Shown here: piece after piece, positions 1 to 39,059 of the stretch
Layout: every line of letters begins with the position of its first letter
Position numbering within the stretch: position 1 is the stretch's first letter
Source of the DNA: Candidatus Doudnabacteria bacterium
GTDB lineage: Bacteria > Patescibacteriota > Doudnabacteria > UBA920 > O2-02-FULL-48-8
NCBI GenBank assembly: GCA_016199215.1
Contig: JACQHB010000007.1
Location: 1-39,059, forward strand
Length of the DNA stretch: 39,059 nucleotides
Reading direction: 5' to 3'
The notes under the pieces: generated by a model
What the model saw: the letters and a program-made list of their open reading frames with translations, nothing else
Database searches by the model: none
Told to the model about the DNA's origin: nothing
Position numbers and translations under genes: made by a program

Positions 1-16
1 AGCCGATTTTAATATG

Positions 17-54
17 ATACTGACAAAAAATGCTATAGCATTTTTTGTCAGTAT
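17..54. repeat. Perfect 38-bp palindrome with no loop (ATACTGACAAAAAATGCTA/TAGCATTTTTTGTCAGTAT); possible bidirectional terminator or operator
   Basis: The two 19-nt halves are exact reverse complements, read directly from the sequence; function is inferred. Confidence 0.8.
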
Positions 55-103
55 GGGGATATTGCGGTTATCAGCTCTCTTCCCTAGTTTTTTGAGGGTT
101 GAT

Positions 104-132
104 TTGACAGAAGCGGAAGCAATTGATAGATT
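104..132 (+). promoter_or_regulatory. Putative sigma70 promoter for the lipase-like gene
   Basis: TTGACA (104-109), 17 nt, TAGATT (127-132), with TG at the extended -10 position. Confidence 0.45.
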
Positions 133-240
133 TTGAATAAGATTAATAAGACTGTTTTTCCAAGATTAAAGTGAATCAAGGGTTGGATAATATTTAACAG
201 GTCTTTAAGAACTTTTTTATCTTTAATTTTATTTGCTAAC

Positions 241-3069
241 GTGCCAATTCCTAACCAAAACCCATCCATAAAAAAATTTTTTATTTTGGGAACACTCTGT
301 CTAGGTGTTCTTTTTTTGTCTCCTCAAAAATCTTCTGCCGCGCTGACTTTACCGGTTACTTCCTGCGACCAGCAGTTGGCAAATATGCCGAAAATCAAAG
401 CTGACATGCAACAGGAAGACGGCGCGAAATCTTTCACTTATGGACCTGATAATAATTCTTTTGTCTCTTTAAGCGGCGACGTCGTTACTTTTAATATCAG
501 CGTTCTTTTTGATCCTATGGTTTCGCCAAACCGGGTTATTAGATTTAACGCGTTTAACGCTAACTGTTCCGGGGTTTATGGGAATGCTTTTATCAATTTT
601 TTGACCAGCAACAACACAATTGCTTATAACAAGGCAACCACAGGCCTTAAATTTAACCAGGAAGATGAGTATATGCCGACAATGATGGGATTGCCGCGCT
701 ACATTTGGCTTGAGGTTTGGGATGGCAAGAACGATGGAATTTTTGCAAGTTATTCTTATTTGGTTGATTTAAATGAGCCAGCAAATCCCACAGGGACCAC
801 GGTTGAGGAAGAGCCTATACCGCAACCGGAACCGGATGCAGAACCGGAAGAACAGCCGCAGGAACCCCAAGAACCATCCGGTAAACGACCAGTGTTAATT
901 ATCCCCGGGATAATGGGTAGCGAGCTCTATGAAGGTAATGAAAAGGTTTGGGAGAGAAAGGGCAAAATTGCTTTACACTACAAAGACCAATATTTAATTG
1001 ATAAATTATTATTAGAAGAGAGAGGTCGTTCTGTAAAAACTATCGTTCCTAATGAAGTAATAAAGAAGGTACTGACAGTAGATACATTTGATGGGTTAAC
1101 AAAATATTTTGAAGCTAATGGATATGAAGAAGAGGGAAGTCTTTTCTTCTTGCCTTATGATTGGCGATTAAATTTAGACGATAATATTAATCTACTCAAG
1201 GAAAAAATTGATACGATAAAATTATCCACTCGATTTATTAAGTTAGATTTTATAGTACATAGTATGGGGGGTTTGCTTATAGAAGATTATTTGAATAAGG
1301 AGGGCCTAGAAAGTATCAATAAACTGATTTTTGTTGGGACGCCACAATTAGGTTCTCCTAAATCAGTGAAGGTTTTATTAACTGGCGATACAGGGCTAAC
1401 AAAATATTTACTTAGTCATGAAACTATTAAGGAATTGGGTAGGAACATGACTTCAGTTTATCAATTATTGCCAAATCCTAGGTATTTTCAAATTTTCGAT
1501 CATTATCTAAATTTAATGAATCGTGATTTAAGAACATACGAAAATACGAAATTTTTTTTGAGCGAGGAATTGAATTCTTACCTCCTTGACCAAGCCGATC
1601 TATTTTTTCAAAAGGAGCTATATAATTCTAATTTTGGTGATGCCGGTATCTATAATATAATTGGTTGTGGTTTAAGCACCCAAGCTTCCTATCGGTATGA
1701 TTCTGAGAACAAAAATATAAATAGAATAGGATATACGACTGGAGATGGGACAGTCCCAATGATAAGTGCTCAATATTTAAACATTCCTTTAGAAAATAAA
1801 TTTTATGTGAATAAGGTTGATCATGCTGAGCTGCCAAGTGATCAGAAAGTCAGAGAGCTTATATTAAATTTACTTAATGGGAATTCTTCTTTTGATCCAA
1901 GCAAAATCAGCACTTCTTCCATTTTTTGTGGATTTAAAGGAAAGCAATTTTCTTGGCGAAGCCCTGTAACCATCCATATTTATGATCAAAACGGGAATCA
2001 TGCGGGGCCAACTGATGATGGAGGGTTTGAAAATAATTTAATTGGGGTCGATTATGAAATTATTGGTGGAGAAAAATTCATCTTCATCCCAACAGATGAC
2101 GGGAATACTTACACAATTCAGGCGACCGGTGATGAAGTAGGAACCTTTGATTTAGTAATGTCAGATATTGATAACGGTGAAGCAACTGGCTCGACTGTTT
2201 ATAATGATGTTCCGATTACAGGTTCCAGCCAGATTAATGTAGATATTAGCGGGATAATCAGTCTTGATTTTGCTGGGGATGGAAGTTTCGAAACTCTGGA
2301 ACCAAGTTCCAGTTTAACCGGAGATGCGGTTGATGATCTAACTGCGCCTGAGACTGTTTATACTATTGATGGGGATAAGGGCGTTAACGGGAACTATATA
2401 AATAGTGCTACAATTACATTACAAGCGACTGACGATAGTTCCGGGATCTTGGAAACAAAGTATTCAATTGATAATTCTGCATACGAAGTATATACAGGCC
2501 CTGTTATTCTTAACGAAAACGGCGCTCATAGCTTCAGCTTCTATTCAGTGGATAAGGCTGGGAACAATGAAACTGTTCAGCAGATTCAAGGAATAATAAT
2601 AGAGCCAGATCTTTCAAACAGTATTGGCGGAGGGAGTTATGCCACTGATCCTGGTCAACAACAAAGAGAAGGCCAAGTTTTGGGAGAGAAAACTGAAAAG
2701 AAAATCGAGGAAAAAGAAAAATTAAAGGATGGAACGCTAGTCCTGGATTCAACAGACGGAAGAACAGTATATATGATCGGAACCGGTGGGAAGAAATACG
2801 GATTTACGTCGCAAGAAATTTTCTGGGGATTGGGATACAGTTTTGAAAATTTGGTAACCGAGGATGTAAGCAATTATGAGCTTGGCGGGTTAGTTGACAC
2901 AGTTGAACGAGCACATCCGGATGGAAGTTTGGTCGTTGATAAAGATGGGGTGGTCTGGTTTATTAATTTTGGCCATAGAGCACTTGTTGATAGAAAGGAT
3001 TTTCTGAGTTTCAATAACAAGCAATTAGTTATTATTAATAACCATGATTTAAAATTAATAACTTTATGA
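241..3069 (+). CDS. Secreted multidomain LCAT/PGAP1-like alpha/beta-hydrolase (lipase/acyltransferase) with Ig-like domain and C-terminal repeats
   Basis: Signal peptide ending SSA-AL; PVLIIPGIMGS oxyanion motif, PYDWR, HSMGG nucleophile elbow, GDGTVP (Asp), VDHAEL (His); Pro/Glu linker; DLTAPET...SVDKAGNNE beta-sandwich; two DGxLV repeats at the C-terminus. Confidence 0.8.
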   Translation: MPIPNQNPSIKKFFILGTLCLGVLFLSPQKSSAALTLPVTSCDQQLANMPKIKADMQQEDGAKSFTYGPDNNSFVSLSGDVVTFNISVLFDPMVSPNRVIRFNAFNANCSGVYGNAFINFLTSNNTIAYNKATTGLKFNQEDEYMPTMMGLPRYIWLEVWDGKNDGIFASYSYLVDLNEPANPTGTTVEEEPIPQPEPDAEPEEQPQEPQEPSGKRPVLIIPGIMGSELYEGNEKVWERKGKIALHYKDQYLIDKLLLEERGRSVKTIVPNEVIKKVLTVDTFDGLTKYFEANGYEEEGSLFFLPYDWRLNLDDNINLLKEKIDTIKLSTRFIKLDFIVHSMGGLLIEDYLNKEGLESINKLIFVGTPQLGSPKSVKVLLTGDTGLTKYLLSHETIKELGRNMTSVYQLLPNPRYFQIFDHYLNLMNRDLRTYENTKFFLSEELNSYLLDQADLFFQKELYNSNFGDAGIYNIIGCGLSTQASYRYDSENKNINRIGYTTGDGTVPMISAQYLNIPLENKFYVNKVDHAELPSDQKVRELILNLLNGNSSFDPSKISTSSIFCGFKGKQFSWRSPVTIHIYDQNGNHAGPTDDGGFENNLIGVDYEIIGGEKFIFIPTDDGNTYTIQATGDEVGTFDLVMSDIDNGEATGSTVYNDVPITGSSQINVDISGIISLDFAGDGSFETLEPSSSLTGDAVDDLTAPETVYTIDGDKGVNGNYINSATITLQATDDSSGILETKYSIDNSAYEVYTGPVILNENGAHSFSFYSVDKAGNNETVQQIQGIIIEPDLSNSIGGGSYATDPGQQQREGQVLGEKTEKKIEEKEKLKDGTLVLDSTDGRTVYMIGTGGKKYGFTSQEIFWGLGYSFENLVTEDVSNYELGGLVDTVERAHPDGSLVVDKDGVVWFINFGHRALVDRKDFLSFNNKQLVIINNHDLKLITL

Positions 3070-3350
3070 AAAAAAATATTCTTTTGCTTTTAATGTTTTA
3101 TTTTATACCTAATTTAGTAATTGTATGGTTATATCAGCAGAATGTAAGATTAGGACAAAATAGTTATATTCTCGATTATAAGAATCTACTTATATTTATT
3201 CTAGCGTTAACTCTCCTTTCACCAATTTTTATAGTAATTGACTCAATAAGCAGAAAGTCAAGTCACGCTTGGATTCTAATTTCCTTAATTTTAATAATTT
3301 TAACAGCCGGGTACATTTATTTCTTATACTCTTTTAAAGGGTTTTTTTAA
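3066..3350 (+). CDS. Small hydrophobic protein with about 3 TM segments, coupled to the lipase gene
   Basis: ATGA overlap with the upstream stop; three hydrophobic segments; AT-rich. Confidence 0.7.
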   Translation: MKKNILLLLMFYFIPNLVIVWLYQQNVRLGQNSYILDYKNLLIFILALTLLSPIFIVIDSISRKSSHAWILISLILIILTAGYIYFLYSFKGFF

Positions 3351-3363
3351 AAGAGTATAATTT

Positions 3364-3405
3364 TTGACAAAATGGGGGAAAAGTCCTATAATAAATAGGA
3401 CTTTT
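3364..3405 (+). promoter_or_regulatory. Consensus sigma70 promoter of the pilus operon, overlapped by an inverted repeat
   Basis: TTGACA (3364-3369), 17 nt, TATAAT (3387-3392); AAAAGTCCTAT-n5-ATAGGACTTTT (3379-3405) spans the -10 box. Confidence 0.8.
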
Positions 3406-3467
3406 TGTGTATTTGAGATCCCAAAACAGGTTCGGGATTGCGTTTTTAAGAAAGAAAAACAAAACCA

Positions 3468-5216
3468 ATGAATTTAGATGTCCAGGAATTGAAAAGGGCC
3501 GTGGTTGGCAAAAAACTTGTCACAGTTCACGCTTGGAATGATTTGGTCAAAGAAGCCGTGGAGAAAAAAGCGGACTTAGCTCAGCTGTTGATCGAAAAAA
3601 AGATCTTGGACGAGGAAGCGTTGGCCCAAATTTCGGCCGGCTTTTTAGATTCCGAGTTTGTTGACCTAAAACAACTTGGGCAAATTTCCAAGGAAGTTTT
3701 GCTGTTGGTGCCGGAGCCGATCGCCCGGCGTCACGGCGTGATCGCTTTTGGCAAAGAAAAGGACAAACTTAAGCTTGCAATGATCGATCCCAATGACTTG
3801 GAAACCAGGGACGCGATCAAGAAAAAAACTGACCTAGTAGTCGAGCCTTATTTGATTTCCAAAGGATCACTTGATTACGGATTGAAGCAATACCATACTT
3901 CGTTGGAGGCGGAATTTGCCAAAATCGTTTCCAAACAAGACACCGCGGACGAGAAACAAAAGCAGGACGTAAACGAGAAGCTCAAGGAGATGGCTGAAGA
4001 AATCCCGGTTGTCCGGGTCGTGGACACGCTTTTGGAATACGCGATTTTTGAAAAAGCCTCGGATATCCATATAGAGCCGCAAGAAAAAGAGGTAATCGTC
4101 CGCTACCGAATTGACGGCGTGCTGCATGATGCCATGACCCTGCCAAAAGTGATCCAGCCGGCGTTGGTCGCCCGCATCAAGGTTATTGCCAATCTCAAGA
4201 TCGACGAGCATCGTCTGCCGCAGGACGGCCGGTTCAAAATCCAAAAAGACGAATATAATATTTCATTCCGCGTCTCCACCATTCCGGTGTTTGACGGGGA
4301 AAAAGTCGTGATGCGTCTGCTGGATGAATCGGCCAAAGCCATGAGTTTGGAAGAATTGGGATTTTTCCACCGCAACTACGAAACGATCATCCGGAATGTC
4401 AAAAAACCCCACGGGGCTTTGCTGGTCACAGGGCCTACGGGCAGCGGAAAGTCCACGACCCTTTATACGATTCTTTCCATGTTAAATACGAAAAACGTAA
4501 ATATTTCAACGATTGAAGACCCGATTGAATACAGGATTGAGGGGATCAACCAAATGCAGGTGAATCCGAAAATTGGGCTGACTTTTGCCCAGGGGTTGCG
4601 CGCGCTTTTGCGCCAAGACCCCAACGTGATTATGATCGGTGAAATCCGCGACACTGAAACCGCGGAAGAAGCAGTGCACGCCGCGCTTACCGGCCATATA
4701 GTGCTTTCCACCTTGCATACCAACAACGCCGGCGGCGCGCTCCCCAGGCTTTTGGATATTGGCGTTGAGCCTTATTTGATTGCCTCCACGGTCAATGCCG
4801 TGGTCGGCCAGCGCCTGACCAGGCAGATCTGCCAGGATTGCAAAATCGAGGACAAGATAGACGCCAAAGAGGAAGAGGAACTGCGCAAGGAATTTAATAT
4901 CGACGTCCTGCTTGCAGTCATGAAGCGGGAGGGGTTTATAGAAAAATCGGTCAAGACTTTATCGGAGCTGACTTTTTACAAAGGCAAGGGTTGCGACAAG
5001 TGCGCGCATACCGGATACAAAGGGCGAAAAGGAATTTTCGAAGTTTTGGAAGTTAGCGCCGAAATCCAAGACCTGATCCTCAAGCATGCTCCTACCAGCC
5101 AGATCCAGGACAAGGCAGTGGAGGCCGGAATGATTCTGATGTGGCAGGATGGATTCATCAAGTGCATTCAAGGCAGGACCACGATAGAAGAAATTTTGAG
5201 GGTAAGCAAGGAATAA
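3468..5216 (+). CDS. pilB: Type IV pilus assembly ATPase (PilB/GspE family)
   Basis: ASDIHIEP, DEHRLPQDGR, Walker A GPTGSGKST, TIEDPIEY, LRQDPNVIMIGEIRD, TGHIVLSTLHTN, tetracysteine zinc motif. Confidence 0.95.
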   Translation: MNLDVQELKRAVVGKKLVTVHAWNDLVKEAVEKKADLAQLLIEKKILDEEALAQISAGFLDSEFVDLKQLGQISKEVLLLVPEPIARRHGVIAFGKEKDKLKLAMIDPNDLETRDAIKKKTDLVVEPYLISKGSLDYGLKQYHTSLEAEFAKIVSKQDTADEKQKQDVNEKLKEMAEEIPVVRVVDTLLEYAIFEKASDIHIEPQEKEVIVRYRIDGVLHDAMTLPKVIQPALVARIKVIANLKIDEHRLPQDGRFKIQKDEYNISFRVSTIPVFDGEKVVMRLLDESAKAMSLEELGFFHRNYETIIRNVKKPHGALLVTGPTGSGKSTTLYTILSMLNTKNVNISTIEDPIEYRIEGINQMQVNPKIGLTFAQGLRALLRQDPNVIMIGEIRDTETAEEAVHAALTGHIVLSTLHTNNAGGALPRLLDIGVEPYLIASTVNAVVGQRLTRQICQDCKIEDKIDAKEEEELRKEFNIDVLLAVMKREGFIEKSVKTLSELTFYKGKGCDKCAHTGYKGRKGIFEVLEVSAEIQDLILKHAPTSQIQDKAVEAGMILMWQDGFIKCIQGRTTIEEILRVSKE

Positions 5217-5325
5217 TGCAAAGATCAAAAATCAAAAATCAAAATGTAATTAAAAAAGCAAAAAGAACAATAAGTTTTAATTTTGCATTGTCATTTTGCA
5301 TTTTGCATTTTGACTTTTGAATTTT
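5217..5325. repeat. 7-bp-periodic inverted-repeat element, empty copy: (CAAAAAT)n ... (TTTTGCA)n
   Basis: Left arm tcaaaaatcaaaaatcaaaatg; right arm cattttgcattttgcattttgacttttgaattt; lies between pilB and pilC. Confidence 0.75.
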
Positions 5326-5330
5326 TAGTC

Positions 5331-6545
5331 ATGCCGGATTTTAATTACATCGCCAGAAGCAGAGAAGGAGTCTTGGAAAAAGACGTGCTTTTTGCCCAGA
5401 ACGAAAAAGCCGTGGCTGATGTATTGCGCGCCAAAGGCCTGATCCCGACTTCGATCAAGGTTTCTAAAAAAGCGATCGACTGGAAAGAAGCGGCCGAGTA
5501 TTTCCAGCGGATCAAGCTGCTGGACAAAATCAGCTTTATCAAAAATTTGGGAGTAATGATTAAGGCGGGTCTTCCCGTGTCCAAGAGCCTTAAAATTTTG
5601 GTGGAGCAGACGCCGAACAAAAAATTAGCAAAAATAATCGCGGACATTTCAAGGCAGGTGGAGGGCGGGCATAGCTTGTCCGACTCCGTCCGGCGATACC
5701 CCAAAGTTTTCTCCCCGATTTTTGTCAGTATGGTCGGGGTGGGCGAGGTGTCGGGAAACCTTGAGCAGAATTTGGCTTATTTGGCGGATCAGCTGCAGAG
5801 GGATTATGACCTGATGTCCAAAGCCCGGGGAGCTTTGACTTATCCGATTGTGGTTTTGGTGGCGCTGGCTATTGTCGGGTTTTTGATGTTTACCTTTGTG
5901 CTTCCAAAGCTGACCAGCACTTTCAAGGATTTCCAGGTCGAATTGCCGTTCATGACCAAAGTCGTGATCGGGGTAGTGGATGTGTTTGCCCATTGGGGAA
6001 TCTTGATTTTAATTTTGATAGTGGTCGGGGTGTTTGGGTTTATTTCCTGGCGCAAAACCCCCGGAGGAAAAAAAATTATCCATAAACTGGTCTTATATAT
6101 TCCAATCGCGTCCGGAATTGTCGCCAAAATCAATCAAGCGAGATTTGTCCGCGTGCTTTCCTCGCTGATCAAAAGCGGTATGCCGATAGTTGAAGCGTTG
6201 GATGTTTCTTCCAACGTGGTCGGCAACATTTATTATCAGAAAGTGATTTCTGACGCGTCTTCCAAGGTGAGAGTCGGTTCGCCAATGGCTTTGGCATTCA
6301 AGAAAAATCCGAAATTGTTCTCAAATCTTGTGGTGCAGATGATGGAAGTGGGGGAAGAGTCCGGCACTACCGAGGTGGTCCTTTCTGAAGTCGCCAATTT
6401 TTACGAAGCCGAGATCGACCAGACCATGAAAAATTTATCCTCGATTCTTGAGCCGGTGATTATGATGGTAATCGGCGCCGTGGTTGGCCTTTTGGCAGTC
6501 GCTTTGATTACGCCAATTTACAATATTACCCAGAATATTGGTTAG
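5331..6545 (+). CDS. pilC: Type IV pilus platform protein (PilC/GspF family)
   Basis: Start moved to ATG 5331 (MPDFNYIAR); two GspF repeats (VGEVSGNL, ALTYP, VGEESG, LEP). Confidence 0.93.
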   Translation: MPDFNYIARSREGVLEKDVLFAQNEKAVADVLRAKGLIPTSIKVSKKAIDWKEAAEYFQRIKLLDKISFIKNLGVMIKAGLPVSKSLKILVEQTPNKKLAKIIADISRQVEGGHSLSDSVRRYPKVFSPIFVSMVGVGEVSGNLEQNLAYLADQLQRDYDLMSKARGALTYPIVVLVALAIVGFLMFTFVLPKLTSTFKDFQVELPFMTKVVIGVVDVFAHWGILILILIVVGVFGFISWRKTPGGKKIIHKLVLYIPIASGIVAKINQARFVRVLSSLIKSGMPIVEALDVSSNVVGNIYYQKVISDASSKVRVGSPMALAFKKNPKLFSNLVVQMMEVGEESGTTEVVLSEVANFYEAEIDQTMKNLSSILEPVIMMVIGAVVGLLAVALITPIYNITQNIG

Positions 6546-6556
6546 AGTATAGAAAT

Positions 6557-6964
6557 ATGGGTCCAAATTCCAAATTCCAAATTCCAAATTCCCAAAAGGG
6601 GATCAGCCTGATCGAAGTAATCATCAGCATGTTCATGCTGGCAGTGCTGTTGACGCTGTATGCCGCGGCCATGAACACCCTTGCCCAGACCAAAAAATTG
6701 AAATACGAGGATCTGGCCTACCACGTGGCCAGCAAAAAAATGGAAGAGCTGCGCGCCACTTCTCTTGACTCCCTGCCGTCATCCGGTGCTGTGACGGATC
6801 CAATGCTCGCGCAGATCCCCTCCGGCAGCGCGGATTTTTCCGTGGCTGATTACGGCGGTTTTTCAGGAATGAAGGAAATCGTGGTAACCGTGAACTGGAA
6901 CGACGGTGGGGCAAAGCAGGTCCGGTTGCAGACCCTGGCCGGATCAGGAGGGATTAATCCGTGA
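6557..6964 (+). CDS. Prepilin-type minor pilin (PilV-like); leader peptide contains (CCAAATT)4
   Basis: Class III signal KG|ISLIEVIISMFML; C-terminal KEIVVTVNW strand. Confidence 0.85.
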   Translation: MGPNSKFQIPNSQKGISLIEVIISMFMLAVLLTLYAAAMNTLAQTKKLKYEDLAYHVASKKMEELRATSLDSLPSSGAVTDPMLAQIPSGSADFSVADYGGFSGMKEIVVTVNWNDGGAKQVRLQTLAGSGGINP

Positions 6965-7521
6965 AGAAATCCCGGCCAGATTCCAATCAAAAAGGTTTTA
7001 CTCTGATAGAAATGCTAGTCGTGATCGCTATCGTGGGCGTAAGCCTTTTGGTCTTGGCAAATTTGTTTATTGGCCAGAACCGAATTTACAGGACGCAAAC
7101 CGCGGAGCTGAATGTCACCGGCGATGCCCGCGCCTCGTTGGACGATATAGACGCTTACACAAGATCCTCCCACAGGGTGCTGGCATCTTACGATTCATAT
7201 GCTACTGGTGTTCAGACTTTGGTTTTGCAAGTCCAATCCGTAAACGCTTCCAATCAGCTGATCGGGGGAAGCTATGATACGGTGGTTTATTATCTTTCCG
7301 GCTTAACTTTTTACCGTCAAATTTTCCCCGCGGCCGCAAGCGCCAGGACGGCATCAATAAAAAAGCTGGCAGCCAACGTTACTGGCTTGAATTTTTCCTA
7401 CAACAACCAAGACCCAATCCTGGCCAGCCAGATTACCACTGACCTGACCATCCAGGAATCAGCCGGGATCCAGACCAGGAGCATTACCTCGTCATCGAAA
7501 TCTTATTTAAGGAATTTTTAG
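6961..7521 (+). CDS. Prepilin-type minor pilin (PilW/GspJ-like)
   Basis: KG|FTLIEMLVVIAIV N-methylation motif; GTGA overlap with the upstream gene. Confidence 0.87.
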   Translation: MKKSRPDSNQKGFTLIEMLVVIAIVGVSLLVLANLFIGQNRIYRTQTAELNVTGDARASLDDIDAYTRSSHRVLASYDSYATGVQTLVLQVQSVNASNQLIGGSYDTVVYYLSGLTFYRQIFPAAASARTASIKKLAANVTGLNFSYNNQDPILASQITTDLTIQESAGIQTRSITSSSKSYLRNF

Positions 7522-8871
7522 ATGAAGAAACAAGACGGACAGATAATCATTATCGCGCTAATTTTTATGACACTCGTCACTGTAGCTGTCGGCTCTTTGG
7601 TCGGGTATGCCGCGGTTCAGATCAAGGGGCACAAACAGGCGGTGGCAAGAGCCCAAGCCTTAAGCATCGCTGAAGCTGGATTGGAAGCGGCTGTTTGGAA
7701 ACTGAATAACCAGGTCGGCTACAGCGGAGAAACTGGTACATCCTACTCAAACGGCTCTTATACTATTACCGTCGCGGACATTGCAGGCAATTCCAAACTG
7801 GTTAAAGCTGAAGCCGTGATTGGCAATTTAGGCAGAAGAACGGTGCAGGCAACCGTGGCAACCGGAACGACCAATGTCGCGTTTAACTACGGAGTCCAAG
7901 TCGGCGAAGGCGGGCTTGAGATGGTTAACAGCTCCAAAATTATCGGTAATGTTTATTCAAACGGCAATATAGATGGGGCAAATTCCGCAAGGATTCAGGG
8001 CACCGCGGTTTCCGCGGAATACTTTATTGAGGGCATGCAAGTAGATGGCAATGCCACAGCCAGATCAATTCAGAATTCTACGATTGGCGGAAGCGCCAAT
8101 ACCTACGGACTGGCCAGTTCCACGGTCGGAGGGAATGTGGTGGCAACAACGATGTCGCAATGTACCATTGGAGGAAACGCGATTTTTGACTTGAAAGTCA
8201 CGTGCACTATTGGAGGAAATCAAACCGTTCCCAATCCTGATGAATTTGTCGATCCGGAAAAAATCGCGATGCCGATATCTGATGAGCAAATTGATGCCTG
8301 GGAGGAGGAGGCTGAAGCTGGCGGAGTGATCAGCTCGCAGAATTTATCAGACGGCACCACCAGCCTTGGGCCCAAAAAGATTGACGGCGACCTGATTTTA
8401 TCAAATGACGCCACGCTGATTGTAACCGGAACTTTGTGGGTTACTGGAAAGATTGAAGTTAAGAACAGGGCGATCATGCGCTTATCTGAAAGTTTTGGAA
8501 CTTCCAGCGGAGTTGTAATTTCTGGGGTGGATGGAAGCACGACAGCGGGCTATATCGAAATCGACAACACAACGCAGCTCCTAGGCTCAGGAACCGCGGG
8601 CAGTTATATTATGCTGTTGTCACAGAAAGAAGGAACAGGCTCAAACGCGATCAATATGAAGAATGGGACATCCAGCGCGGTACTTTATGCCGGTGAAGGA
8701 ATGATCGAAGTCAACAATAGCGGGACCTTGAAAGAAGTGACTGCGTATAAATTAAGGATCACCAACACCGCCACGATAACTTACGAATCAGGGCTTGCCA
8801 ACGCGCAGTTTTCTTCGGGCCCGAGCGGAGGTTGGGAAATCCTTGATCAGTCGTGGCAGTTAATACAATAG
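7522..8871 (+). CDS. PilX/GspK-like large minor pilin with a beta-helix-like Gly-rich body
   Basis: DG|QIIIIALIF (no Glu5), ALSIAEAGLEAA, GNVYSNGNI and repeated IGG turns. Confidence 0.8.
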   Translation: MKKQDGQIIIIALIFMTLVTVAVGSLVGYAAVQIKGHKQAVARAQALSIAEAGLEAAVWKLNNQVGYSGETGTSYSNGSYTITVADIAGNSKLVKAEAVIGNLGRRTVQATVATGTTNVAFNYGVQVGEGGLEMVNSSKIIGNVYSNGNIDGANSARIQGTAVSAEYFIEGMQVDGNATARSIQNSTIGGSANTYGLASSTVGGNVVATTMSQCTIGGNAIFDLKVTCTIGGNQTVPNPDEFVDPEKIAMPISDEQIDAWEEEAEAGGVISSQNLSDGTTSLGPKKIDGDLILSNDATLIVTGTLWVTGKIEVKNRAIMRLSESFGTSSGVVISGVDGSTTAGYIEIDNTTQLLGSGTAGSYIMLLSQKEGTGSNAINMKNGTSSAVLYAGEGMIEVNNSGTLKEVTAYKLRITNTATITYESGLANAQFSSGPSGGWEILDQSWQLIQ

Positions 8872-8898
8872 GTTATAGTTGTAGTATAATAAAAGCAG

Positions 8899-9984
8899 AT
8901 GTTCAACCTTTTGGGAAACAAAAAAATTGAAGCTTTCGGCCTGGATATTTCCAACGTTTCGATTAAGGCCATGATGCTCGGAAAGAAAAACAACGGGCTT
9001 TTTCCTTTGGCTTTTTCCGACATACAAATTCCCGGCAACATCATCTCAAACCATATGATTACCAATGAGGAAAAGCTTGCGGACCAGATCAAGCGAGCCG
9101 TGTCAGCCGCGGGCAAAATTTCCTCCAAATACGTGGTCGCCTCCGTGCCGGAAGCCAAATCTTTTGTCCGCCTGCTTAATCTGCCCAAGCTTTCCGAATC
9201 AGAATTGGATAGCTCCATCCCCTGGGAGTTGGAAGCCGATATTCCGGTGCCTGTGGACCAGGTTTACCTTGATTGGATGATTATTAACCAGCAGGGGGAC
9301 AAGCTGGACGTGCTGGTTATGGCCACTCCCAAGGATTACGTGGACACCTTGGTCTCTTCAATAAAGTCAGCCGGGTTCAAGCCTGCCGCCCTGGAACTGG
9401 AATCGCAGGCCACAGCCAGAGCGCTGGTTTCATCCGTGGATTCGTCTTCCGCTGTCTTGATTTTGGATATAGCGAGCATTTTGACAAGTTTTGTAATTAT
9501 TGAAAACGGGGTTTTGCAATACACGTCAAGCATTCCGCTGGGGGGCAACGCCTTGACCGAAAGCATTGCCAGAAACTTGGGGGTTTCCGCACCTGATGCG
9601 GAAAAAATGAAACGAGAATTAGGGCTTCTTTCGGACACCAAAAAAGGCAATATTCGGCAGGCAATCCTTCCGATCCTTGATAATATTGTTGATGAAATAA
9701 AAAATGTTGCCCGCTTTCATGAGGAGCATTCCGTGGGCAAAAAACCGATCAGCAAAGTGATTCTTGCGGGGGGTGGCGGAAAGCTGCTTGGCATCACCGA
9801 TTATATTTCAGCCCGCTTAAACCTGGGTGCGGCAAAACCGATTGGCCGAGTAGTGCTTGGGGATCCTTGGGTCAATGTGATTGATTCATCTATGAAGGAG
9901 CAAATCCCGCTGCCAAAAGAGCAAGCCCTTGGTTTGGCTACCGTAACCGGCCTTGCGCTGAGAGGGGCAAGCTATGCCCAGTAA
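8899..9984 (+). CDS. pilM: Type IV pilus assembly protein PilM (actin/FtsA-like)
   Basis: FGLDIS, LILDI, IPLGGNALTESIA, VILAGGG, LATVTGLALRG; TATAAT 8 nt before the ATG suggests a leaderless or short-leader transcript. Confidence 0.92.
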   Translation: MFNLLGNKKIEAFGLDISNVSIKAMMLGKKNNGLFPLAFSDIQIPGNIISNHMITNEEKLADQIKRAVSAAGKISSKYVVASVPEAKSFVRLLNLPKLSESELDSSIPWELEADIPVPVDQVYLDWMIINQQGDKLDVLVMATPKDYVDTLVSSIKSAGFKPAALELESQATARALVSSVDSSSAVLILDIASILTSFVIIENGVLQYTSSIPLGGNALTESIARNLGVSAPDAEKMKRELGLLSDTKKGNIRQAILPILDNIVDEIKNVARFHEEHSVGKKPISKVILAGGGGKLLGITDYISARLNLGAAKPIGRVVLGDPWVNVIDSSMKEQIPLPKEQALGLATVTGLALRGASYAQ

Positions 9985-9997
9985 TACAACTTCGCGC

Positions 9998-10426
9998 ATG
10001 TTCTACTATGTTTACATCCTGGAAAGTTTATCAGATGGTAAGCGCTATATCGGTTTTACCGCCAATTTACGGCGTCGACTAGTAGAACATGAACGAGGAT
10101 TAAACTTTTCCACGAAGTTTCGACGCCCGTTTAAACTAATCTACTTTGAAGCCTGTTTATCCGAAAAAGATGCCAAACGCCGTGAGCATTATTTAAAATC
10201 AACCCAAGCCCAGTATGACAACTTCGATAATATTTTCTGGTTTGCTTTTGCTAATAAATTAACTTTTTTATTCTACATCTCTCTGATGCTAATATTTAAG
10301 TTTGTCTATTCAGAAAATATTAAAAAGCAAAAGCATCGAAGTTGCTCTACTGGGCAAGGTCGAAAGTTTACAGGTTTAAGATTAATCGAGTACCAGCGCC
10401 AATCGGCGTTTGGCACGCGAAGTTGA
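9998..10426 (+). CDS. Stand-alone GIY-YIG nuclease carrying a 50-codon in-frame insertion
   Basis: YYVYIL...YIGFT...LRRRLVEH...STK.RRPFKLIYFE...AKRRE.YLKS; removing the insert gives a 92-aa protein reading KSTQGRKF; start at ATG 9998. Confidence 0.85.
   Translation: MFYYVYILESLSDGKRYIGFTANLRRRLVEHERGLNFSTKFRRPFKLIYFEACLSEKDAKRREHYLKSTQAQYDNFDNIFWFAFANKLTFLFYISLMLIFKFVYSENIKKQKHRSCSTGQGRKFTGLRLIEYQRQSAFGTRS
10209..10354. mobile_element. 146-bp MITE-like element with the same TIR family and 4-bp target duplication CAAG
   Basis: Left end CCCAGTATGACAACTTCGAT; right end (reverse complement) CCCAGTAGAGCAACTTCGAT; CAAG at 10205-10208 and 10355-10358; AT-rich interior. Confidence 0.88.
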
Positions 10427-10436
10427 TATACTGGGT

Positions 10437-12218
10437 ATGTCTGACGAAATTTTTGACAAGGAATCTGCCGAAGAATTGTCCGAAAGCGTTCATCGCTCGG
10501 ATTCTTCCTGGAAGCAGTTTTTTCATAAGAACAAAAAAATTATCTACGCTTCGGCCGGCAGTTTGGTTGTGATCCTGCTTGCGGCATTGGGATGGATGAT
10601 TTTTTCAGGACAAAAACCAGGGGTGGGGCCTGCATCTAATAATGTCTTTGTCAAAATCAAAGGCCAGAGCCAAGTAACTTCCGGTAACGAAGGCAATTAC
10701 ACTGTTGTTTACACCAATGGCGAGGCCGCGGACTTAACCAATGTCACGCTGGAGCTTTTTTATCCGTTAAATTTTAAATTTATTTCCGCCACTCCTTCCC
10801 CGACCAATTCCGAAGGCCAAAGATTCAATCTGCCGACGCTTAAAAAGGGAGAGAACGCGGAAGTTAAAATTAAGGGACAGCTTGGGGGAGCAAGCGGCGA
10901 AATTAAAGAATTCAAGGCCAGGCTGACTTATTCTTTATCTAATTTTAATTCGGAATTTGTAACGGAAGACAGCTTCACGACCCTGATTCTCCCGCCTAAC
11001 TTAAGCGTGGAAATTACAGGCCCAATAGATGTAATTGGCGGCCAGGAGACCACGTTTTCCATCAATTATTCAAACGTATCAAGCCAGGCATTTGAGAATT
11101 TGGCCTTAATCGTGGCATATCCCTCGGGATTTAAATTTGCATCCAGCGTTCCGCCCCCTTCCAAGAACCAGAACTATTGGACAGTTCCAAAATTGGACAA
11201 GGGCGGTTTGGGAAAGATAGAAATCACGGGAAGCTTTTCCGCTTCCAACGCCGCTGATGCCATAGTAGGAGTAGAGCTCGGGCAAATAACCAACAATACT
11301 TTCGCGACGTTAATTAACAGCTCCGCGGTTTTTAAAACGACCCCATCATCGTTGTCTTTGACTTTAACAGCCAATCCTAAAGACGTTGTTTCGCTTGGCG
11401 ACAGCATTGAATACACCCTCGATTACGGGAATTTCGGAACTATCGGTTTGACAAACGTCGTGATAACGGCAAGCTTGCAAGGAACGGTTCTTGACTTAAC
11501 CAGATTAAATGTGAGGGACGCGATAGTTACCGGCAATGTTCTGACTTGGAAGTCGGCGACCAAAAGTGAACTGAACCTGGTTTCGCCCAACCAGAAAGGG
11601 AAAATAACCTTTTCTGTGCCCACCAAATCCTCGCTTACAACCAATATTAAAAACCAAACTATTGGGGCGTCAGCTTCGATTTACGCGGCTGAGGTTCCCA
11701 AGCCAGTCCACGTCCCGGATGTCAATTTGAAGTTGGCGACACAGCTAGGCTTGTCCGTAAGCGGCCGGTATGTCCGGGGAGCCTTGCCTATGAAGGTCGG
11801 CGAGTCAACGACCTTTGAGATAACTTTTATCCTGTCGAATTTAAGCAATGATCTTGAAAATGCGCAGGTAGTTTCCTCCTTGCTCCTGCCTTCTTCCTCC
11901 TGGAAAAATATTATCGCCCCTGATTCGGAAAAATCCAGGATTTCTTTCAACCCTGGAGCGGGCAAGATTATCTGGAAGATTCCGCAGGTTTCTGCTTTTG
12001 TCGGCAAGTACGCGCCGGCGCTTATGGCCTCGTTTGAGCTTGAGGTTATACCGACCGAAGCGGACAGAGGAAAGACTGTTAATCTTCTGAAAGATATTCA
12101 AGCAACAGGCAAAGACCTGTTCATTGGCAAGGATGTTTCATCGGGTAATGTTATTGACATAAACACGGCAAACATTGATGACGATCAGTTAAACCTGAAG
12201 GGAAGCGCAGTGCAGTAG
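10437..12218 (+). CDS. Bitopic membrane protein with tandem Ig-like (DUF11-like) domains
   Basis: Start moved to ATG 10437 (MSDEIF); one N-terminal TM; repeated modules YTVVYTN, FSINYSN, GDSIEYTLDYGN and PxxFKFxS. Confidence 0.75.
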   Translation: MSDEIFDKESAEELSESVHRSDSSWKQFFHKNKKIIYASAGSLVVILLAALGWMIFSGQKPGVGPASNNVFVKIKGQSQVTSGNEGNYTVVYTNGEAADLTNVTLELFYPLNFKFISATPSPTNSEGQRFNLPTLKKGENAEVKIKGQLGGASGEIKEFKARLTYSLSNFNSEFVTEDSFTTLILPPNLSVEITGPIDVIGGQETTFSINYSNVSSQAFENLALIVAYPSGFKFASSVPPPSKNQNYWTVPKLDKGGLGKIEITGSFSASNAADAIVGVELGQITNNTFATLINSSAVFKTTPSSLSLTLTANPKDVVSLGDSIEYTLDYGNFGTIGLTNVVITASLQGTVLDLTRLNVRDAIVTGNVLTWKSATKSELNLVSPNQKGKITFSVPTKSSLTTNIKNQTIGASASIYAAEVPKPVHVPDVNLKLATQLGLSVSGRYVRGALPMKVGESTTFEITFILSNLSNDLENAQVVSSLLLPSSSWKNIIAPDSEKSRISFNPGAGKIIWKIPQVSAFVGKYAPALMASFELEVIPTEADRGKTVNLLKDIQATGKDLFIGKDVSSGNVIDINTANIDDDQLNLKGSAVQ

Positions 12219-12300
12219 TTATAAAGTATAAAGTTTCGTAAAGTAAAACCCGGTTATTCCGGGTTACTTTATAACTTTATAAACTTTAAGAACTTAGAAC
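12217..12300. repeat. Short-period inverted-repeat element (ATAAAGT-type arms) with a central GC hairpin; probable bidirectional terminator
   Basis: ataaagtataaagt...taaagt / acttta-type repeats around AACCCGG-ttatt-CCGGGTT; lies between convergent genes. Confidence 0.65.
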
Positions 12301-12303
12301 TCT

Positions 12304-13578
12304 TTATGGCTTCACGTAGCCAAGCGGATTAAGTGAGACTCCGTTTTTCATGATTCTGAAGTCTAGGTGGATTCCGGTCACCCCTCTTACGCGTCCGGTG
12401 TTGCCTTGTTTGGCTATAGTTTGTCCCTTGGCTACCTGGTCGCCAGCTTTGACATAAAGTTCTGAGGCATGGCTGTAGCGCGTTTTGTAGCCATTTCCGT
12501 GGTTGATTATAATCGTATTGCCCCAACCGCTTTGCCATCCTGAAAGCTCCACGAACCCGGCTTCAGAGGCGAAAATCGGCTCTTTTTTGCTATTGGAGAT
12601 ATCGATGCCCGCGTGGCGCTTGAAGAATCCCTGGGTAATTGTCCGGACCGATGTCGGCCAGATGAAATTAAGGCCGCCGACCAGGTTTCCAGGGGCTGTG
12701 GCCTGTTTAAGCGCAATCTTTCCGCTATCGACTTTGACGAATTGGGAAGCGGGTTTTGGTTTGGCGGGCATGCTTACATTTTCCAGGGGGATAACAATGC
12801 TTGTGCCAGGCTCCAAATCTTCAAACAACTCGACGTTGTTGGCGTCCAGAAAATCATCTTCTGATATTTTGTATTTTGCAAGAATCGACTCCAGCGTGTC
12901 CGACTCCTTTAATGTGTAGGTAATTCCGGTTGTTGGAAGAATAGTCAGCTCCTGCCCTGGTTTGAGTATTGTGGTTTCATCAATTTTGTTCTCGACCATA
13001 ATGGTCTGGGGAGAAATGCCAAAGCTTGAGGCAATGCTGACCAGATTATCCCCTGGCTCTACTTTGTAAACTGTCCGGCCTTCCCGCAGGGGGCTGTCGG
13101 AATCAGCGGGGTTGGTTTTGACAATTACGTTTTCCTGGATAGTGGTCGGGTTTAAGTTTTCAGATTTGAAGCCGGTTTGAGAAGCAAGAAGGGCAGAGGA
13201 GAAACTTGATTGGGCCCAAGCTTGATTTACTAGCCGATCCGTGCGAGCCAGAATCGTAGTGGTGTCGCTTGAGGCGAGCAGAGAAGAATTGAGGGTGGGG
13301 TTGCTTTTGAGGAAAGAAAAAATCACGCTGTTGTCGGATGATTCCAGACGGTTAGCGTGAGCGGAAAGGGTAAAGTTTACAATAAGGCCAAAAGTGGCGA
13401 TAAACAAAACCACGAGTTCCAAGCCAAAACGGTACGCATAATCCTTGATAGACAAGGGAAGCAATGTTTTGGCGTGGAGAGACTTAAACGGGTGGATTGT
13501 GAATTTGCTGTTTGTTTTGAGCTTTTGAACAATTTTTTGGGTGAGGGATCCGCCTAGATGGTCTAGATTTTGGGCCAT
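12304..13578 (-). CDS. LysM-domain M23 family metallopeptidase
   Basis: N-terminal TM; two LysM repeats (YKVEPGDNLVSIA, YTLKESDTLESI); FIWP, HAGIDI, GWGNTIIINH, YSH, GNTG, GIHLDF. Confidence 0.9.
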   Translation of the reverse strand: MAQNLDHLGGSLTQKIVQKLKTNSKFTIHPFKSLHAKTLLPLSIKDYAYRFGLELVVLFIATFGLIVNFTLSAHANRLESSDNSVIFSFLKSNPTLNSSLLASSDTTTILARTDRLVNQAWAQSSFSSALLASQTGFKSENLNPTTIQENVIVKTNPADSDSPLREGRTVYKVEPGDNLVSIASSFGISPQTIMVENKIDETTILKPGQELTILPTTGITYTLKESDTLESILAKYKISEDDFLDANNVELFEDLEPGTSIVIPLENVSMPAKPKPASQFVKVDSGKIALKQATAPGNLVGGLNFIWPTSVRTITQGFFKRHAGIDISNSKKEPIFASEAGFVELSGWQSGWGNTIIINHGNGYKTRYSHASELYVKAGDQVAKGQTIAKQGNTGRVRGVTGIHLDFRIMKNGVSLNPLGYVKP

Positions 13579-13715
13579 CGGATCAAGATTTTGACTAGTA
13601 ATAGTGGCTCCTGTAATTTTCCAGTTCTATGCCAGCAGATAGCGGGAAAATAGTGGTTTTGCTTGCAAAAAACAGGAAATTAAAGATCAGTAAAATCAAT
13701 ACTCCGATAGTGTTG

Positions 13716-13744
13716 ATGTTATCAAAATAGGTCCCGTAAGTCAA
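13716..13744 (-). promoter_or_regulatory. Putative promoter of the M23 gene
   Basis: Minus strand TTGACT, 17 nt, TAACAT, with extended TG. Confidence 0.45.
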
Positions 13745-13828
13745 CGGTTTAAGCACAGACTATTGTGCAAAAGTGGCAAAATGAGGCTTATTTAGGGCAA
13801 ATTTTTAGATACTTAATCCACAAAAGGT

Positions 13829-13953
13829 TAAATCCGAAATTCAAATATCGAAAATCCTAAACAATGTCAAAATCCAAAGCCCAAATGTTTCAAACATTTG
13901 AATTTTGAACCTTTGAATTTGTTTCGAATTTAGTGCTTCGTGCTTCGAATTTA
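13829..13953. repeat. 7-bp-periodic inverted-repeat element, empty copy
   Basis: taaatccgaaattcaaatatcgaaa...tttgaatttgtttcgaatttagtgcttcgtgcttcgaattta; arms resemble those at 24689, 25211-25275 and 26431. Confidence 0.8.
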
Positions 13954-13968
13954 GCTATAATGCTTAAT

Positions 13969-15993
13969 ATGACTGAAAAGTTAAATTTAGGACTTAACGA
14001 AGCCCAGCTTAAGGCCGTAACCGCGCCAATGGGGCCGGTTTTGATTTTGGCCGGGGCTGGCAGCGGTAAAACGCGGGCTTTAAGCATGCGGATCGTGTAT
14101 CTTATAAAAAAATTAGGAATGGATCCCGAAAATATTTTAGCCGTGACCTTTACCAATAAAGCAGCCGGAGAAATGAAAGAGCGGATTTTGAAACTTTTAA
14201 GAAGAGAGGACCGTCCTCTGAAGGAGGACGGTCCTGTGGCCTTGCCGGCCATGGGAACATTCCACTCTATCGGAGCCAGGATTTTGCGGACAGAAGGACG
14301 CCGGTTGGGGCTTAGCCCGAATTTTTTGATTTATGATACTTCTGATCAGGAGAGTTTGCTTAAAGAGGTTTTGGCAAAGCTTCGGATTGATGCGACAAAG
14401 TTTAAACCCTCGCTGTTTGCTCATGTCATTGATCGCGCCAAGAACAATCTGATTGAGCCGGAAGACTATAACGATGATGATAACGATAACCGCTTCAATG
14501 ACATGGCTCGGAGGGTTTTTGTCCAATATCAAGAAAGCTTGCGACAAAATAATGCTGTTGATTTTGGGGATCTGTTGGTCTTGCCGGTCAAATTATTCCG
14601 CGACCATCCCGAGATTTTGAAGAAATATCAGGACAAGTGGCAATATGTATTGGTCGACGAATACCAGGACACAAACCAAGTCCAATATACTTTTACCAAG
14701 CTTTTGGTTTCCAAGCGCAAGAATATTTTCGTGGTGGGGGATGACGCGCAGGCCATTTACGGGTTTAGGGGAGCTAATTTGCAGAATATTTTAGATTTCG
14801 AGGAAGATTACCCCGACGCAAGCATTTACAGGCTTGAGCAGAATTACCGTTCAACCGCGCAAATTTTGGCCATTGCCGAAAAAATCATTGAACTTTCCCC
14901 TCGCCAGCATAAAAAGAAGCTCTGGACCGAAAACCACAACGGCCAAGCTCCGGTTTTGTTCCGGGCCGAGGATGAAATGGTGGAGGCCTGGTTCGTGGCG
15001 CGTAAAATTATCGAGCTTCAGGACGGGAGTCCGGGCGAAATCACTTACGATTATGATGACGACTCGATCCTTTCCAGGGTAATGCGCAGGGCCAGGCAAA
15101 GAGTCCTGCCCAAGCTAAAAAATCGACAAGGGTTGAATAATTTCGCGGTGCTTTACCGAACCCACGCCCAATCGCGCGCCGTGGAAGAAGTGATGATCGA
15201 AAGCGGAATTCCGTACCAGATCATCGGCGGTCTTAAATTTTATGAACGGAAAGAAATCAAAGACCTGTTGGCTTATCTGAAATTGCTGGTGAACCCAAAC
15301 GATCTTGTCAGCCTGAAGCGCGTGATCAACGTTCCTCCCCGGGGCATTGGCCCGAAAAGTTTTGATTTGCTAAAAGAAGCCCTTCTTGAGAAAAAAGACA
15401 AAGCCTTGGCTAAATTATTTGACGAAAAGCCGGCGGTGAAGATTTTTTTTGAAATTGTTGATGCTGTTTCGAGTTTGGACGAAACCGCGACGCTTCCCCA
15501 GATCATGAGCCAGGTTCTTAAGATGACCGGTTATGAAAGTTTTCTGCGCGACGGGTCGGAGGAAGCGGAAAGCCGATGGGAAAACGTCCAGGAGCTTTTC
15601 AACGTCGCGACAAGTTTTGAGAAGTTTAATTGGAAAGAGGGGCTGACAAGATTTCTTGAGGAAGTCAGCTTGATGACCAATGTGGACGAGCTGGACCCCG
15701 CCACCCAGAAAGTTACATTAATGACTTTGCATCAGGCCAAGGGTTTGGAATTTGATACCGTATTCCTAATCGGGCTTGAAGAGGGGATTCTTCCTCATGC
15801 CAGATCGATCATGGAGGCTAAAGATGTGGCGGAAGAGATCAGGCTTGCTTATGTCGGCGTCACCAGAGCCAGAAAGAACCTTTTTTTGATTTATTGTTCA
15901 TCACGCAAACAGTTTGGAACAAGGAATATGAGCGTACCCTCGAGGATACTAAAAGCAATACCCGAGGAGCTTTTAGATGTTTATGAATTTTAA
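13969..15993 (+). CDS. pcrA: ATP-dependent DNA helicase PcrA/UvrD
   Basis: LNEAQ, AGAGSGKT, VTFTNKAA, DEYQDTN, VGDDAQAIYGFRGA, LEQNYRST, TLHQAKGLEF, EEIRLAYVGVTRA; start at ATG 13969 (7 nt after TATAAT 13956-13961) or 13960. Confidence 0.95.
   Translation: MTEKLNLGLNEAQLKAVTAPMGPVLILAGAGSGKTRALSMRIVYLIKKLGMDPENILAVTFTNKAAGEMKERILKLLRREDRPLKEDGPVALPAMGTFHSIGARILRTEGRRLGLSPNFLIYDTSDQESLLKEVLAKLRIDATKFKPSLFAHVIDRAKNNLIEPEDYNDDDNDNRFNDMARRVFVQYQESLRQNNAVDFGDLLVLPVKLFRDHPEILKKYQDKWQYVLVDEYQDTNQVQYTFTKLLVSKRKNIFVVGDDAQAIYGFRGANLQNILDFEEDYPDASIYRLEQNYRSTAQILAIAEKIIELSPRQHKKKLWTENHNGQAPVLFRAEDEMVEAWFVARKIIELQDGSPGEITYDYDDDSILSRVMRRARQRVLPKLKNRQGLNNFAVLYRTHAQSRAVEEVMIESGIPYQIIGGLKFYERKEIKDLLAYLKLLVNPNDLVSLKRVINVPPRGIGPKSFDLLKEALLEKKDKALAKLFDEKPAVKIFFEIVDAVSSLDETATLPQIMSQVLKMTGYESFLRDGSEEAESRWENVQELFNVATSFEKFNWKEGLTRFLEEVSLMTNVDELDPATQKVTLMTLHQAKGLEFDTVFLIGLEEGILPHARSIMEAKDVAEEIRLAYVGVTRARKNLFLIYCSSRKQFGTRNMSVPSRILKAIPEELLDVYEF
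14207..14235. repeat. REP-like palindrome in frame within pcrA
   Basis: AGGACCGTCCTC-tgaag-GAGGACGGTCCT, perfect 12-bp arms; encodes EDRPLKEDGP. Confidence 0.75.
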
Positions 15994-16090
15994 ATTCAAA
16001 GCACAAAGCTCAAATTTCAAATAAGAGTTAATAATTAATATTTTAATTTTTAAAATATATTTGTGCTTTGAATTTTGGACTTTGAAATTT
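15991..16090. repeat. 7-bp-periodic inverted-repeat element, empty copy, beginning at the pcrA stop codon
   Basis: taaattcaaagcacaaagctcaaatttcaaa ... tttgtgctttgaattttggactttgaaattt. Confidence 0.75.
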
Positions 16091-16094
16091 TTTT

Positions 16095-16913
16095 ATGAAC
16101 AATCTCACAGACATAACTTATCTCAAATCTTTTTTAAAACAGTCCGGCCTGAAGCCTCGGCATTACCTCGGCCAGAATTTTTTGGTTGATCAGGATGTGC
16201 TGAATCGGATTATCGAGGCCGCAGATCTAAAAAAATCTGACACTGTGCTTGAAGTGGGGCCGGGGATAGGGACACTTACTTCTGAGTTGATTAAGCGGGC
16301 GGGGAAGGTGATAGCGGTGGAGAAGGATGAGTCAATGGCCAGAATCTTTGAGAAGGAATATGGAATATGGATCCAAATTCCAAATTCCAAATTCCAATTA
16401 GTTAACCAGGACATCCTTCGGTTCCATCTTGATCGGCATATTCAAGGCCCTTACAAAGTTGTTGCAAATATTCCTTATTATTTGACTTCAGTTTTATTCC
16501 AATATTTTCTTGGACAAGAAAACAAACCGGAGCTTCTTGTTTTAATGGTGCAAAAAGAAGTTGCGGAAAGAGTGGTTGCAAGCCCTGGGGAGTTATCAGT
16601 TCTTGGGATATCCGTGCAATTTTACGCAGACCCGGAAATTGTAGGAATCGTGAACAAGGAAAGTTTTTGGCCGCAGCCAAAAGTTGATTCCGCCATTTTG
16701 AAAATAACGCCTGTAAATAAATTTCCGGAAGTGGAGGACGAAAAATTATTTTTTAGAATTGTTAAGTCCGCGTTTGCCGGAAAAAGAAAACAGCTTAAGA
16801 ATACGATTAGGGATGTTGAGGCTTTGCGAAGAGCGGGGGTTGAGCCCACTGCAAGACCCCAAGATTTGCAGATAGAAGACTGGGTCAGGCTTTACAAAAT
16901 CATGAAAAGATGA
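16095..16913 (+). CDS. rsmA: 16S rRNA (adenine(1518/1519)-N6)-dimethyltransferase RsmA/KsgA
   Basis: LGQNFL, VLEVGPGIG, AVEKD, VVANIPYY, MVQKEVAER, FWPQPKVDSA, F.GKRKQL.N. Confidence 0.95.
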   Translation: MNNLTDITYLKSFLKQSGLKPRHYLGQNFLVDQDVLNRIIEAADLKKSDTVLEVGPGIGTLTSELIKRAGKVIAVEKDESMARIFEKEYGIWIQIPNSKFQLVNQDILRFHLDRHIQGPYKVVANIPYYLTSVLFQYFLGQENKPELLVLMVQKEVAERVVASPGELSVLGISVQFYADPEIVGIVNKESFWPQPKVDSAILKITPVNKFPEVEDEKLFFRIVKSAFAGKRKQLKNTIRDVEALRRAGVEPTARPQDLQIEDWVRLYKIMKR

Positions 16914-16974
16914 AAAACGCTGGACAACCAGCGTTTTTTGTGCTATAATATAATAAAGTATTGGAAAGTATTGG
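16913..16974 (+). promoter_or_regulatory. rsmA terminator hairpin overlapping the T4SS-like operon promoter, followed by 10-bp direct repeats
   Basis: AAAAACGCTGG-acaa-CCAGCGTTTTT (16913-16938); TGGACA (16921-16926), 17 nt, TATAAT (16944-16949) with TG; AAAGTATTGG twice (16955-16974). Confidence 0.7.
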
Positions 16975-17000
16975 TAAGTTCTGAAACAAAAGGGTTGAAA

Positions 17001-17060
17001 TCCACCTTCGCTAAAGCTTCCCCCTTCGCCAAGGCTTCGGGGGACAGGTCGGCGGACAAG
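17001..17060. repeat. 30-bp REP-like element nested inside a second copy of the same family
   Basis: Outer TCCACCTTCGCTAAAGCT|TCGGCGGACAAG is interrupted by TCCCCCTTCGCCAAGGCTTCGGGGGACAGG (17019-17048). Confidence 0.75.
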
Positions 17061-17076
17061 CAAAAACAAAACTAAA

Positions 17077-17256
17077 ATGCACGGAAAACTTGAGGAGTTG
17101 CTTACGCTTAAGCAAGCCACTCATCTGCTGAATGTTCATCCAAATACCCTTCGGAACTGGGAAAAAGAAGGGCTGATTGCTGCTGTCCGGATTGGACCGC
17201 GGGGAGACCGCAGATATAAAAAACAGGTCATAAGCCGGATATTAAATCAAAAATAA
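17077..17256 (+). CDS. 59-aa MerR-like/excisionase-type HTH DNA-binding protein (absent from the ORF track)
   Basis: Own translation MHGKLEELLTLKQATHLLNVHPNTLRNWEKEGLIAAVRIGPRGDRRYKKQVISRILNQK; TAATG overlap with the next gene. Confidence 0.88.
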   Translation: MHGKLEELLTLKQATHLLNVHPNTLRNWEKEGLIAAVRIGPRGDRRYKKQVISRILNQK

Positions 17257-17630
17257 TGACTGAAGCAAAAAGAATATTAGTAAATATTTTGTTGGGTATT
17301 CTCTTAATTGCTATTTTGTTACCTTTCGTTTCAGTAAAAGAAACAAAAGCTATAGCAGTGGGGTTGCCTTTCGGTGGACGATTGCTTTTTACTTCACCCC
17401 CAATTATCACTCTGATTGTTAATTGTCCTGCTATGGCGCATGTTCTTAACTTAGGTCCCCAGAAAGGGGTTCTCCATTTATTTCTTCCTCCGGGTCAACC
17501 AAAAGCCTTTTATAATTTTTTTACTCCAGGAGTAAGTACCTTAGGTTCATATTATCCAACACCCTTACCTTTTAACTGTCCTGTTCAGCCAATTTTTCCT
17601 GCAAATTATTTTGGAACCAGTGTAAGATAA
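17256..17630 (+). CDS. Small secreted or membrane Pro-rich hypothetical protein
   Basis: Signal peptide (ETKA), GLPFGGR motif, two Cys; coupled within the operon. Confidence 0.7.
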   Translation: MTEAKRILVNILLGILLIAILLPFVSVKETKAIAVGLPFGGRLLFTSPPIITLIVNCPAMAHVLNLGPQKGVLHLFLPPGQPKAFYNFFTPGVSTLGSYYPTPLPFNCPVQPIFPANYFGTSVR

Positions 17631-18563
17631 ATGATGCGGAAAAAATCAAAAAATAATTACGGAACATTCGCAGTAAAGAATAAGAGAACCCCCTACTATT
17701 GGGGAGTGGTTTTATTCGCAGTCTTATCAGTCGTTGTTTATTTTGGATTTATTAATCCGAAGAAAAAGGTTCAAGATAATATTTCAACAATTCCAAAAGT
17801 TGAAGCCAATGAAATCCCTGGCTGGTGGTACAAAGATAACTTTGGATCATCTGTCTGTGAAAAAGATAACTGTAAGCAATCAGCAGATCCAGATAATGAT
17901 AAGCTTACTAATTCACAAGAGTTTTTTTACCATTCTGACCCTTTGAATAGAGATACAAATGGTAATGGTTTAACCGACGGAGAAGATGTTGCATATAATT
18001 ATGATCCAAGCAAGGCCGGGAAAGTCACTTTTGATCAAGCTGCGTCTGATGATGAAGTAGTGGGAGAGAGTCTTCTTCTTGATCAAGACATAAAGAAGGT
18101 AATTCAGGACTTGACTAGCATGGACAATGTCCAAGTCCCCAAAATTAATGATATTGAATTGGTAATTACACAGGACAATACTAAACAGGGAATCATCAAT
18201 TACATTGTCCAAACTGAAGAGGTTATTAAAAATAATTTTCCCGATGAAGCGGAATCTTTCATCGCAACCACCCTTGAATCCAAAGACGATGAACAAGTGG
18301 CCGATCTTAAACTTCGAATCACCAGAACAATTATCGATTATAAAAAAATTTCCGTACCTTCAGATGCTTTGCAACTCCACAAATACCAGATTGGATCGTT
18401 CCAAACTTCACTTGCTGTAATCACTGTCCCTCCCGTCACTAATGTGAATGACGTATCCGATCCTGCGGCTAACTTTTGGTATGACCAAGTCCAGACTTAC
18501 GCCTTTTTAGGACAGCAGGTCCAGCTAGAAACAAAAAAGCTTAAAGATAAGTATCAATGGTAG
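17631..18563 (+). CDS. Membrane-anchored protein with Ca-binding (DxDxDxL, thrombospondin-3-like) repeats
   Basis: N-terminal TM; ADPDNDKLTNSQE...SDPLNRDTNGNGLTDGEDV. Confidence 0.7.
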   Translation: MMRKKSKNNYGTFAVKNKRTPYYWGVVLFAVLSVVVYFGFINPKKKVQDNISTIPKVEANEIPGWWYKDNFGSSVCEKDNCKQSADPDNDKLTNSQEFFYHSDPLNRDTNGNGLTDGEDVAYNYDPSKAGKVTFDQAASDDEVVGESLLLDQDIKKVIQDLTSMDNVQVPKINDIELVITQDNTKQGIINYIVQTEEVIKNNFPDEAESFIATTLESKDDEQVADLKLRITRTIIDYKKISVPSDALQLHKYQIGSFQTSLAVITVPPVTNVNDVSDPAANFWYDQVQTYAFLGQQVQLETKKLKDKYQW

Positions 18564-20389
18564 GGCAATCAAGAAAATTTATTATACTTTTGGTTTTAAT
18601 ATCTTTGTTGCTTGTTGAAATACAGCCAGCTTTTGCTGTTATTGACGGAACTACTGATCTTTCCGGTGTGCTTTATTCAGTTCCTACCGCGACCATGGCT
18701 GATATCCCCAAACTTAAGGAAAGGATTTGGATAACGATAATGAGAGGGGTTTCTTATGCTCTCGTGGAAGCCTTTACCTCGAGATTTGTAAATAAATTGG
18801 TAGAGAAATATAAAATCCGCAACTACCTTTATTATGACCAAGTTTTGACCAATTATTATCTAAATCGTTATCTAGCTGATAAAATTTCAGACCCCGATTT
18901 ACAAAACATATATGAGTTGATGTACAGGGGCTACATAACAGGAGAATCCACGGGTACTACAGGCGGTCCTGATCCAAATGCGGCAGTCATTCCTAGGCTG
19001 AAACAGGCTATATATAAAGTATATTTAGAGAGCGGCGGGATTCCGAGTGATACTGTTTTTGACCCTTCGACAAGAACTTCTAATGTGGAATATTATGCCG
19101 CTGCTCAAACTTACTGGCTGGGGAGACCAAGCTATACGGAACAGAATTTACAAGGGCAGTTTGGTTCATTCCAAAGCGCCGCCACTACTGCGGCTCAATT
19201 GGAAGTTATTGTGGGCAACGGACTTAAGGCAGGGCGTTTCGTAGGGAGCGGTACGTGTAGTATTTCTTACGAATATGAAACAGAAAAGATAGATAATTTT
19301 TTTGTCAAAGCAGGATTAATAAAAAAGGCATTAGCAGAAGAGCCGCCTGCCGCGCCTGGCGTGCCGGTGGATCCCAATGGGAATTTGCCAGGAACCCAGA
19401 TTCCGATAGAGAACCCGCCATTCGATCCCAATAGTTCCCCGGCTGCCTGCCAGGCTGCCGGAGGGAGATGGACACCTGCTGCGTTGGATCAAGCCCGTTC
19501 TTTTATCGACAACCCTTCATTTTTTGTAAATAACTGGCTACAAGGAGTAATAAGTTCAAAGAGTAATAGTAACTTTGACCCAAGCAATTTCTGGTTTGCC
19601 ATCGGCAGCTCCTTGGGTAAATTTTTGGCAAATCAATTATTTTTAGATAAACAGGGCGGAGTTCTTAAAGATGATCCAAGGCCGTATACACCATTCGATG
19701 ATAATCTTGGGGCAGGAAATGGCGTGGGCTACGATATTGACGGTGACGGAATAATTGATGGTTATGATTACGACGGCGATGGGCAAATGGACGTTTGTAT
19801 TTATGGAGGAGACGCCCCTAACTGCTTAGGATCAAGACAATCAACTACCATTCCACCTCCGCCGTCAGGAGGAGGTGGAGGTGGAGCAACAATTTGTCCA
19901 AGCGATGAAATTAGTTTGGACGTAGTTTACCACGTTGCAAGGAGTGAGCCGGTTAACGGAGTATATTATGACCGTTTGAGTGTTCACGTGGATAATTATC
20001 CTGATGGTTCAGAGCCTCTTGGCCCGGATTTAGTTGATGATGATCCATTCCACGTCCCTCCAAGTTCAGCGCTTAATGATTTTGGCAATATATTTATCCG
20101 GACTTCGGGCGGAGCAGGGGGGTATATTGCAGAAGGCGGAGAAAGCCCCGAAAAAAGAGCGGCGGAAGCAGCGGGAGTAAGAAGGCACACCAAAATTCCT
20201 ACTAATTATGTGATTGACGGATACATTACTGATTCGAATGTTCTCCAGATAAATCTTTCTAATTATGCTTCCGAAAGTCTTACAATTGGCGGATACTTCC
20301 GTGGAACGAATTCCGGAGACGGACGTGCGGAGGTTTGCACGCCGAGAAGCAATGTCCATACTGGACTAGTAATTCCCCAGGTGCCATAA
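18557..20389 (+). CDS. Secreted hypothetical protein of the T4SS-like operon, with DxDGDG Ca-binding motifs
   Basis: Signal peptide QPAFA; helical N-terminal region; DIDGDGIIDGYDYDGDG; Pro/Gly linker; distinct C-terminal domain. Confidence 0.65.
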   Translation: MVGQSRKFIILLVLISLLLVEIQPAFAVIDGTTDLSGVLYSVPTATMADIPKLKERIWITIMRGVSYALVEAFTSRFVNKLVEKYKIRNYLYYDQVLTNYYLNRYLADKISDPDLQNIYELMYRGYITGESTGTTGGPDPNAAVIPRLKQAIYKVYLESGGIPSDTVFDPSTRTSNVEYYAAAQTYWLGRPSYTEQNLQGQFGSFQSAATTAAQLEVIVGNGLKAGRFVGSGTCSISYEYETEKIDNFFVKAGLIKKALAEEPPAAPGVPVDPNGNLPGTQIPIENPPFDPNSSPAACQAAGGRWTPAALDQARSFIDNPSFFVNNWLQGVISSKSNSNFDPSNFWFAIGSSLGKFLANQLFLDKQGGVLKDDPRPYTPFDDNLGAGNGVGYDIDGDGIIDGYDYDGDGQMDVCIYGGDAPNCLGSRQSTTIPPPPSGGGGGGATICPSDEISLDVVYHVARSEPVNGVYYDRLSVHVDNYPDGSEPLGPDLVDDDPFHVPPSSALNDFGNIFIRTSGGAGGYIAEGGESPEKRAAEAAGVRRHTKIPTNYVIDGYITDSNVLQINLSNYASESLTIGGYFRGTNSGDGRAEVCTPRSNVHTGLVIPQVP

Positions 20390-20392
20390 AAT

Positions 20393-23300
20393 ATGAATAT
20401 TATCGTCAAGAAAATTTTATTAATCCTTACTTTGGCCTTTTTGGCAAACCTTTCGTTTGCTGATTTAGGTTTTGCTGTAATTTCGCCCACCCCCCCGCAG
20501 GAAGTATTGATTGAGCCGGGGGAATTAAATTTGATTAATAAAGATAAAAAGATTCAGGAATGTGAAACAACTCTTTCAAACCGTCTTTACAAAGTTTCGG
20601 ATTTTGGTTTTATGGAAAGCGGAACTGGCTTATGGCTGGAAAACGTCACTTGGCTCGTTGCCAGATGGGACTACACAAATAATCAATGTTTAATTTATCA
20701 AAAGCAGAGAATAAATTTTGCTACCGATGCAAAAATTGATAGCTTTGAAGCAAGAGGCTATAAAACCGAAGATATAACCGCTACTGGAGCTTATTACTTG
20801 GAAAGAACGGAATATGCCAGGATGGTGGAAAATAAGCTTAAGAACACAAGCACTAAGATTACGGTGCAAAATTTTAACAGGACAGTTGGGGCAAATACGG
20901 AAGCAACTGGCGCAAGCAAAGTAATCGGCACGATTCTTGCAAAGCTTATTGGTTTGGTTACGTCAGCAGTTCTTGCTCTAACCTCCATGGCCGGTGAATT
21001 AATGTCCTGGGTGATTGATGAAGTCACTGGCGCCGCTCAACCCCTTGTCGTTACCACTGGTTGGAAGATAATAAGAGATATTATGAACATGATTTTCATA
21101 TTGGCGCTCATTATTATGTCTCTTGGAACCATACTTAGGATTGAGAAATATAATTATAAAAAGTTATTGGTCAAGCTGGTTATAATGGCTATACTGATTA
21201 ATTTCAGCAAAGTAATCGCCGAGTCCTTCATTGGCTTAGTTGATATTCTGATTAGAATCTTTGCAGCCCAAGGGAACTGGACGGAATTTTTAAGTTATGC
21301 AAAAAATATCGCGTTTTACGCCGATTTTTCTTCAAGCAAAGGTTTTTTAAGCGATTTAGGACTTTCCATAACCGGACTTATCCTTGCTCTCGTGATGCTT
21401 GTAACATTTTTAGCTGTCGCACTGCTTCTGGTTATTCGCACCGTTGGCCTGTGGGTTTTAGTTATTCTTTCCCCAGTGGCTTATGCCCTCTATATTCTCC
21501 CGGGTACAGAGAAATGGGCGCAGAAATGGTGGGAAACCTTTATTAAATATCTTATATGGGCTCCAGTGGCAGTATTTTTCCTGCGGCTTGGCGATATTTT
21601 TATAGTAGAAATGAGAGCGAGGTTAACAAGCACTAAAACAAATAATCCGACTTTTGATTTTATTTTTGCTATGGCTTTTATGTGGGCAGCGGTTTACGTT
21701 GCCAAGCAGGCGGGGATGGTTGGGGGAGATATGGCGATTAAGGGAGCAAAGAGCGTCGTTACTGGCAAATATGGCATGAAAGGGGCTGCCCAATGGGGAC
21801 TTGGTGCAACTGATAGATGGCTGGGCCGAGGGGCTAGTAGTTCCAGCAAGCTTAGAAGAGGGTTATCGTATGCGAGCGTCGGAGCCTGGAAAAAAGGCAG
21901 AAAAGAGAGAAGTCAGAAATTAGAAGAAGAGGCGTATACTGTATCTGGCGGTATGAGGGCGAACGTTCTTTCAAAGGTCTTTGGCGGGCCTCGTGATTTT
22001 GCAAAATTAGCCCAGTACCAAAGAGTTGCCCAGGAAAGGAGGCGGCTTGAGAATGTGGTTGATAAGGATGAATTAACAGCAGAAGTTATGCAGGCGTTAA
22101 ATAGAAAAGAGTGGGATAAAGCAATGGGCGGAATGATGAAATTAGCTGCGCAAGGGGATTTGAATGAGGTGCTCTTGGCAAAAGGCTTAACCGCGGATGC
22201 CCAAGGTCTGCAGGCATTAATAAATGAGATAGTAACCAAATCGGGGAATAATACATATATGAGGATGGGGGCGGAACTTTCAAAAACTGCGGAAAATGCC
22301 AACTGGTGGGTTTTAGCCGGGGCTTTTAAACGCAATGATGACGGGAGTTGGTCAAATCGTTCGGAAGAGGACAGAAGAGGATACGTTAATGTTCAAAGAG
22401 CAAAGGCGAGTGATCAGGTTAACATAAGAACCCTTACAAGGGCCGGTATCGGTTTCAAAGAAAGAGTGGATGAGAATGGTGTCTGGTATGTCGAAGGTAT
22501 AACTGAGGACGGTTTGGATTATGCTTCCCGGGTAAAAAATATCCAAGAATGGCGGAACAATGGCAACAAGAATGCAAAAGCGAACGTCGCCATTAGCGGT
22601 TCAGCGGATTGGTTGAGGGTTAATCCAGAAGCTTGGGCTGTGGCAGCAAATGAATATGCAAGCACAAAATTGGATGATCCTGACCGTTTGGAACAACTGC
22701 ATAAATCTGTTGCCGCTCCAAACCCGCAGAGAGACTATGGTACAAATAGAACCGTGAATGCTACACAGGCTAGGGCATATTTTAACCGATTCACAGGAGA
22801 AGAAAGAGATAAAAAAATTAAAGACTATTCTGATTTGGCGCGTTTGGCCGGAATAACGCCCCCAGGAGCTGCTGGGACTCAGCCTGCTCCAACTGCTACC
22901 ACTCCTGCAGCTACCGGTGGCGCAGCAACAACTGCCACAGCAGCTACAGGCCGAGGAGGATCAAGCCAACCTCAATCAAGATTTGAGAGTACTTCGGGAC
23001 AAGCTGTTGTGGTGGAAAACAGAGCTCCTCATGTTCAGACGGCAACGGAAGTGATTAGAGAAGTAAGAGCTCCAGCGGGTGCTCACGATGCCATACGTGA
23101 AGTGTCTAGGCAGTTTCATGGGGGTGAACAGCTTGATGTAGGCGTCATTAAAGACCAACTAAGAAACTTGGGATTAAGCGTTGAACAAGCCAGTGATGCG
23201 ATAAGCTCTTTGGCAAAGCGCGCTGCTGATTTTAGAGTGAACCGAGTAAGTGATGCCGCTTATAATAGGACAGGAATCGACATGTCTGAATTTAAAAGGG

Positions 23301-23440
23301 TTTTGAAAAATTTTATGTCTGCGCGACACGAAACAGGTGGGGAAGTCAACGAAAGAGTGATAGTAAACACAATAAGGTCCCAATGGCCCCAAGTAAACTC
23401 AAATGACGCTCAAACTATTGCTAGACAAATGTTTGGTTAA
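20393..23440 (+). CDS. Extended VirB6/TrbL-like polytopic membrane protein
   Basis: GWKIIRDIMN, AILINFS, R.VGLWVLVILSPVAY, WAQKWW.TF.KY...APV TM core; about 550-aa soluble C-terminal tail; lies upstream of PrgI and VirB4. Confidence 0.7.
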   Translation: MNIIVKKILLILTLAFLANLSFADLGFAVISPTPPQEVLIEPGELNLINKDKKIQECETTLSNRLYKVSDFGFMESGTGLWLENVTWLVARWDYTNNQCLIYQKQRINFATDAKIDSFEARGYKTEDITATGAYYLERTEYARMVENKLKNTSTKITVQNFNRTVGANTEATGASKVIGTILAKLIGLVTSAVLALTSMAGELMSWVIDEVTGAAQPLVVTTGWKIIRDIMNMIFILALIIMSLGTILRIEKYNYKKLLVKLVIMAILINFSKVIAESFIGLVDILIRIFAAQGNWTEFLSYAKNIAFYADFSSSKGFLSDLGLSITGLILALVMLVTFLAVALLLVIRTVGLWVLVILSPVAYALYILPGTEKWAQKWWETFIKYLIWAPVAVFFLRLGDIFIVEMRARLTSTKTNNPTFDFIFAMAFMWAAVYVAKQAGMVGGDMAIKGAKSVVTGKYGMKGAAQWGLGATDRWLGRGASSSSKLRRGLSYASVGAWKKGRKERSQKLEEEAYTVSGGMRANVLSKVFGGPRDFAKLAQYQRVAQERRRLENVVDKDELTAEVMQALNRKEWDKAMGGMMKLAAQGDLNEVLLAKGLTADAQGLQALINEIVTKSGNNTYMRMGAELSKTAENANWWVLAGAFKRNDDGSWSNRSEEDRRGYVNVQRAKASDQVNIRTLTRAGIGFKERVDENGVWYVEGITEDGLDYASRVKNIQEWRNNGNKNAKANVAISGSADWLRVNPEAWAVAANEYASTKLDDPDRLEQLHKSVAAPNPQRDYGTNRTVNATQARAYFNRFTGEERDKKIKDYSDLARLAGITPPGAAGTQPAPTATTPAATGGAATTATAATGRGGSSQPQSRFESTSGQAVVVENRAPHVQTATEVIREVRAPAGAHDAIREVSRQFHGGEQLDVGVIKDQLRNLGLSVEQASDAISSLAKRAADFRVNRVSDAAYNRTGIDMSEFKRVLKNFMSARHETGGEVNERVIVNTIRSQWPQVNSNDAQTIARQMFG

Positions 23441-23445
23441 AATAT

Positions 23446-24690
23446 ATGCCTTTTAAGCTTAACAAAATTGAAATACAAGGACAGCTGTCGGATCCCAAGG
23501 TTTACGACAGTGTTCTCTTTTTTGCCGATTTAGTTCTTGATGAAAATTCCGGTGCAAATATACACAAATTTCATCAGGATCTTAAGCATGCGCTTCAACA
23601 GCAGAAGAATCAATTAGGTGAAAACGCAAGCAGATATGACTCCTTACTATTGAGGCTGCAATTCCGATCTATTCCTTTGTTGTCAGATGAAGAAATTAAA
23701 GGAATTTTGTCGAAAAGGATATTTTTTGCATACAAAGCGGACGTCGATCTGAAAAAATCTTTTTCCATGATGTTTGTGCCGTTTTTTTTCCAGGATGATT
23801 TTACCACTCTCACGAGAATTATTCGTCATTTGGAAGATAATAGCGAGACAATCGGCAGGAATAACATTATCCTCACTGACGGAAAAGTAGTCCATCCATT
23901 GATCTCGAATTGGTTAAAAGATTATAGGATTAAGACAGTGGAAAATAAAGGCAGCCTTAATATAATCAGCTTTCTAACCCATAGCAATAATTGTAAGAAC
24001 TTAAACGAACAAGAACTCGGATTTTTGAAATATGTTTTGAATTTTTACGATTGGCTTAGGTTTGAGGCAAGCAAAACTTCGTTTATAGAAGAAGATATTC
24101 CAGCTAAAAGTATTATCCGGCCTGTCCCTCCCCCTGCTCCAAGTATTATACAACCACCGCAGCTTCCCAAATTTCCCGTAAAATTTAATCAGGAAATTGC
24201 CGTCTCGCCAAAGCCTGTCCATCTTGTTCCGTTTAAGGTCGACCTTAAAGAAATTGAGAGGGAAGTGGGTACTCCGGAATTGCCTGCGCCAAAGACTCAG
24301 ATTTTCCGCGGACAATCGCCAACAGTTCCGCATCCGGCTGCGGTTTTCGACCCGCGCACCCGCATGCATCAAGATTTCGGCGGGCAGGGAAAAGTGGCCG
24401 CACAGCAAATCAATGTGATTGATGATCTTAAAAAACTTGACGTTGGCTATCTAAGGCGAGGGGAGCTGCAAAAGCAAATATCAAATATCAAATATCAAAT
24501 ATCAAAATTGGCGCAAGTAAATCACCTGTATCCTTATCAGGTTGTCATGGCTTTTGAACAAAGCCCCCTGTTTAAGCTTTACTTGTCGCATGGCAGTTCA
24601 CGCGTTATCGGCCAGCCGACGAAGGACGATTTGTCTCAACCCGAATTTGAGGCCATTGCGGATTTGAGGAAAGAGATTGAAAGATTGTAA
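23446..24690 (+). CDS. Hypothetical cytoplasmic protein with a Pro-rich linker and repeat-derived segments
   Basis: 414-aa ORF in the operon; ISNWLKDY and FEQSPLFKLY motifs; no confident family. Confidence 0.7.
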   Translation: MPFKLNKIEIQGQLSDPKVYDSVLFFADLVLDENSGANIHKFHQDLKHALQQQKNQLGENASRYDSLLLRLQFRSIPLLSDEEIKGILSKRIFFAYKADVDLKKSFSMMFVPFFFQDDFTTLTRIIRHLEDNSETIGRNNIILTDGKVVHPLISNWLKDYRIKTVENKGSLNIISFLTHSNNCKNLNEQELGFLKYVLNFYDWLRFEASKTSFIEEDIPAKSIIRPVPPPAPSIIQPPQLPKFPVKFNQEIAVSPKPVHLVPFKVDLKEIEREVGTPELPAPKTQIFRGQSPTVPHPAAVFDPRTRMHQDFGGQGKVAAQQINVIDDLKKLDVGYLRRGELQKQISNIKYQISKLAQVNHLYPYQVVMAFEQSPLFKLYLSHGSSRVIGQPTKDDLSQPEFEAIADLRKEIERL

Positions 24691-25275
24691 ATCCGAATAT
24701 CGAATATCGAAATCCGAAACAAATTCAAATGTCTAAAATTCAAAACAAAAAGCCCCTTTTGGGCTATTTTGTTTATTGATAAGATTATGTTATAATATTG
24801 GGGATAAATTCTAAAGTGAATATCGAAGTCCGAAACAAATTCAAATGCCCGAAGCTCAAAACCCAAAGAACTATGATTTGGAAGAAAGAACGTATAAATT
24901 TGCGGCAGATTGCAGAAAGCTTATAAAGAAAATTTCCAGAACTATATCTAACATTGAGGATTGTAAACAGCTGACTAAGTCTTCAGGTTCAATACCTGCA
25001 AATTATATAGAAGCCAACGAGGCTCTAAGCAAAAAAGACTTTGTAATGCGCATTAAAATCTGCCGTAAAGAATCTAAAGAGAGCATTTTGTGGTTACGGT
25101 TATTTGATCTCGAAGACCCCACTTTAGACAAAGAACGAAACAGATTAAAACAAGAAGCCACCGAACTTATGAAGATATTTGGTTCGATATTAAGAAAGTC
25201 AGAATAGCACTGTTTCAATATTTGATATTTGAATTTAGATATTGTTTCGAATTTCGGGTTTCGTGCTTCGATATT
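24689..25275 (+). mobile_element. 7-bp-periodic inverted-repeat element carrying a four-helix-bundle gene and its own promoter
   Basis: Left arm aaatccgaatatcgaatatcgaaatccgaaacaaattcaaatg (second degenerate copy about 24806-24847); TG-n-TATAAT at 24788-24796; right arm ttgtttcgaatttcgggtttcgtgcttcgatatt; mobility is inferred. Confidence 0.65.
24845..25207 (+). CDS. Four-helix-bundle protein (23S rRNA IVP / Avd-like family)
   Basis: YDLEERT..FA, QL.KSSGSIPANYIEA.E..SKKDF..RIKICRKE.KE...WL, L.QEA.EL.KIF.SI. Confidence 0.92.
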   Translation: MPEAQNPKNYDLEERTYKFAADCRKLIKKISRTISNIEDCKQLTKSSGSIPANYIEANEALSKKDFVMRIKICRKESKESILWLRLFDLEDPTLDKERNRLKQEATELMKIFGSILRKSE

Positions 25276-25296
25276 AAATAAGAACAAGAATAAATT

Positions 25297-25737
25297 ATGC
25301 AGTATGCTTTGCCTCAATTTACCGACATCGAAGACAAGCTGATCGGGCCGTTGACGTTAAAACAGTTTCTGTCTCTTTTGGCCACAGGCGGCCTGGTTTT
25401 ATTTTTTTGGTCGATATTCAAAATCAGTATTTTCTTTTTCTTTTTCGCGCTCCCAGTCGCCTTGTGCGGTATTTTTATCACTTTCGGCAGATTTAATGGA
25501 AGGTCGGTATTCACTTACGTACTTCCTTTTTTGGCTTTTATGGCCCGGCCAAGACTAAGGATATTTAAGAGAGAAACCCCCACCTTGGCCATTCAAAAAA
25601 GCGTCCGGACCAAAGAGGAAATAAAAAAGAGTCCAGAGAACTCAGCTGAAGAGCCGGGGAGCCGACTTAAGAAATTAGCCTATTTATTGGACCAGAGATC
25701 GCTTGAAGAAAGCAAATTAGCGAAAGAAGACATATGA
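25297..25737 (+). CDS. prgI: PrgI family protein (VirB3-like)
   Basis: MQY.LPQF.DIEDKLIGPLTLKQF, two TMs, FNGRS. Confidence 0.88.
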   Translation: MQYALPQFTDIEDKLIGPLTLKQFLSLLATGGLVLFFWSIFKISIFFFFFALPVALCGIFITFGRFNGRSVFTYVLPFLAFMARPRLRIFKRETPTLAIQKSVRTKEEIKKSPENSAEEPGSRLKKLAYLLDQRSLEESKLAKEDI

Positions 25738-26426
25738 GCGAAATGGCATCAAAAGAAAAAGCGGGAGCGGGAACGCAGGCCTACTTAGACATTGCCGAAG
25801 TAAGAGAGGGAACAGTGGTTCTCAAAGATGCTTCTATGAGAGCAGTCGTGGTAGTTTCTTCCACCAATTTTTCCCTGAAAAGCGGAGAGGAGCAGAACGC
25901 TTTAATTAATTCTTACCAGAGTTTCCTTAATTCATTGGAATTCCCGATCCAAATAGTTATGCAGTCGAGAAAACTGGACGTCCACGGCTATTTGGACAAA
26001 CTTAGGGCGATAATGCAGCAACAGACAAACGAACTCTTGCGCCTGCAGACCCAGGAATATATTGAATATGTCGGAAAGTTGATTGAATTTGCCAGCATAA
26101 TGAACAAGACTTTTTACGTGGTGGTCCCTTATTCCACTCAGGCGACGAAACAAGGATTTTTTAATAAGCTAGGGTCAATCTTAAACCCTGCTTCTACTGT
26201 TAGTCTTAAAAAACAGGAGTTCGAGGCGCACAGGGAAGAGCTTTATAAAAGAGTTAACCAGGTAGTCGGCCTTCTATCAAGCATGGGATTGAGGGCTCTT
26301 GTTTTGGATACCGAAGAATTGATTGAGCTGATGTATAATAGCTATAATTTTGATTCCGCGTCGCCGATTCATATTAAGAGCGTCGCGGAGCTTGAAGTGG
26401 CGGGCAATCAAGACGAAAGCCCTTAG
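25734..26426 (+). CDS. Conjugation/T4SS-associated protein (resembles the TraC/VirB4 N-terminal region)
   Basis: STNFSLKS.EEQ...YQSFLNSLEFPIQI..QSRKLD, KTFYVVVPY, L.TEELIEL.YNSYN; lies between PrgI and VirB4. Confidence 0.75.
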   Translation: MSEMASKEKAGAGTQAYLDIAEVREGTVVLKDASMRAVVVVSSTNFSLKSGEEQNALINSYQSFLNSLEFPIQIVMQSRKLDVHGYLDKLRAIMQQQTNELLRLQTQEYIEYVGKLIEFASIMNKTFYVVVPYSTQATKQGFFNKLGSILNPASTVSLKKQEFEAHREELYKRVNQVVGLLSSMGLRALVLDTEELIELMYNSYNFDSASPIHIKSVAELEVAGNQDESP

Positions 26427-26429
26427 CAT

Positions 26430-26563
26430 TAAATCCGAATATCGAATATCGAAATTCGAAACAATATCAAATGACCAAAATAATAAATCCAAAACATCGT
26501 TCAGATATTAAATATTTGAAATTTGAATTTGTTTCGTGCTTCGGATTTCGTGTTTCGGATTTA
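26430..26563. repeat. 7-bp-periodic inverted-repeat element, empty copy
   Basis: The 34-nt left arm from 26431 differs at one base from that at 24689; right arm tttgaatttgtttcgtgcttcggatttcgtgtttcggattta. Confidence 0.85.
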
Positions 26564-26570
26564 TAAAAAT

Positions 26571-28397
26571 ATGGCTTTATTCAAGAACAAATCATCGCCC
26601 AGACAAGAAACTCAAAGAAAGATGCTGGAAGCGGAACGCCAATTCCGGCAGGGTTTAAACACTCTGCGGGACTTAATAGCTCCTTCGGCTTTCAGGGTTA
26701 ATTCAAATAACGTGGAAATTTCCGGCAAGCTGGCAAGATCTTTTTTTGTCCTGTCTTATCCCCGTTTTATTTCAGTTGACTGGCTTGCTCCCATAATCAG
26801 TTTGGACGCGACAATGGACATGTCCATGTTTATCTACCCGATGGGAACGGAGGATGTTATGAAAAAGCTTCGAAACAAAGTGGGGCAGTTGGAATCAACC
26901 ATTTCTATGAACCAGCAGAGGGGCAATGTCCGCGATCCGATGCTTGAAACCGCTTACCAGGACGTGGAAGCTTTGCGCAACCGGCTCCAGCAGGGGACTG
27001 AAAAATATTTCAGGTTTTCTTTGTATTTCACAATTTACGCCGATAATCAGAAAGACCTGGATCAGATATCTTCAACGATCGAATCCCTGTTGGGTTCCAA
27101 ACTGATTATCGCCAAACAATCTATTCTCCAAATGGAGCAAGGGTTCAATTCCACCTTGCCTCTGGGCAATGATGAGTTGGCTGTGGCAACCAATATGAAC
27201 ACGGAGCCTCTTTCCACCACCTTTCCTTTTGTCTCCACCGAACTTACCAGCAATGACGGGATACTTTATGGAATCAATCGTCATAACAACAGCTTGATTT
27301 TATTTGACAGGTTTCAGATGGAAAATGCCAATTCCGTATGTTTTGCCAAATCCGGCGCTGGAAAAAGCTACGCGATTAAACTGGAGATCCTGCGATCATT
27401 GATGCTAGGGTCGGAAGTGATAGTGATTGATCCTGAAAACGAATACAAGCATCTTTCAGATGCCGTGGGCGGGTCTTTCTTAAACGTTTCGCTGAATTCT
27501 AACTCACGGGTAAATCCTTTTGATTTGCCGAAGTCAATCGAAGGAGAAAATAACGAGGATATTTTAAGGGCGTCAGTGGTAAATTTGCTGGGCTTAATGA
27601 ATTTAATGCTTGGCAGGCTCAATCCGACCGAGGAGGCGATAATGGATCGGGCAATTTGGGAAACTTACGCGAAGAAAGATATTACTCCAGCAAGCAGCTT
27701 CAACAATATCGAGCCTCCCCTGATGCAAGATTTGGTTGATGTCCTCGGAGGCATGGTCGGCGGAGAAAGTTTGGCCCAACGATTGACCAAATACACTGAA
27801 GGGACTTTTTCCGGTATTTTCAACCAGCCGACCAACATTAACATGGACAACCAGCTGGTGGTTTTTTCAGTGAGGGATCTGGAAGAAGCCCTGCGCCCGA
27901 TTGCCATTTATATAATTCTCAATTTTATATGGAATATGGTAAGGTCTGAATTAAAAAAGCGGATTCTGGTCATTGACGAAGCCTGGTGGATGATGCAAAG
28001 AGAGGATTCCGCAAAATTTTTGTTCGGCATGGCTAAGCGCGCGCGCAAGTATTATTTGGGCGTAACCACGATTACCCAGGACGTATCTGACTTTTTGCAA
28101 AGCCCGTACGGCAAGCCGATTGTTACAAATTCCTCAATCCAGCTGCTGCTCAAGCAGAGTCCGGCTGCCATTGATTTGATTGCCCAGACATTCTTCTTGA
28201 CCGAGGGGGAGAAATACTTGCTTTTGGAATCGGATGTTGGAGAGGGAATTTTCTTTGCCGGGCTTAAGCACGTTGCCATTAAAATAATCGCCTCATACAT
28301 GGAAGACCAGATTATAACCACAGATCCCAAAAGAGCGTTGGAAATAGAACAGGCGAAAAAAGAATTGCAAGCAGTAAACGAAAATGATAATGCCTAA
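26571..28397 (+). CDS. virB4: VirB4-like T4SS ATPase
   Basis: Start moved to ATG 26571; FPF.S, GILYGIN, Walker A AKSGAGKS, VIDPENEY, VNPFD, Walker B VIDEAW, KRARKY...TITQ. Confidence 0.9.
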   Translation: MALFKNKSSPRQETQRKMLEAERQFRQGLNTLRDLIAPSAFRVNSNNVEISGKLARSFFVLSYPRFISVDWLAPIISLDATMDMSMFIYPMGTEDVMKKLRNKVGQLESTISMNQQRGNVRDPMLETAYQDVEALRNRLQQGTEKYFRFSLYFTIYADNQKDLDQISSTIESLLGSKLIIAKQSILQMEQGFNSTLPLGNDELAVATNMNTEPLSTTFPFVSTELTSNDGILYGINRHNNSLILFDRFQMENANSVCFAKSGAGKSYAIKLEILRSLMLGSEVIVIDPENEYKHLSDAVGGSFLNVSLNSNSRVNPFDLPKSIEGENNEDILRASVVNLLGLMNLMLGRLNPTEEAIMDRAIWETYAKKDITPASSFNNIEPPLMQDLVDVLGGMVGGESLAQRLTKYTEGTFSGIFNQPTNINMDNQLVVFSVRDLEEALRPIAIYIILNFIWNMVRSELKKRILVIDEAWWMMQREDSAKFLFGMAKRARKYYLGVTTITQDVSDFLQSPYGKPIVTNSSIQLLLKQSPAAIDLIAQTFFLTEGEKYLLLESDVGEGIFFAGLKHVAIKIIASYMEDQIITTDPKRALEIEQAKKELQAVNENDNA

Positions 28398-29622
28398 TCC
28401 GATTGATCCTGACAAAAAAGAAGATTTAGAAATAAAAATAAAGAAAGAGCATGAAATAAAGCCGGAAGATATCATTCTGGGAAGAATTCCTAGTCCTCAA
28501 GAAGAGGAAGAAGACGAAGAGGATCAAAACCAGGATCAGCAAGGACAAAGAGAAGAAGACCAAGAAGAGGGAATTGAGGAAAAAGAAAAAGATCAAGGTG
28601 AAAAAGAAGAAAAGGAAGGGGATAAGGATTATGGGCAGAAAGAAGATAATAAAGAACCTGAAGGAAGCGATGAACAAGAGCCTGTTGAATCTGGACCCTC
28701 ACAATTAGATGAGGAGCTACAAGAACAGGGAAGACAGAATGAGTTGGATCGTTTGAACCAAGAAGAGAGATTAGCAAAAAAAATAGGTGAAAGAGGTGCC
28801 GGACAAGCGGCGGTTGGGGAAGCGGGAGGTGCGGCAGTAGCGGGAGGCGAAGCGGCAGCTGCTGCTGGTGCCGGTGCAGTGGGGGGAGGTGCTACAGCTG
28901 GGGCGGCCGCTGTTGGTGGAGCGGGACTATTTTCTAGCATCGGCGCATTTCTTGTATCTACTGCTCCTGTTTGGATTCCAATTTTTTTGATAGGAGTTCT
29001 TATGATATTTTTAGTAGTTCTTTTGGTAAGTGCATGCGATCAGTCAGGTATTAAGGGGTACCTTGTCCGGGGGGGAGGATCATGGGCGGCTGCTATCGTA
29101 AAAGCACTACCAAGCGATTTATGCAAACAATTATCTTTTCAAGGCGGATCGAGTGGCGGAGGTGGGGGTGGAGGTGGTTTTCCATTTGATATCGTTATTA
29201 CTAGCGCATATAGGCCAAACCAGAGCGGGTCGGCTCACCAGAGGGGTGAAGCCATAGATTTTTCCCTAAGACCAAGACCAACGGACAATAATGATTACAG
29301 AATAGATCAACTGGTGGCGATTGCTAAAGATTCGTTTCCAGGACCATTTGCGGGAGCAAAAGGAGATACCTTAGATGAATACAGAAAGCCAACGGAAAAT
29401 GCGACAGGCGGGCATGTCCATGTGGAATTTAACACGTATTCATCGAACGGTAAAACGTATACTTATTGTGACAATACTGAAGTTATAATTCCGCCTATTG
29501 ACTTGGAAGACATAAGCGATTTTCCGGTGGAAGGAATTACGGCTCCCAATTCGGCAAAAGTCCGGCCGTGTATGGTAGATGAAGTGCTAAGGATATTAAA
29601 CGCAGCAAGTTCAGAGGGTTAG
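28384..29622 (+). CDS. Membrane protein: acidic disordered N-terminus, Gly/Ala tract, TM, C-terminal M15/DD-peptidase-like Zn domain
   Basis: ITSAYR, SAHQRGEAIDF (SxHxxGxAxD) and GHVHVE motifs. Confidence 0.72.
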   Translation: MIMPNPIDPDKKEDLEIKIKKEHEIKPEDIILGRIPSPQEEEEDEEDQNQDQQGQREEDQEEGIEEKEKDQGEKEEKEGDKDYGQKEDNKEPEGSDEQEPVESGPSQLDEELQEQGRQNELDRLNQEERLAKKIGERGAGQAAVGEAGGAAVAGGEAAAAAGAGAVGGGATAGAAAVGGAGLFSSIGAFLVSTAPVWIPIFLIGVLMIFLVVLLVSACDQSGIKGYLVRGGGSWAAAIVKALPSDLCKQLSFQGGSSGGGGGGGGFPFDIVITSAYRPNQSGSAHQRGEAIDFSLRPRPTDNNDYRIDQLVAIAKDSFPGPFAGAKGDTLDEYRKPTENATGGHVHVEFNTYSSNGKTYTYCDNTEVIIPPIDLEDISDFPVEGITAPNSAKVRPCMVDEVLRILNAASSEG

Positions 29623-29632
29623 AGAATAAAAA

Positions 29633-30673
29633 ATGATCAGCAAAAGAATTTATTTGGTCTTGGGTGGGATAGCGATTTTGATCGCGCTTGCCGTGGTGGC
29701 TTTTGTTTTTGCCGTAAAAAAGTCTAAAGAAAAGCCCTCCGTCTCCCTGCCTGAAGCAAAAACAGAAGCCAGACTGCTTGCGGATGAACCGGTTATTTCT
29801 CCAATCAGCTCTTTTGACGGAGGCGCTGTGTGGTTTTTTACTCCCAAGGGGAAGTTATTCAGGGTCAACATCGACGGTTCAGGATTGACTGAAGCTGTTT
29901 TGCCGGCTGTAAGCGGAACTGTAAAAAAGGCCGATTGGCCAAGCCAAGGCAATGATTTTATCCTTACCGCGTCTGAAACGGGCGGCGATAGCAGATATTA
30001 TTACAGCAACGCTGACCAAAAATACACAAAACTTCCCGCCAATATCCAAAATTTCAATTGGCTTCCCGACTCAAGGAGAATTATTTATATTTGGCGCTCA
30101 GGCGACAATGTTCACCAGCAGCTTAATTACGCCAACGCGGACGCGTCAGGTTATAAAATTATCACGGATAAAATTTTTTGGCCCGACTTCAAGGTGATTC
30201 CCTCTCAAGACGGCAAGTCAGCGCTTTTGATCCGTTCAAAGCCGGAAGGAGACGTAAATAAAATTTATAAAGCGAATCTTGAGACCGGGGAGATAGAAAT
30301 TGTTTTAGGCGAGGGAAAAAATATCGACGCCGTATGGCTGCCAAACGGGCAGAAATTTATTTTTGTCCAAGATGCAAGTACTGTTCCTAAACTGTTTTTA
30401 TATAACCTGATAACGCATTCCCAGACGGATCTGGGATTGTCCGTCACGCTTGATAAGGTAGCGGTTGATAGAGATGGAAAATACGCGTACGCCGCGACGA
30501 GCAAAGCTGATTCTTTGGGCAGCATTTTTTACAGATTGGATTTGGCAAGCCTGAAACAGGAAGAGTTTTTCGCTCCAACATCTGAACTCCGCGTGAGAAG
30601 CTTGGGTTTGGCTTCAGACAAATTGTTTTTTGTCTCAAGCCAAGACAGTAAGCTGTACCTGATACAGAAATAG
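29633..30673 (+). CDS. Membrane-anchored TolB-like beta-propeller protein
   Basis: N-terminal TM; repeated blades WLPDSRRI, PSQDGK, WLPNGQKF, DRDGKY. Confidence 0.75.
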   Translation: MISKRIYLVLGGIAILIALAVVAFVFAVKKSKEKPSVSLPEAKTEARLLADEPVISPISSFDGGAVWFFTPKGKLFRVNIDGSGLTEAVLPAVSGTVKKADWPSQGNDFILTASETGGDSRYYYSNADQKYTKLPANIQNFNWLPDSRRIIYIWRSGDNVHQQLNYANADASGYKIITDKIFWPDFKVIPSQDGKSALLIRSKPEGDVNKIYKANLETGEIEIVLGEGKNIDAVWLPNGQKFIFVQDASTVPKLFLYNLITHSQTDLGLSVTLDKVAVDRDGKYAYAATSKADSLGSIFYRLDLASLKQEEFFAPTSELRVRSLGLASDKLFFVSSQDSKLYLIQK

Positions 30674-30680
30674 TTATACG

Positions 30681-32750
30681 CTATTCAAGGTGGATGACCC
30701 CATGTTTTTTTATTTTTTCAGCCAGCAACGGGTGATCCGTGAGCATTAAGTCCTGCTCGAGAAGCTGTTGGGCGAGCAATTTGGACCGCGCGACCAGATC
30801 AAGATTGGTCATGTTCGCTATTTTGAAGCTGTATCCTGATTGCTGGGTGCCATACAGGTCCCCGGCGCCTCTTATTTCCAGGTCTTTTTCAGCCAGTTCA
30901 AATCCGTTATTAGACGAAACCAATGCCTGTATCCTGGGATTTGTTCCGGCATTGGGATCTTCAGAAAAAAGAAAGCAATATGATTGGTGATGCAACCGTC
31001 CGACTCTTCCCCGGAACTGGTGCAGTTGCGCGAGGCCAAATCTTTCCGCCCCTTCAATCATCATCACGGTAGCGTTGGGCACATCTACCCCGACTTCGAC
31101 TACCGAAGTCGCGACCAGGATGTTGATCTTGTTTTCTTTAAATTCAAGCATAACGCTTTCCTTGTCTTTGGCAGGAATTTTTCCGTGCAGTAGGCCGATT
31201 TTTAGTTCCGGAAAGACCTGCTTGCTTAGCTTTTCATATTCCGCGGTTGCGGATTTGACGCCCAATTTATCGGACTCTTCTATTAGGGGGCAGATCACAA
31301 AAGCTTGCCGCCCATCATTGATTTGTTTTTTTATAAATTGGTAAGCGTCAGCTCTTTTGGCTTCCGGCACAAATTTTGTTTTAACCGGAAGCCTGCCGGT
31401 CGGCAGTTGGTTTAAGAGGGTAATATCCAAATCTCCATACAGGGTTAAGGCAAGCGTCCGGGGAATCGGGGTGGCGCTCATGGTTATAAGATGAGCCCTG
31501 GATGTTTGTTTTAAGGTTGAGCGCTGCTGGACTCCGAAGCGGTGCTGTTCATCGATCACAACCAATGATAAATTTTTAAACTGGACGGTTTTTTCAAGCA
31601 AAGCGTGAGTGCCCAAAATCAGTCGCGTTTGGCCTCCTGAAATTTGGGCAAGCATGGTTTGCCTAGAAACCGGATTGCCGTTGATTTTAGTTGAGGATGA
31701 CGTGAGAAGGCCCGTATTTATGCCGTCATCAAGGAACAGTTTTAGGAGGGTAAGATAATGCTGGTTGGCCAAAACCTCGGTAGGAGACAGAAGGGCGCTC
31801 TGGAGGCCGTTTTTGGCGGCAAGAAGCATGCTTAGAGCCGCTATTATGGTTTTACCGCTTCCAACATCTCCTTCCAGCAGTCGGTTTGCCGGGTAGGGTT
31901 TGGAAAAGTCCGAAAAAATGTCTTTAAGCGCTTGTTTTTGCGAATCGGTAAGATTGAAGGGCAGGCTCCTGATTTTTTGGTCAAGCAAATTTTTGGTTTG
32001 GATCTGGTATGAGGATTGGAGCTGCCTGATCTTTTTATGTTGAAGAACTTTGGTCTGGGTTTGGAAAATTTCATCAAACGCCAGGCGATTCCGGGCTTGC
32101 TTTAATTTTGTCAGGTCGGATGGGAAATGAAATGTTTTTACTGCCTGATCCTCGGGAAATAGCTTTTCTGTTTTTAGAATTTGGGGCGGAAGGTATTCCG
32201 GGATCACAGCTTTATCAAGATAGGTTTTGATAATTGTGCGTAATTGTTTCTGGGTTAATTTCGCGGTTAAGGAATAGATCGGCACGAGCCTGGCAGTATG
32301 GATTTGTTCCTGTTTTTCGATTTCGTAAATTGGGTTTTGAAACTGAAGCTTTCCGCCGGAGGCGGATCCGTTTTTGGCGGAGTTTCTCCTTAGGCTAACT
32401 TTGCCGGAAAAGATGAAATTCTCTCCTTGTTTAATGATTTTTGAAAGGAAGGGCTGGTTGAACCAAACACAAGTGATGCTTCCAGTATCATCCTCAATCA
32501 ATGCTTGTGTCATGGTTAGCCTACGGACTTTTGTCCGGAAACTGGTGGCCGAAAGAACCCTGGCTTTGACATTTGCCCATTCGTTAACTTTTAATTCCGC
32601 GATGGGGGTGAATTTAGAAAGATCCAGGTGGTTTCTGGGCAAATAAAAAAGCAGGTCCTCTAACGTCTCGATCCCTAAGTTTTTTAGCAACTTAGCGCGT
32701 TGGGGGCCAACAAGATAAAGATTTTGAACAGGAGTCGATAGTTCAAACAT
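30681..32750 (-). CDS. recG: ATP-dependent DNA helicase RecG
   Basis: VGP.RA..L..LGI, RLAFDE, RLLEGDVGSGKT, IDEQHRFGV.QR, MSATPIPRTL, AERFGLAQLHQFRGRVGR, DLEIRGAG. Confidence 0.96.
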   Translation of the reverse strand: MFELSTPVQNLYLVGPQRAKLLKNLGIETLEDLLFYLPRNHLDLSKFTPIAELKVNEWANVKARVLSATSFRTKVRRLTMTQALIEDDTGSITCVWFNQPFLSKIIKQGENFIFSGKVSLRRNSAKNGSASGGKLQFQNPIYEIEKQEQIHTARLVPIYSLTAKLTQKQLRTIIKTYLDKAVIPEYLPPQILKTEKLFPEDQAVKTFHFPSDLTKLKQARNRLAFDEIFQTQTKVLQHKKIRQLQSSYQIQTKNLLDQKIRSLPFNLTDSQKQALKDIFSDFSKPYPANRLLEGDVGSGKTIIAALSMLLAAKNGLQSALLSPTEVLANQHYLTLLKLFLDDGINTGLLTSSSTKINGNPVSRQTMLAQISGGQTRLILGTHALLEKTVQFKNLSLVVIDEQHRFGVQQRSTLKQTSRAHLITMSATPIPRTLALTLYGDLDITLLNQLPTGRLPVKTKFVPEAKRADAYQFIKKQINDGRQAFVICPLIEESDKLGVKSATAEYEKLSKQVFPELKIGLLHGKIPAKDKESVMLEFKENKINILVATSVVEVGVDVPNATVMMIEGAERFGLAQLHQFRGRVGRLHHQSYCFLFSEDPNAGTNPRIQALVSSNNGFELAEKDLEIRGAGDLYGTQQSGYSFKIANMTNLDLVARSKLLAQQLLEQDLMLTDHPLLAEKIKKHGVIHLE
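32352..32381. repeat. 30-bp REP-like palindrome in frame within recG
   Basis: TCCGCCGGAGGCGGATCCGTTTTTGGCGGA; encodes SAKNGSASGG in the wedge domain. Confidence 0.7.
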
Positions 32751-32780
32751 AAAAATAAAAAGCAGCCTTTAAGCCGCCGC

Positions 32781-32826
32781 CGCCTCGTTTCACGAGGCGA
32801 GCCTCGCCAATCTTCGATTGGCGAGG
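32781..32826. repeat. Two adjacent GC-rich hairpins (REP-like or terminator)
   Basis: CGCCTCGT-ttc-ACGAGGCG (32781-32799) and CCTCGCCAATC-ttc-GATTGGCGAGG (32802-32826). Confidence 0.7.
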
Positions 32827-32873
32827 ACCCACTAGGTATAAATTTTCAACTGGAGTTTTTAGGTCAAACATAC

Positions 32874-33056
32874 TGGTGTGGCTTTACAACCACGCTCGAA
32901 CGTATTTTAGCAAAAATTGCTGAATTTGGCGAACGCCTCCGCGCCGCCGCAAAGCGGAGGCGTGCCAAGTTTGTACTCGGGCGCAGCGGAAGGGGGGTGT
33001 GGGAGGAATTCCGCTACGCCCTCGCTTCGGCTGGTGGCGAAAAATTGGCGGCGGGC
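32874..33056 (+). repeat. Long inverted repeat arm (P'), partner at 37064-37239
   Basis: Near-identical ~42-bp and ~75-bp blocks separated by a divergent hairpin-containing middle. Confidence 0.9.
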
Positions 33057-33062
33057 GGAACT

Positions 33063-33839
33063 CTAAAAATTGAAAGGTTTTGAATTTTGCCAAATAATAT
33101 CAAACTGGCCTTTCATTGTCTTGGTAAATTCTTGGCTTTTGATAATGAACCCAAAATTTTCACGAGATGAAGAGATAAATCTCACCGTATTTTCATAGAT
33201 AGCATACCCCAAAGAAAAATCTGTTCCTTCTGGAGCTAATCTTACTTCTCGGTTATTTTGATTTCCAATTTTAAGAAAAGGATATTTTTCCAAAGACGGA
33301 ATTTGAGTACGCGGCCAAATGGTTTTTAAAGTAATATTTCTTTTTACTCTTTCATTATGAAATTCCTGGTGAAATTGCGGGGTCAGTAATTTAATTACGT
33401 CCAAAATAGGCCAATACACAGATACTGTTATATTTTGATAAAGTAGCATATCCTTCATCATTTGTTGCAGTTCCTCTCTTCCTTCGAATAATTGCAAAAT
33501 AGGTCTTAGTCGCACTTGACCTTTGCCATATATGCTTTTTAAATCCGCCATAGCTTCTCGTGCAAGAGCAAGATTTGTTTCTTGCTCAGTTAAAATTAGC
33601 TCAATTTTTTCAGGTAGTTCAACGCTATATTTTCTTATCCCACCTTTCAAAGTTTGGGTTACTAAACCTCGTTCTTTTAGTCGAGCGAGGTAATCGTACA
33701 CAGAAGTACGAGTGATATTTGCCTCGTGCGCCAATTCTGTTGCGCTAACTAACCCGCTTTCGAGTATCTTTTCAAAAATTTCTGCCTCGATCTCTTTGAG
33801 ATTAAACAGTGCGAGGATGTTCTTTAGTTTCGGAGTCAT
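33063..33839 (-). CDS. TrmB family transcriptional regulator
   Basis: HTH SATELA..ANITRTSVYDYL.RL.ERGLV; FEG.E, RVKRNI, REVR..P effector domain. Confidence 0.88.
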   Translation of the reverse strand: MTPKLKNILALFNLKEIEAEIFEKILESGLVSATELAHEANITRTSVYDYLARLKERGLVTQTLKGGIRKYSVELPEKIELILTEQETNLALAREAMADLKSIYGKGQVRLRPILQLFEGREELQQMMKDMLLYQNITVSVYWPILDVIKLLTPQFHQEFHNERVKRNITLKTIWPRTQIPSLEKYPFLKIGNQNNREVRLAPEGTDFSLGYAIYENTVRFISSSRENFGFIIKSQEFTKTMKGQFDIIWQNSKPFNF

Positions 33840-33866
33840 AGTTGTGGAATTGTTACGACAATATTT

Positions 33867-33895
33867 ACATTATCAAATTTTTTAAATAGAGTCAA
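33867..33895 (-). promoter_or_regulatory. Putative promoter of the TrmB gene in the divergent intergenic region
   Basis: Minus strand TTGACT, 17 nt, TAATGT, with TG. Confidence 0.4.
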
Positions 33896-33929
33896 TAAGG
33901 GTATTTGTTCTTTCAAAAGGAGAGAAGAC

Positions 33930-35234
33930 ATGAAAGTCCAGTTGGTCGTTCCCGCTCTTGAGGGGTTCAAATACACCCGCAAAAGCGGGTGCCCTCCTCT
34001 GGGCATTGCCAGCATCGCCTCCTACCTAAAAAGGCATGCTGACGCTGATGTAGAGATTCTGGACGGCGAGATGATTGCTGATAACAAGACAATCGTTTCT
34101 CGTATAAGCTCCGGTGCTCTCGTCGGGGTCCTTACTAAAACTCCAAACTATCCTGGAGCGGTCAGGATTGCAGAAGGAGCGAAAGCCAATGGCTGCACAG
34201 TCGTTTTTGGTGGAGTGTACGCCTCAAACATGGCTCAAGCAATCATGCAACACCGCCATACGGTAGTTGATTTCGTAGTGCGTGGTTTCGGCGAAAAACC
34301 GATGCTTCGAATTCTCGAAATGATCCGGTCAGGTCAGCAATTTCCGGAAAAACGGATTTTGCTTGAACCTGCTCCGTGTTTTGACGAGATGGGCTGGCCA
34401 AGCCGCGGGTGGTTTGACATGGAGCAGTATATCGCCAACTTCGCTGCCGATCGGCCTAGTTGGAATTTGGCTCATGGCACCAACCTTTTCACACACATGG
34501 GCTGTGTCCATAAGTGTGATTTCTGCTCGCGGATGGGCCCGTTGGGTGGAGGGGTGTACTGGCGTGAGCCAAAAAACATTTGGGCTGAAGTGCGAGAGCT
34601 GGTATCGAGCTACGGAATAGACTACGTACTTGATTTCAGTGACACACTCACCCAAAACCGGCGCTGGCTTCAGGCACTTGTTGAGGCAAGACCGTACGAC
34701 CTGGAGCATATCCGCTGGCATGTATTTGCCACCGCAAAGCGGATTCCAGACAGCATTGAGCTACTCAAACTGCTCAATGTCGCGCATGTTTTTGTCGGCG
34801 TGGAAACTGGAGACGAGCTGATATCGCAGAACGTGCTCAAAGGGAGAAGGTTCAGCCCGCAACTGGTGCGTAATGGAATCAGTCTCTTGGTTGAAGCTGG
34901 GATTCGTGTCACTCCGTCCTTTGTGTACGGCTTGCGTGGCGAAACTCCGGCGAGTATGGAACGGACATTCCGATTTGCGCAAGAACTCGTAGCACTTGCC
35001 GGAGCAGAAGAAGTCTTTGCTTCGGAGCTGATTCCTTGGCCGGGAGCACCGGCTTGGGAGACAGTTCGCCAATTCTTCGGCGGTACGGACTTGCTTGAGG
35101 TCGAAGCACTGAAAGAGGTCTGGCTTCGTGAGGTTGTTCACCTCAGTCCTGTTCACGCGCGTGAGTACGTCAACAACACGCTGGCACTCGCAAAGTATCC
35201 CATTAGCGTGCAAGGAAAGGAGGATAAGCAATGA
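33930..35234 (+). CDS. B12-binding-domain radical SAM protein
   Basis: PPLGIASIASYL, VVFGG, DFVVRGFGE, CxxxCxxC (GCVHKCDFC), FVGVETG, FVYGLRGET, P.PG.P. Confidence 0.9.
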   Translation: MKVQLVVPALEGFKYTRKSGCPPLGIASIASYLKRHADADVEILDGEMIADNKTIVSRISSGALVGVLTKTPNYPGAVRIAEGAKANGCTVVFGGVYASNMAQAIMQHRHTVVDFVVRGFGEKPMLRILEMIRSGQQFPEKRILLEPAPCFDEMGWPSRGWFDMEQYIANFAADRPSWNLAHGTNLFTHMGCVHKCDFCSRMGPLGGGVYWREPKNIWAEVRELVSSYGIDYVLDFSDTLTQNRRWLQALVEARPYDLEHIRWHVFATAKRIPDSIELLKLLNVAHVFVGVETGDELISQNVLKGRRFSPQLVRNGISLLVEAGIRVTPSFVYGLRGETPASMERTFRFAQELVALAGAEEVFASELIPWPGAPAWETVRQFFGGTDLLEVEALKEVWLREVVHLSPVHAREYVNNTLALAKYPISVQGKEDKQ

Positions 35235-35977
35235 AAATAATCCGGCCAATCTTCCTGTTCGGATGCCCGAACAGTGGAACTACAATTCTGTGGCGTGCAC
35301 TCAAGAACCATACGGACTTGAGTGGGCCTGACACGGAAGATCAGGATATCGAGGGTATGCCGAATTCCATGCGTCACCACCTCGGAAACGCCACTTTCCG
35401 ACTCTGGGCTCATCCGAAGTTTGGCCTTGCTTATTATGTAACCGAGCAGGACTACAACGAGGAGGACACCCAAAGACTTCGAACAATTTACTGCCAGTCA
35501 CTTGCGCCTGGTACAAGGCTGGTGGTGAAAAGCCCGGCGCACACGCTACGGGCTCGGCTAATACAAGCATACTTTCCCGACGCGTACTTCGTAGCCATTG
35601 TTCGGAATGGCTACGCGGTTGCAGAAGGAATTGTACGAAAGAGGAAGTACGACCCTGATCGTCCGCAATTTAAAGGTTTAACCACAACCATTGAAGAGGC
35701 GGCGGAACAGTGGTTCAGAGCGAACGTGGTGGTAGTTTCGCACCAACAGTTCTTGCGTAATTACCTCATCGTGAAGTACGAGGATTTGGTACAAAATCCA
35801 GGAACAACGCTGTATCAAATTCTCGACCACTGCGGTCTAGCCCGAACCTCCATTCAAGTCCCCAACTTCAAGCAGGATAAAAACGACGAGCAAATCGCTC
35901 GACTAACAAAGGAGGAAATCGACGCCATAACGAGAATCGCCGGGCCGATGTTGCGTCACTTCGGCTACGTTCTTTAA
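35231..35977 (+). CDS. PAPS-dependent sulfotransferase family protein
   Basis: PIFLFGCPNSGTT (5'-PSB), KSP, FPDA.F..IVRNG (3'-PB), VKYEDLV.NP, M..FGY. Confidence 0.9.
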   Translation: MKIIRPIFLFGCPNSGTTILWRALKNHTDLSGPDTEDQDIEGMPNSMRHHLGNATFRLWAHPKFGLAYYVTEQDYNEEDTQRLRTIYCQSLAPGTRLVVKSPAHTLRARLIQAYFPDAYFVAIVRNGYAVAEGIVRKRKYDPDRPQFKGLTTTIEEAAEQWFRANVVVVSHQQFLRNYLIVKYEDLVQNPGTTLYQILDHCGLARTSIQVPNFKQDKNDEQIARLTKEEIDAITRIAGPMLRHFGYVL

Positions 35978-36026
35978 GGGGCTTACAATTCACAAGATTG
36001 TGAGCCCCAACTTTTAAAAAATCATT

Positions 36027-36986
36027 ATGCAATACAAAATATTTGGTCCAACAGGTAAAAAAGTTTTTAACGTCGGTCTTGGCACTTATGGTCACGGCGA
36101 AGCATATGGCGGAATTACCAAAGAAGAATCTTTGGAGATTTTACATACTGCGGCTGAATACATAACCGAGGATGTCCATCTTCTTATTGATACTGCTCCA
36201 AGATATGGAAACGGGGAGGTAGAAATTTGGATTGGAGAATTTTTGAAAAACTATAAAAAGAATAATATCCTTGTAGCCACAAAGGGCGGAAGACATATTG
36301 AGCCCAGACGCGTGAATGAGAAAGACTTTAGTCCGAAATTTCTTCAAGCCGATTTGGAAGGAAGTTTAAAGAGGCTTGGACAAGATAATGTCTTTCTCTA
36401 TCAACTCCATAACCCATCTCTCGATATCATTACAGATGGCTCGGTATTTACCTTTTTGGAAGAGATGAGAAGGCAAGGGAAAATTCAATGGTATGGAGTA
36501 TCTATTGATACTGCTGAAGAAGGTTTGGCGGTTATTGATGTTTGTCGTAAGCGGAGATATAAAGGACTAGCGTCTCTTCAGCTTATTTATAACATTCTTC
36601 AAAAGCATATAATTGACGAACTTCAGCGACAGACAAATAATATTGACCTAGCAATTATTGCACGGGAGCCACTTCTTCGTGGCTTTTTGACTGACCTATA
36701 CGACGAAAAAGTGAATATATCAAAACTTCCTCCTGCTCCCAAAAAAGTAATTGACCTCTATGGTAAAGATAAACTATTTGCACATGTTAAAACGGTGCGT
36801 AAGTTTTTGAATGAACAAGATATTACCATGCCGCAATTGGCACTCCAATTTGTTCTTGCTCACCCTTTAATAACCACGGTAATACCGGGAATAAATAAAA
36901 AAGGGTATATTGCCTTAGATTTTTCTTTGGATAACAATAATTTGAGTTTAGAACAGGCAGAACAACTTAAAAAAATTGATGATTAA
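36027..36986 (+). CDS. Aldo/keto reductase
   Basis: GLGT, IDTAPRYGNG, VATKGG, SLKRL, LYQLHNP, GKI..YGVS, Q..YN, REPL.RGFLT, VIPG. Confidence 0.92.
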   Translation: MQYKIFGPTGKKVFNVGLGTYGHGEAYGGITKEESLEILHTAAEYITEDVHLLIDTAPRYGNGEVEIWIGEFLKNYKKNNILVATKGGRHIEPRRVNEKDFSPKFLQADLEGSLKRLGQDNVFLYQLHNPSLDIITDGSVFTFLEEMRRQGKIQWYGVSIDTAEEGLAVIDVCRKRRYKGLASLQLIYNILQKHIIDELQRQTNNIDLAIIAREPLLRGFLTDLYDEKVNISKLPPAPKKVIDLYGKDKLFAHVKTVRKFLNEQDITMPQLALQFVLAHPLITTVIPGINKKGYIALDFSLDNNNLSLEQAEQLKKIDD

Positions 36987-37063
36987 AGGGGAGTTGTTAG
37001 CTAAAAGCCGCGCGGATGGGAGGGTGGGCCAAGCGGCTTTCCTTTTTCTTATTTTGTTTTTAA

Positions 37064-37371
37064 GCCCGCCGCCAATTTTTCGCCACCAGCCGAAGCGAGG
37101 GCGTAGCGGAATTCCCCCACACCCCCTTCCGCCGCGCCCGAGCGCAGTATTGTCATTGTGCCGCGCGTAGCGCGGCTCTCTGTCATTTTTTACAAATTTT
37201 TGCTAAAATATGTTCGAGCGTGGTTGTAAAGCCACACCACTAAACAACTTTTCAATTTTTTTGAAGCCAAATTGTGGGCGGCACGAAGTGCCGCCCATTG
37301 GTTTTCCCCTGACAAATCCGCTTCGCTCGGCGCGCGCAGGCGCGCCTCGCGGTTGGCCAAAACGAGGTTCG
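37064..37371 (-). repeat. Internal inverted attP-like copy (P arm 37235-37371 plus P' arm 37064-37239)
   Basis: 37235-37371 is the reverse complement of 38923-39059 with 3 mismatches; 37064-37239 mirrors 32874-33056. Confidence 0.9.
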
Positions 37372-37431
37372 CTCTTGTGCGATTTTAAATTCTGTCTCGG
37401 ATTTGCTTTGCCCAAAATACAAAAAGAATTT

Positions 37432-37536
37432 TTGCCTTGGATATTAGGTATGATATACTTGTAATGTATCCAACTCCGCAAGTCTTCTTTTTTGATGGCC
37501 GTCTCGGTCAATTCAAGGAGACTTGAGTTGGATACA
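37432..37536 (+). promoter_or_regulatory. Putative recombinase promoter followed by a ~72-nt stem-loop leader
   Basis: TTGCCT (37432-37437), 16 nt, TATACT (37454-37459) with TG; TGTATCCAACT/AGTTGGATACA and CAAGTCTTCTT/AAGGAGACTTG stems at 37465-37536. Confidence 0.55.
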
Positions 37537-37571
37537 ACCGGGGCGGCCTTTAAAGTTTAACTAACATTTTT

Positions 37572-39059
37572 ATGCAAAAATTCTTTTTGTATGCCCGCAA
37601 GTCCACCGATGTGGAAGATAAGCAAGTTTTGAGTATTGAAGCGCAACTAACAGAATTGCGCGAGCTTGCCAAGCGTGAAAACTTGGAGGTAGTTGAGGAG
37701 TTGGTGGAGAAACAATCGGCCAAAATTCCAGGCAGACCAATTTTTAACGAAATGTTGCGAAGAATTGAAGCCGGAGAAGCTGCCGGAATTTTGGCCTGGC
37801 ATCCGGACAGATTGGCGCGCAATTCTGTTGACGGTGGAAAAATAATTTACCTTTTAGACACAGGTGGACTTGCGGGCTTGAAGTTTCCGCAGTTTTGGTA
37901 TGAAAACACCGCGCAAGGTAAATTCATGCTCAATATTGCTTTTGGGCAAAGCAAATACTATATAGACAATTTGAGCGAGAATACCAAACGAGGATTGCGC
38001 CAAAAAGTCAGACGAGGTGAATATCCCGGCCTTGCGCCTGTGGGTTATCAGAATGACCCTCGCACAAAAACCGTTGTCGTGGACAAAAAGCGAAGTGTGG
38101 TTATCCGCAAGGCCTTTGAGCTGTACGCGCAAAATAACTCTCGTTTAGAGGACATTGCCAACTTTTTGGCGCAGAATGGTATTCTCACTTCTGGTGGCAA
38201 GAAACTTCACCGAGACAGAATTTCTTTTATCCTTTCCAACCCGTTTTATTACGGACATTTTCGCTATGCTGGGGAGGTTCACGAGGGCAAGCACCAGCCA
38301 GTCGTCTCAAAGAAAATTTTTGATAAAGTCCAAGAGGTAATGAAGCAGAGAGGAAAACCTAAAACCAAAGGCAAAGTTGAAAAACCATTTGTCGGACTTT
38401 TACACTGTGATGAATGTGGCCGTATGATAACTGCCGAAATCCAGAAAGGTCATACTTATTATCGTTGCACGAAGAAAAACATTGTTTGTAGTCAGCCGTA
38501 TGTCCGTGAAGAAGAATTGGATCGGCAGTTATCTTCTCTGCTTCAAAAATTTTCTTTGAGACCGGATTGGGCGGCACAAATGGACAAAATGCTGAAAAAA
38601 GACAAAAAGGAATCCGCCCAATCCGCAACCGCTTTTGTTCAAGAGGCAGACGAAAAGACTAAGACACTAAATATCAAACTCCAGCGACTTTTAGACGGAT
38701 ATTTGGAACAAGATATTGAACGCGAAATATATCTCGAAAAGAAGCGAAATTTCATGAGTGAAAAAAAGTCGCTGGAGGAGCAAATCATCAACTTCGAACA
38801 AAAGCGGACTGGCTGGCTCGAACCGATGGCGGAATGGATAAAAGAAGCAGAATCTCTGCCTAAAATCGCACAAGAGAGCAACCTTTTCTCAAAAAAGGTT
38901 GCTGCCGAACATTTGTTCGGCTCGAACCTCGTTTTGGCCAACCGCGAGGCGCGCCTGCGCGCGCCGAGCGGAGAGGATTTGTCTGGGGAAAACCAATGGG
39001 CGGCACTTCGTGCCGCCCACAATTTGGCTTCAAAAAAATTGAAAAGTTGTTTAGTGGTG
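37572..39059 (+). CDS. Large serine recombinase (runs off the window; absent from the ORF track)
   Basis: Own translation, 496 codons with no stop: MQKFFLYARKST (catalytic Ser), WHPDRLARN, APVGY, NPFYYG, zinc ribbon CDECG...YYRC...C, coiled coil. Confidence 0.93.
   Translation, partial: MQKFFLYARKSTDVEDKQVLSIEAQLTELRELAKRENLEVVEELVEKQSAKIPGRPIFNEMLRRIEAGEAAGILAWHPDRLARNSVDGGKIIYLLDTGGLAGLKFPQFWYENTAQGKFMLNIAFGQSKYYIDNLSENTKRGLRQKVRRGEYPGLAPVGYQNDPRTKTVVVDKKRSVVIRKAFELYAQNNSRLEDIANFLAQNGILTSGGKKLHRDRISFILSNPFYYGHFRYAGEVHEGKHQPVVSKKIFDKVQEVMKQRGKPKTKGKVEKPFVGLLHCDECGRMITAEIQKGHTYYRCTKKNIVCSQPYVREEELDRQLSSLLQKFSLRPDWAAQMDKMLKKDKKESAQSATAFVQEADEKTKTLNIKLQRLLDGYLEQDIEREIYLEKKRNFMSEKKSLEEQIINFEQKRTGWLEPMAEWIKEAESLPKIAQESNLFSKKVAAEHLFGSNLVLANREARLRAPSGEDLSGENQWAALRAAHNLASKKLKSCLVV

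What the first reader, a model, noticed from the sequence alone, without database searches (positions are those of the whole stretch)
9973..10439. Transposase-free element encoding only a GIY-YIG nuclease, with TIRs and a 4-bp target duplication
Seen: 9977-10435 is bounded by 20-bp inverted repeats (CCCAGTA-nnn-CAACTTCGCG) and flanked by TATG on both sides. Its only gene starts 1 nt after the left TIR and stops inside the right TIR. Removing the element and one TATG gives ...GCA AGC TAT GTC TGA CGA, a pilM ending GASYV* that overlaps the ATG of the next gene, which is a convincing empty site. Known: GIY-YIG domains act in intron homing endonucleases, UvrC, restriction enzymes and Penelope elements, while TIR plus TSD is the signature of DDE transposition. 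Inference: this is a ~309-bp minimal mobile unit, either moved with the help of its own nuclease or a TIR cassette carrying the nuclease as a passenger. I know of no described family with this design.
Basis: partly seen in the sequence, partly recalled or inferred. Interest (0 to 1): 0.9.

Follow-up and report, generated by a model that had tools for sequence, protein, structure and literature searches.

The report
Tiny nuclease cassette hijacking start codons
A roughly 310-base mobile cassette, carrying only a minimal GIY-YIG nuclease gene between inverted repeats, sits on gene start codons in many ultra-small (Patescibacteria) bacteria; it could be a new and very small kind of transposon.

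Summary
9977-10435 is bounded by 20-nt inverted repeats and by TATG on both sides. It is a 309-bp unit with one 92-aa GIY-YIG ORF that is split by a nested 146-bp MITE with the same repeats and its own CAAG duplication.

It is one copy of a large family. I found 55 more units in named Patescibacteria records. The flanking duplication is TATG in 34 of 56 and ATG in 12 of 56. 47 of 55 sit on the first ATG of an ORF of at least 60 aa, against 8.2% of control ATGs. The host ATG reads in frame into the nuclease ORF, and the nuclease stop lies in the right repeat about 10 nt before the duplicated ATG.

ORF-less MITEs share the repeats; 42 of 59 have 4-bp duplications. A second and probably a third repeat type each go with their own GIY-YIG clade.

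The protein is UPF0213/Slx1-like, with dN/dS about 0.12. No longer element carries these repeats in 25 family genomes. Ten transposase Pfam families gave nothing shared by five element-rich genomes.

The left junction is the conserved pilM/pilN TATG. The right-hand gene normally follows recO elsewhere.

Whether the nuclease itself moves the element is inferred, not shown. Nine searches of the paper library found no description of this design.

The parts
8899..9984 (+). pilM. Its last three codons (GCC CAG TAA) run into the left repeat, which supplies the stop.
   Evidence: PilM_2, 6.9e-45; relatives end ...RGASYETN* and the like, with the pilN ATG inside a TATG.
9973..9976 (+). Left copy of the TATG target duplication. 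Its ATG (9974-9976) is in frame with the nuclease ORF. In relatives this ATG is the pilN start codon.
9977..9996 (+). Left terminal inverted repeat, CCCAGTA-ATA-CAACTTCGCG.
9998..10208 (+). 5' part of the GIY-YIG ORF (codons 1-70, MFYYVYILES...YLKSTQ). With the upstream ATG the ORF starts at 9974 (MPSNTTSR-M...).
   Evidence: PF01541, 1.3e-15.
10171..10182 (+). Left arm of a conserved internal hairpin (TGCCAAACGCCG). It pairs with 10404-10415.
   Evidence: pair I12, 12 of 12 complementary. (helices 4 and 5, covariation over 44 elements).
10205..10208 (+). Left CAAG, the target duplication of the nested MITE.
10209..10354 (+). Nested 146-bp ORF-less MITE with the same repeat type (CCCAGTATGACAACTTCGAT / reverse complement CCCAGTAGAGCAACTTCGAT). 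It splits the nuclease ORF.
10355..10358 (+). Right CAAG duplication of the nested MITE.
10359..10426 (+). 3' part of the GIY-YIG ORF (GRKFTGLRLIEYQRQSAFGTRS*). The TGA stop is at 10424-10426.
10404..10415 (+). Right arm of the internal hairpin (CGGCGTTTGGCA).
10416..10435 (+). Right terminal inverted repeat, CGCGAAGTTG-ATA-TACTGGG. It contains the nuclease stop codon.
10436..10439 (+). Right copy of TATG. Its ATG (10437) starts the downstream gene.
10437..12218 (+). Downstream gene: a 593-aa membrane-anchored DUF11-repeat protein. In relatives it follows recO, not pilM.
   Evidence: DUF11, 1.5e-13.

Best explanation
The insert is a dead copy of a widespread Patescibacteria family of mobile cassettes, which I call GIY-A. 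Its nuclease ORF is split by a nested MITE.

What a unit looks like. Each is 306-318 bp. It has a bipartite 20-24-nt terminal inverted repeat (CCCAGTA-ATA-CAACTT..) and one ORF of 91-97 aa. The ORF encodes a minimal UPF0213/Slx1-type GIY-YIG nuclease.

Shown:
- Units sit on (T)ATG start codons with a 3-4-bp duplication.
- The left copy of the host ATG reads in frame through the repeat into the nuclease ORF (M-PSNTTSx-MFFYVYVLES).
- The central triplet of the repeat is not inverted. It supplies a TAA for an upstream gene that overlaps the start codon, and the TGA that ends the nuclease ORF inside the right repeat, 9-10 nt before the duplicated host ATG.
- ORF-less MITEs of about 105-150 bp carry the same repeats and mostly 4-bp duplications.

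Inferred, on expression. The cassette needs no promoter or ribosome-binding site of its own. It is expressed from the host gene's start signals. The host gene is re-started by translational coupling.

Inferred, on mobility. The nuclease is the element's own mobility enzyme and also drives the MITEs in trans. Its nearest solved relatives after UPF0213 are Slx1 nucleases, which cut branched DNA. The two ends stay strictly Watson-Crick complementary through compensatory changes. I therefore propose that it recognises and cuts the stem or cruciform, or paired ends, formed by the repeats. It would make a 3-4-nt staggered cut at T-ATG targets, and host ligation and repair would complete the move.

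This particular copy joins a pilM-side flank to a DUF11-side flank that are not neighbours in relatives. The likely causes are recombination, or an assembly join, between two copies.
For: Family and architecture:
- six units in four family genomes. Five are 309-315 bp; one is a 207-bp unit with an internal deletion in the ORF.
- 75 stretches were returned. 55 repeat-bounded units were kept, after dropping 2 judged to be chance (L185, L199). With the window's own copy that makes 56.
- Among the 56, the duplication is TATG in 34, ATG in 12, ATGA in 3, TGAA in 3 and other in 4.
- In 47 of 56 the left-flank ATG is in frame with the ORF. In 49 of 56 the duplicated ATG opens an ORF of at least 60 aa or runs off the locus.

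Start-codon placement:
- 47 of 55 sit on the first ATG of an ORF of at least 60 aa, against 811 of 9906 control ATGs (8.2%).
- position -1 is T in 37 of 45, and CC follows the ATG in 13 of 45.
- one unit (L081) has ACG where the internal start codon would be, so it can only start at the host ATG.
- many of the gene-called relatives listed are 100-102 aa, which includes the 8-residue extension.

Recent movement:
- Two identical copies at two sites in G019.
- At least three sites in G001, at the enolase, murA and atpG starts.
- Tandem units sharing a TATG.
- An identical 467-nt composite lies in other flanks in run X4.

The ORF is the element's own gene:
- 45 distinct intact ORFs.
- Median dN/dS is 0.12 over the 189 of 990 pairs with usable dS.
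- 21 alignment columns are invariant, including the GIY and YIG tyrosines, R27 and H31; E51 is at least 90% conserved.
- Second repeat type (TCCCGTTAGAGACA): it carries a GIY clade about 45% identical, has its own MITEs and TGAA duplications at ATGAA, and shows in-frame host ATG capture with the stop overlapping the host ATG in L282.
- A third repeat type occurs in G028. Evidence for both types.

Protein fold:
- 1zg2 (UPF0213), E 3.4e-7.
- Model pLDDT 85.9.
- Foldseek: Slx1 chains at TM 0.57-0.62, E 1e-3 to 8e-3, ahead of I-TevI at E 0.6-0.8.

The two ends:
- 100% and 99.5% of cells are paired over 44 elements.
- 9 of 17 pairs have changes on both sides, and only 2 cells are G-U.

No other mover seen:
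- In 25 family genomes no inverted pair of these repeats lies more than about 330 bp apart (singletons checked).
- Ten transposase Pfam families were run on five element-rich genomes. None matched in G001 or G008, and none was shared by all five.
- The rve genes found are not flanked by the repeats.
- Only 2 longer relatives (162 and 186 aa) turned up, and no fused domains.
Against: - No activity is shown. GIY-YIG enzymes are known as hydrolytic nucleases, not strand-transfer enzymes (recalled). A 92-aa protein has no separate DNA-binding domain.
- G010 (98% complete), G011 and G014 hold 11, 8 and 6 repeat pairs but no GIY-A gene. Two of the six G014 units have GIY-type inner repeats and TATG duplications and may be deletion derivatives. 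G010 has the most uniform MITE copies, median 74% and up to 97% internal identity.
- G010 also carries rve, Y1_Tnp and IS1595-type genes.
- MITE interiors are mostly unrelated to each other and to the nuclease gene: median identity 37-74% within a genome, where values near 40% are about chance for AT-rich DNA. The repeats stay near-perfect. A simple 'deletion derivative of the autonomous element' picture does not explain this.
- Only ten transposase families were tested, in five draft genomes. An unknown or unassembled transposase is not excluded.
- The GTDB-wide scan looked only for pairs 270-300 nt apart, so longer elements outside the 25 family genomes could not appear.
- Copies are not independent of each other, so the start-codon statistic overstates significance.
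- Start-codon placement could reflect survival of harmless insertions rather than targeting.
Confidence: 0.55

Rival explanations
1. The repeats belong to a conventional transposon system whose transposase acts in trans. It could be a DDE enzyme or another kind, unrecognised, unassembled, or carried on a phage or plasmid. The GIY-YIG gene would then not be the transposase. It would be a selfish rider or maintenance factor, for example cutting empty sites to favour re-copying, as TnpB does for IS605 elements, or acting as an addiction function.
For: - Inverted repeats with a mostly fixed 4-bp duplication are the classic signature of transposase chemistry: 42 of 59 MITEs.
- MITE-rich genomes lack GIY-A: G010, G011 and G014.
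- G010 has rve, Y1_Tnp and IS1595-type genes.
- MITE interiors are unrelated to the nuclease gene.
- A hydrolytic nuclease alone does not explain integration (recalled knowledge of GIY-YIG enzymes).
Against: - No inverted pair of these repeats lies more than about 330 bp apart in 25 family genomes.
- G001 and G008 have GIY-A copies and MITEs, yet match none of ten transposase families.
- The rve genes are not flanked by the repeats.
- The cargo is always the same ORF at the same offset, under purifying selection.
- Two or three different repeat types each travel with their own GIY-YIG clade. That is unexpected for a passenger.
Confidence: 0.3
2. The repeats are kept mainly for a host-level or RNA-level role, such as an RNA stem that controls translation or processing at operon junctions. 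The units would then be old and essentially immobile today, and the nuclease a domesticated or decaying relic.
For: - The repeats are near-perfect while MITE interiors have diverged to 37-74% identity.
- The RNA fold closes the whole unit with the repeat stem (MFE -94.6 kcal/mol, z -4.9).
- A conserved internal hairpin shows covariation and tolerates G-U pairs.
- Insertions sit at operon junctions, start codons and TTGA(CA) boxes.
Against: - Identical copies lie at different sites within a genome, and contigs break at multi-copy units.
- There are tandem insertions.
- Clean duplications occur at dozens of unrelated sites.
- 16 of 19 relatives have an uninterrupted pilM/pilN junction.
- The repeat stem shows almost no G-U pairs (2 of about 750 cells). 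That argues for a DNA-level rather than an RNA-level constraint.
- dN/dS of 0.12 shows the nuclease is maintained.
Confidence: 0.08
3. The feature in this window is an artefact: chance inverted repeats, or a purely chimeric assembly with no biological insertion.
For: - The right junction is bridged in public contigs only by a 30-nt repeat overlap.
- The flanking genes are not neighbours in relatives, and both expected neighbours are missing from the assembly.
Against: - The motif occurs 4 times against 0.02 expected.
- The unit itself was recovered as a 467-nt contig with no differences in 3 of 4 runs, and in pieces in the fourth. pilM runs contiguously into the unit as far as the nested MITE (X3, 9600-10279).
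- 55 other units share the same design.
- A chimeric join would concern only which gene lies to the right, not the element.
Confidence: 0.03

Closest known systems
MITEs of bacteria (Correia elements of Neisseria, Rickettsia palindromic elements; recalled)
   Same: Short units bounded by inverted repeats, with small target duplications, many copies, and insertion inside transcribed operons and at gene borders. The nested 146-bp element and the 59 ORF-less copies fit this description.
   Different: The 309-bp unit carries a conserved, selected ORF. No parent IS with a transposase was found. The target is a start codon that is captured in frame.
REPIN/REP sequences with their RAYT gene (recalled)
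   Same: Works alike in outline. A small family of palindromic non-coding repeats sits beside a small gene that is itself flanked by the same repeats in inverted orientation and is thought to move them.
   Different: RAYT is an HUH/Y1 enzyme, single-copy and domesticated, and leaves no target duplication. Here the gene is a GIY-YIG nuclease, multi-copy and mobile with its repeats, with 3-4-bp duplications. Y1_Tnp matched only 2 of 5 genomes tested.
Free-standing and intron-encoded GIY-YIG homing endonucleases (I-TevI, the Seg proteins; recalled, and passages of PMC1564403 read)
   Same: A GIY-YIG catalytic domain in a selfish gene inserted between host genes.
   Different: Those enzymes carry C-terminal DNA-binding modules, recognise long sites, move by homing, and leave no inverted repeats or duplications. 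This protein is 92 aa. It is structurally closer to Slx1/UPF0213 than to I-TevI. It is found at dozens of unrelated sites.
UPF0213 / prokaryotic Slx1-like stand-alone GIY-YIG proteins (COG2827; PDB 1zg2, 1ywl)
   Same: Same minimal domain by sequence (E 3.4e-7) and by fold.
   Different: PMC1564403 (passages read) treats the prokaryotic Slx1-like proteins as vertically inherited minimal nucleases. In the passages I read it describes no repeats, duplications or mobility.
GIY-YIG ORFs in non-intron insertions of CPR rRNA genes (Tsurumaki et al. 2024, PMC11270868; passages read)
   Same: Same phylum. [quoted passage not shown]
   Different: No inverted repeats, duplications or start-codon placement are mentioned in the passages I read. 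Whether those ORFs belong to this family was not tested, and the supplementary tables were not seen.
IS families with 4-bp duplications and CC-starting ends (IS1380, IS5, IS701; piggyBac in eukaryotes; recalled)
   Same: Inverted repeats that start with CC(C), and a duplication of about 4 bp.
   Different: All encode a DDE transposase of more than 300 aa. PF01609, PF13701 and PF13546 gave no match in five element-rich genomes. I know of no TATG or start-codon target for these families.

Membership tests
MITE (non-autonomous inverted-repeat element) | Terminal inverted repeats plus a target-site duplication | tested here: met
   52 of 59 ORF-less copies have a 3-5-bp duplication.
MITE (non-autonomous inverted-repeat element) | No coding capacity | tested here: not met
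   Met for the nested 146-bp element. Not met for the 309-bp unit, which carries a conserved 92-aa ORF.
MITE (non-autonomous inverted-repeat element) | Derived from, and moved by, a full-length IS with the same ends | tested here: not met
   No inverted pair more than about 330 bp apart in 25 genomes. Not tested for longer spacings outside that family.
DDE insertion sequence (IS1380-, IS5-, IS701-, IS630-, IS256-, ISL3-, IS1595-, IS3/IS481-type) | A DDE transposase gene between the repeats | tested here: not met
   The only ORF is PF01541. Eight of the ten Pfam families tested are DDE families: PF01609, PF00665, PF13358, PF13701, PF13546, PF00872, PF12762 and PF01610. None was shared by the five genomes. 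The rve genes are not flanked by the repeats.
GIY-YIG homing endonuclease (I-TevI-like) | GIY-YIG catalytic domain | tested here: met
   PF01541, 1.3e-15. TIGR01453 matched only below its cut-off (24 against 56 bits).
GIY-YIG homing endonuclease (I-TevI-like) | A separate DNA-binding domain and a long, specific homing site | tested here: not met
   The protein is 92 aa, all of it the catalytic domain plus one helix. The longer relatives are only 162 and 186 aa. The sites share little beyond T-ATG-(CC).
GIY-YIG homing endonuclease (I-TevI-like) | Spread by homing into one cognate site, without repeats or duplication | tested here: not met
   Dozens of unrelated sites, each with repeats and a duplication.
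UPF0213 / Slx1-like minimal GIY-YIG nuclease | Sequence and fold similarity to UPF0213 and to the Slx1 nuclease domain | tested here: met
   1zg2 at E 3.4e-7. Foldseek: 1zg2 at 3.7e-5, and Slx1 chains at TM 0.57-0.62.
UPF0213 / Slx1-like minimal GIY-YIG nuclease | Structure-specific cleavage of branched DNA | not testable with these tools
   Needs biochemistry. Only the titles of the matched PDB entries point to it.
REPIN-RAYT / IS200-IS605 (HUH) systems | A Y1 HUH transposase, hairpin ends and no duplication | tested here: not met
   The ORF is GIY-YIG. Y1_Tnp matched in 2 of 5 genomes only. Duplications are present.

The most novel reading that the evidence does not exclude
A new class of prokaryotic transposon in which a 92-aa Slx1-like GIY-YIG nuclease is the only element-encoded protein and acts as the transposase. 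At about 310 bp it would be the smallest autonomous transposable element known; IS200 at about 700 bp is the smallest I recall. It would cut repeat stems or paired ends and T-ATG targets with a 3-4-nt stagger. It would insert on start codons, so that it borrows the host gene's translation start and hands translation back by coupling. It would also have spawned families of MITEs across Patescibacteria.
Probability: 0.45. Interest if true: 0.95.

Novelty: categorically new. Interest (0 to 1): 0.86.

Why it matters
- If the nuclease moves the element, this adds a new enzyme class to the known transposases (DDE, HUH, serine, tyrosine, Cas1). It would also set a new lower size limit for an autonomous mobile element.
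- Whoever moves it, the design is a compact way for selfish DNA to live inside operons of very small, gene-dense genomes without a promoter or ribosome-binding site of its own. The host ATG is captured in frame, the repeats supply stop codons, and the host gene is re-started.
- It explains many short 'GIY-YIG nuclease', 'putative endonuclease' and mis-named 'excinuclease ABC subunit C' ORFs in Patescibacteria annotations.
- It bears on contig breaks and possible chimeric joins in these metagenome-assembled genomes.
- It may relate to the unexplained GIY-YIG insertions in CPR rRNA genes (PMC11270868).
- A small nuclease with a repeat-defined substrate and a short target could be of use as a tool.

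Tried and rejected

**Literature.**
- Nine searches found no paper describing inverted-repeat/duplication elements that encode only a GIY-YIG nuclease.
- The phrases 'GIY-YIG transposase' and 'GIY-YIG transposon' occur in 0 papers.
- Read as passages only: PMC1564403, PMC11270868, PMC12455944 and PMC13768754. The last has nothing relevant.
- All other papers were seen as search listings only.
- Supplements were not opened. Tables S3 and the like of PMC11270868 might list the rRNA GIY-YIG insertions.

**Ideas considered and set aside.**
- IS200/IS605-like single-strand transposition. There are real duplications and true terminal repeats, and no Y1 gene is shared.
- A group I or II intron or an intein. 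No ribozyme was looked for with Rfam, which is a gap. The units lie outside ORFs at start codons and have duplications.
- Simple homing into pilM/pilN. The same unit sits at dozens of unrelated genes.
Rejected for the right flank.

**Limits of the searches.**
- The class-level search re-scanned the same 146 genomes as the order and added only 15 exact-pattern units.
- The GTDB pattern was loose, with 20 specified bases. 19 of the 75 stretches held no repeat pair passing the repeat filter and are taken as chance hits. 2 further pairs (L185, L199) were dropped as chance.
- One retained unit (L242) is not a nuclease unit but two tandem ORF-less units. It is counted among the 55.
- Six of the 55 have broken ORFs of 7-41 aa.
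- dS is saturated: only 189 of 990 pairs could be used, and only 3 had dS between 0.05 and 1.

**Sequencing runs.** All four runs come from one study, and three may be the source sample. The contigs cannot show absence. Cover of the right junction beyond a 30-nt overlap was not seen, and a hole proves nothing.

**Not run.** No complex prediction was run, because I claim no protein-protein binding.

Full report
**1. What is in the window**

The sequence shows the repeat CCCAGTAATACAACTTCGCG at 9977-9996. Its partner lies at 10416-10435 (reverse complement CCCAGTATATCAACTTCGCG). TATG abuts both, at 9973-9976 and 10436-10439.

The two arms differ only in the central triplet, which reads ATA on the top strand at both ends. 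So it is direct, not inverted. The motif CCCAGTANNNCAACTTCG occurs four times in the 39-kb window, against 0.02 expected.

The four hits form two nested pairs. The inner pair, 10209-10354, is a 146-bp ORF-less element flanked by CAAG. It splits the only ORF of the outer unit.

Removing it and one CAAG in silico gives a 309-bp unit and a 92-aa protein, MFYYVYILES...GRKFTGLRLIEYQRQSAFGTRS*. The 5' part alone scores PF01541 (GIY-YIG) at 1.3e-15. The ORF stop, TGA at 10424-10426, lies inside the right repeat. pilM ends at a TAA inside the left repeat. The ATG of the left TATG is in frame with the nuclease ORF (ORF 9974-10426).

**2. The same repeats elsewhere in this genome and its relatives**

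The 521-kb assembly holds two more ORF-less pairs: C1:1340-1481 (TAAG when oriented like the other copies; CTTA on the contig's plus strand) and C6:14462-14607 (TTGA). It also holds a lone end.

In the 25 genomes of the family, 12 hold inverted pairs of the motif. I fetched 56 of these and added the 3 of this genome. Of the 59, 42 have a 4-bp duplication, 7 have 3 bp, 3 have 5 bp, and 7 have 0-1 bp.

The commonest duplications are ATGA (8), TTGA (8), TCAA (5) and TATG (4). These are stop/start overlaps, start codons and TTGA(CA) boxes.

The repeats are almost invariant, but the interiors are not. Median pairwise identity within a genome is 37-74%.

**3. The nuclease-bearing unit is a family**

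Pairs spaced about 310 bp apart in four family genomes all enclose the same ORF. G019 has two identical copies at two sites. G008 has one intact copy and a 207-bp unit with an internal deletion in the ORF.

In the same-genus genome G001, contigs break inside the unit. The flanks put copies directly before the start codons of enolase and murA, and between atpA and atpG.

In the 146 genomes of the order (which is also the whole class), the relatives at 57-87% identity whose flanks I read in the loci returned (about 22 hits) carry these repeats.

A scan of one genome per GTDB species returned 75 stretches.
- 19 held no repeat pair passing the repeat filter and are taken as chance hits.
- 2 further pairs were dropped as chance.
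- 55 units remained. Their records are titled Candidatus Doudnabacteria, Yanofsky-, Niyogi-, Portnoy- and Roizmanbacteria, Levyibacteriota, Paceibacterota, 'Saccharibacteria' and 'Patescibacteria group'.
- A few carry labels such as Gammaproteobacteria or Bathyarchaeia, which I would not trust.
- Some of the 55 are the same elements as those fetched earlier from the order's genomes.
- One of the 55 (L242) is really two tandem ORF-less units, and six have broken ORFs.

**4. Start-codon capture**

Counts over the 55 units plus the window's copy:

| Feature | Count |
|---|---|
| Duplication TATG | 34 of 56 |
| Duplication ATG | 12 of 56 |
| Duplication ATGA | 3 of 56 |
| Duplication TGAA | 3 of 56 |
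| Other duplication | 4 of 56 |
| ATG abutting the left end, in frame with the ORF (M-PSNTTSx-M/V-FFYVYVLES) | 47 of 56 |
| Duplicated ATG opens an ORF of at least 60 aa, or runs off the locus | 49 of 56 |

Many of the downstream products have recognisable N-termini. Examples are MPELPEVE (Fpg, three times in different lineages), MCGIAGI, MPALYRTYRPKRF (DnaX) and MREINLLP (PilN).

On reconstructed empty sites, 47 of 55 units sit on the first ATG of such an ORF, against 811 of 9906 other ATGs (8.2%). The copies are related, so the p-value overstates the case.

The target logo is T at -1 (37 of 45), T at -2 (23 of 45) and C at +3/+4 (20 and 18 of 45). T at -1 has no translational meaning. I therefore read TATG as enzyme preference, and the restriction to start codons as survival and expression of those insertions.

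Further points:
- One unit has ACG at the internal start position.
- Among the gene-called relatives listed, 100-102 aa is a common length.
- The unit's stop TGA lies 9-10 nt before the duplicated ATG.
- The non-inverted central A gives the TAA (left) and the TGA (right) on the coding strand. This follows from the sequence; its purpose is inference.

**5. The protein**

- 45 distinct intact ORFs align with 21 invariant columns.
- Median dN/dS is 0.12 on the 189 of 990 pairs with usable dS.
- The best solved relatives by sequence are the UPF0213 proteins 1zg2 (3.4e-7) and 1ywl.
- The AlphaFold model (pLDDT 85.9) has the GIY-YIG core plus a long C-terminal helix.
- Foldseek ranks 1zg2 first, then nine Slx1 chains (TM 0.57-0.62). 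I-TevI comes only at E 0.6-0.8.
- Longer relatives are just 162 and 186 aa.
- At 50% clustering the family is one cluster. 840 representative clusters of the wider minimal family score at or below 1e-10.

**6. The ends co-evolve**

Over 44 units, the outer 14 nt are almost invariant. Positions 15-20 vary between units but always match the other end.
- 100% and 99.5% of cells are paired.
- 9 of 17 pairs have changes on both sides.
- Only two cells are G-U.

Strict Watson-Crick matching points to a DNA-level need for complementarity or identity of the ends. An internal hairpin (window 10171-10182 with 10404-10415) is 87% paired, with covariation and some G-U pairs. It is unexplained. As RNA the unit folds with the repeat stem closing it (z -4.9).

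**7. Other repeat types with their own nuclease clades**

Type B:
- The nuclease paralog at C4:86929-87201 of this genome (45% identical) lies between ATCCCGTTAGAGACA repeats.
- The pattern finds such pairs in 33 of 146 genomes. Most are MITEs of about 100 bp (TCCCGTTAGAAAT; 8 in this genome).
- The pattern also hit five 270-273-bp nuclease units. A sixth (269 bp, L267) appeared, and L281, L283 and L284 are further B-type nuclease units.
- Six of the 8 MITEs here have 4-bp duplications: TGAA or TTCA in 4, plus TTGA and TCCA, read from the flanks printed. That places them at ATGAA.
- In L282 the host ATG reads ATG-AAT-CCC-GTT... in frame into the nuclease. The nuclease TGA overlaps the regenerated host ATG.

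Type C: G028 has units with a third bipartite repeat, ATCCTGTATA..CCCCCAG.

Repeat type thus tracks nuclease clade.

**8. Looking for another mover**

- No inverted pair of A-type repeats lies more than about 330 bp apart in the 25 family genomes. The singletons are short back-to-back ends.
- Ten transposase Pfam families were run on G019, G001, G017, G008 and G010.
- No match for PF01609, PF13358, PF13701, PF13546, PF07282, PF00872 or PF01610.
- rve matched in three genomes and is not repeat-flanked. Y1_Tnp matched in two, and IS1595 in one.
- Nothing at all matched in G001 or G008. The controls rang in 1-9 of 14 named genomes.

Against my reading: G010, G011 and G014 have many MITEs and no GIY-A gene, and G010's copies are the most alike.

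**9. The local context**

In 16 of 19 relatives pilM runs straight into pilN, whose ATG overlaps or abuts the end of pilM; in 9 of the 19 loci this ATG lies in a TATG.

Three relatives have other insertions at this junction: an A-type MITE (TGAAA), a B-type MITE (TGAA) and a B-type remnant. One distant record has a nuclease unit on the pilN start. So the junction is a hot spot, and the window's left flank is that site.

The right flank is the start codon of a DUF11 gene. In the three relatives where its upstream side could be read it follows recO, on contigs other than the one carrying pilM; in G001 the contig begins inside the gene. Neither pilN nor recO is in this assembly.

In Logan contigs of four runs of one study:
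- pilM is contiguous with the unit as far as the nested MITE.
- The unit is recovered as a 467-nt contig that ends at both TATGs.
- The DUF11 side joins only by a 30-nt overlap.
- The depth at the repeats is about 330, against about 10 for the flanks.
- Run X4 holds the identical composite in other flanks.

I conclude that the element is real. The pilM-element-DUF11 join is either a recombination between two copies or an assembly join.

**10. Shown and inferred**

Shown:
- the anatomy;
- the family and the duplications;
- start-codon placement and reading-frame capture;
- purifying selection on the ORF;
- co-evolving ends;
- repeat types that track nuclease clades;
- the absence of a visible transposase partner in the genomes examined.

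Inferred:
- that the nuclease moves the units and the MITEs;
- that it acts on the repeat stem or on paired ends (from the Slx1-like fold and the Watson-Crick covariation);
- that host repair completes integration;
- that the host gene is re-started by coupling.

**11. Comparison and novelty**

The unit works most like a REPIN-RAYT pair or a MITE family with its master copy, but the enzyme class, the duplications and the target differ. It is not a member of any DDE IS family. It is not a member of the I-TevI-type homing endonucleases (no DNA-binding domain, many sites, repeats and duplications). It is not an HUH system.

Its protein is a member of the UPF0213/Slx1-like minimal GIY-YIG family. 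In the passages of PMC1564403 that I read, that family is treated as vertically inherited. The passages of PMC11270868 that I read note non-intron GIY-YIG insertions in CPR rRNA genes, without this anatomy.

Nine literature searches found no description of this design. I rate it categorically new in design. The caveat is that the decisive claim, the nuclease acting as transposase, is untested.

Noticed in passing
G000 contigs outside the window: C4:86929-87201; C2:38904-39018; C3:15288-15385; C4:20352-20451; C4:42146-42242; C6:26648-26731; C8:11025-11116; C8:25514-25606; C13:5809-5902: A second repeat family (type B, TCCCGTTAGA..). It comprises one 273-bp unit carrying a GIY-YIG paralog (45% identical) and eight MITEs of about 84-115 bp. 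Most have 4-bp duplications (TGAA, TTCA, TTGA, TCCA) at ATGAA sites. Two copies have TTCA on one side and TGAA on the other, as if inverted between copies.
   Followed up: partly
G000:C2:4377-4592 (-), C6:38220-38462 (-), C1:3175-3396 (+): Three further small GIY-YIG paralogs. Each lies between a truncated 5' copy of a tRNA gene plus hairpins and the complete gene: tRNA-Gln(CTG), tRNA-Ser(CGA) and tRNA-Ser(GCT). This looks like a different, tRNA-targeting way of insertion that duplicates part of the target.
   Followed up: partly
window 9973-10439 and flanks: pilN and pilO, which follow pilM in the same-genus genome, and recO, which precedes the DUF11 gene in relatives, are all missing from this assembly. 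The junction across the element is a rearrangement or a chimeric join.
   Followed up: yes
window 10171-10182 with 10404-10415; alignment A2 columns 201-212 with 298-313: A conserved internal hairpin inside the nuclease unit, between the codons for DAKRRE and those for SAFGT. It shows compensatory changes and tolerates G-U pairs. Its function is unknown.
   Followed up: partly
runs X1-X4 laid on window 9600-10800: The metagenome is full of these repeats, with depth about 330 against about 10. It includes mini-units made of two repeats around a 30-35-nt GC-rich hairpin, with at least five different fillers. It also has contigs in which a right end abuts a left end with CAA between them (depth 24 and 15). 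These could be tandem units or an excised-circle junction.
   Followed up: no
run X4, record 27: The identical 467-nt composite (TATG, unit with nested MITE, TATG; 0 differences) lies in a 732-nt contig whose flanks do not match the window. The dead composite therefore exists at a second site or in a second genome.
   Followed up: no
loci L099-L154: MITE interiors within one genome are 37-74% identical (median), many effectively unrelated, while their 24-nt ends are near-identical across genera. A simple burst-and-decay history does not explain this.
   Followed up: partly
L279, L280 (G028): A third bipartite repeat type, ATCCTGTATA-(3-4 nt)-CCCCCAG, lies around a GIY-YIG ORF 56-59% identical to type A. 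The reading frame is again open through the left repeat.
   Followed up: partly
L236 (two units) and L242:1-370 (three units): Tandem arrays in which each unit is separated from the next by a single TATG. This shows repeated insertion into the duplication of a resident copy. The array in L242 sits on the start of a thioredoxin-like gene.
   Followed up: partly
L245, L246, L247: IS481/IS3-like rve transposase ORFs (292-341 aa) in G019, G010 and G017. They are not flanked by the repeats studied here.
   Followed up: yes
L249 (G042:C1:5743-5844) and G045:C64:8768-8859: Two type-B repeat ends enclose what looks like a tRNA gene (…GGGTTCGACTCCCAGCAGCCC…). This was not examined.
   Followed up: no

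Follow-up and report, generated by a model that had tools for sequence, protein, structure and literature searches.

The window analysed here, a stretch of 39,059 nucleotides from the genome of a Candidatus Doudnabacteria bacterium, contains a small gene of the GIY-YIG nuclease superfamily that is 50 codons longer than its relatives. Where do these codons come from, and what do they tell about the element in which they reside? The preliminary description of the locus, made from the letters alone, had seen in them a 146-bp AT-rich element framed by a CAAG duplication and nested in frame inside the gene. The coordinates and letters of both CAAG copies agree with it, and the G+C content of the element is 30.1%, against 44–46% in contigs of the genome. 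As it had pointed out, the 146 bp of the element plus 4 bp of duplication amount to 150 bp, and the open reading frame (ORF) 9974–10426 stays open with 50 codons added. We conclude that the interval 10209–10354 is very probably a miniature inverted-repeat transposable element (MITE), transposed in inverted orientation into a CAAG site. It would be an ORF-less derivative of elements of ~300 bp that are bounded by terminal inverted repeats (TIRs) and carry a GIY-YIG gene as their only one. The MITE would have jumped into the CAAG inside its cognate GIY-YIG gene, duplicating 4 bp, and would thereby have split the nuclease after Gln70, most likely inactivating the GIY-YIG protein.

The insertion is best seen in a clean comparison with the empty site. 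In the DNA alignment, all five homologous elements hold a single CAAG-type tetramer and lack the 150 bp. In a protein alignment (A1), none of the 15 homologues has residues opposite the 50 additional ones of the window protein, and the segment is unique to the latter. Removal of the insert had been predicted to restore the sequence KSTQGRKF; P0002, a protein of 92 aa with 92% identity to the window protein, reads just this, uninterrupted, at the insertion site. Sequencing data speak for the assembly as well. In runs X1 and X2, 467-nt Logan contigs match positions 9973–10439 with no differences, and in runs X3 and X4 such contigs span both insert junctions in pieces, again with no differences, which disposes of the misassembly that had been considered earlier. 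All these data come from a single groundwater study, three of the four runs possibly from the source sample. No allele lacking the insert, that is, no joint skipping 10209–10354, occurs in the assembled contigs of the four runs; as Logan contigs drop rare variants, the absence of a skipping contig is no evidence on rare excised alleles.

The nested element has the anatomy of a complete mobile unit (Table 1). Its TIRs measure 20 nt, and the arms 10208–10228 and 10335–10355, 21 nt each, are 86% complementary. The left end of the MITE family was defined as the end with the subterminal ATGCTTTTGC block. A 28-mer composed of the TIR and this family-specific block matches positions 10327–10354 of the window on the minus strand with no mismatches, and reverse-complementing the nested copy brings its 28-nt end into alignment with the other copies, so that its orientation is opposite to that of the host element. 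A two-block end motif of 18 nt (7 nt, any 3 nt, 8 nt) is found at 9977, 10209, 10337 and 10418 of the window, four occurrences where 0.02 are expected and a number attained by none of 100 shuffles, which points to two nested elements with an identical end type. Complementary blocks in the interior, another feature of the preliminary description, measure 12 nt and 9 nt (both 100% complementary) and are joined by one further pair. Folded as RNA, the element forms one long hairpin (-47.9 kcal/mol, z -7.5), the base of which joins both CAAG copies; folded as DNA it is a hairpin, too (z -8.1). An Rfam search with the nested element returned sub-threshold plant microRNA hairpin models only.

Table 1 Features of the nested and host elements and of the adjoining genes, in positions of the window
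Feature	Position	Strand	Remarks
Nested MITE	10209-10354	- (in family orientation)	146 bp
CAAG duplication, left copy of nested element	10205-10208		One CAAG/CAGG-type copy in 5/5 homologous elements
CAAG duplication, right copy of nested element	10355-10358		From sequence and empty-site comparison
TIR of nested element, right end of family	10209-10228	+	Central triplet TGA (+ strand)
TIR of nested element, left end of family	10335-10354	-	ATGCTTTTGC block directly inward
Host element, TIR-bounded GIY-YIG mini-element	9977-10435	+	459 bp; 309 bp minus nested insert
TATG duplication, left copy of host element	9973-9976		Its ATG opens a frame through the TIR into the GIY-YIG ORF
TATG duplication, right copy of host element	10436-10439		Its ATG (10437) is the start of the 593-aa DUF11-domain gene
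GIY-YIG ORF	9998-10426	+	142 aa from conserved MFYY start; 150 aa from duplicated ATG at 9974
pilM	8899-9984	+	PilM_2, E 6.9e-45; last two codons and stop inside left TIR
Downstream host gene, DUF11 repeats	10437-12218	+	Start codon abutted by host element

The host element lies between pilM and a gene with DUF11 repeats. The stop codon of the GIY-YIG ORF (TGA, 10424–10426) is located inside the right TIR, 10 nt upstream of the ATG of the host gene. Once the host element and one TATG are taken out, the pilM stop overlaps the start ATG of the next gene; the host element thus struck the point where two translationally coupled genes meet. In a genome of the same genus (G028), pilM lacks the element but overlaps by ATGA with another downstream gene than here, so that no clean empty site is available there.

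The MITE has relatives both in its own genome and beyond it. The genome of the window (G000; 520,915 bases in 16 contigs, 79% complete) holds two further complete copies, at C1:1340-1481 and C6:14462-14607, each with its own 4-bp duplication, and an internally deleted remnant near C8:63891-63926, also with a 4-bp duplication of its own; the genome-wide count is therefore three complete copies, the nested one included, and one remnant. The nested copy is 69–74% identical to the others in this genome and is an outlier at both ends, its core triplets being mutated. Judging by this divergence it may be old, and mutated triplets together with low identity to its genome-mates suggest that it may be no longer mobile. 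When the MITE-specific 28-mer was searched with up to three mismatches, it turned up in 9 of the order's 146 genomes, and the control gave no hits. All nine belong to the family of the window's genome (f1), where they comprise G000 and 8 of the 24 others, with up to 11 copies in one genome. From these nine genomes we extracted 45 complete copies and three lone ends. The complete copies are 139–151 bp long in 42 cases and 66, 105 and 110 bp in the remaining three, and identities within a genome reach 0.98.

Target duplications of the 45 copies measure 4 bp in 32 cases, 3 bp in six, 5 bp in four and 0–1 bp in three, the commonest being TTGA (7), ATGA (7) and TCAA (5). The fourth base, which adjoins the left end of the MITE, is always a purine (32/32), giving the target NNNR. 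The YAWG target deduced from the two duplications of the window has to be abandoned, as it fits, in either orientation, only 5 of the 32 four-bp duplications. Another early statement, that all four ends in the window conserve two blocks around a variable centre, stands for the blocks and falls for the centre. Read on the same strand, the central triplet is ATA at 44 of the 45 left ends and 43 of the 45 right ends of the family, and it appeared variable because this core is not inverted and because the nested copy is mutated. The occurrence of ATA on the same strand at both ends indicates a conserved non-inverted core that is unpaired when the arms pair. The right end abuts an ATG that begins an ORF of 80 aa or more at 15 of 45 copies, the left end at none of 45; the ATG-facing right end is also the orientation of the ORF-bearing elements and may reflect either targeting or survival. 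The ends themselves are common to both kinds, the same 18-nt motif bounding the GIY-YIG element and its relatives.

Relatives of the host element that bear an ORF are found across Patescibacteria, with lengths of 286–347 bp. A scan with one genome per species gave at least 582 of them, and 80 loci were kept: five lie at contig ends, five have no TIR by the rule used, and at 70 the ORF is closely framed by TIRs. Because the boundary rule mis-sets some loci, the following counts on the 70 TIR loci are lower bounds. A duplication of at least 3 bp occurs at 44 of 70 loci (offset control, 2 of 70) and reads TATG at 26, ATG at seven and ATGA at six loci. At the right end of no fewer than 41 of the 70, the duplicated ATG serves as the start of a host ORF of 80 aa or more. 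G029 has two ORF-bearing copies that are identical at 309 of 309 bases and reside at different loci, and two copies at different sites are also present in G028 and in the genome of L031/L033; this argues that the ORF-bearing element moves as a TIR-bounded unit. Taken together, the empty site, the absence of the insert from homologues, the 45 copies with their own duplications and the identical pair in G029 uphold the earlier view of the nested element as a second, independent insertion of a mobile TIR family, and the 45 complete ORF-less copies in nine genomes fit the non-autonomous form that had been postulated.

The only ORF between the TIRs of the host element encodes a protein that is readily recognised. 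ORF 9974–10426 matches the GIY-YIG domain PF01541 with 56.5 bits (cut-off 22.6; E 3.6e-15), and of 155 candidates 154 proved to be relatives. The 119 relatives listed besides the window protein are 86–113 aa long, save P0108, which is extended N-terminally to 146 aa. The active site of GIY-YIG nucleases consists of conserved Tyr, Tyr, Arg and Glu residues. In A1, Y6, Y17, G19, R27, E30, H31 and E51 are invariant, also in the window protein, which retains all 20 invariant columns of the alignment, and the gene has no sign of decay other than the insertion. NCBIfam gave a sole, sub-threshold match, to the group I intron endonuclease family TIGR01453 (24 bits, cut-off 56), and a tblastn search of plasmids with P0002 found no match. 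An AlphaFold2 model of P0002 (pLDDT 89) has the fold beta-beta-alpha-beta-alpha-alpha and, among solved structures, comes closest to UPF0213 BH0048 and Slx1. Sequence searches against structures matched 1zg2 (E 1.1e-10), 1ywl (2.8e-7) and SLX1 7wme (1.1e-4). With Foldseek, 1zg2 was found at E 6.7e-5, Slx1 chains at E ~4e-3 with TMq ~0.6, and I-TevI weakly (E 0.4).

Modelled as a homodimer, P0002 scored 0.81, the best control reaching 0.27. Of 30 proteins solved as same-chain pairs, 20 pass the mark applied to this score, as does 1 of 23 known as single chains. Contacts agreed between runs (≥100%), and the pLDDT of the partner was at least 88. The model supports self-binding of the GIY-YIG protein as a homodimer. 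Homodimers of Slx1 have solved structures, and the pass may reflect likeness to them. In the AlphaFold2 model the insertion point after Gln70 coincides with the start of the last helix (69–87), which contributes residues 78–82 and 85 to the predicted dimer interface. Fifty mostly hydrophobic residues at this place would probably inactivate the nuclease.

Which enzyme, then, moves the elements? With middling confidence, we propose that the GIY-YIG protein itself, acting as a dimer, may cut the TIR boundaries and make the staggered cut in the target, and that intact GIY-YIG copies would move the MITEs in trans. Its gene is the sole one that elements of ~300 bp can fit, and ORF and matched TIRs have stayed together across the phylum, in hundreds of genomes, with the ORFs intact. 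Different GIY-YIG subfamilies are accompanied by different TIRs: the genome of the window encodes a second paralogue (C4:86926-87204) with a CCCGTTAGAG-type TIR, and also contains 12 short ORF-less pairs with a CCCGTTAGAAAT-type TIR, closely similar to the CCCGTTAGAG type. Within the family, 6 of 9 MITE-bearing genomes encode the cognate GIY-YIG protein, compared with 1 of 16 MITE-free ones (Fisher p = 0.003, uncorrected for kinship). The likeness of the protein to UPF0213 proteins and to the nuclease domain of Slx1, a structure-specific endonuclease, also speaks for it. The only cognate gene in the genome of the window is the one in which the nested MITE sits. GIY-YIG enzymes are hydrolytic nucleases; such an enzyme cannot itself join DNA, and the pasting step would need host repair. 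The length of the duplications, 3–5 bp and not fixed, is unusual for a transposase and counts against the GIY-YIG protein as the enzyme.

A conventional transposase, or a host recombination or repair enzyme, could instead move MITEs and ORF-bearing elements alike in trans, and the GIY-YIG gene would then be a passenger, or would encode a selfish nuclease whose sole effect is to help the element persist. We consider this rather unlikely. Three genomes (G039, G035 and G030) bear MITEs without a cognate GIY-YIG gene, among them G039 (98% complete), whose 11 MITEs are up to 98% identical and in which all TIR ends with at most one mismatch belong to MITE pairs. Moreover, the phrase 'GIY-YIG transposase' was met in no paper of the literature searched, and no such transposase is on record. 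Our search for other enzymes covered nine transposase families in 5 or 10 genomes, several of them incomplete. Genes of the rve family are present in 3 of 10 genomes, G039, G018 and G029, which have many or very similar copies; those of G039 and G018, however, are bounded by their own inverted repeats, unrelated to the TIRs of the MITEs, and the other seven genomes have no rve. Y1_Tnp genes were identified in 4 of 10 genomes (G000, G039, G029 and G030), but Y1 enzymes make no target duplications, and there is no TIR motif near the Y1_Tnp gene of G000 (C12:9377-9607). The seven further families, PF01609, PF13358, PF07282, PF13701, PF13546, PF13586 and PF00872, were each absent from five of five genomes, PF01609 also from five additional ones, and G000, at its completeness of 79%, gave no matches to PF01609, PF13358, PF13701, PF13546, PF13586, PF00872 or PF00665. 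Another enzyme also sits poorly with elements that are too small for a second gene and nevertheless keep ORF and TIRs in hundreds of genomes, and with subfamilies that each have different TIRs and their own short derivatives.

A further-reaching proposal can be made, tentatively and at somewhat less than even confidence: the TIR elements of ~300 bp may be the smallest autonomous transposons known and form a new enzymatic class, with a dimeric, Slx1-like GIY-YIG nuclease of 92 aa as their sole protein. Such elements would insert at or beside start codons and duplicate the ATG, the ribosome-binding site and ATG of the host would drive the nuclease, and the nuclease stop codon in the right TIR would return the ribosomes to the host gene. 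MITE families would arise repeatedly from these elements, and the nested copy would have knocked out its own source gene.

It remains to consider why the insert left the frame open. Five of its six frames contain stops, and the only stop-free one is the frame in use, read through from the host ORF. The other two complete copies in the genome have no open frame, and a read-through ORF spans only 3 of the 45 MITE copies. Shuffled insert interiors were open in 5.1% of 20,000 trials; together with the one-in-three chance of the frame, this puts the probability of an in-frame, stop-free outcome at a few percent. A chance of this size is not negligible for a feature that was noticed after the fact. 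An open frame by pure chance is the alternative to selection on translation, for which we would argue with some reserve: the insert may possibly have been tolerated for being frame-preserving and stop-free and for keeping translational coupling in the operon. Ribosomes coming from pilM would read through the insert to the ORF stop 10 nt before the next ATG; a stop within the insert would end translation ~200 nt ahead of the downstream ATG and break the coupling from pilM via GIY-YIG to the next gene.

A different way for the insertion to remain silent would be removal or bypass of the hairpin at the RNA level, for instance by cleavage of the TIR stem, with an intact GIY-YIG protein as the result. 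The single long hairpin (z -7.5), with both CAAG copies joined at its base, would suit such a process, and RNase III is known to excise intervening sequences of rRNA genes. No known bacterial pathway, however, rejoins mRNA after a cleavage of this sort, the Rfam matches are to sub-threshold hairpins only, and hairpin potential is an ordinary result of the TIRs of a MITE. The GIY-YIG ORFs that PMC11270868 reports from insertions other than introns in CPR rRNA genes lend the idea some plausibility, and we still regard it as very improbable. That the protein natively possesses the 50-residue segment as an insertion domain, or that the segment is an assembly chimera, has next to no probability: open frame and hydrophobic segment would agree with a native domain, but TIRs, a 4-bp duplication and 45 family copies elsewhere speak against either, a domain would not be missing in 15 of 15 homologues, and a chimera would not have both junctions spanned without differences by contigs of four runs.

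Among known systems, the nested MITE belongs to a familiar kind, and its GIY-YIG partner element is the unusual part. Bacterial MITEs such as the Correia elements of Neisseria, RUP of Streptococcus pneumoniae and Nezha of cyanobacteria are likewise short, AT-rich, non-coding and multi-copy, with TIRs, a short target duplication, hairpin potential and ends shared with an ORF-bearing element. The partner described here differs in being ~309 bp long and in encoding only a GIY-YIG nuclease of 92 aa and no known transposase class. Rickettsia palindromic elements (RPE), too, are palindromic repeats of ~150 bp that reside in frame within genes, keep the ORF open and add a peptide. The likeness is one of description; in-frame residence is exceptional in the present family (3/45), which has clear TIRs, a 4-bp duplication and a putative autonomous partner. 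REPIN/RAYT systems resemble it in the small enzyme gene flanked by inverted repeats and in the many short, ORF-less hairpin derivatives within one genome, but REPINs have no target duplications and the enzyme is a Y1 HUH transposase. We rejected this assignment in view of the duplications and of the Y1_Tnp gene of G000, which has no TIR motif nearby. A classical insertion sequence, which encodes a DDE, DEDD, HUH, Ser or Tyr transposase between its TIRs, was rejected as well, with the GIY-YIG gene as the only ORF and no DDE-type family matched in G000 (79% complete), and so were integron attC, IS200/IS605 and Xer-type insertions, given the diverse insertion sites with true duplications.

The protein has its best sequence and fold matches among UPF0213/YhbQ-type and Slx1 GIY-YIG (URI) nucleases, in comparison with which the gene described here is TIR-bounded and mobile and its product has neither RING/zinc finger nor Slx4 partner. 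Slx1 combines its GIY-YIG domain with a C-terminal RING/zinc finger and works with Slx4; the 92-aa protein is a nuclease domain only, and identity with Slx1 was rejected in spite of the likeness to the nuclease domain of the latter. GIY-YIG homing endonucleases (I-TevI, T4 Seg proteins) offer another parallel, that of a selfish GIY-YIG gene spreading between genomes. Homing endonucleases, however, join the nuclease to a DNA-binding domain, which the 92-aa protein lacks, and its elements occupy many unrelated, duplicated sites instead of one cognate site into which homologous repair copies the gene without duplication; with the TIGR01453 score far below the cut-off and many sites with duplications, this identity was rejected, too. 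The insertions closest in setting come from the same phylum and involve the same protein superfamily: according to PMC11270868, GIY-YIG ORFs in insertions of CPR rRNA genes lie outside introns and outside the homing pattern. The passages on them mention no TIRs, duplications or short derivatives, and the comparison is one of descriptions. A prokaryotic TIR element with GIY-YIG as its only gene was not described in the literature covered by our search, which left out subscription journals, and the family of GIY-YIG mini-transposons is probably undescribed so far.

Elements landing in each other are common, and a nested insertion is ordinary as a phenomenon. Its value here is that it exposes the family: the TIRs, and not the ORF, are the moving unit, and the enzyme has a single candidate, the product of a GIY-YIG gene of 92 codons. 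Should GIY-YIG proteins mobilise these elements, one more nuclease superfamily would join the transposase chemistries, the many scattered small genes annotated as 'GIY-YIG nuclease family protein' in Patescibacteria would be explained in part, and a compact, easily tested system of ~300 bp and one small protein would be at hand. The elements sit in operons without breaking them, and their placement at start codons also matters for annotation. Owing to the duplicated upstream ATG, gene callers lengthen the ORFs, giving rise to N-termini of the type MPSNTTS...

The host element, a miniature GIY-YIG element bounded by terminal inverted repeats (TIRs), sits exactly where the stop codon of pilM overlaps the start of the next gene. 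The duplicated ATG places the GIY-YIG open reading frame (ORF) in frame behind the host translation signals, and the right TIR holds the stop codon of this ORF, 10 nt 5' of the host ATG. This layout recurs in at least 41 of the 70 related loci in which TIRs closely enclose a GIY-YIG ORF.

Many copies of the ORF-less MITE family, to which the insert nested in the host element belongs, are located at a TTGA within sequences that resemble TTGACA, in either orientation (seven TTGA and five TCAA duplications). After one of them, on contig C6 of the genome under study (G000), a promoter-like TTGACA-17-TATACT site is found. The orientation of the copies relative to genes is biased: in 15 of the 45 complete copies the right end abuts the ATG of an ORF that is 80 aa or longer, and in none does the left end. 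Shortened forms also exist, namely an internally deleted remnant of ~36 bp in G000, still flanked on both sides by the TCAA duplication, and a 66-bp form in the related genome G017 (L151).

Comparison of window positions 9994-10418 with contigs of four metagenome runs from one groundwater study revealed 8-15 contigs per run in which the left TIR is joined to the right TIR by a G+C-rich hairpin of ~30 nt; these are mini-elements of ~70 bp located elsewhere in the community. The TIR contigs have many different loose flanks, which shows that the TIR is abundant in this community. Contigs of runs X1 (depth 24) and X3 (depth 15) lead from a right TIR end through CAA to a left TIR end (window 10435 back to 9976), and represent a circle junction or else two elements in tandem, tail to head. 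Neighbouring elements in tandem also occur in L050, L057, L059, L077 and L078.

A Y1_Tnp (IS200/RAYT-like) gene is present in G000 inside an open frame of 218 aa, and similar genes were found in the related genomes G039, G029 and G030. The motif search of G000 detected no MITE-family TIR motif near the G000 gene.

G000 harbours a second repeat family, with TIRs of the CCCGTTAGAAAT type. Twelve pairs are short (38-121 bp) and ORF-less; a further copy bears a different GIY-YIG paralogue and is adjoined by the ATG of the next gene. Three more GIY-YIG paralogues lie directly 5' of tRNA genes, each with a partial or near-complete duplication of the 5' part of the tRNA upstream, and reflect another mode of insertion. 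The same arrangement was found in relatives (L125, L130, L135, L139, L141 and L144).

Coordinates of the elements and genes described
Feature	Locus	Position
Host element with duplications		window 9973-10439
MITE, TTGACA-like site	L115	G000:C6:14462-14607
MITE, TTGACA-like site	L090	
MITE, TTGACA-like site	L100	
MITE, TTGACA-like site	L109	
MITE, TTGACA-like site	L150	
MITE, TTGACA-like site	L156	
MITE remnant	L108	G000:C8:63887-63930
Y1_Tnp gene		G000:C12:9377-9607
CCCGTTAGAAAT-type GIY-YIG-bearing copy, 279 bp	within L148 (G000:C4:85442-88684)	G000:C4:86926-87204
GIY-YIG paralogue 5' of tRNA gene		G000:C1:3035-3548
GIY-YIG paralogue 5' of tRNA gene		G000:C2:4225-4735
GIY-YIG paralogue 5' of tRNA gene		G000:C6:38059-38602

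Follow-up and report, generated by a model that had tools for sequence, protein, structure and literature searches.

An intervening-sequence protein gene bracketed by inverted heptamer arrays in a conjugation-like operon of a Doudnabacteria genome

Intervening sequences (IVS) in 23S rRNA that carry an S23p/IVP open reading frame are known from Coxiella burnetii, with homologues in Leptospira, Brucella and Xanthomonas. In the Coxiella IVS, two to three tandem GACAGAT units precede the S23p ATG, strains differ in how many heptamers they have, and the 28-bp stem is cut in its middle by RNase III, releasing the cassette RNA, whose ends were mapped by RACE (PMC4990558). Relatives of the IVP family with solved structures are pentameric rings (PMC4990558, citing Lin 2006). 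Heptamers are also over-represented between the genes of several bacteria: GGGAATC in Xanthomonas, where 70-75 convergent (inverted) pairs occur, GGGGA(T/C)T in Nostoc, and TAACTGA in Beggiatoaceae, cyanobacteria and Bacteroidetes (PMC4692102, PMC4679880). The IVP/S23p family is widespread and its relatives are structurally solved, yet no function has been assigned to it, as is also the case for the intergenic heptamer repeats.

Short dispersed palindromes in intergenic gaps are shared by MITEs, REP/BIME sequences, fold-back elements and integron attC sites, the last of which conserve structure while differing in sequence from copy to copy. The arms of eukaryotic fold-back elements are built of short tandem units, as are those of the IVP cassettes described here.

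The window, the whole stretch of 39,059 nucleotides that was analysed, contains a TrbL/VirB6-like gene (20393-23440), a PrgI-family gene (25297-25737) and two ORFs of a VirB4-like ATPase (25734-26426 and 26523-28397). An IVP cassette interrupts this conjugation-like operon, flanked by the ORFs of an unnamed protein and of the PrgI-family protein. The features of the cassette and its relatives in the window are as follows.

13829-13953, + strand: hairpin without a gene, its arms of the same family as those of the IVP cassette (fold z -3.26)
24475-24506, + strand: (CAAATAT)x4.6, a perfect tandem repeat within the upstream gene
24688-24748, + strand: left arm 1, beginning on the TAA that terminates the upstream gene (repeat comparison, Tandem Repeats Finder)
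24751-24775, + strand: terminator-like GC hairpin and T run, with a 5-pair stem at 24751-24765, detected on both strands
24788-24796, + strand: TG-n-TATAAT string of the extended -10 type (pattern match only)
24818-24847, + strand: partial second left-arm copy, 30 nt, 96.7% identical to 24702-24731 and containing the ATG at 24845
24845-25207, + strand: IVP (four-helix-bundle) gene, intact, 120 aa; PF05635, TIGR02436
25213-25276, + strand: right arm, a T-rich complement of the left arm
26430-26563, + strand: second hairpin of this arm family without a gene (fold z -4.83; inverted pair I7)

The ORF at 24845-25207 scores above the cut-offs of both PF05635 (E 8.6e-12, 45.7 bits against 33.8; Pfam profile search) and TIGR02436 (E 3.1e-18, 66 bits against 24; NCBIfam profile search) and, judged by these profiles, is a "23S rRNA intervening-sequence protein" (IVP). 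These matches, together with the TrbL/VirB6-like, PrgI-family and VirB4-like neighbours, bear out the original prediction of a four-helix-bundle gene inside a T4SS-like operon. In a sequence search residues 9-118 match PDB entry 2rld (E 1.3e-8), which contains five chains, and a four-helix-bundle fold assembled into a pentameric ring is thus probable for the protein. An alignment of 14 sequences, this ORF included, shows that the family-invariant residues Q42, N53, E56 and E79 are all present, and the published motif GxxRxxxSxxxNxxE is partly kept, with K replacing the R of most members.

The gene is not an isolated case. PF05635 has five matches in this genome, the others being 14-52% identical to the protein at 24845-25207, and on contig C9 a pair of arms encloses an IVP remnant of 28 codons. 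Across 41 small genomes the IVP/S23p family occurs in 33, with up to nine matches per genome, and the 80 IVP loci sampled come from many phyla. None of 20 diverse IVP loci is located in rRNA. An Rfam scan of the whole window likewise returned no family reaching threshold, so the cassette does not lie in 23S or 16S rRNA.

The arms are arrays of imperfect heptamers. According to Tandem Repeats Finder every arm contains a period-7 array; in left arm 1 the outer units share a CGAA core at 7-nt spacing, whereas the inner units are of a TCAAA type. The right arm ends 20 nt before the PrgI-family ATG. Taking 24688-24739 (52 nt) as the reference left arm, repeat family D2 has copies at 26430-26481 (90% identical), 24804-24855 (69%) and 13829-13880 (67%), and the right arms form family D3 (25221-25276, 26508-26563 and 13898-13953, 73% to the reference). 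The left arm was originally described as present twice with the ATG inside the second copy; the ATG does lie there, but the second copy is only partial. Similarly, the right arm is complementary to the left, the inverted pairs I4-I7 matching at 71-79% over 52-59 nt, but the pairing is not clean: the stem of this arm family consists of 4-bp CGAA/TTCG blocks split by 3x3 mismatches, and the mismatches themselves are conserved among copies. The RNA fold z-score of the whole element is -5.3.

Between the two left copies lies the TG-n-TATAAT string, at the place where the original prediction had put a promoter. A consensus promoter scan does not list it, because the preceding TTGATA is only 9 nt away. 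The terminator-like hairpin is placed between left arm 1 and this string, and by eye the same order of arm, terminator and promoter recurs in the relatives L013, L010 and L026 and at both IVP loci of L011.

The closest precedent for this arrangement is the Coxiella 23S IVS. Both have a protein of the same family, an inverted-repeat stem around the ORF and heptamers before the ATG. The cassette here differs in lying between protein genes rather than in rRNA, in having terminator-like and promoter-like signals, a duplicated left arm and dispersed gene-less copies; its processing by RNase III is a prediction. To the reading of the cassette as an IVS-type fold-back element outside rRNA, in which the IVP gene is bracketed by inverted arrays of about 4-5 imperfect heptamers each, we assign an even chance.

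Under this IVS-type reading, the arms would fold in read-through transcripts of the operon, and the host RNase III (encoded at C6:6350-6742) would trim the cassette from the polycistronic RNA; such trimming would make the insertion harmless to the neighbouring genes. Since the terminator-like hairpin and the promoter-like string intervene, left arm 1 and the right arm can share one RNA only through read-through. The second left copy overlaps the ATG, however, and therefore a transcript from the internal promoter would retain a partner for the right arm. More speculatively, a pentameric IVP could bind the arm arrays, roughly one heptamer per subunit, and this binding might control IVP translation or aid copying of the cassette. 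The need for read-through counts against the IVS-type reading, and so does the stem itself, as its 4-bp blocks with 3x3 mismatches are not an obvious RNase III substrate and would fit an array of repeated motifs equally well.

The bracket is not peculiar to one locus. Periodic inverted arms occur at all five IVP loci of this genome, with a different heptamer at each. We extended the comparison to 105 IVP loci with full flanks, 30 from relatives and 75 from a collection of genome contigs representing many phyla. IVP ORFs were chosen with an HMM built from the loci. The best lag is 7 in 81 loci, 8 in 15 and 10 in 3. A lag-7 score of at least 16/21 is reached upstream at 56/105 loci but in only 5/98 control windows of the same loci, and downstream at 38/105 loci against 2/102 control windows. 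Most of the upstream arrays (41/56) have 4-5 units. The IVP family and the heptamer bracket are thus associated across phyla, and the linkage of gene and periodic inverted arms that had been proposed from the single cassette holds generally.

The arms are moreover complementary unit by unit. Arm alignments are better than 20 shuffles at 79/105 loci. At repeat-variable positions, 513/737 (70%) pair in register, compared with 37-44% after a shift of 7 or 14; the in-register alignment is best in 44/49 loci, a test that is biased upward since the aligner picks the best register. In this genome arrays of lag 7 number 22, whereas every other lag from 3 to 12 gives 0-2. This dominance, together with the contrast to the IVP control windows, rules out chance or simple slippage as the full cause. 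A further idea, that period 7 results from stop codons closing all three frames, was dropped for this locus, as units of the CGAA type contain no stops.

With arms of 4-5 units, complementarity unit by unit and patchy, non-orthologous occupancy (described below), gene and repeats form one unit, and the question of what the protein does and that of what the repeats do become one. As the bracket recurs around this gene family in many phyla, it gives experiments a way into two puzzles at once, the role of the protein and that of the repeats. For annotation, the small ORFs and hairpins that break up cas loci, rRNA or conserved operons may represent a single class of element instead of unrelated curiosities.

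Avd of diversity-generating retroelements (DGRs) belongs to a related four-helix-bundle family, and the solved IVP relatives are likewise pentameric, so we considered whether the protein could be an Avd accessory protein acting in trans with a reverse transcriptase (RT) encoded elsewhere in the genome. The IVP copy on contig C8 matches phrog_3206, 'Avd protein of DGR' (4.3e-10), and C8 also encodes a DGR-type RT with an LGNLTSQ motif. That DGR, however, is on another contig than the cassette. Its RT is broken across two frames, and a small helical ORF of its own lies alongside, free of heptamer arms. RVT_1 matches are confined to C8 and C4 and none is near any of the five IVP loci, and repeat comparison detected no template/variable repeat pair at the cassette. 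The absence of an RT or transposase in cis, noted originally, was confirmed, and a DGR role for this protein is highly improbable.

IVP cassettes sit in tight stop-to-start gaps of conserved operons. In the loci of 30 relatives, the B-C gap is usually 7-21 nt but widens to 420-480 nt in the five that carry an IVP gene there; eight loci carry it at the A-B junction and one at C-D. In a tree of 18 IVPs the junction labels cluster no better than when shuffled (J1 shows 7 changes for 8 rows), the starred clades contain mixed junctions, and the nearest neighbour of the protein at 24845-25207 is another copy in the same genome. Occupancy of the three junctions is therefore patchy and non-orthologous among these relatives. 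A gene stably syntenic in relatives without arms would have told against the original proposal, but this is not what the relatives show: the gene is not stably syntenic, IVPs at the same junction are not closest kin, and the relatives bearing the gene bear arms too.

Hairpins of this general kind abound in the genome. A census found 118 long hairpins, of which 96 are intergenic by crude longest-ORF gene calls, whereas a block-shuffled control yielded 6; a stricter census retains 18. Among 26 strongly 7-periodic hairpins, 15 fill the entire inter-ORF gap, with both remaining gaps at most 15 nt. An A-rich 5' arm is seen in 64 hairpins and a T-rich one in 17, and as A-rich 5' and T-rich 3' arms look alike from both strands, this polarity is uninformative about gene direction. 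Hairpins of the census type also flank the RNase III gene. Such numbers would suit intercistronic hairpins serving the host, similar to REP/BIME sequences or attenuators, that tune the stability or translation of neighbouring cistrons, with the IVP as an RNA-binding regulator that some of them encode by coincidence. The abundance over the shuffled control, the exact filling of gaps, the strand-symmetric polarity and the hairpins beside the RNase III gene all speak for this alternative. Nevertheless, the orthologous junctions of most relatives are tight and hairpin-free, so the operon can do without hairpins, and turnover of the arms with patchy occupancy is more in line with selfish or neutral insertions than with conserved regulators. 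We consider a host-serving role distinctly unlikely.

The alternative of a mobile DNA element gains from the dispersal of the arms. The same arms occur without the gene at 13829-13953 and 26430-26563, as originally noted, in the form of arm copies and inverted pairs. The second of these hairpins fills the space that separates the two VirB4-like ORFs, a junction that carries an IVP gene in relative G009. Altogether the arm family is found at six places in this 0.52-Mb genome, with one copy identical to the left arm at 41/41 positions. In four groundwater DNA runs from one study, summed contig depth is 135-2700 in the arm bins compared with about 3-15 in unique flanks, in keeping with the dispersed family originally proposed, and contigs have sharp loose ends at 24688/24689, 24744, 26430 and 26562. 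Many metagenome contigs connect the left arm to the right arm with other short fillers. With sides shorter than 40 nt, 88% likeness and different filler letters, these joints are taken to come from other loci or organisms and do not show excision of the cassette here.

These observations would be expected of a MITE-like family in which the IVP cassette is the autonomous member and the arms are cruciform or single-stranded hairpin ends recognised and mobilised by the IVP ring, a reading in line with the original proposal. Terminal inverted repeats coexist with dispersed copies, as in MITEs, and the non-orthologous occupancy and the kinship of IVP copies within the genome point the same way. A wobble test on arm mismatches (G:T 66, A:C 92) gave no signal of selection on the sense RNA, which tells against the IVS-type reading and suits a DNA element. 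Against mobilisation by the IVP itself, the protein matches no nuclease, recombinase or transposase family in Pfam, NCBIfam or PADLOC. The gene-bearing copies of this genome are divergent and have different arms, so this form has undergone no recent burst. By eye, no target-site duplication is seen outside the termini of five copies, and no partner encoding a transposase, RAYT or integrase was seen; in this the cassettes differ from MITEs, REP/BIME sequences and attC sites, as they do in their cargo, either a helical protein that forms rings or a small protein with a nuclease fold. The arms of the cassette are also mutually inverted, so that recombination between them would yield an inversion, not an excision. 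Finally, analogous arms also enclose genes for small proteins of another, unrelated family, GxxExxY (PD-(D/E)XK), and are therefore not exclusive to the four-helix-bundle family. Taken together, a MITE-like origin is unlikely, though well short of negligible.

The proposal that the cassette is the master copy of its family finds no support, and the evidence runs in the opposite direction. A gene-less hairpin (L117) at the same junction as an IVP element (L122) aligns with both of its ends, with 33/37 identical positions at the left end and 56 alignment columns at the right, and resembles L122 with the ORF taken out; the IVP remnant between arms on C9 agrees with such a loss.

A broader reading would make IVP rings and short-period arrays a general protein-repeat system, in which a pentamer reads about five 7-nt units by their periodicity rather than their sequence and drives the copying or control of a transposase-free fold-back element in stop-to-start gaps, rRNA helices and reading frames. 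Arms and relics of such elements would then account for the heptamers of Xanthomonas, cyanobacteria, Bacteroidetes and Beggiatoaceae. We offer this tentatively, as an unlikely though not remote possibility. The published heptamers resemble the arms in their period of 7, their position between genes and their frequent occurrence just before a start codon, and G-rich heptamer arms do surround IVP genes, for example at L106, L089 and L065, which suggests that the published repeats may be linked to IVP genes. The terms 23S, S23, four-helix and intervening are absent from the text of PMC4692102 and PMC4679880. A general link between IVP genes and heptamers was likewise not found in the literature passages covered, though the supplementary lists of genes beside the repeats in those two papers may already show IVP neighbours.

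Not all heptamer arrays are tied to such cassettes, a point against the IVS-type reading. In this genome 24/46 strong lag-7 arrays lie outside hairpins and away from any such gene, and labels placing lag-7 arrays inside an ORF may be wrong given the crude gene calls. Within the window, the perfect (CAAATAT)x4.6 run at 24475-24506 shows 84% complementarity to the inner right arm (25213-25243). The peptide segment encoded by this run is conserved in relatives, and the summed contig depth over it in the groundwater metagenome runs is high.

The source genome comprises 520,915 bp in 16 contigs and is about 79% complete, with the window as contig C5; the genomes of relatives range from 0.5 to 1.6 Mb. 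The window's 23S rRNA intervening-sequence protein (IVP) matches PF05635 (E 8.6e-12, exceeding the cut-off) and TIGR02436 (E 3.1e-18) in profile searches, and its residues 9-118 match PDB 2rld by sequence (E 1.3e-8). Its gene sits within a conjugation-like operon, four of whose genes we call A to D. The locus and the further copies of its arm family are laid out as follows:

20393-23440, TrbL/VirB6-like gene, first in the operon
23446-24690, gene A, unnamed
24688-24748, left arm, beginning on the gene A stop codon
24751-24765, terminator-like hairpin after the left arm
24788-24796, TG-n-TATAAT string (pattern only; absent from the consensus promoter scan list)
24818-24847, partial second left-arm copy (96.7% identity over 30 nt), including the IVP ATG
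24845-25207, + strand, IVP gene, 120 aa
25213-25276, right arm, downstream of the IVP gene
25297-25737, PrgI-family gene B
25734-26426, VirB4-like ATPase, ORF C, first of two
26523-28397, VirB4-like ATPase, ORF D, second of two
26430-26563 and 13829-13953, hairpins with the same arms and no gene
C1:37460, arm-family copy, 41/41 identity to the left arm
C4:73873-73977, arm-family copy
C12:23561-23603, arm-family copy

The original prediction of an IVP gene framed by periodic inverted arms is confirmed, down to the left arm, the partial second copy over the ATG and the right arm, and the arrangement extends well outside the window. Periodic inverted arms flank all five PF05635 matches in the source genome (four above the cut-off and one 28-codon remnant), with a different heptamer at each, and the IVP locus on contig C8 is built like that of the window, an arm being followed by a promoter, a copy of the arm, the gene and the second arm. 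Genome-wide there are 22 lag-7 arrays versus 0-2 for each other lag between 3 and 12. One perfect heptamer run, (CAAATAT)x4.6 at 24475-24506, lies in gene A and codes for QISNIKYQISK; this peptide is conserved in relatives, so the array is, or became, coding there.

This anatomy is general. PF05635 is present in 33 of 41 related genomes, and 80 further IVP loci were drawn from species-representative genomes of many phyla, including cultured isolates. Flanks were complete at 105 loci; with both sides combined, period 7 scored best at 81 of them, period 8 at 15 and period 10 at three. Upstream flanks reached a lag-7 score of 16/21 or more at 56 of these loci and downstream flanks at 38, as against 5/98 and 2/102 in their control windows; 41 of the 56 upstream arrays have 4-5 units. 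At 79/105 loci the reverse-complement alignment of one arm to the other beat 20 shuffles; among these, the upstream arm is purine-rich (>0.6) in 51 and purine-poor (<0.4) in one. The complementarity is unit-wise: positions that vary between units are paired in register in 513/737 cases (70%), falling to 37-44% when the register is offset by 7 or 14 nt, and the in-register alignment is best for 44/49 loci, figures somewhat inflated because the aligner itself selects the register. At two loci (L012, G001:C35; L007, G021:C6) the IVP domain continues without a stop into frames of 617+ and 343 aa, perhaps through fusion, loss of the stop codon or misassembly.

We class the cassette as a variant of the rRNA intervening sequence (IVS). 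None of 20 diverse IVP loci lies in rRNA. According to portions of a Coxiella study (PMC4990558), the 23S IVS there carries 2-3 tandem GACAGAT units, differing in number between strains, ahead of an ORF for S23p, which belongs to the same family as the window IVP; RNase III cleaves mid-stem in vitro, in vivo ends map to the same place, and a Xanthomonas homolog forms a homopentameric ring. Excerpts of the literature also record IVP genes within cas loci and, for candidate phyla radiation bacteria, within 16S/23S insertions. Over-represented intergenic heptamers have been described, with many inverted pairs in Xanthomonas, in accounts whose available portions do not mention the IVP family (PMC4692102, PMC4679880), and the literature searched yielded no statement of a general gene-heptamer link. 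Should that link turn out to be functional, a protein family and a repeat class, both orphans so far, would be joined.

The original prediction that the arms fold back and are bound, processed or mobilized is partly supported, and we consider the chances about even that the window locus is an IVS-type fold-back cassette outside rRNA. Read-through RNA would fold, and host RNase III (C6:6350-6742) would trim it, by analogy with published cleavage of such stems, so that insertion would leave neighboring genes undisturbed. More speculatively, a pentameric IVP might bind about five heptamers, for self-control or as a copying aid. The folds of the whole element and of both gene-less window hairpins outscore every shuffle (z-scores -5.3, and -4.8 and -3.3). 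Several points argue against the cassette reading: a sense-strand G:U excess was not found (66 vs 92); the helix of the window arm family is poor, its 4-bp CGAA/TTCG blocks alternating with 3x3 mismatches that are kept across five aligned copies; and the internal terminator-like and promoter-like signals would uncouple the left arm (24688-24748) from the IVP gene.

Occupancy among relatives is patchy. In 30 loci where the A-B-C-D operon was recovered, eight have the IVP gene upstream of B, five between B and C and one (G009) between C and D, at which last junction the source genome has a hairpin without gene. Junction B|C usually measures 7-21 nt, and little space is left at C|D; several loci have gene-less spacers of 46-123 nt at these positions. 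A PIN-like gene separates A from B in most relatives; the source genome has none. On a quick tree of 18 IVPs, junction labels clustered no more than shuffled ones (7 changes for 8 rows of J1, 4 for 5 of J2), starred clades unite different junctions and genomes, and the sister of the window IVP is another copy from the same genome. A DNA-level MITE-like element moved by IVP is a possible but doubtful account of the locus. In contigs from four groundwater DNA runs of one study, summed depth was 135-2700 in arm bins versus about 3-15 in unique flanks, many contigs connect left to right arm through other fillers, and sharp loose ends fall at 24688/9, 24744, 26430 and 26562; we read this as many other community copies, not excision at the window locus.

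Gene-less derivatives also occur. At B|C, G008 has a 123-nt hairpin that can be aligned with each end of the 476-nt IVP element occupying B|C in G007 (left 33/37 identical; right 56 columns), so at least some hairpins are the same element minus its ORF. That the hairpins are instead intercistronic structures serving the host seems improbable. Further 7-periodic hairpins occupy stop-to-start gaps at 5212-5326 (TCAAAAA type) and 15992-16089 (TCAAAGC type), and others flank the minus-strand RNase III gene (C6:5990-6095 and 6803-6873). The VirB4-like ATPase (25734-28397) is split, its N-terminal ORF covering model positions 102-237 and the remainder 281-893; the split recurs in relatives, and in the window genome a gene-less hairpin fills the gap.

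A role for IVP as accessory to a diversity-generating retroelement (DGR) is very improbable, since the genome's DGR is on C8 with its own arm-free small helical ORF and a frameshifted reverse transcriptase. At C8:34196-37609, this DGR encodes its LGNLTSQ-motif reverse transcriptase in two separate frames of 238 and 133 aa. The divergent helical ORF beside it, of 109 aa, has no heptamer arms, and two ORF ends there nearly repeat each other, differing mainly at N codons. Elsewhere in the window, (TCCAAAT)n runs at 6554-6592 and 16355-16397 share a 34-nt stretch at 97% identity; one is at the beginning of a pilin-like ORF, ahead of its KGISLIEV segment, and the other lies within ORF 16095-16913, by eye a putative rRNA dimethyltransferase. 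Long inverted repeats (48-137 nt, 86-98% complementary) near the window end bracket about 4 kb (32871-33075 vs 37045-37242) and about 1.5 kb (37235-37371 vs 38923-39059).

Analogous arms also enclose a second cargo. The B|C insert of G013 codes for a GxxExxY protein (TIGR04256, PF13366; PD-(D/E)XK fold) within inverted arrays of CCGAA-type core, and at 27 loci in relatives such genes are again enclosed by periodic arms in inverted orientation, whose cores are TACGAA, GCGAAT or CCGAAT. Their spacing is irregular (8-11 nt), lag 7 being best in only 2/27; the CGAA core is common to these arms and the outer units of the window IVP arms. At A|B, small ORFs that look GIY-YIG-like by eye occur in two loci (L121, L123), the former adjoining a GGTTGTA heptamer array of the kind found next to the IVP gene of L011, from a different genus. 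At three loci (L146, G013:C4; L147, G009:C3; L148, G010:C6), the GxxExxY domain and periodic arms lie in-frame within an open frame of ~700-750 aa whose flanking translation, judged by eye, resembles elongation factor 4 (LepA); here the arms themselves are translated as part of the protein.

Follow-up and report, generated by a model that had tools for sequence, protein, structure and literature searches.

A spare attP-like site, inverted and carrying a second recombinase gene end, in a serine-recombinase island at a tRNA-Arg gene

The 39,059-nt stretch of DNA analysed here (the window) ends in an integrative island in which positions 37045-37371 are an inverted copy of the junction that arises from joining the right end of the island (38923-39059) to its left end (32871-33075). 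This copy is an intact spare attP-like site of the island in inverted orientation, and it contains a full inverted end of the recombinase gene: 46 codons, the core, 14 tail codons, a stop codon and a hairpin. We consider it roughly an even bet (probability of about 0.5) that the inverted site and its gene end are a reserve that would toggle the recombinase between a split and a whole form.

The island (32871-39059; 6.2 kb) lies at the end of a tRNA-Arg gene and carries cargo and a large serine recombinase. The window is the entire contig C5 of a source genome assembled in 16 contigs (0.52 Mb; 520,915 nt), and position 39059, at the core, is the true end of that contig. The final 40 nt of C5 are identical to the initial 40 nt of contig C1, which past this overlap encodes tRNA-Arg(GCG) on the minus strand (C1:36-111) and then tRNA-Ser(TGA). 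Since the overlap runs into tRNA-Arg(GCG), the right-hand core at attR, TGGTG at 39055-39059 (plus strand), is the complement of the last five bases of the tRNA, CACCA. The same five bases can be read directly at attL, between the chromosome and the P' arm (32874-32878, plus strand). The chromosomal left flank of the island is recG (30681-32750, minus strand; Pfam RecG_wedge, DEAD, Helicase_C and RecG_dom3_C). We found tRNA-Arg(GCG) near recG in all 11 same-family genomes examined, and in nine of them its island-free 3' end was 3-100 nt from the recG start with nothing between; in the remaining two, the tRNAs are in another orientation (L190) or a 1.4-kb gap intervenes (L198). Given that nine of 11 relatives are island-free and that the tRNA-Arg-to-recG distance in the source genome is ~6.3 kb, the island corresponds to 32871-39059 and the join of C5 to C1 is sound. 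The island therefore sits between the CCA end of tRNA-Arg(GCG) and recG, where its own large serine recombinase inserted it, and, as in a serine integrase element, hybrid sites with the shared core TGGTG bound it at both ends, while the relatives show the empty tRNA-Arg/recG site.

The chromosomal side of the left border has further structure. A 48-nt direct repeat (75% alike, 121 nt apart) has one copy over the recG start and first codons (32704-32751) and the other ending at the island's left core (32825-32872), such that the tRNA-to-recG spacer contains a second version of the recG 5' end, and GC hairpins lie between the two. On contig C1, just past tRNA-Ser(TGA), a 115-residue ORF (L004, 757-1104) was observed in an AT-rich stretch.

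A repeat search of 30000-39059 revealed that 37235-37371 and 38923-39059 are inverted copies over 137 nt (98% complementary, 3 mismatches). The left end of the island is mirrored in three collinear inverted pieces, namely, 32871-32918/37195-37242 (96%), 32963-32996/37122-37155 (79%) and 33002-33075/37045-37118 (86%), which sensitive self-BLAST merged into a single match of 32871-33075 to 37242-37045 (78% over 208 columns). We refer to the P' arm at attL as arm a (32871-33075, plus strand) and to its inverted copy as arm a' (37045-37242, minus strand); the P arm at attR is arm b (38923-39059, plus strand), which encodes recombinase residues 451-496, and its inverted copy is arm b' (37235-37371, minus strand). 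Arms a' and b' meet at an internal core on the minus strand (37235-37239; CACCA on the plus strand, the reverse complement of TGGTG). Translation, folding and alignment of arm a identified tail codons at 32879-32920 (WLYNHARTYFSKNC), a stop codon at 32921-32923, a GC hairpin within 32919-32975 and a conserved G-rich inner part, all on the plus strand. In a global alignment, the two P' arms are alike over the 48 nt closest to the core and over an inner ~95 nt, with an unrelated middle of ~55-60 nt that folds as a GC hairpin in both (z -1.9 to -3.2). Rfam searches of 32000-39059 returned sub-threshold matches only, in these arm GC hairpins. Across the 520,915-nt genome, the site has four matches only: its own position, its two partner arms and the 40 nt at the start of C1. 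Because the arms are not identical and these are the only genomic matches, the inverted copy is neither a chance repeat nor an artefact.

The arms divide the island into a cargo module (33057-37063) and a recombinase module (37372-38922, plus strand, between b' and b). Taken together, these results uphold the anatomical part of the original prediction, which had placed an intact inverted attP-like copy inside a serine-recombinase island and had described its mirrored repeats, now recovered by repeat search, global alignment and self-BLAST. It had also noted a P' arm middle of ~55 bp that differs in sequence and yet holds a GC hairpin in both copies, which alignment and folding confirmed, and had pictured the cargo and the recombinase module as each lying between inverted arms that converge on a single core, which is what we observe. 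The anatomy likewise supports its proposal that the excised circle would carry two inverted att sites. The original prediction did not include the tRNA-Arg target on contig C1, the recombinase gene end with its tail and stop inside the copy, or the outward-facing terminators of the arms.

The recombinase ORF (37572-39059, plus strand; 496 codons, open at the contig end) has the three-domain architecture of serine integrases (Resolvase, recombinase and zinc ribbon; ~450-600 residues), with Pfam matches to Resolvase (PF00239, 1.1e-21), Recombinase (PF07508, 8.8e-17) and Zn_ribbon_recom (PF13408, 1.4e-08). Residues Y12, R14, K15, S16 and T17 are invariant across 49 aligned family members (YARKSTD in the window protein), and the conserved S16 is presumably the catalytic nucleophile. 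The family is very large: of 8,000 scored database proteins, 7,990 match the recombinase at an E value of 1e-50 or better. The gene is preceded by a leader (37372-37571, plus strand) with a promoter-like site, TTGCCT-16-TATACT, at 37432-37459. Two patches of this leader are complementary to the recombinase gene (37372-37387 to 38862-38877, recognized by eye, and 37391-37417 to 37940-37966), and self-BLAST detected a weak self-palindrome at 37417-37592 (62% over 189 columns). Judged by their sequence, the patches and the palindrome may be the remains of a once complete inverted copy of the recombinase gene.

ORF and Pfam analyses identified four cargo genes: a TrmB-type helix-turn-helix regulator gene (33063-33839, minus strand), followed on the plus strand by genes for a B12-binding radical SAM enzyme (33930-35234), a sulfotransferase (35231-35977) and an aldo/keto reductase (36027-36986). 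The genes in 33930-36986 resemble a small modification or biosynthesis cassette. By Pfam, none of the four cargo genes is a replication gene, and none matches a directionality factor, a class of proteins that is diverse and often unrecognisable.

When the recombinase was compared with its own genome by tblastn, residues 451-496 were found a second time at 37372-37235 (minus strand; 93.5% over 46 residues). The same frame continues past the internal core into WLYNHARTYFSKNL and then a stop codon, such that the spare gene end, comprising residues 451-496, the tail and the stop, spans 37190-37372 (minus strand); the equivalent reading in the left arm is WLYNHARTYFSKNC, likewise followed by a stop. 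At attR, in contrast, the ORF continues for 19 codons (HPAGIEPATLGSANLRSIH, then a stop) into the antisense strand of tRNA-Arg, based on translation of C1:41-103.

We surveyed this tail in the 89 related loci that extend at least 70 nt past the upstream arm. The motif x[LIF]Y..[AV]RT.F..N was present, in one frame, in 76 of the 89 spare copies, and a stop codon followed at the same distance in 66 of these 76. Among 68 distinct sequences, variability was highest at third codon positions (0.99 bits, versus 0.70 and 0.67), and the invariant Arg was encoded by CGA in 53, AGA in nine and CGG in four. Since the motif served to select these sequences, the invariant Tyr and Arg are partly a product of construction, which does not apply to the periodicity or to the synonymous codons. 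The tail terminates 11 of the 120 best database proteins by pattern (13 by eye), and 81 of the 120 instead read through into antisense tRNA (G-I/F/V-E-P) by pattern, with several more by eye. The presence of a conserved tail in both spare copies and database proteins implies that the recombinase gene spans the attP crossover and that a complete gene requires arm b to be joined with an a-type arm (a or a'). In this island the gene is split: entry was through the site inside the gene, the tail has been lost and the ORF reads into antisense tRNA.

Tail-bearing relative P0054 was also modelled from a 49-row alignment (mean pLDDT, 65; pTM, 0.37). The tail forms a low-confidence helix in this model, with block means of 52-63, and the model does not indicate a docking place. 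Mimicry of the tRNA by the P' arm was also considered, as its conserved GCTCGAAC near the core resembles a T-loop. We read GCTCGAAC as coding instead, because its variants are synonymous Arg codons, it is four bases off the tRNA register and it does not track the target tRNA.

A script was used to classify 162 loci, consisting of 80 from species-representative genomes, 80 from metagenome contigs, the closest same-family homologue (G013:C4) and the window. Inverted arms of at least 40 nt surround the recombinase gene in 118 of the 162 loci, with a median length of 125 nt and a median identity of 99.3% (52 pairs are identical), so the second site is found in homologous islands too. The 44 loci without arms comprise 33 that are cut by contig ends and 11 that are untruncated. 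A spare copy is thus usual, albeit not universal, in related loci, and the 11 untruncated relatives that do without it indicate that the copy is not needed for island persistence. The four features that define this Patescibacteria family of tRNA-end islands (inverted arms, a tRNA 3' end at the outer arm, a second arm pair and tail codons) all occur in this island; besides the arms and tails counted above, the tRNA feature is present in 108 loci and a second arm pair in 22.

Related islands target 15 kinds of tRNA and one tmRNA (the latter identified by Rfam). Their core follows the target and accordingly varies among elements (TGGTG, TGGAG, TGGCT and TGGTA), and the core of the spare copy equals the core after arm b in loci where the arm reaches the core. 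The window enzyme and that of L028, for instance, are 86% identical in DNA, and their targets are tRNA-Arg and tRNA-Ile, respectively. In the 22 loci with an a/a' pair, the a' arm mirrors the far end of the island over 180-370 nt, and the pair encloses cargo of 1.2-5.9 kb. The two arms are at least 98% identical in 15 of these 22 loci; the 81% of this island is the lowest value. When the 22 cargos were compared, only two pairs shared any gene (tblastx, E 1e-10), and the search for different cargo that the original prediction had called for therefore found unrelated cargo between conserved arms. For the cargo described here, a clear homologue was found only for the TrmB-type gene, in one of the 161 related loci (L098, 40% identity), with weak matches of 22-29% identity in L061 and L043; the radical SAM, sulfotransferase and aldo/keto reductase genes are absent from the other 161 loci. 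This island is thus set apart from its relatives by unusual cargo and unusually diverged P' arms.

The long inverted arms also have practical consequences. Because long inverted repeats break short-read assemblies, 78 of the 162 related contigs begin within 700 nt upstream of the recombinase gene. Loci L119 and L121, in which the "arms" are 737-747 nt long and 100% identical and the flanks are of equal length, were read as palindromic assembler products and left out; contigs of this type are probably a trap for counts of "circular forms." Contigs of runs X1 and X6 at 33003/37127 show arm a meeting arm a' across 6-8 letters at a depth of 18.8-24.1, relative to ~10 for the pieces of this island itself, and some relatives seem to lack cargo and to carry a long hairpin in its place.

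We next considered the orientation of the two modules. The recombinase gene reads toward the tRNA in 108 of the 162 loci and away from it in seven (L051, L058, L061, L095, L097, L105 and L115), where the tRNA stands at the upstream arm; no tRNA was called in 47. L051 is a complete reversed island within a 120-kb contig at a tmRNA gene (L051:9273-15152), with the order tmRNA, b', gene, b, a, 3.3-kb cargo, a'. Its two arm pairs show 97% and 93% identity, and its recombinase gene is fragmented. The 3.3-kb cargo of L051 resembles ribonucleotide reductase pieces, as judged from ORF translations alone. L058 and L171 represent one element (100% over 1,623 nt) in the same chromosome (99.9% over 8,135 nt) with the module reversed, and the tRNA-side arm of L058 is the variant found upstream of the gene in L171, one that lacks an 8-nt insertion; the variant has thus moved with the module. 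Such a pattern would follow from exchange either at the core or in the outer 95 nt of the arms, and it is explained equally well by an assembler taking the wrong exit within the 95 nt that the arms share. In six of the seven reversed loci the contig stops within or at the far arm, which is the point at which a wrong path may be taken during assembly; we therefore treat the reversed state as real only for L051 and as likely but unproven for the other six.

The orientation of the cargo was compared as well. The TrmB-type gene lies beside arm a in this island and beside a' in L098, in opposite orientation to the recombinase, which fits a flipped cargo module; the two genes are too distant to exclude independent gain. 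To examine the source population, we used Logan contigs, which are built from 31-letter words and in which no run contained more than 39% of the sampled words. Runs X1 and X2 share the cargo, with no differences in any listed piece except record 6 (one difference). In one X1 contig, 37063 is linked to 33056 on the opposite strand, the pairing of a flipped cargo; because the arms are identical over 52 letters at this join, the 31-letter words are the same for both arrangements, and the contig is compatible with either. The inversion raised in the original prediction is therefore partly supported: both orientations of the recombinase module occur across the family (108 loci versus seven, plus one identical pair), and assembler choice could mimic six of the seven reversed cases.

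These observations underlie the reading that we favour, in which the inverted attP-like site and gene end act as a reserve. The recombinase module (37372-38922) and the cargo module (33057-37063) could each lie in either orientation with the junction types unchanged, and a whole gene could be obtained by two routes, either through a flip of the recombinase module or through integration via the spare site. The flip itself might be brought about by homologous exchange in the near-identical arms or by the recombinase acting at the cores. Since the serine integrases studied to date recombine attP with attB only and in no other pairing, according to the available text of PMC3783163, a core-mediated flip would need new behaviour. 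Further points count against the reserve reading: 11 untruncated relatives lack the copy, the reversed state is rare (seven of 115 classified loci), its sole complete example, L051, has a broken recombinase, and the L058/L171 pair fits a wrong assembly path equally well.

A bolder extension is that the split end and the spare inverted site together constitute a directionality switch written in DNA, which would allow an integrase to operate without a separate directionality factor. The tail would be present only in the free circle or after a module flip, such that the arrangement of the DNA would set the form of the enzyme, and this form would in turn fix the island in place or leave it mobile. 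In the portions of the literature available to us, a directionality factor fused to an integrase controls direction (PMC5737554), such fusions link the factor to the integrase C terminus, and the phiC31 directionality factor contacts the extreme C terminus of its integrase. Given these precedents, a tail that comes and goes could matter; we nevertheless regard the switch as speculative and rather unlikely.

Comparably doubtful is the view that the copy is a cis-regulatory unit, in which b' would be an insulator-terminator and the full site upstream of the promoter an operator for self-repression of the recombinase. GC hairpins with a T-tail face the core in 67 of 90 b arms, compared to three of 90 on the gene strand and none of 90 shuffled arms. 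In this island, one such terminator-like hairpin lies in b' at 37274-37298 and reads on the plus strand, and its counterpart in arm b (39020-38996, minus strand) reads in the direction of the tRNA. These core-facing hairpins belong equally to the reading that we favour, in which they give the arms an additional role: the element would replace the displaced tRNA terminator, with the arm b hairpin ending the tRNA transcript, and the copy would insulate the recombinase gene from cargo transcription. The cis-regulatory view also draws on the promoter-like site, which starts 61 nt past the arm. However, the view leaves unexplained the coding pattern of the 14 tail codons and stop past the core, the 180-370-nt a' arm that mirrors the far end of the island and the occurrence of reversed modules.

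It is less probable still that the copy is a relic with no present function, left by an inverted duplication of the gene end long ago and kept alike by gene conversion. The leader patches are complementary to the gene in descending order, as the remains of an inverted copy would be, 11 untruncated relatives have lost the copy, and the a/a' arms of this island have drifted further than any of the other 21 pairs. Nevertheless, 118 of 129 untruncated loci, with recombinases just 57-92% identical to this one, retain the copy, its core (where the arm reaches it) is the element's own even though cores differ between elements on different tRNAs, and the tail exhibits a coding pattern.

We likewise think it improbable that the main role of the copy is to serve as a cassette-exchange platform, on which related islands would swap the segment between two inverted sites or between long conserved arms. 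The diversity of the cargos between conserved arms, with only two gene-sharing pairs among 22, is what such a platform would produce, and engineered inverted attP pairs are used for exactly this purpose in MiMIC landing sites, as far as the available descriptions go. The two P' middles of this island also have their matches in the arms of separate relatives, namely, L175 and L160 for arm a and both arms of L028 and L038 for arm a'. This points to past exchange between elements. On the other hand, ordinary homologous exchange can also yield mosaic arms, the recombinase route would require a partner with two inverted attB-type sites, none of which was seen, and arrays and intermediate forms are absent. 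Of the original prediction's proposals for the spare site, exchange between related islands through the arms thus retains weak support from the mosaic P' middles, and the capture of further DNA with integron-like behaviour is not borne out: the enzyme is a serine rather than a tyrosine integrase, and the repeat search found a single cargo block with no array and no repeated cassette-end (attC-type) sites.

Finally, a misjoin or fold-back by the assembler is hardly credible, even though the end of the contig coincides with the core and breaks within the arms are common among related contigs, since the arms differ (three mismatches in b/b' and a 55-nt middle that is unrelated between a and a'), 118 loci drawn from many assemblies have the same layout, synteny in nine of 11 relatives fits the borders and contig breaks are expected at long inverted repeats.

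The reserve reading and its extension bear on questions beyond this island. Serine integrases are major tools of genome engineering, and their one-way action is generally considered to depend on a separate directionality protein. Here, the enzyme splits or completes its own gene through the reaction that it catalyses, and a second, inverted site is kept as a matter of routine. If it is true that the tail or the spare site governs direction, this would amount to a compact form of control that is new in principle. For small-genome Patescibacteria, such islands may also be a main route of accessory-gene exchange.

Among known systems, the island most closely resembles those of the large serine integrases (phiC31, Bxb1, A118/LI, SPbeta SprA and TP901-1, as well as TnpX and CcrAB), which have the same three-domain architecture and N-terminal serine block and likewise insert by short-core exchange between an element site and a chromosomal site. 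It differs from them in that its crossover lies inside the gene of its own enzyme, in that it has a second, inverted attP-like site, in that its close relatives target the CCA ends of 15 kinds of tRNA plus tmRNA, and in that Pfam recognised no directionality-factor gene among its four cargo genes. The phiC31 att sites measure 40-50 bp in the descriptions available to us, in contrast to conserved arms of 137 and ~200 nt around the core of this island.

Integration also splits the recombinase gene in the SSV1-type integrases of Sulfolobus viruses, in which attP lies inside int and only the free circle carries an intact gene. Those enzymes are tyrosine recombinases of archaeal viruses that are split deep within the gene, whereas this island loses a 14-residue tail, and we know of no spare inverted attP copy in the SSV1-type systems. 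The yeast 2-micron plasmid encodes FLP and has two FRT sites in long inverted repeats, which gives it two isomeric forms. As in the excised form envisioned here, inverted site-bearing repeats split the circle into two unique segments, one of which contains the recombinase; the yeast enzyme, however, belongs to the tyrosine recombinases and acts on a replicating plasmid, whose copy number is amplified by means of the inversion.

The serine DNA invertases Hin, Gin, Cin and Pin also invert DNA between repeats, and in phage Mu the inversion swaps the 3' end of a gene. These enzymes and PinQ, described as a serine DNA invertase in the available text of PMC12529663, resemble the present system in that a serine recombinase lies next to or within a DNA segment with inverted repeats at its borders. 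They are nonetheless small (~190 residues, with a C-terminal helix-turn-helix), act at short sites with an enhancer and swap a gene end that is not the recombinase's own, whereas the window enzyme is at least 496 residues long and includes recombinase and zinc ribbon domains. Tycheposons of Prochlorococcus, the nearest of the known tRNA-gene cargo islands, lie beside tRNA and tmRNA genes; 910 of 937 use tyrosine recombinases and a few have a large serine recombinase, and the portion of that report available to us (bioRxiv 10.1101/2020.12.28.424599) does not mention an inverted internal site.

In the literature searched, which excluded subscription journals and supplements, we found neither a natural element with an inverted internal attP nor an account of this island family, and "inverted attP" referred to engineered landing sites only. 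The large serine recombinase and the integrative island itself belong to known classes; what is new is a recombinase gene that spans attP, a general targeting of tRNA ends and an inverted spare site.
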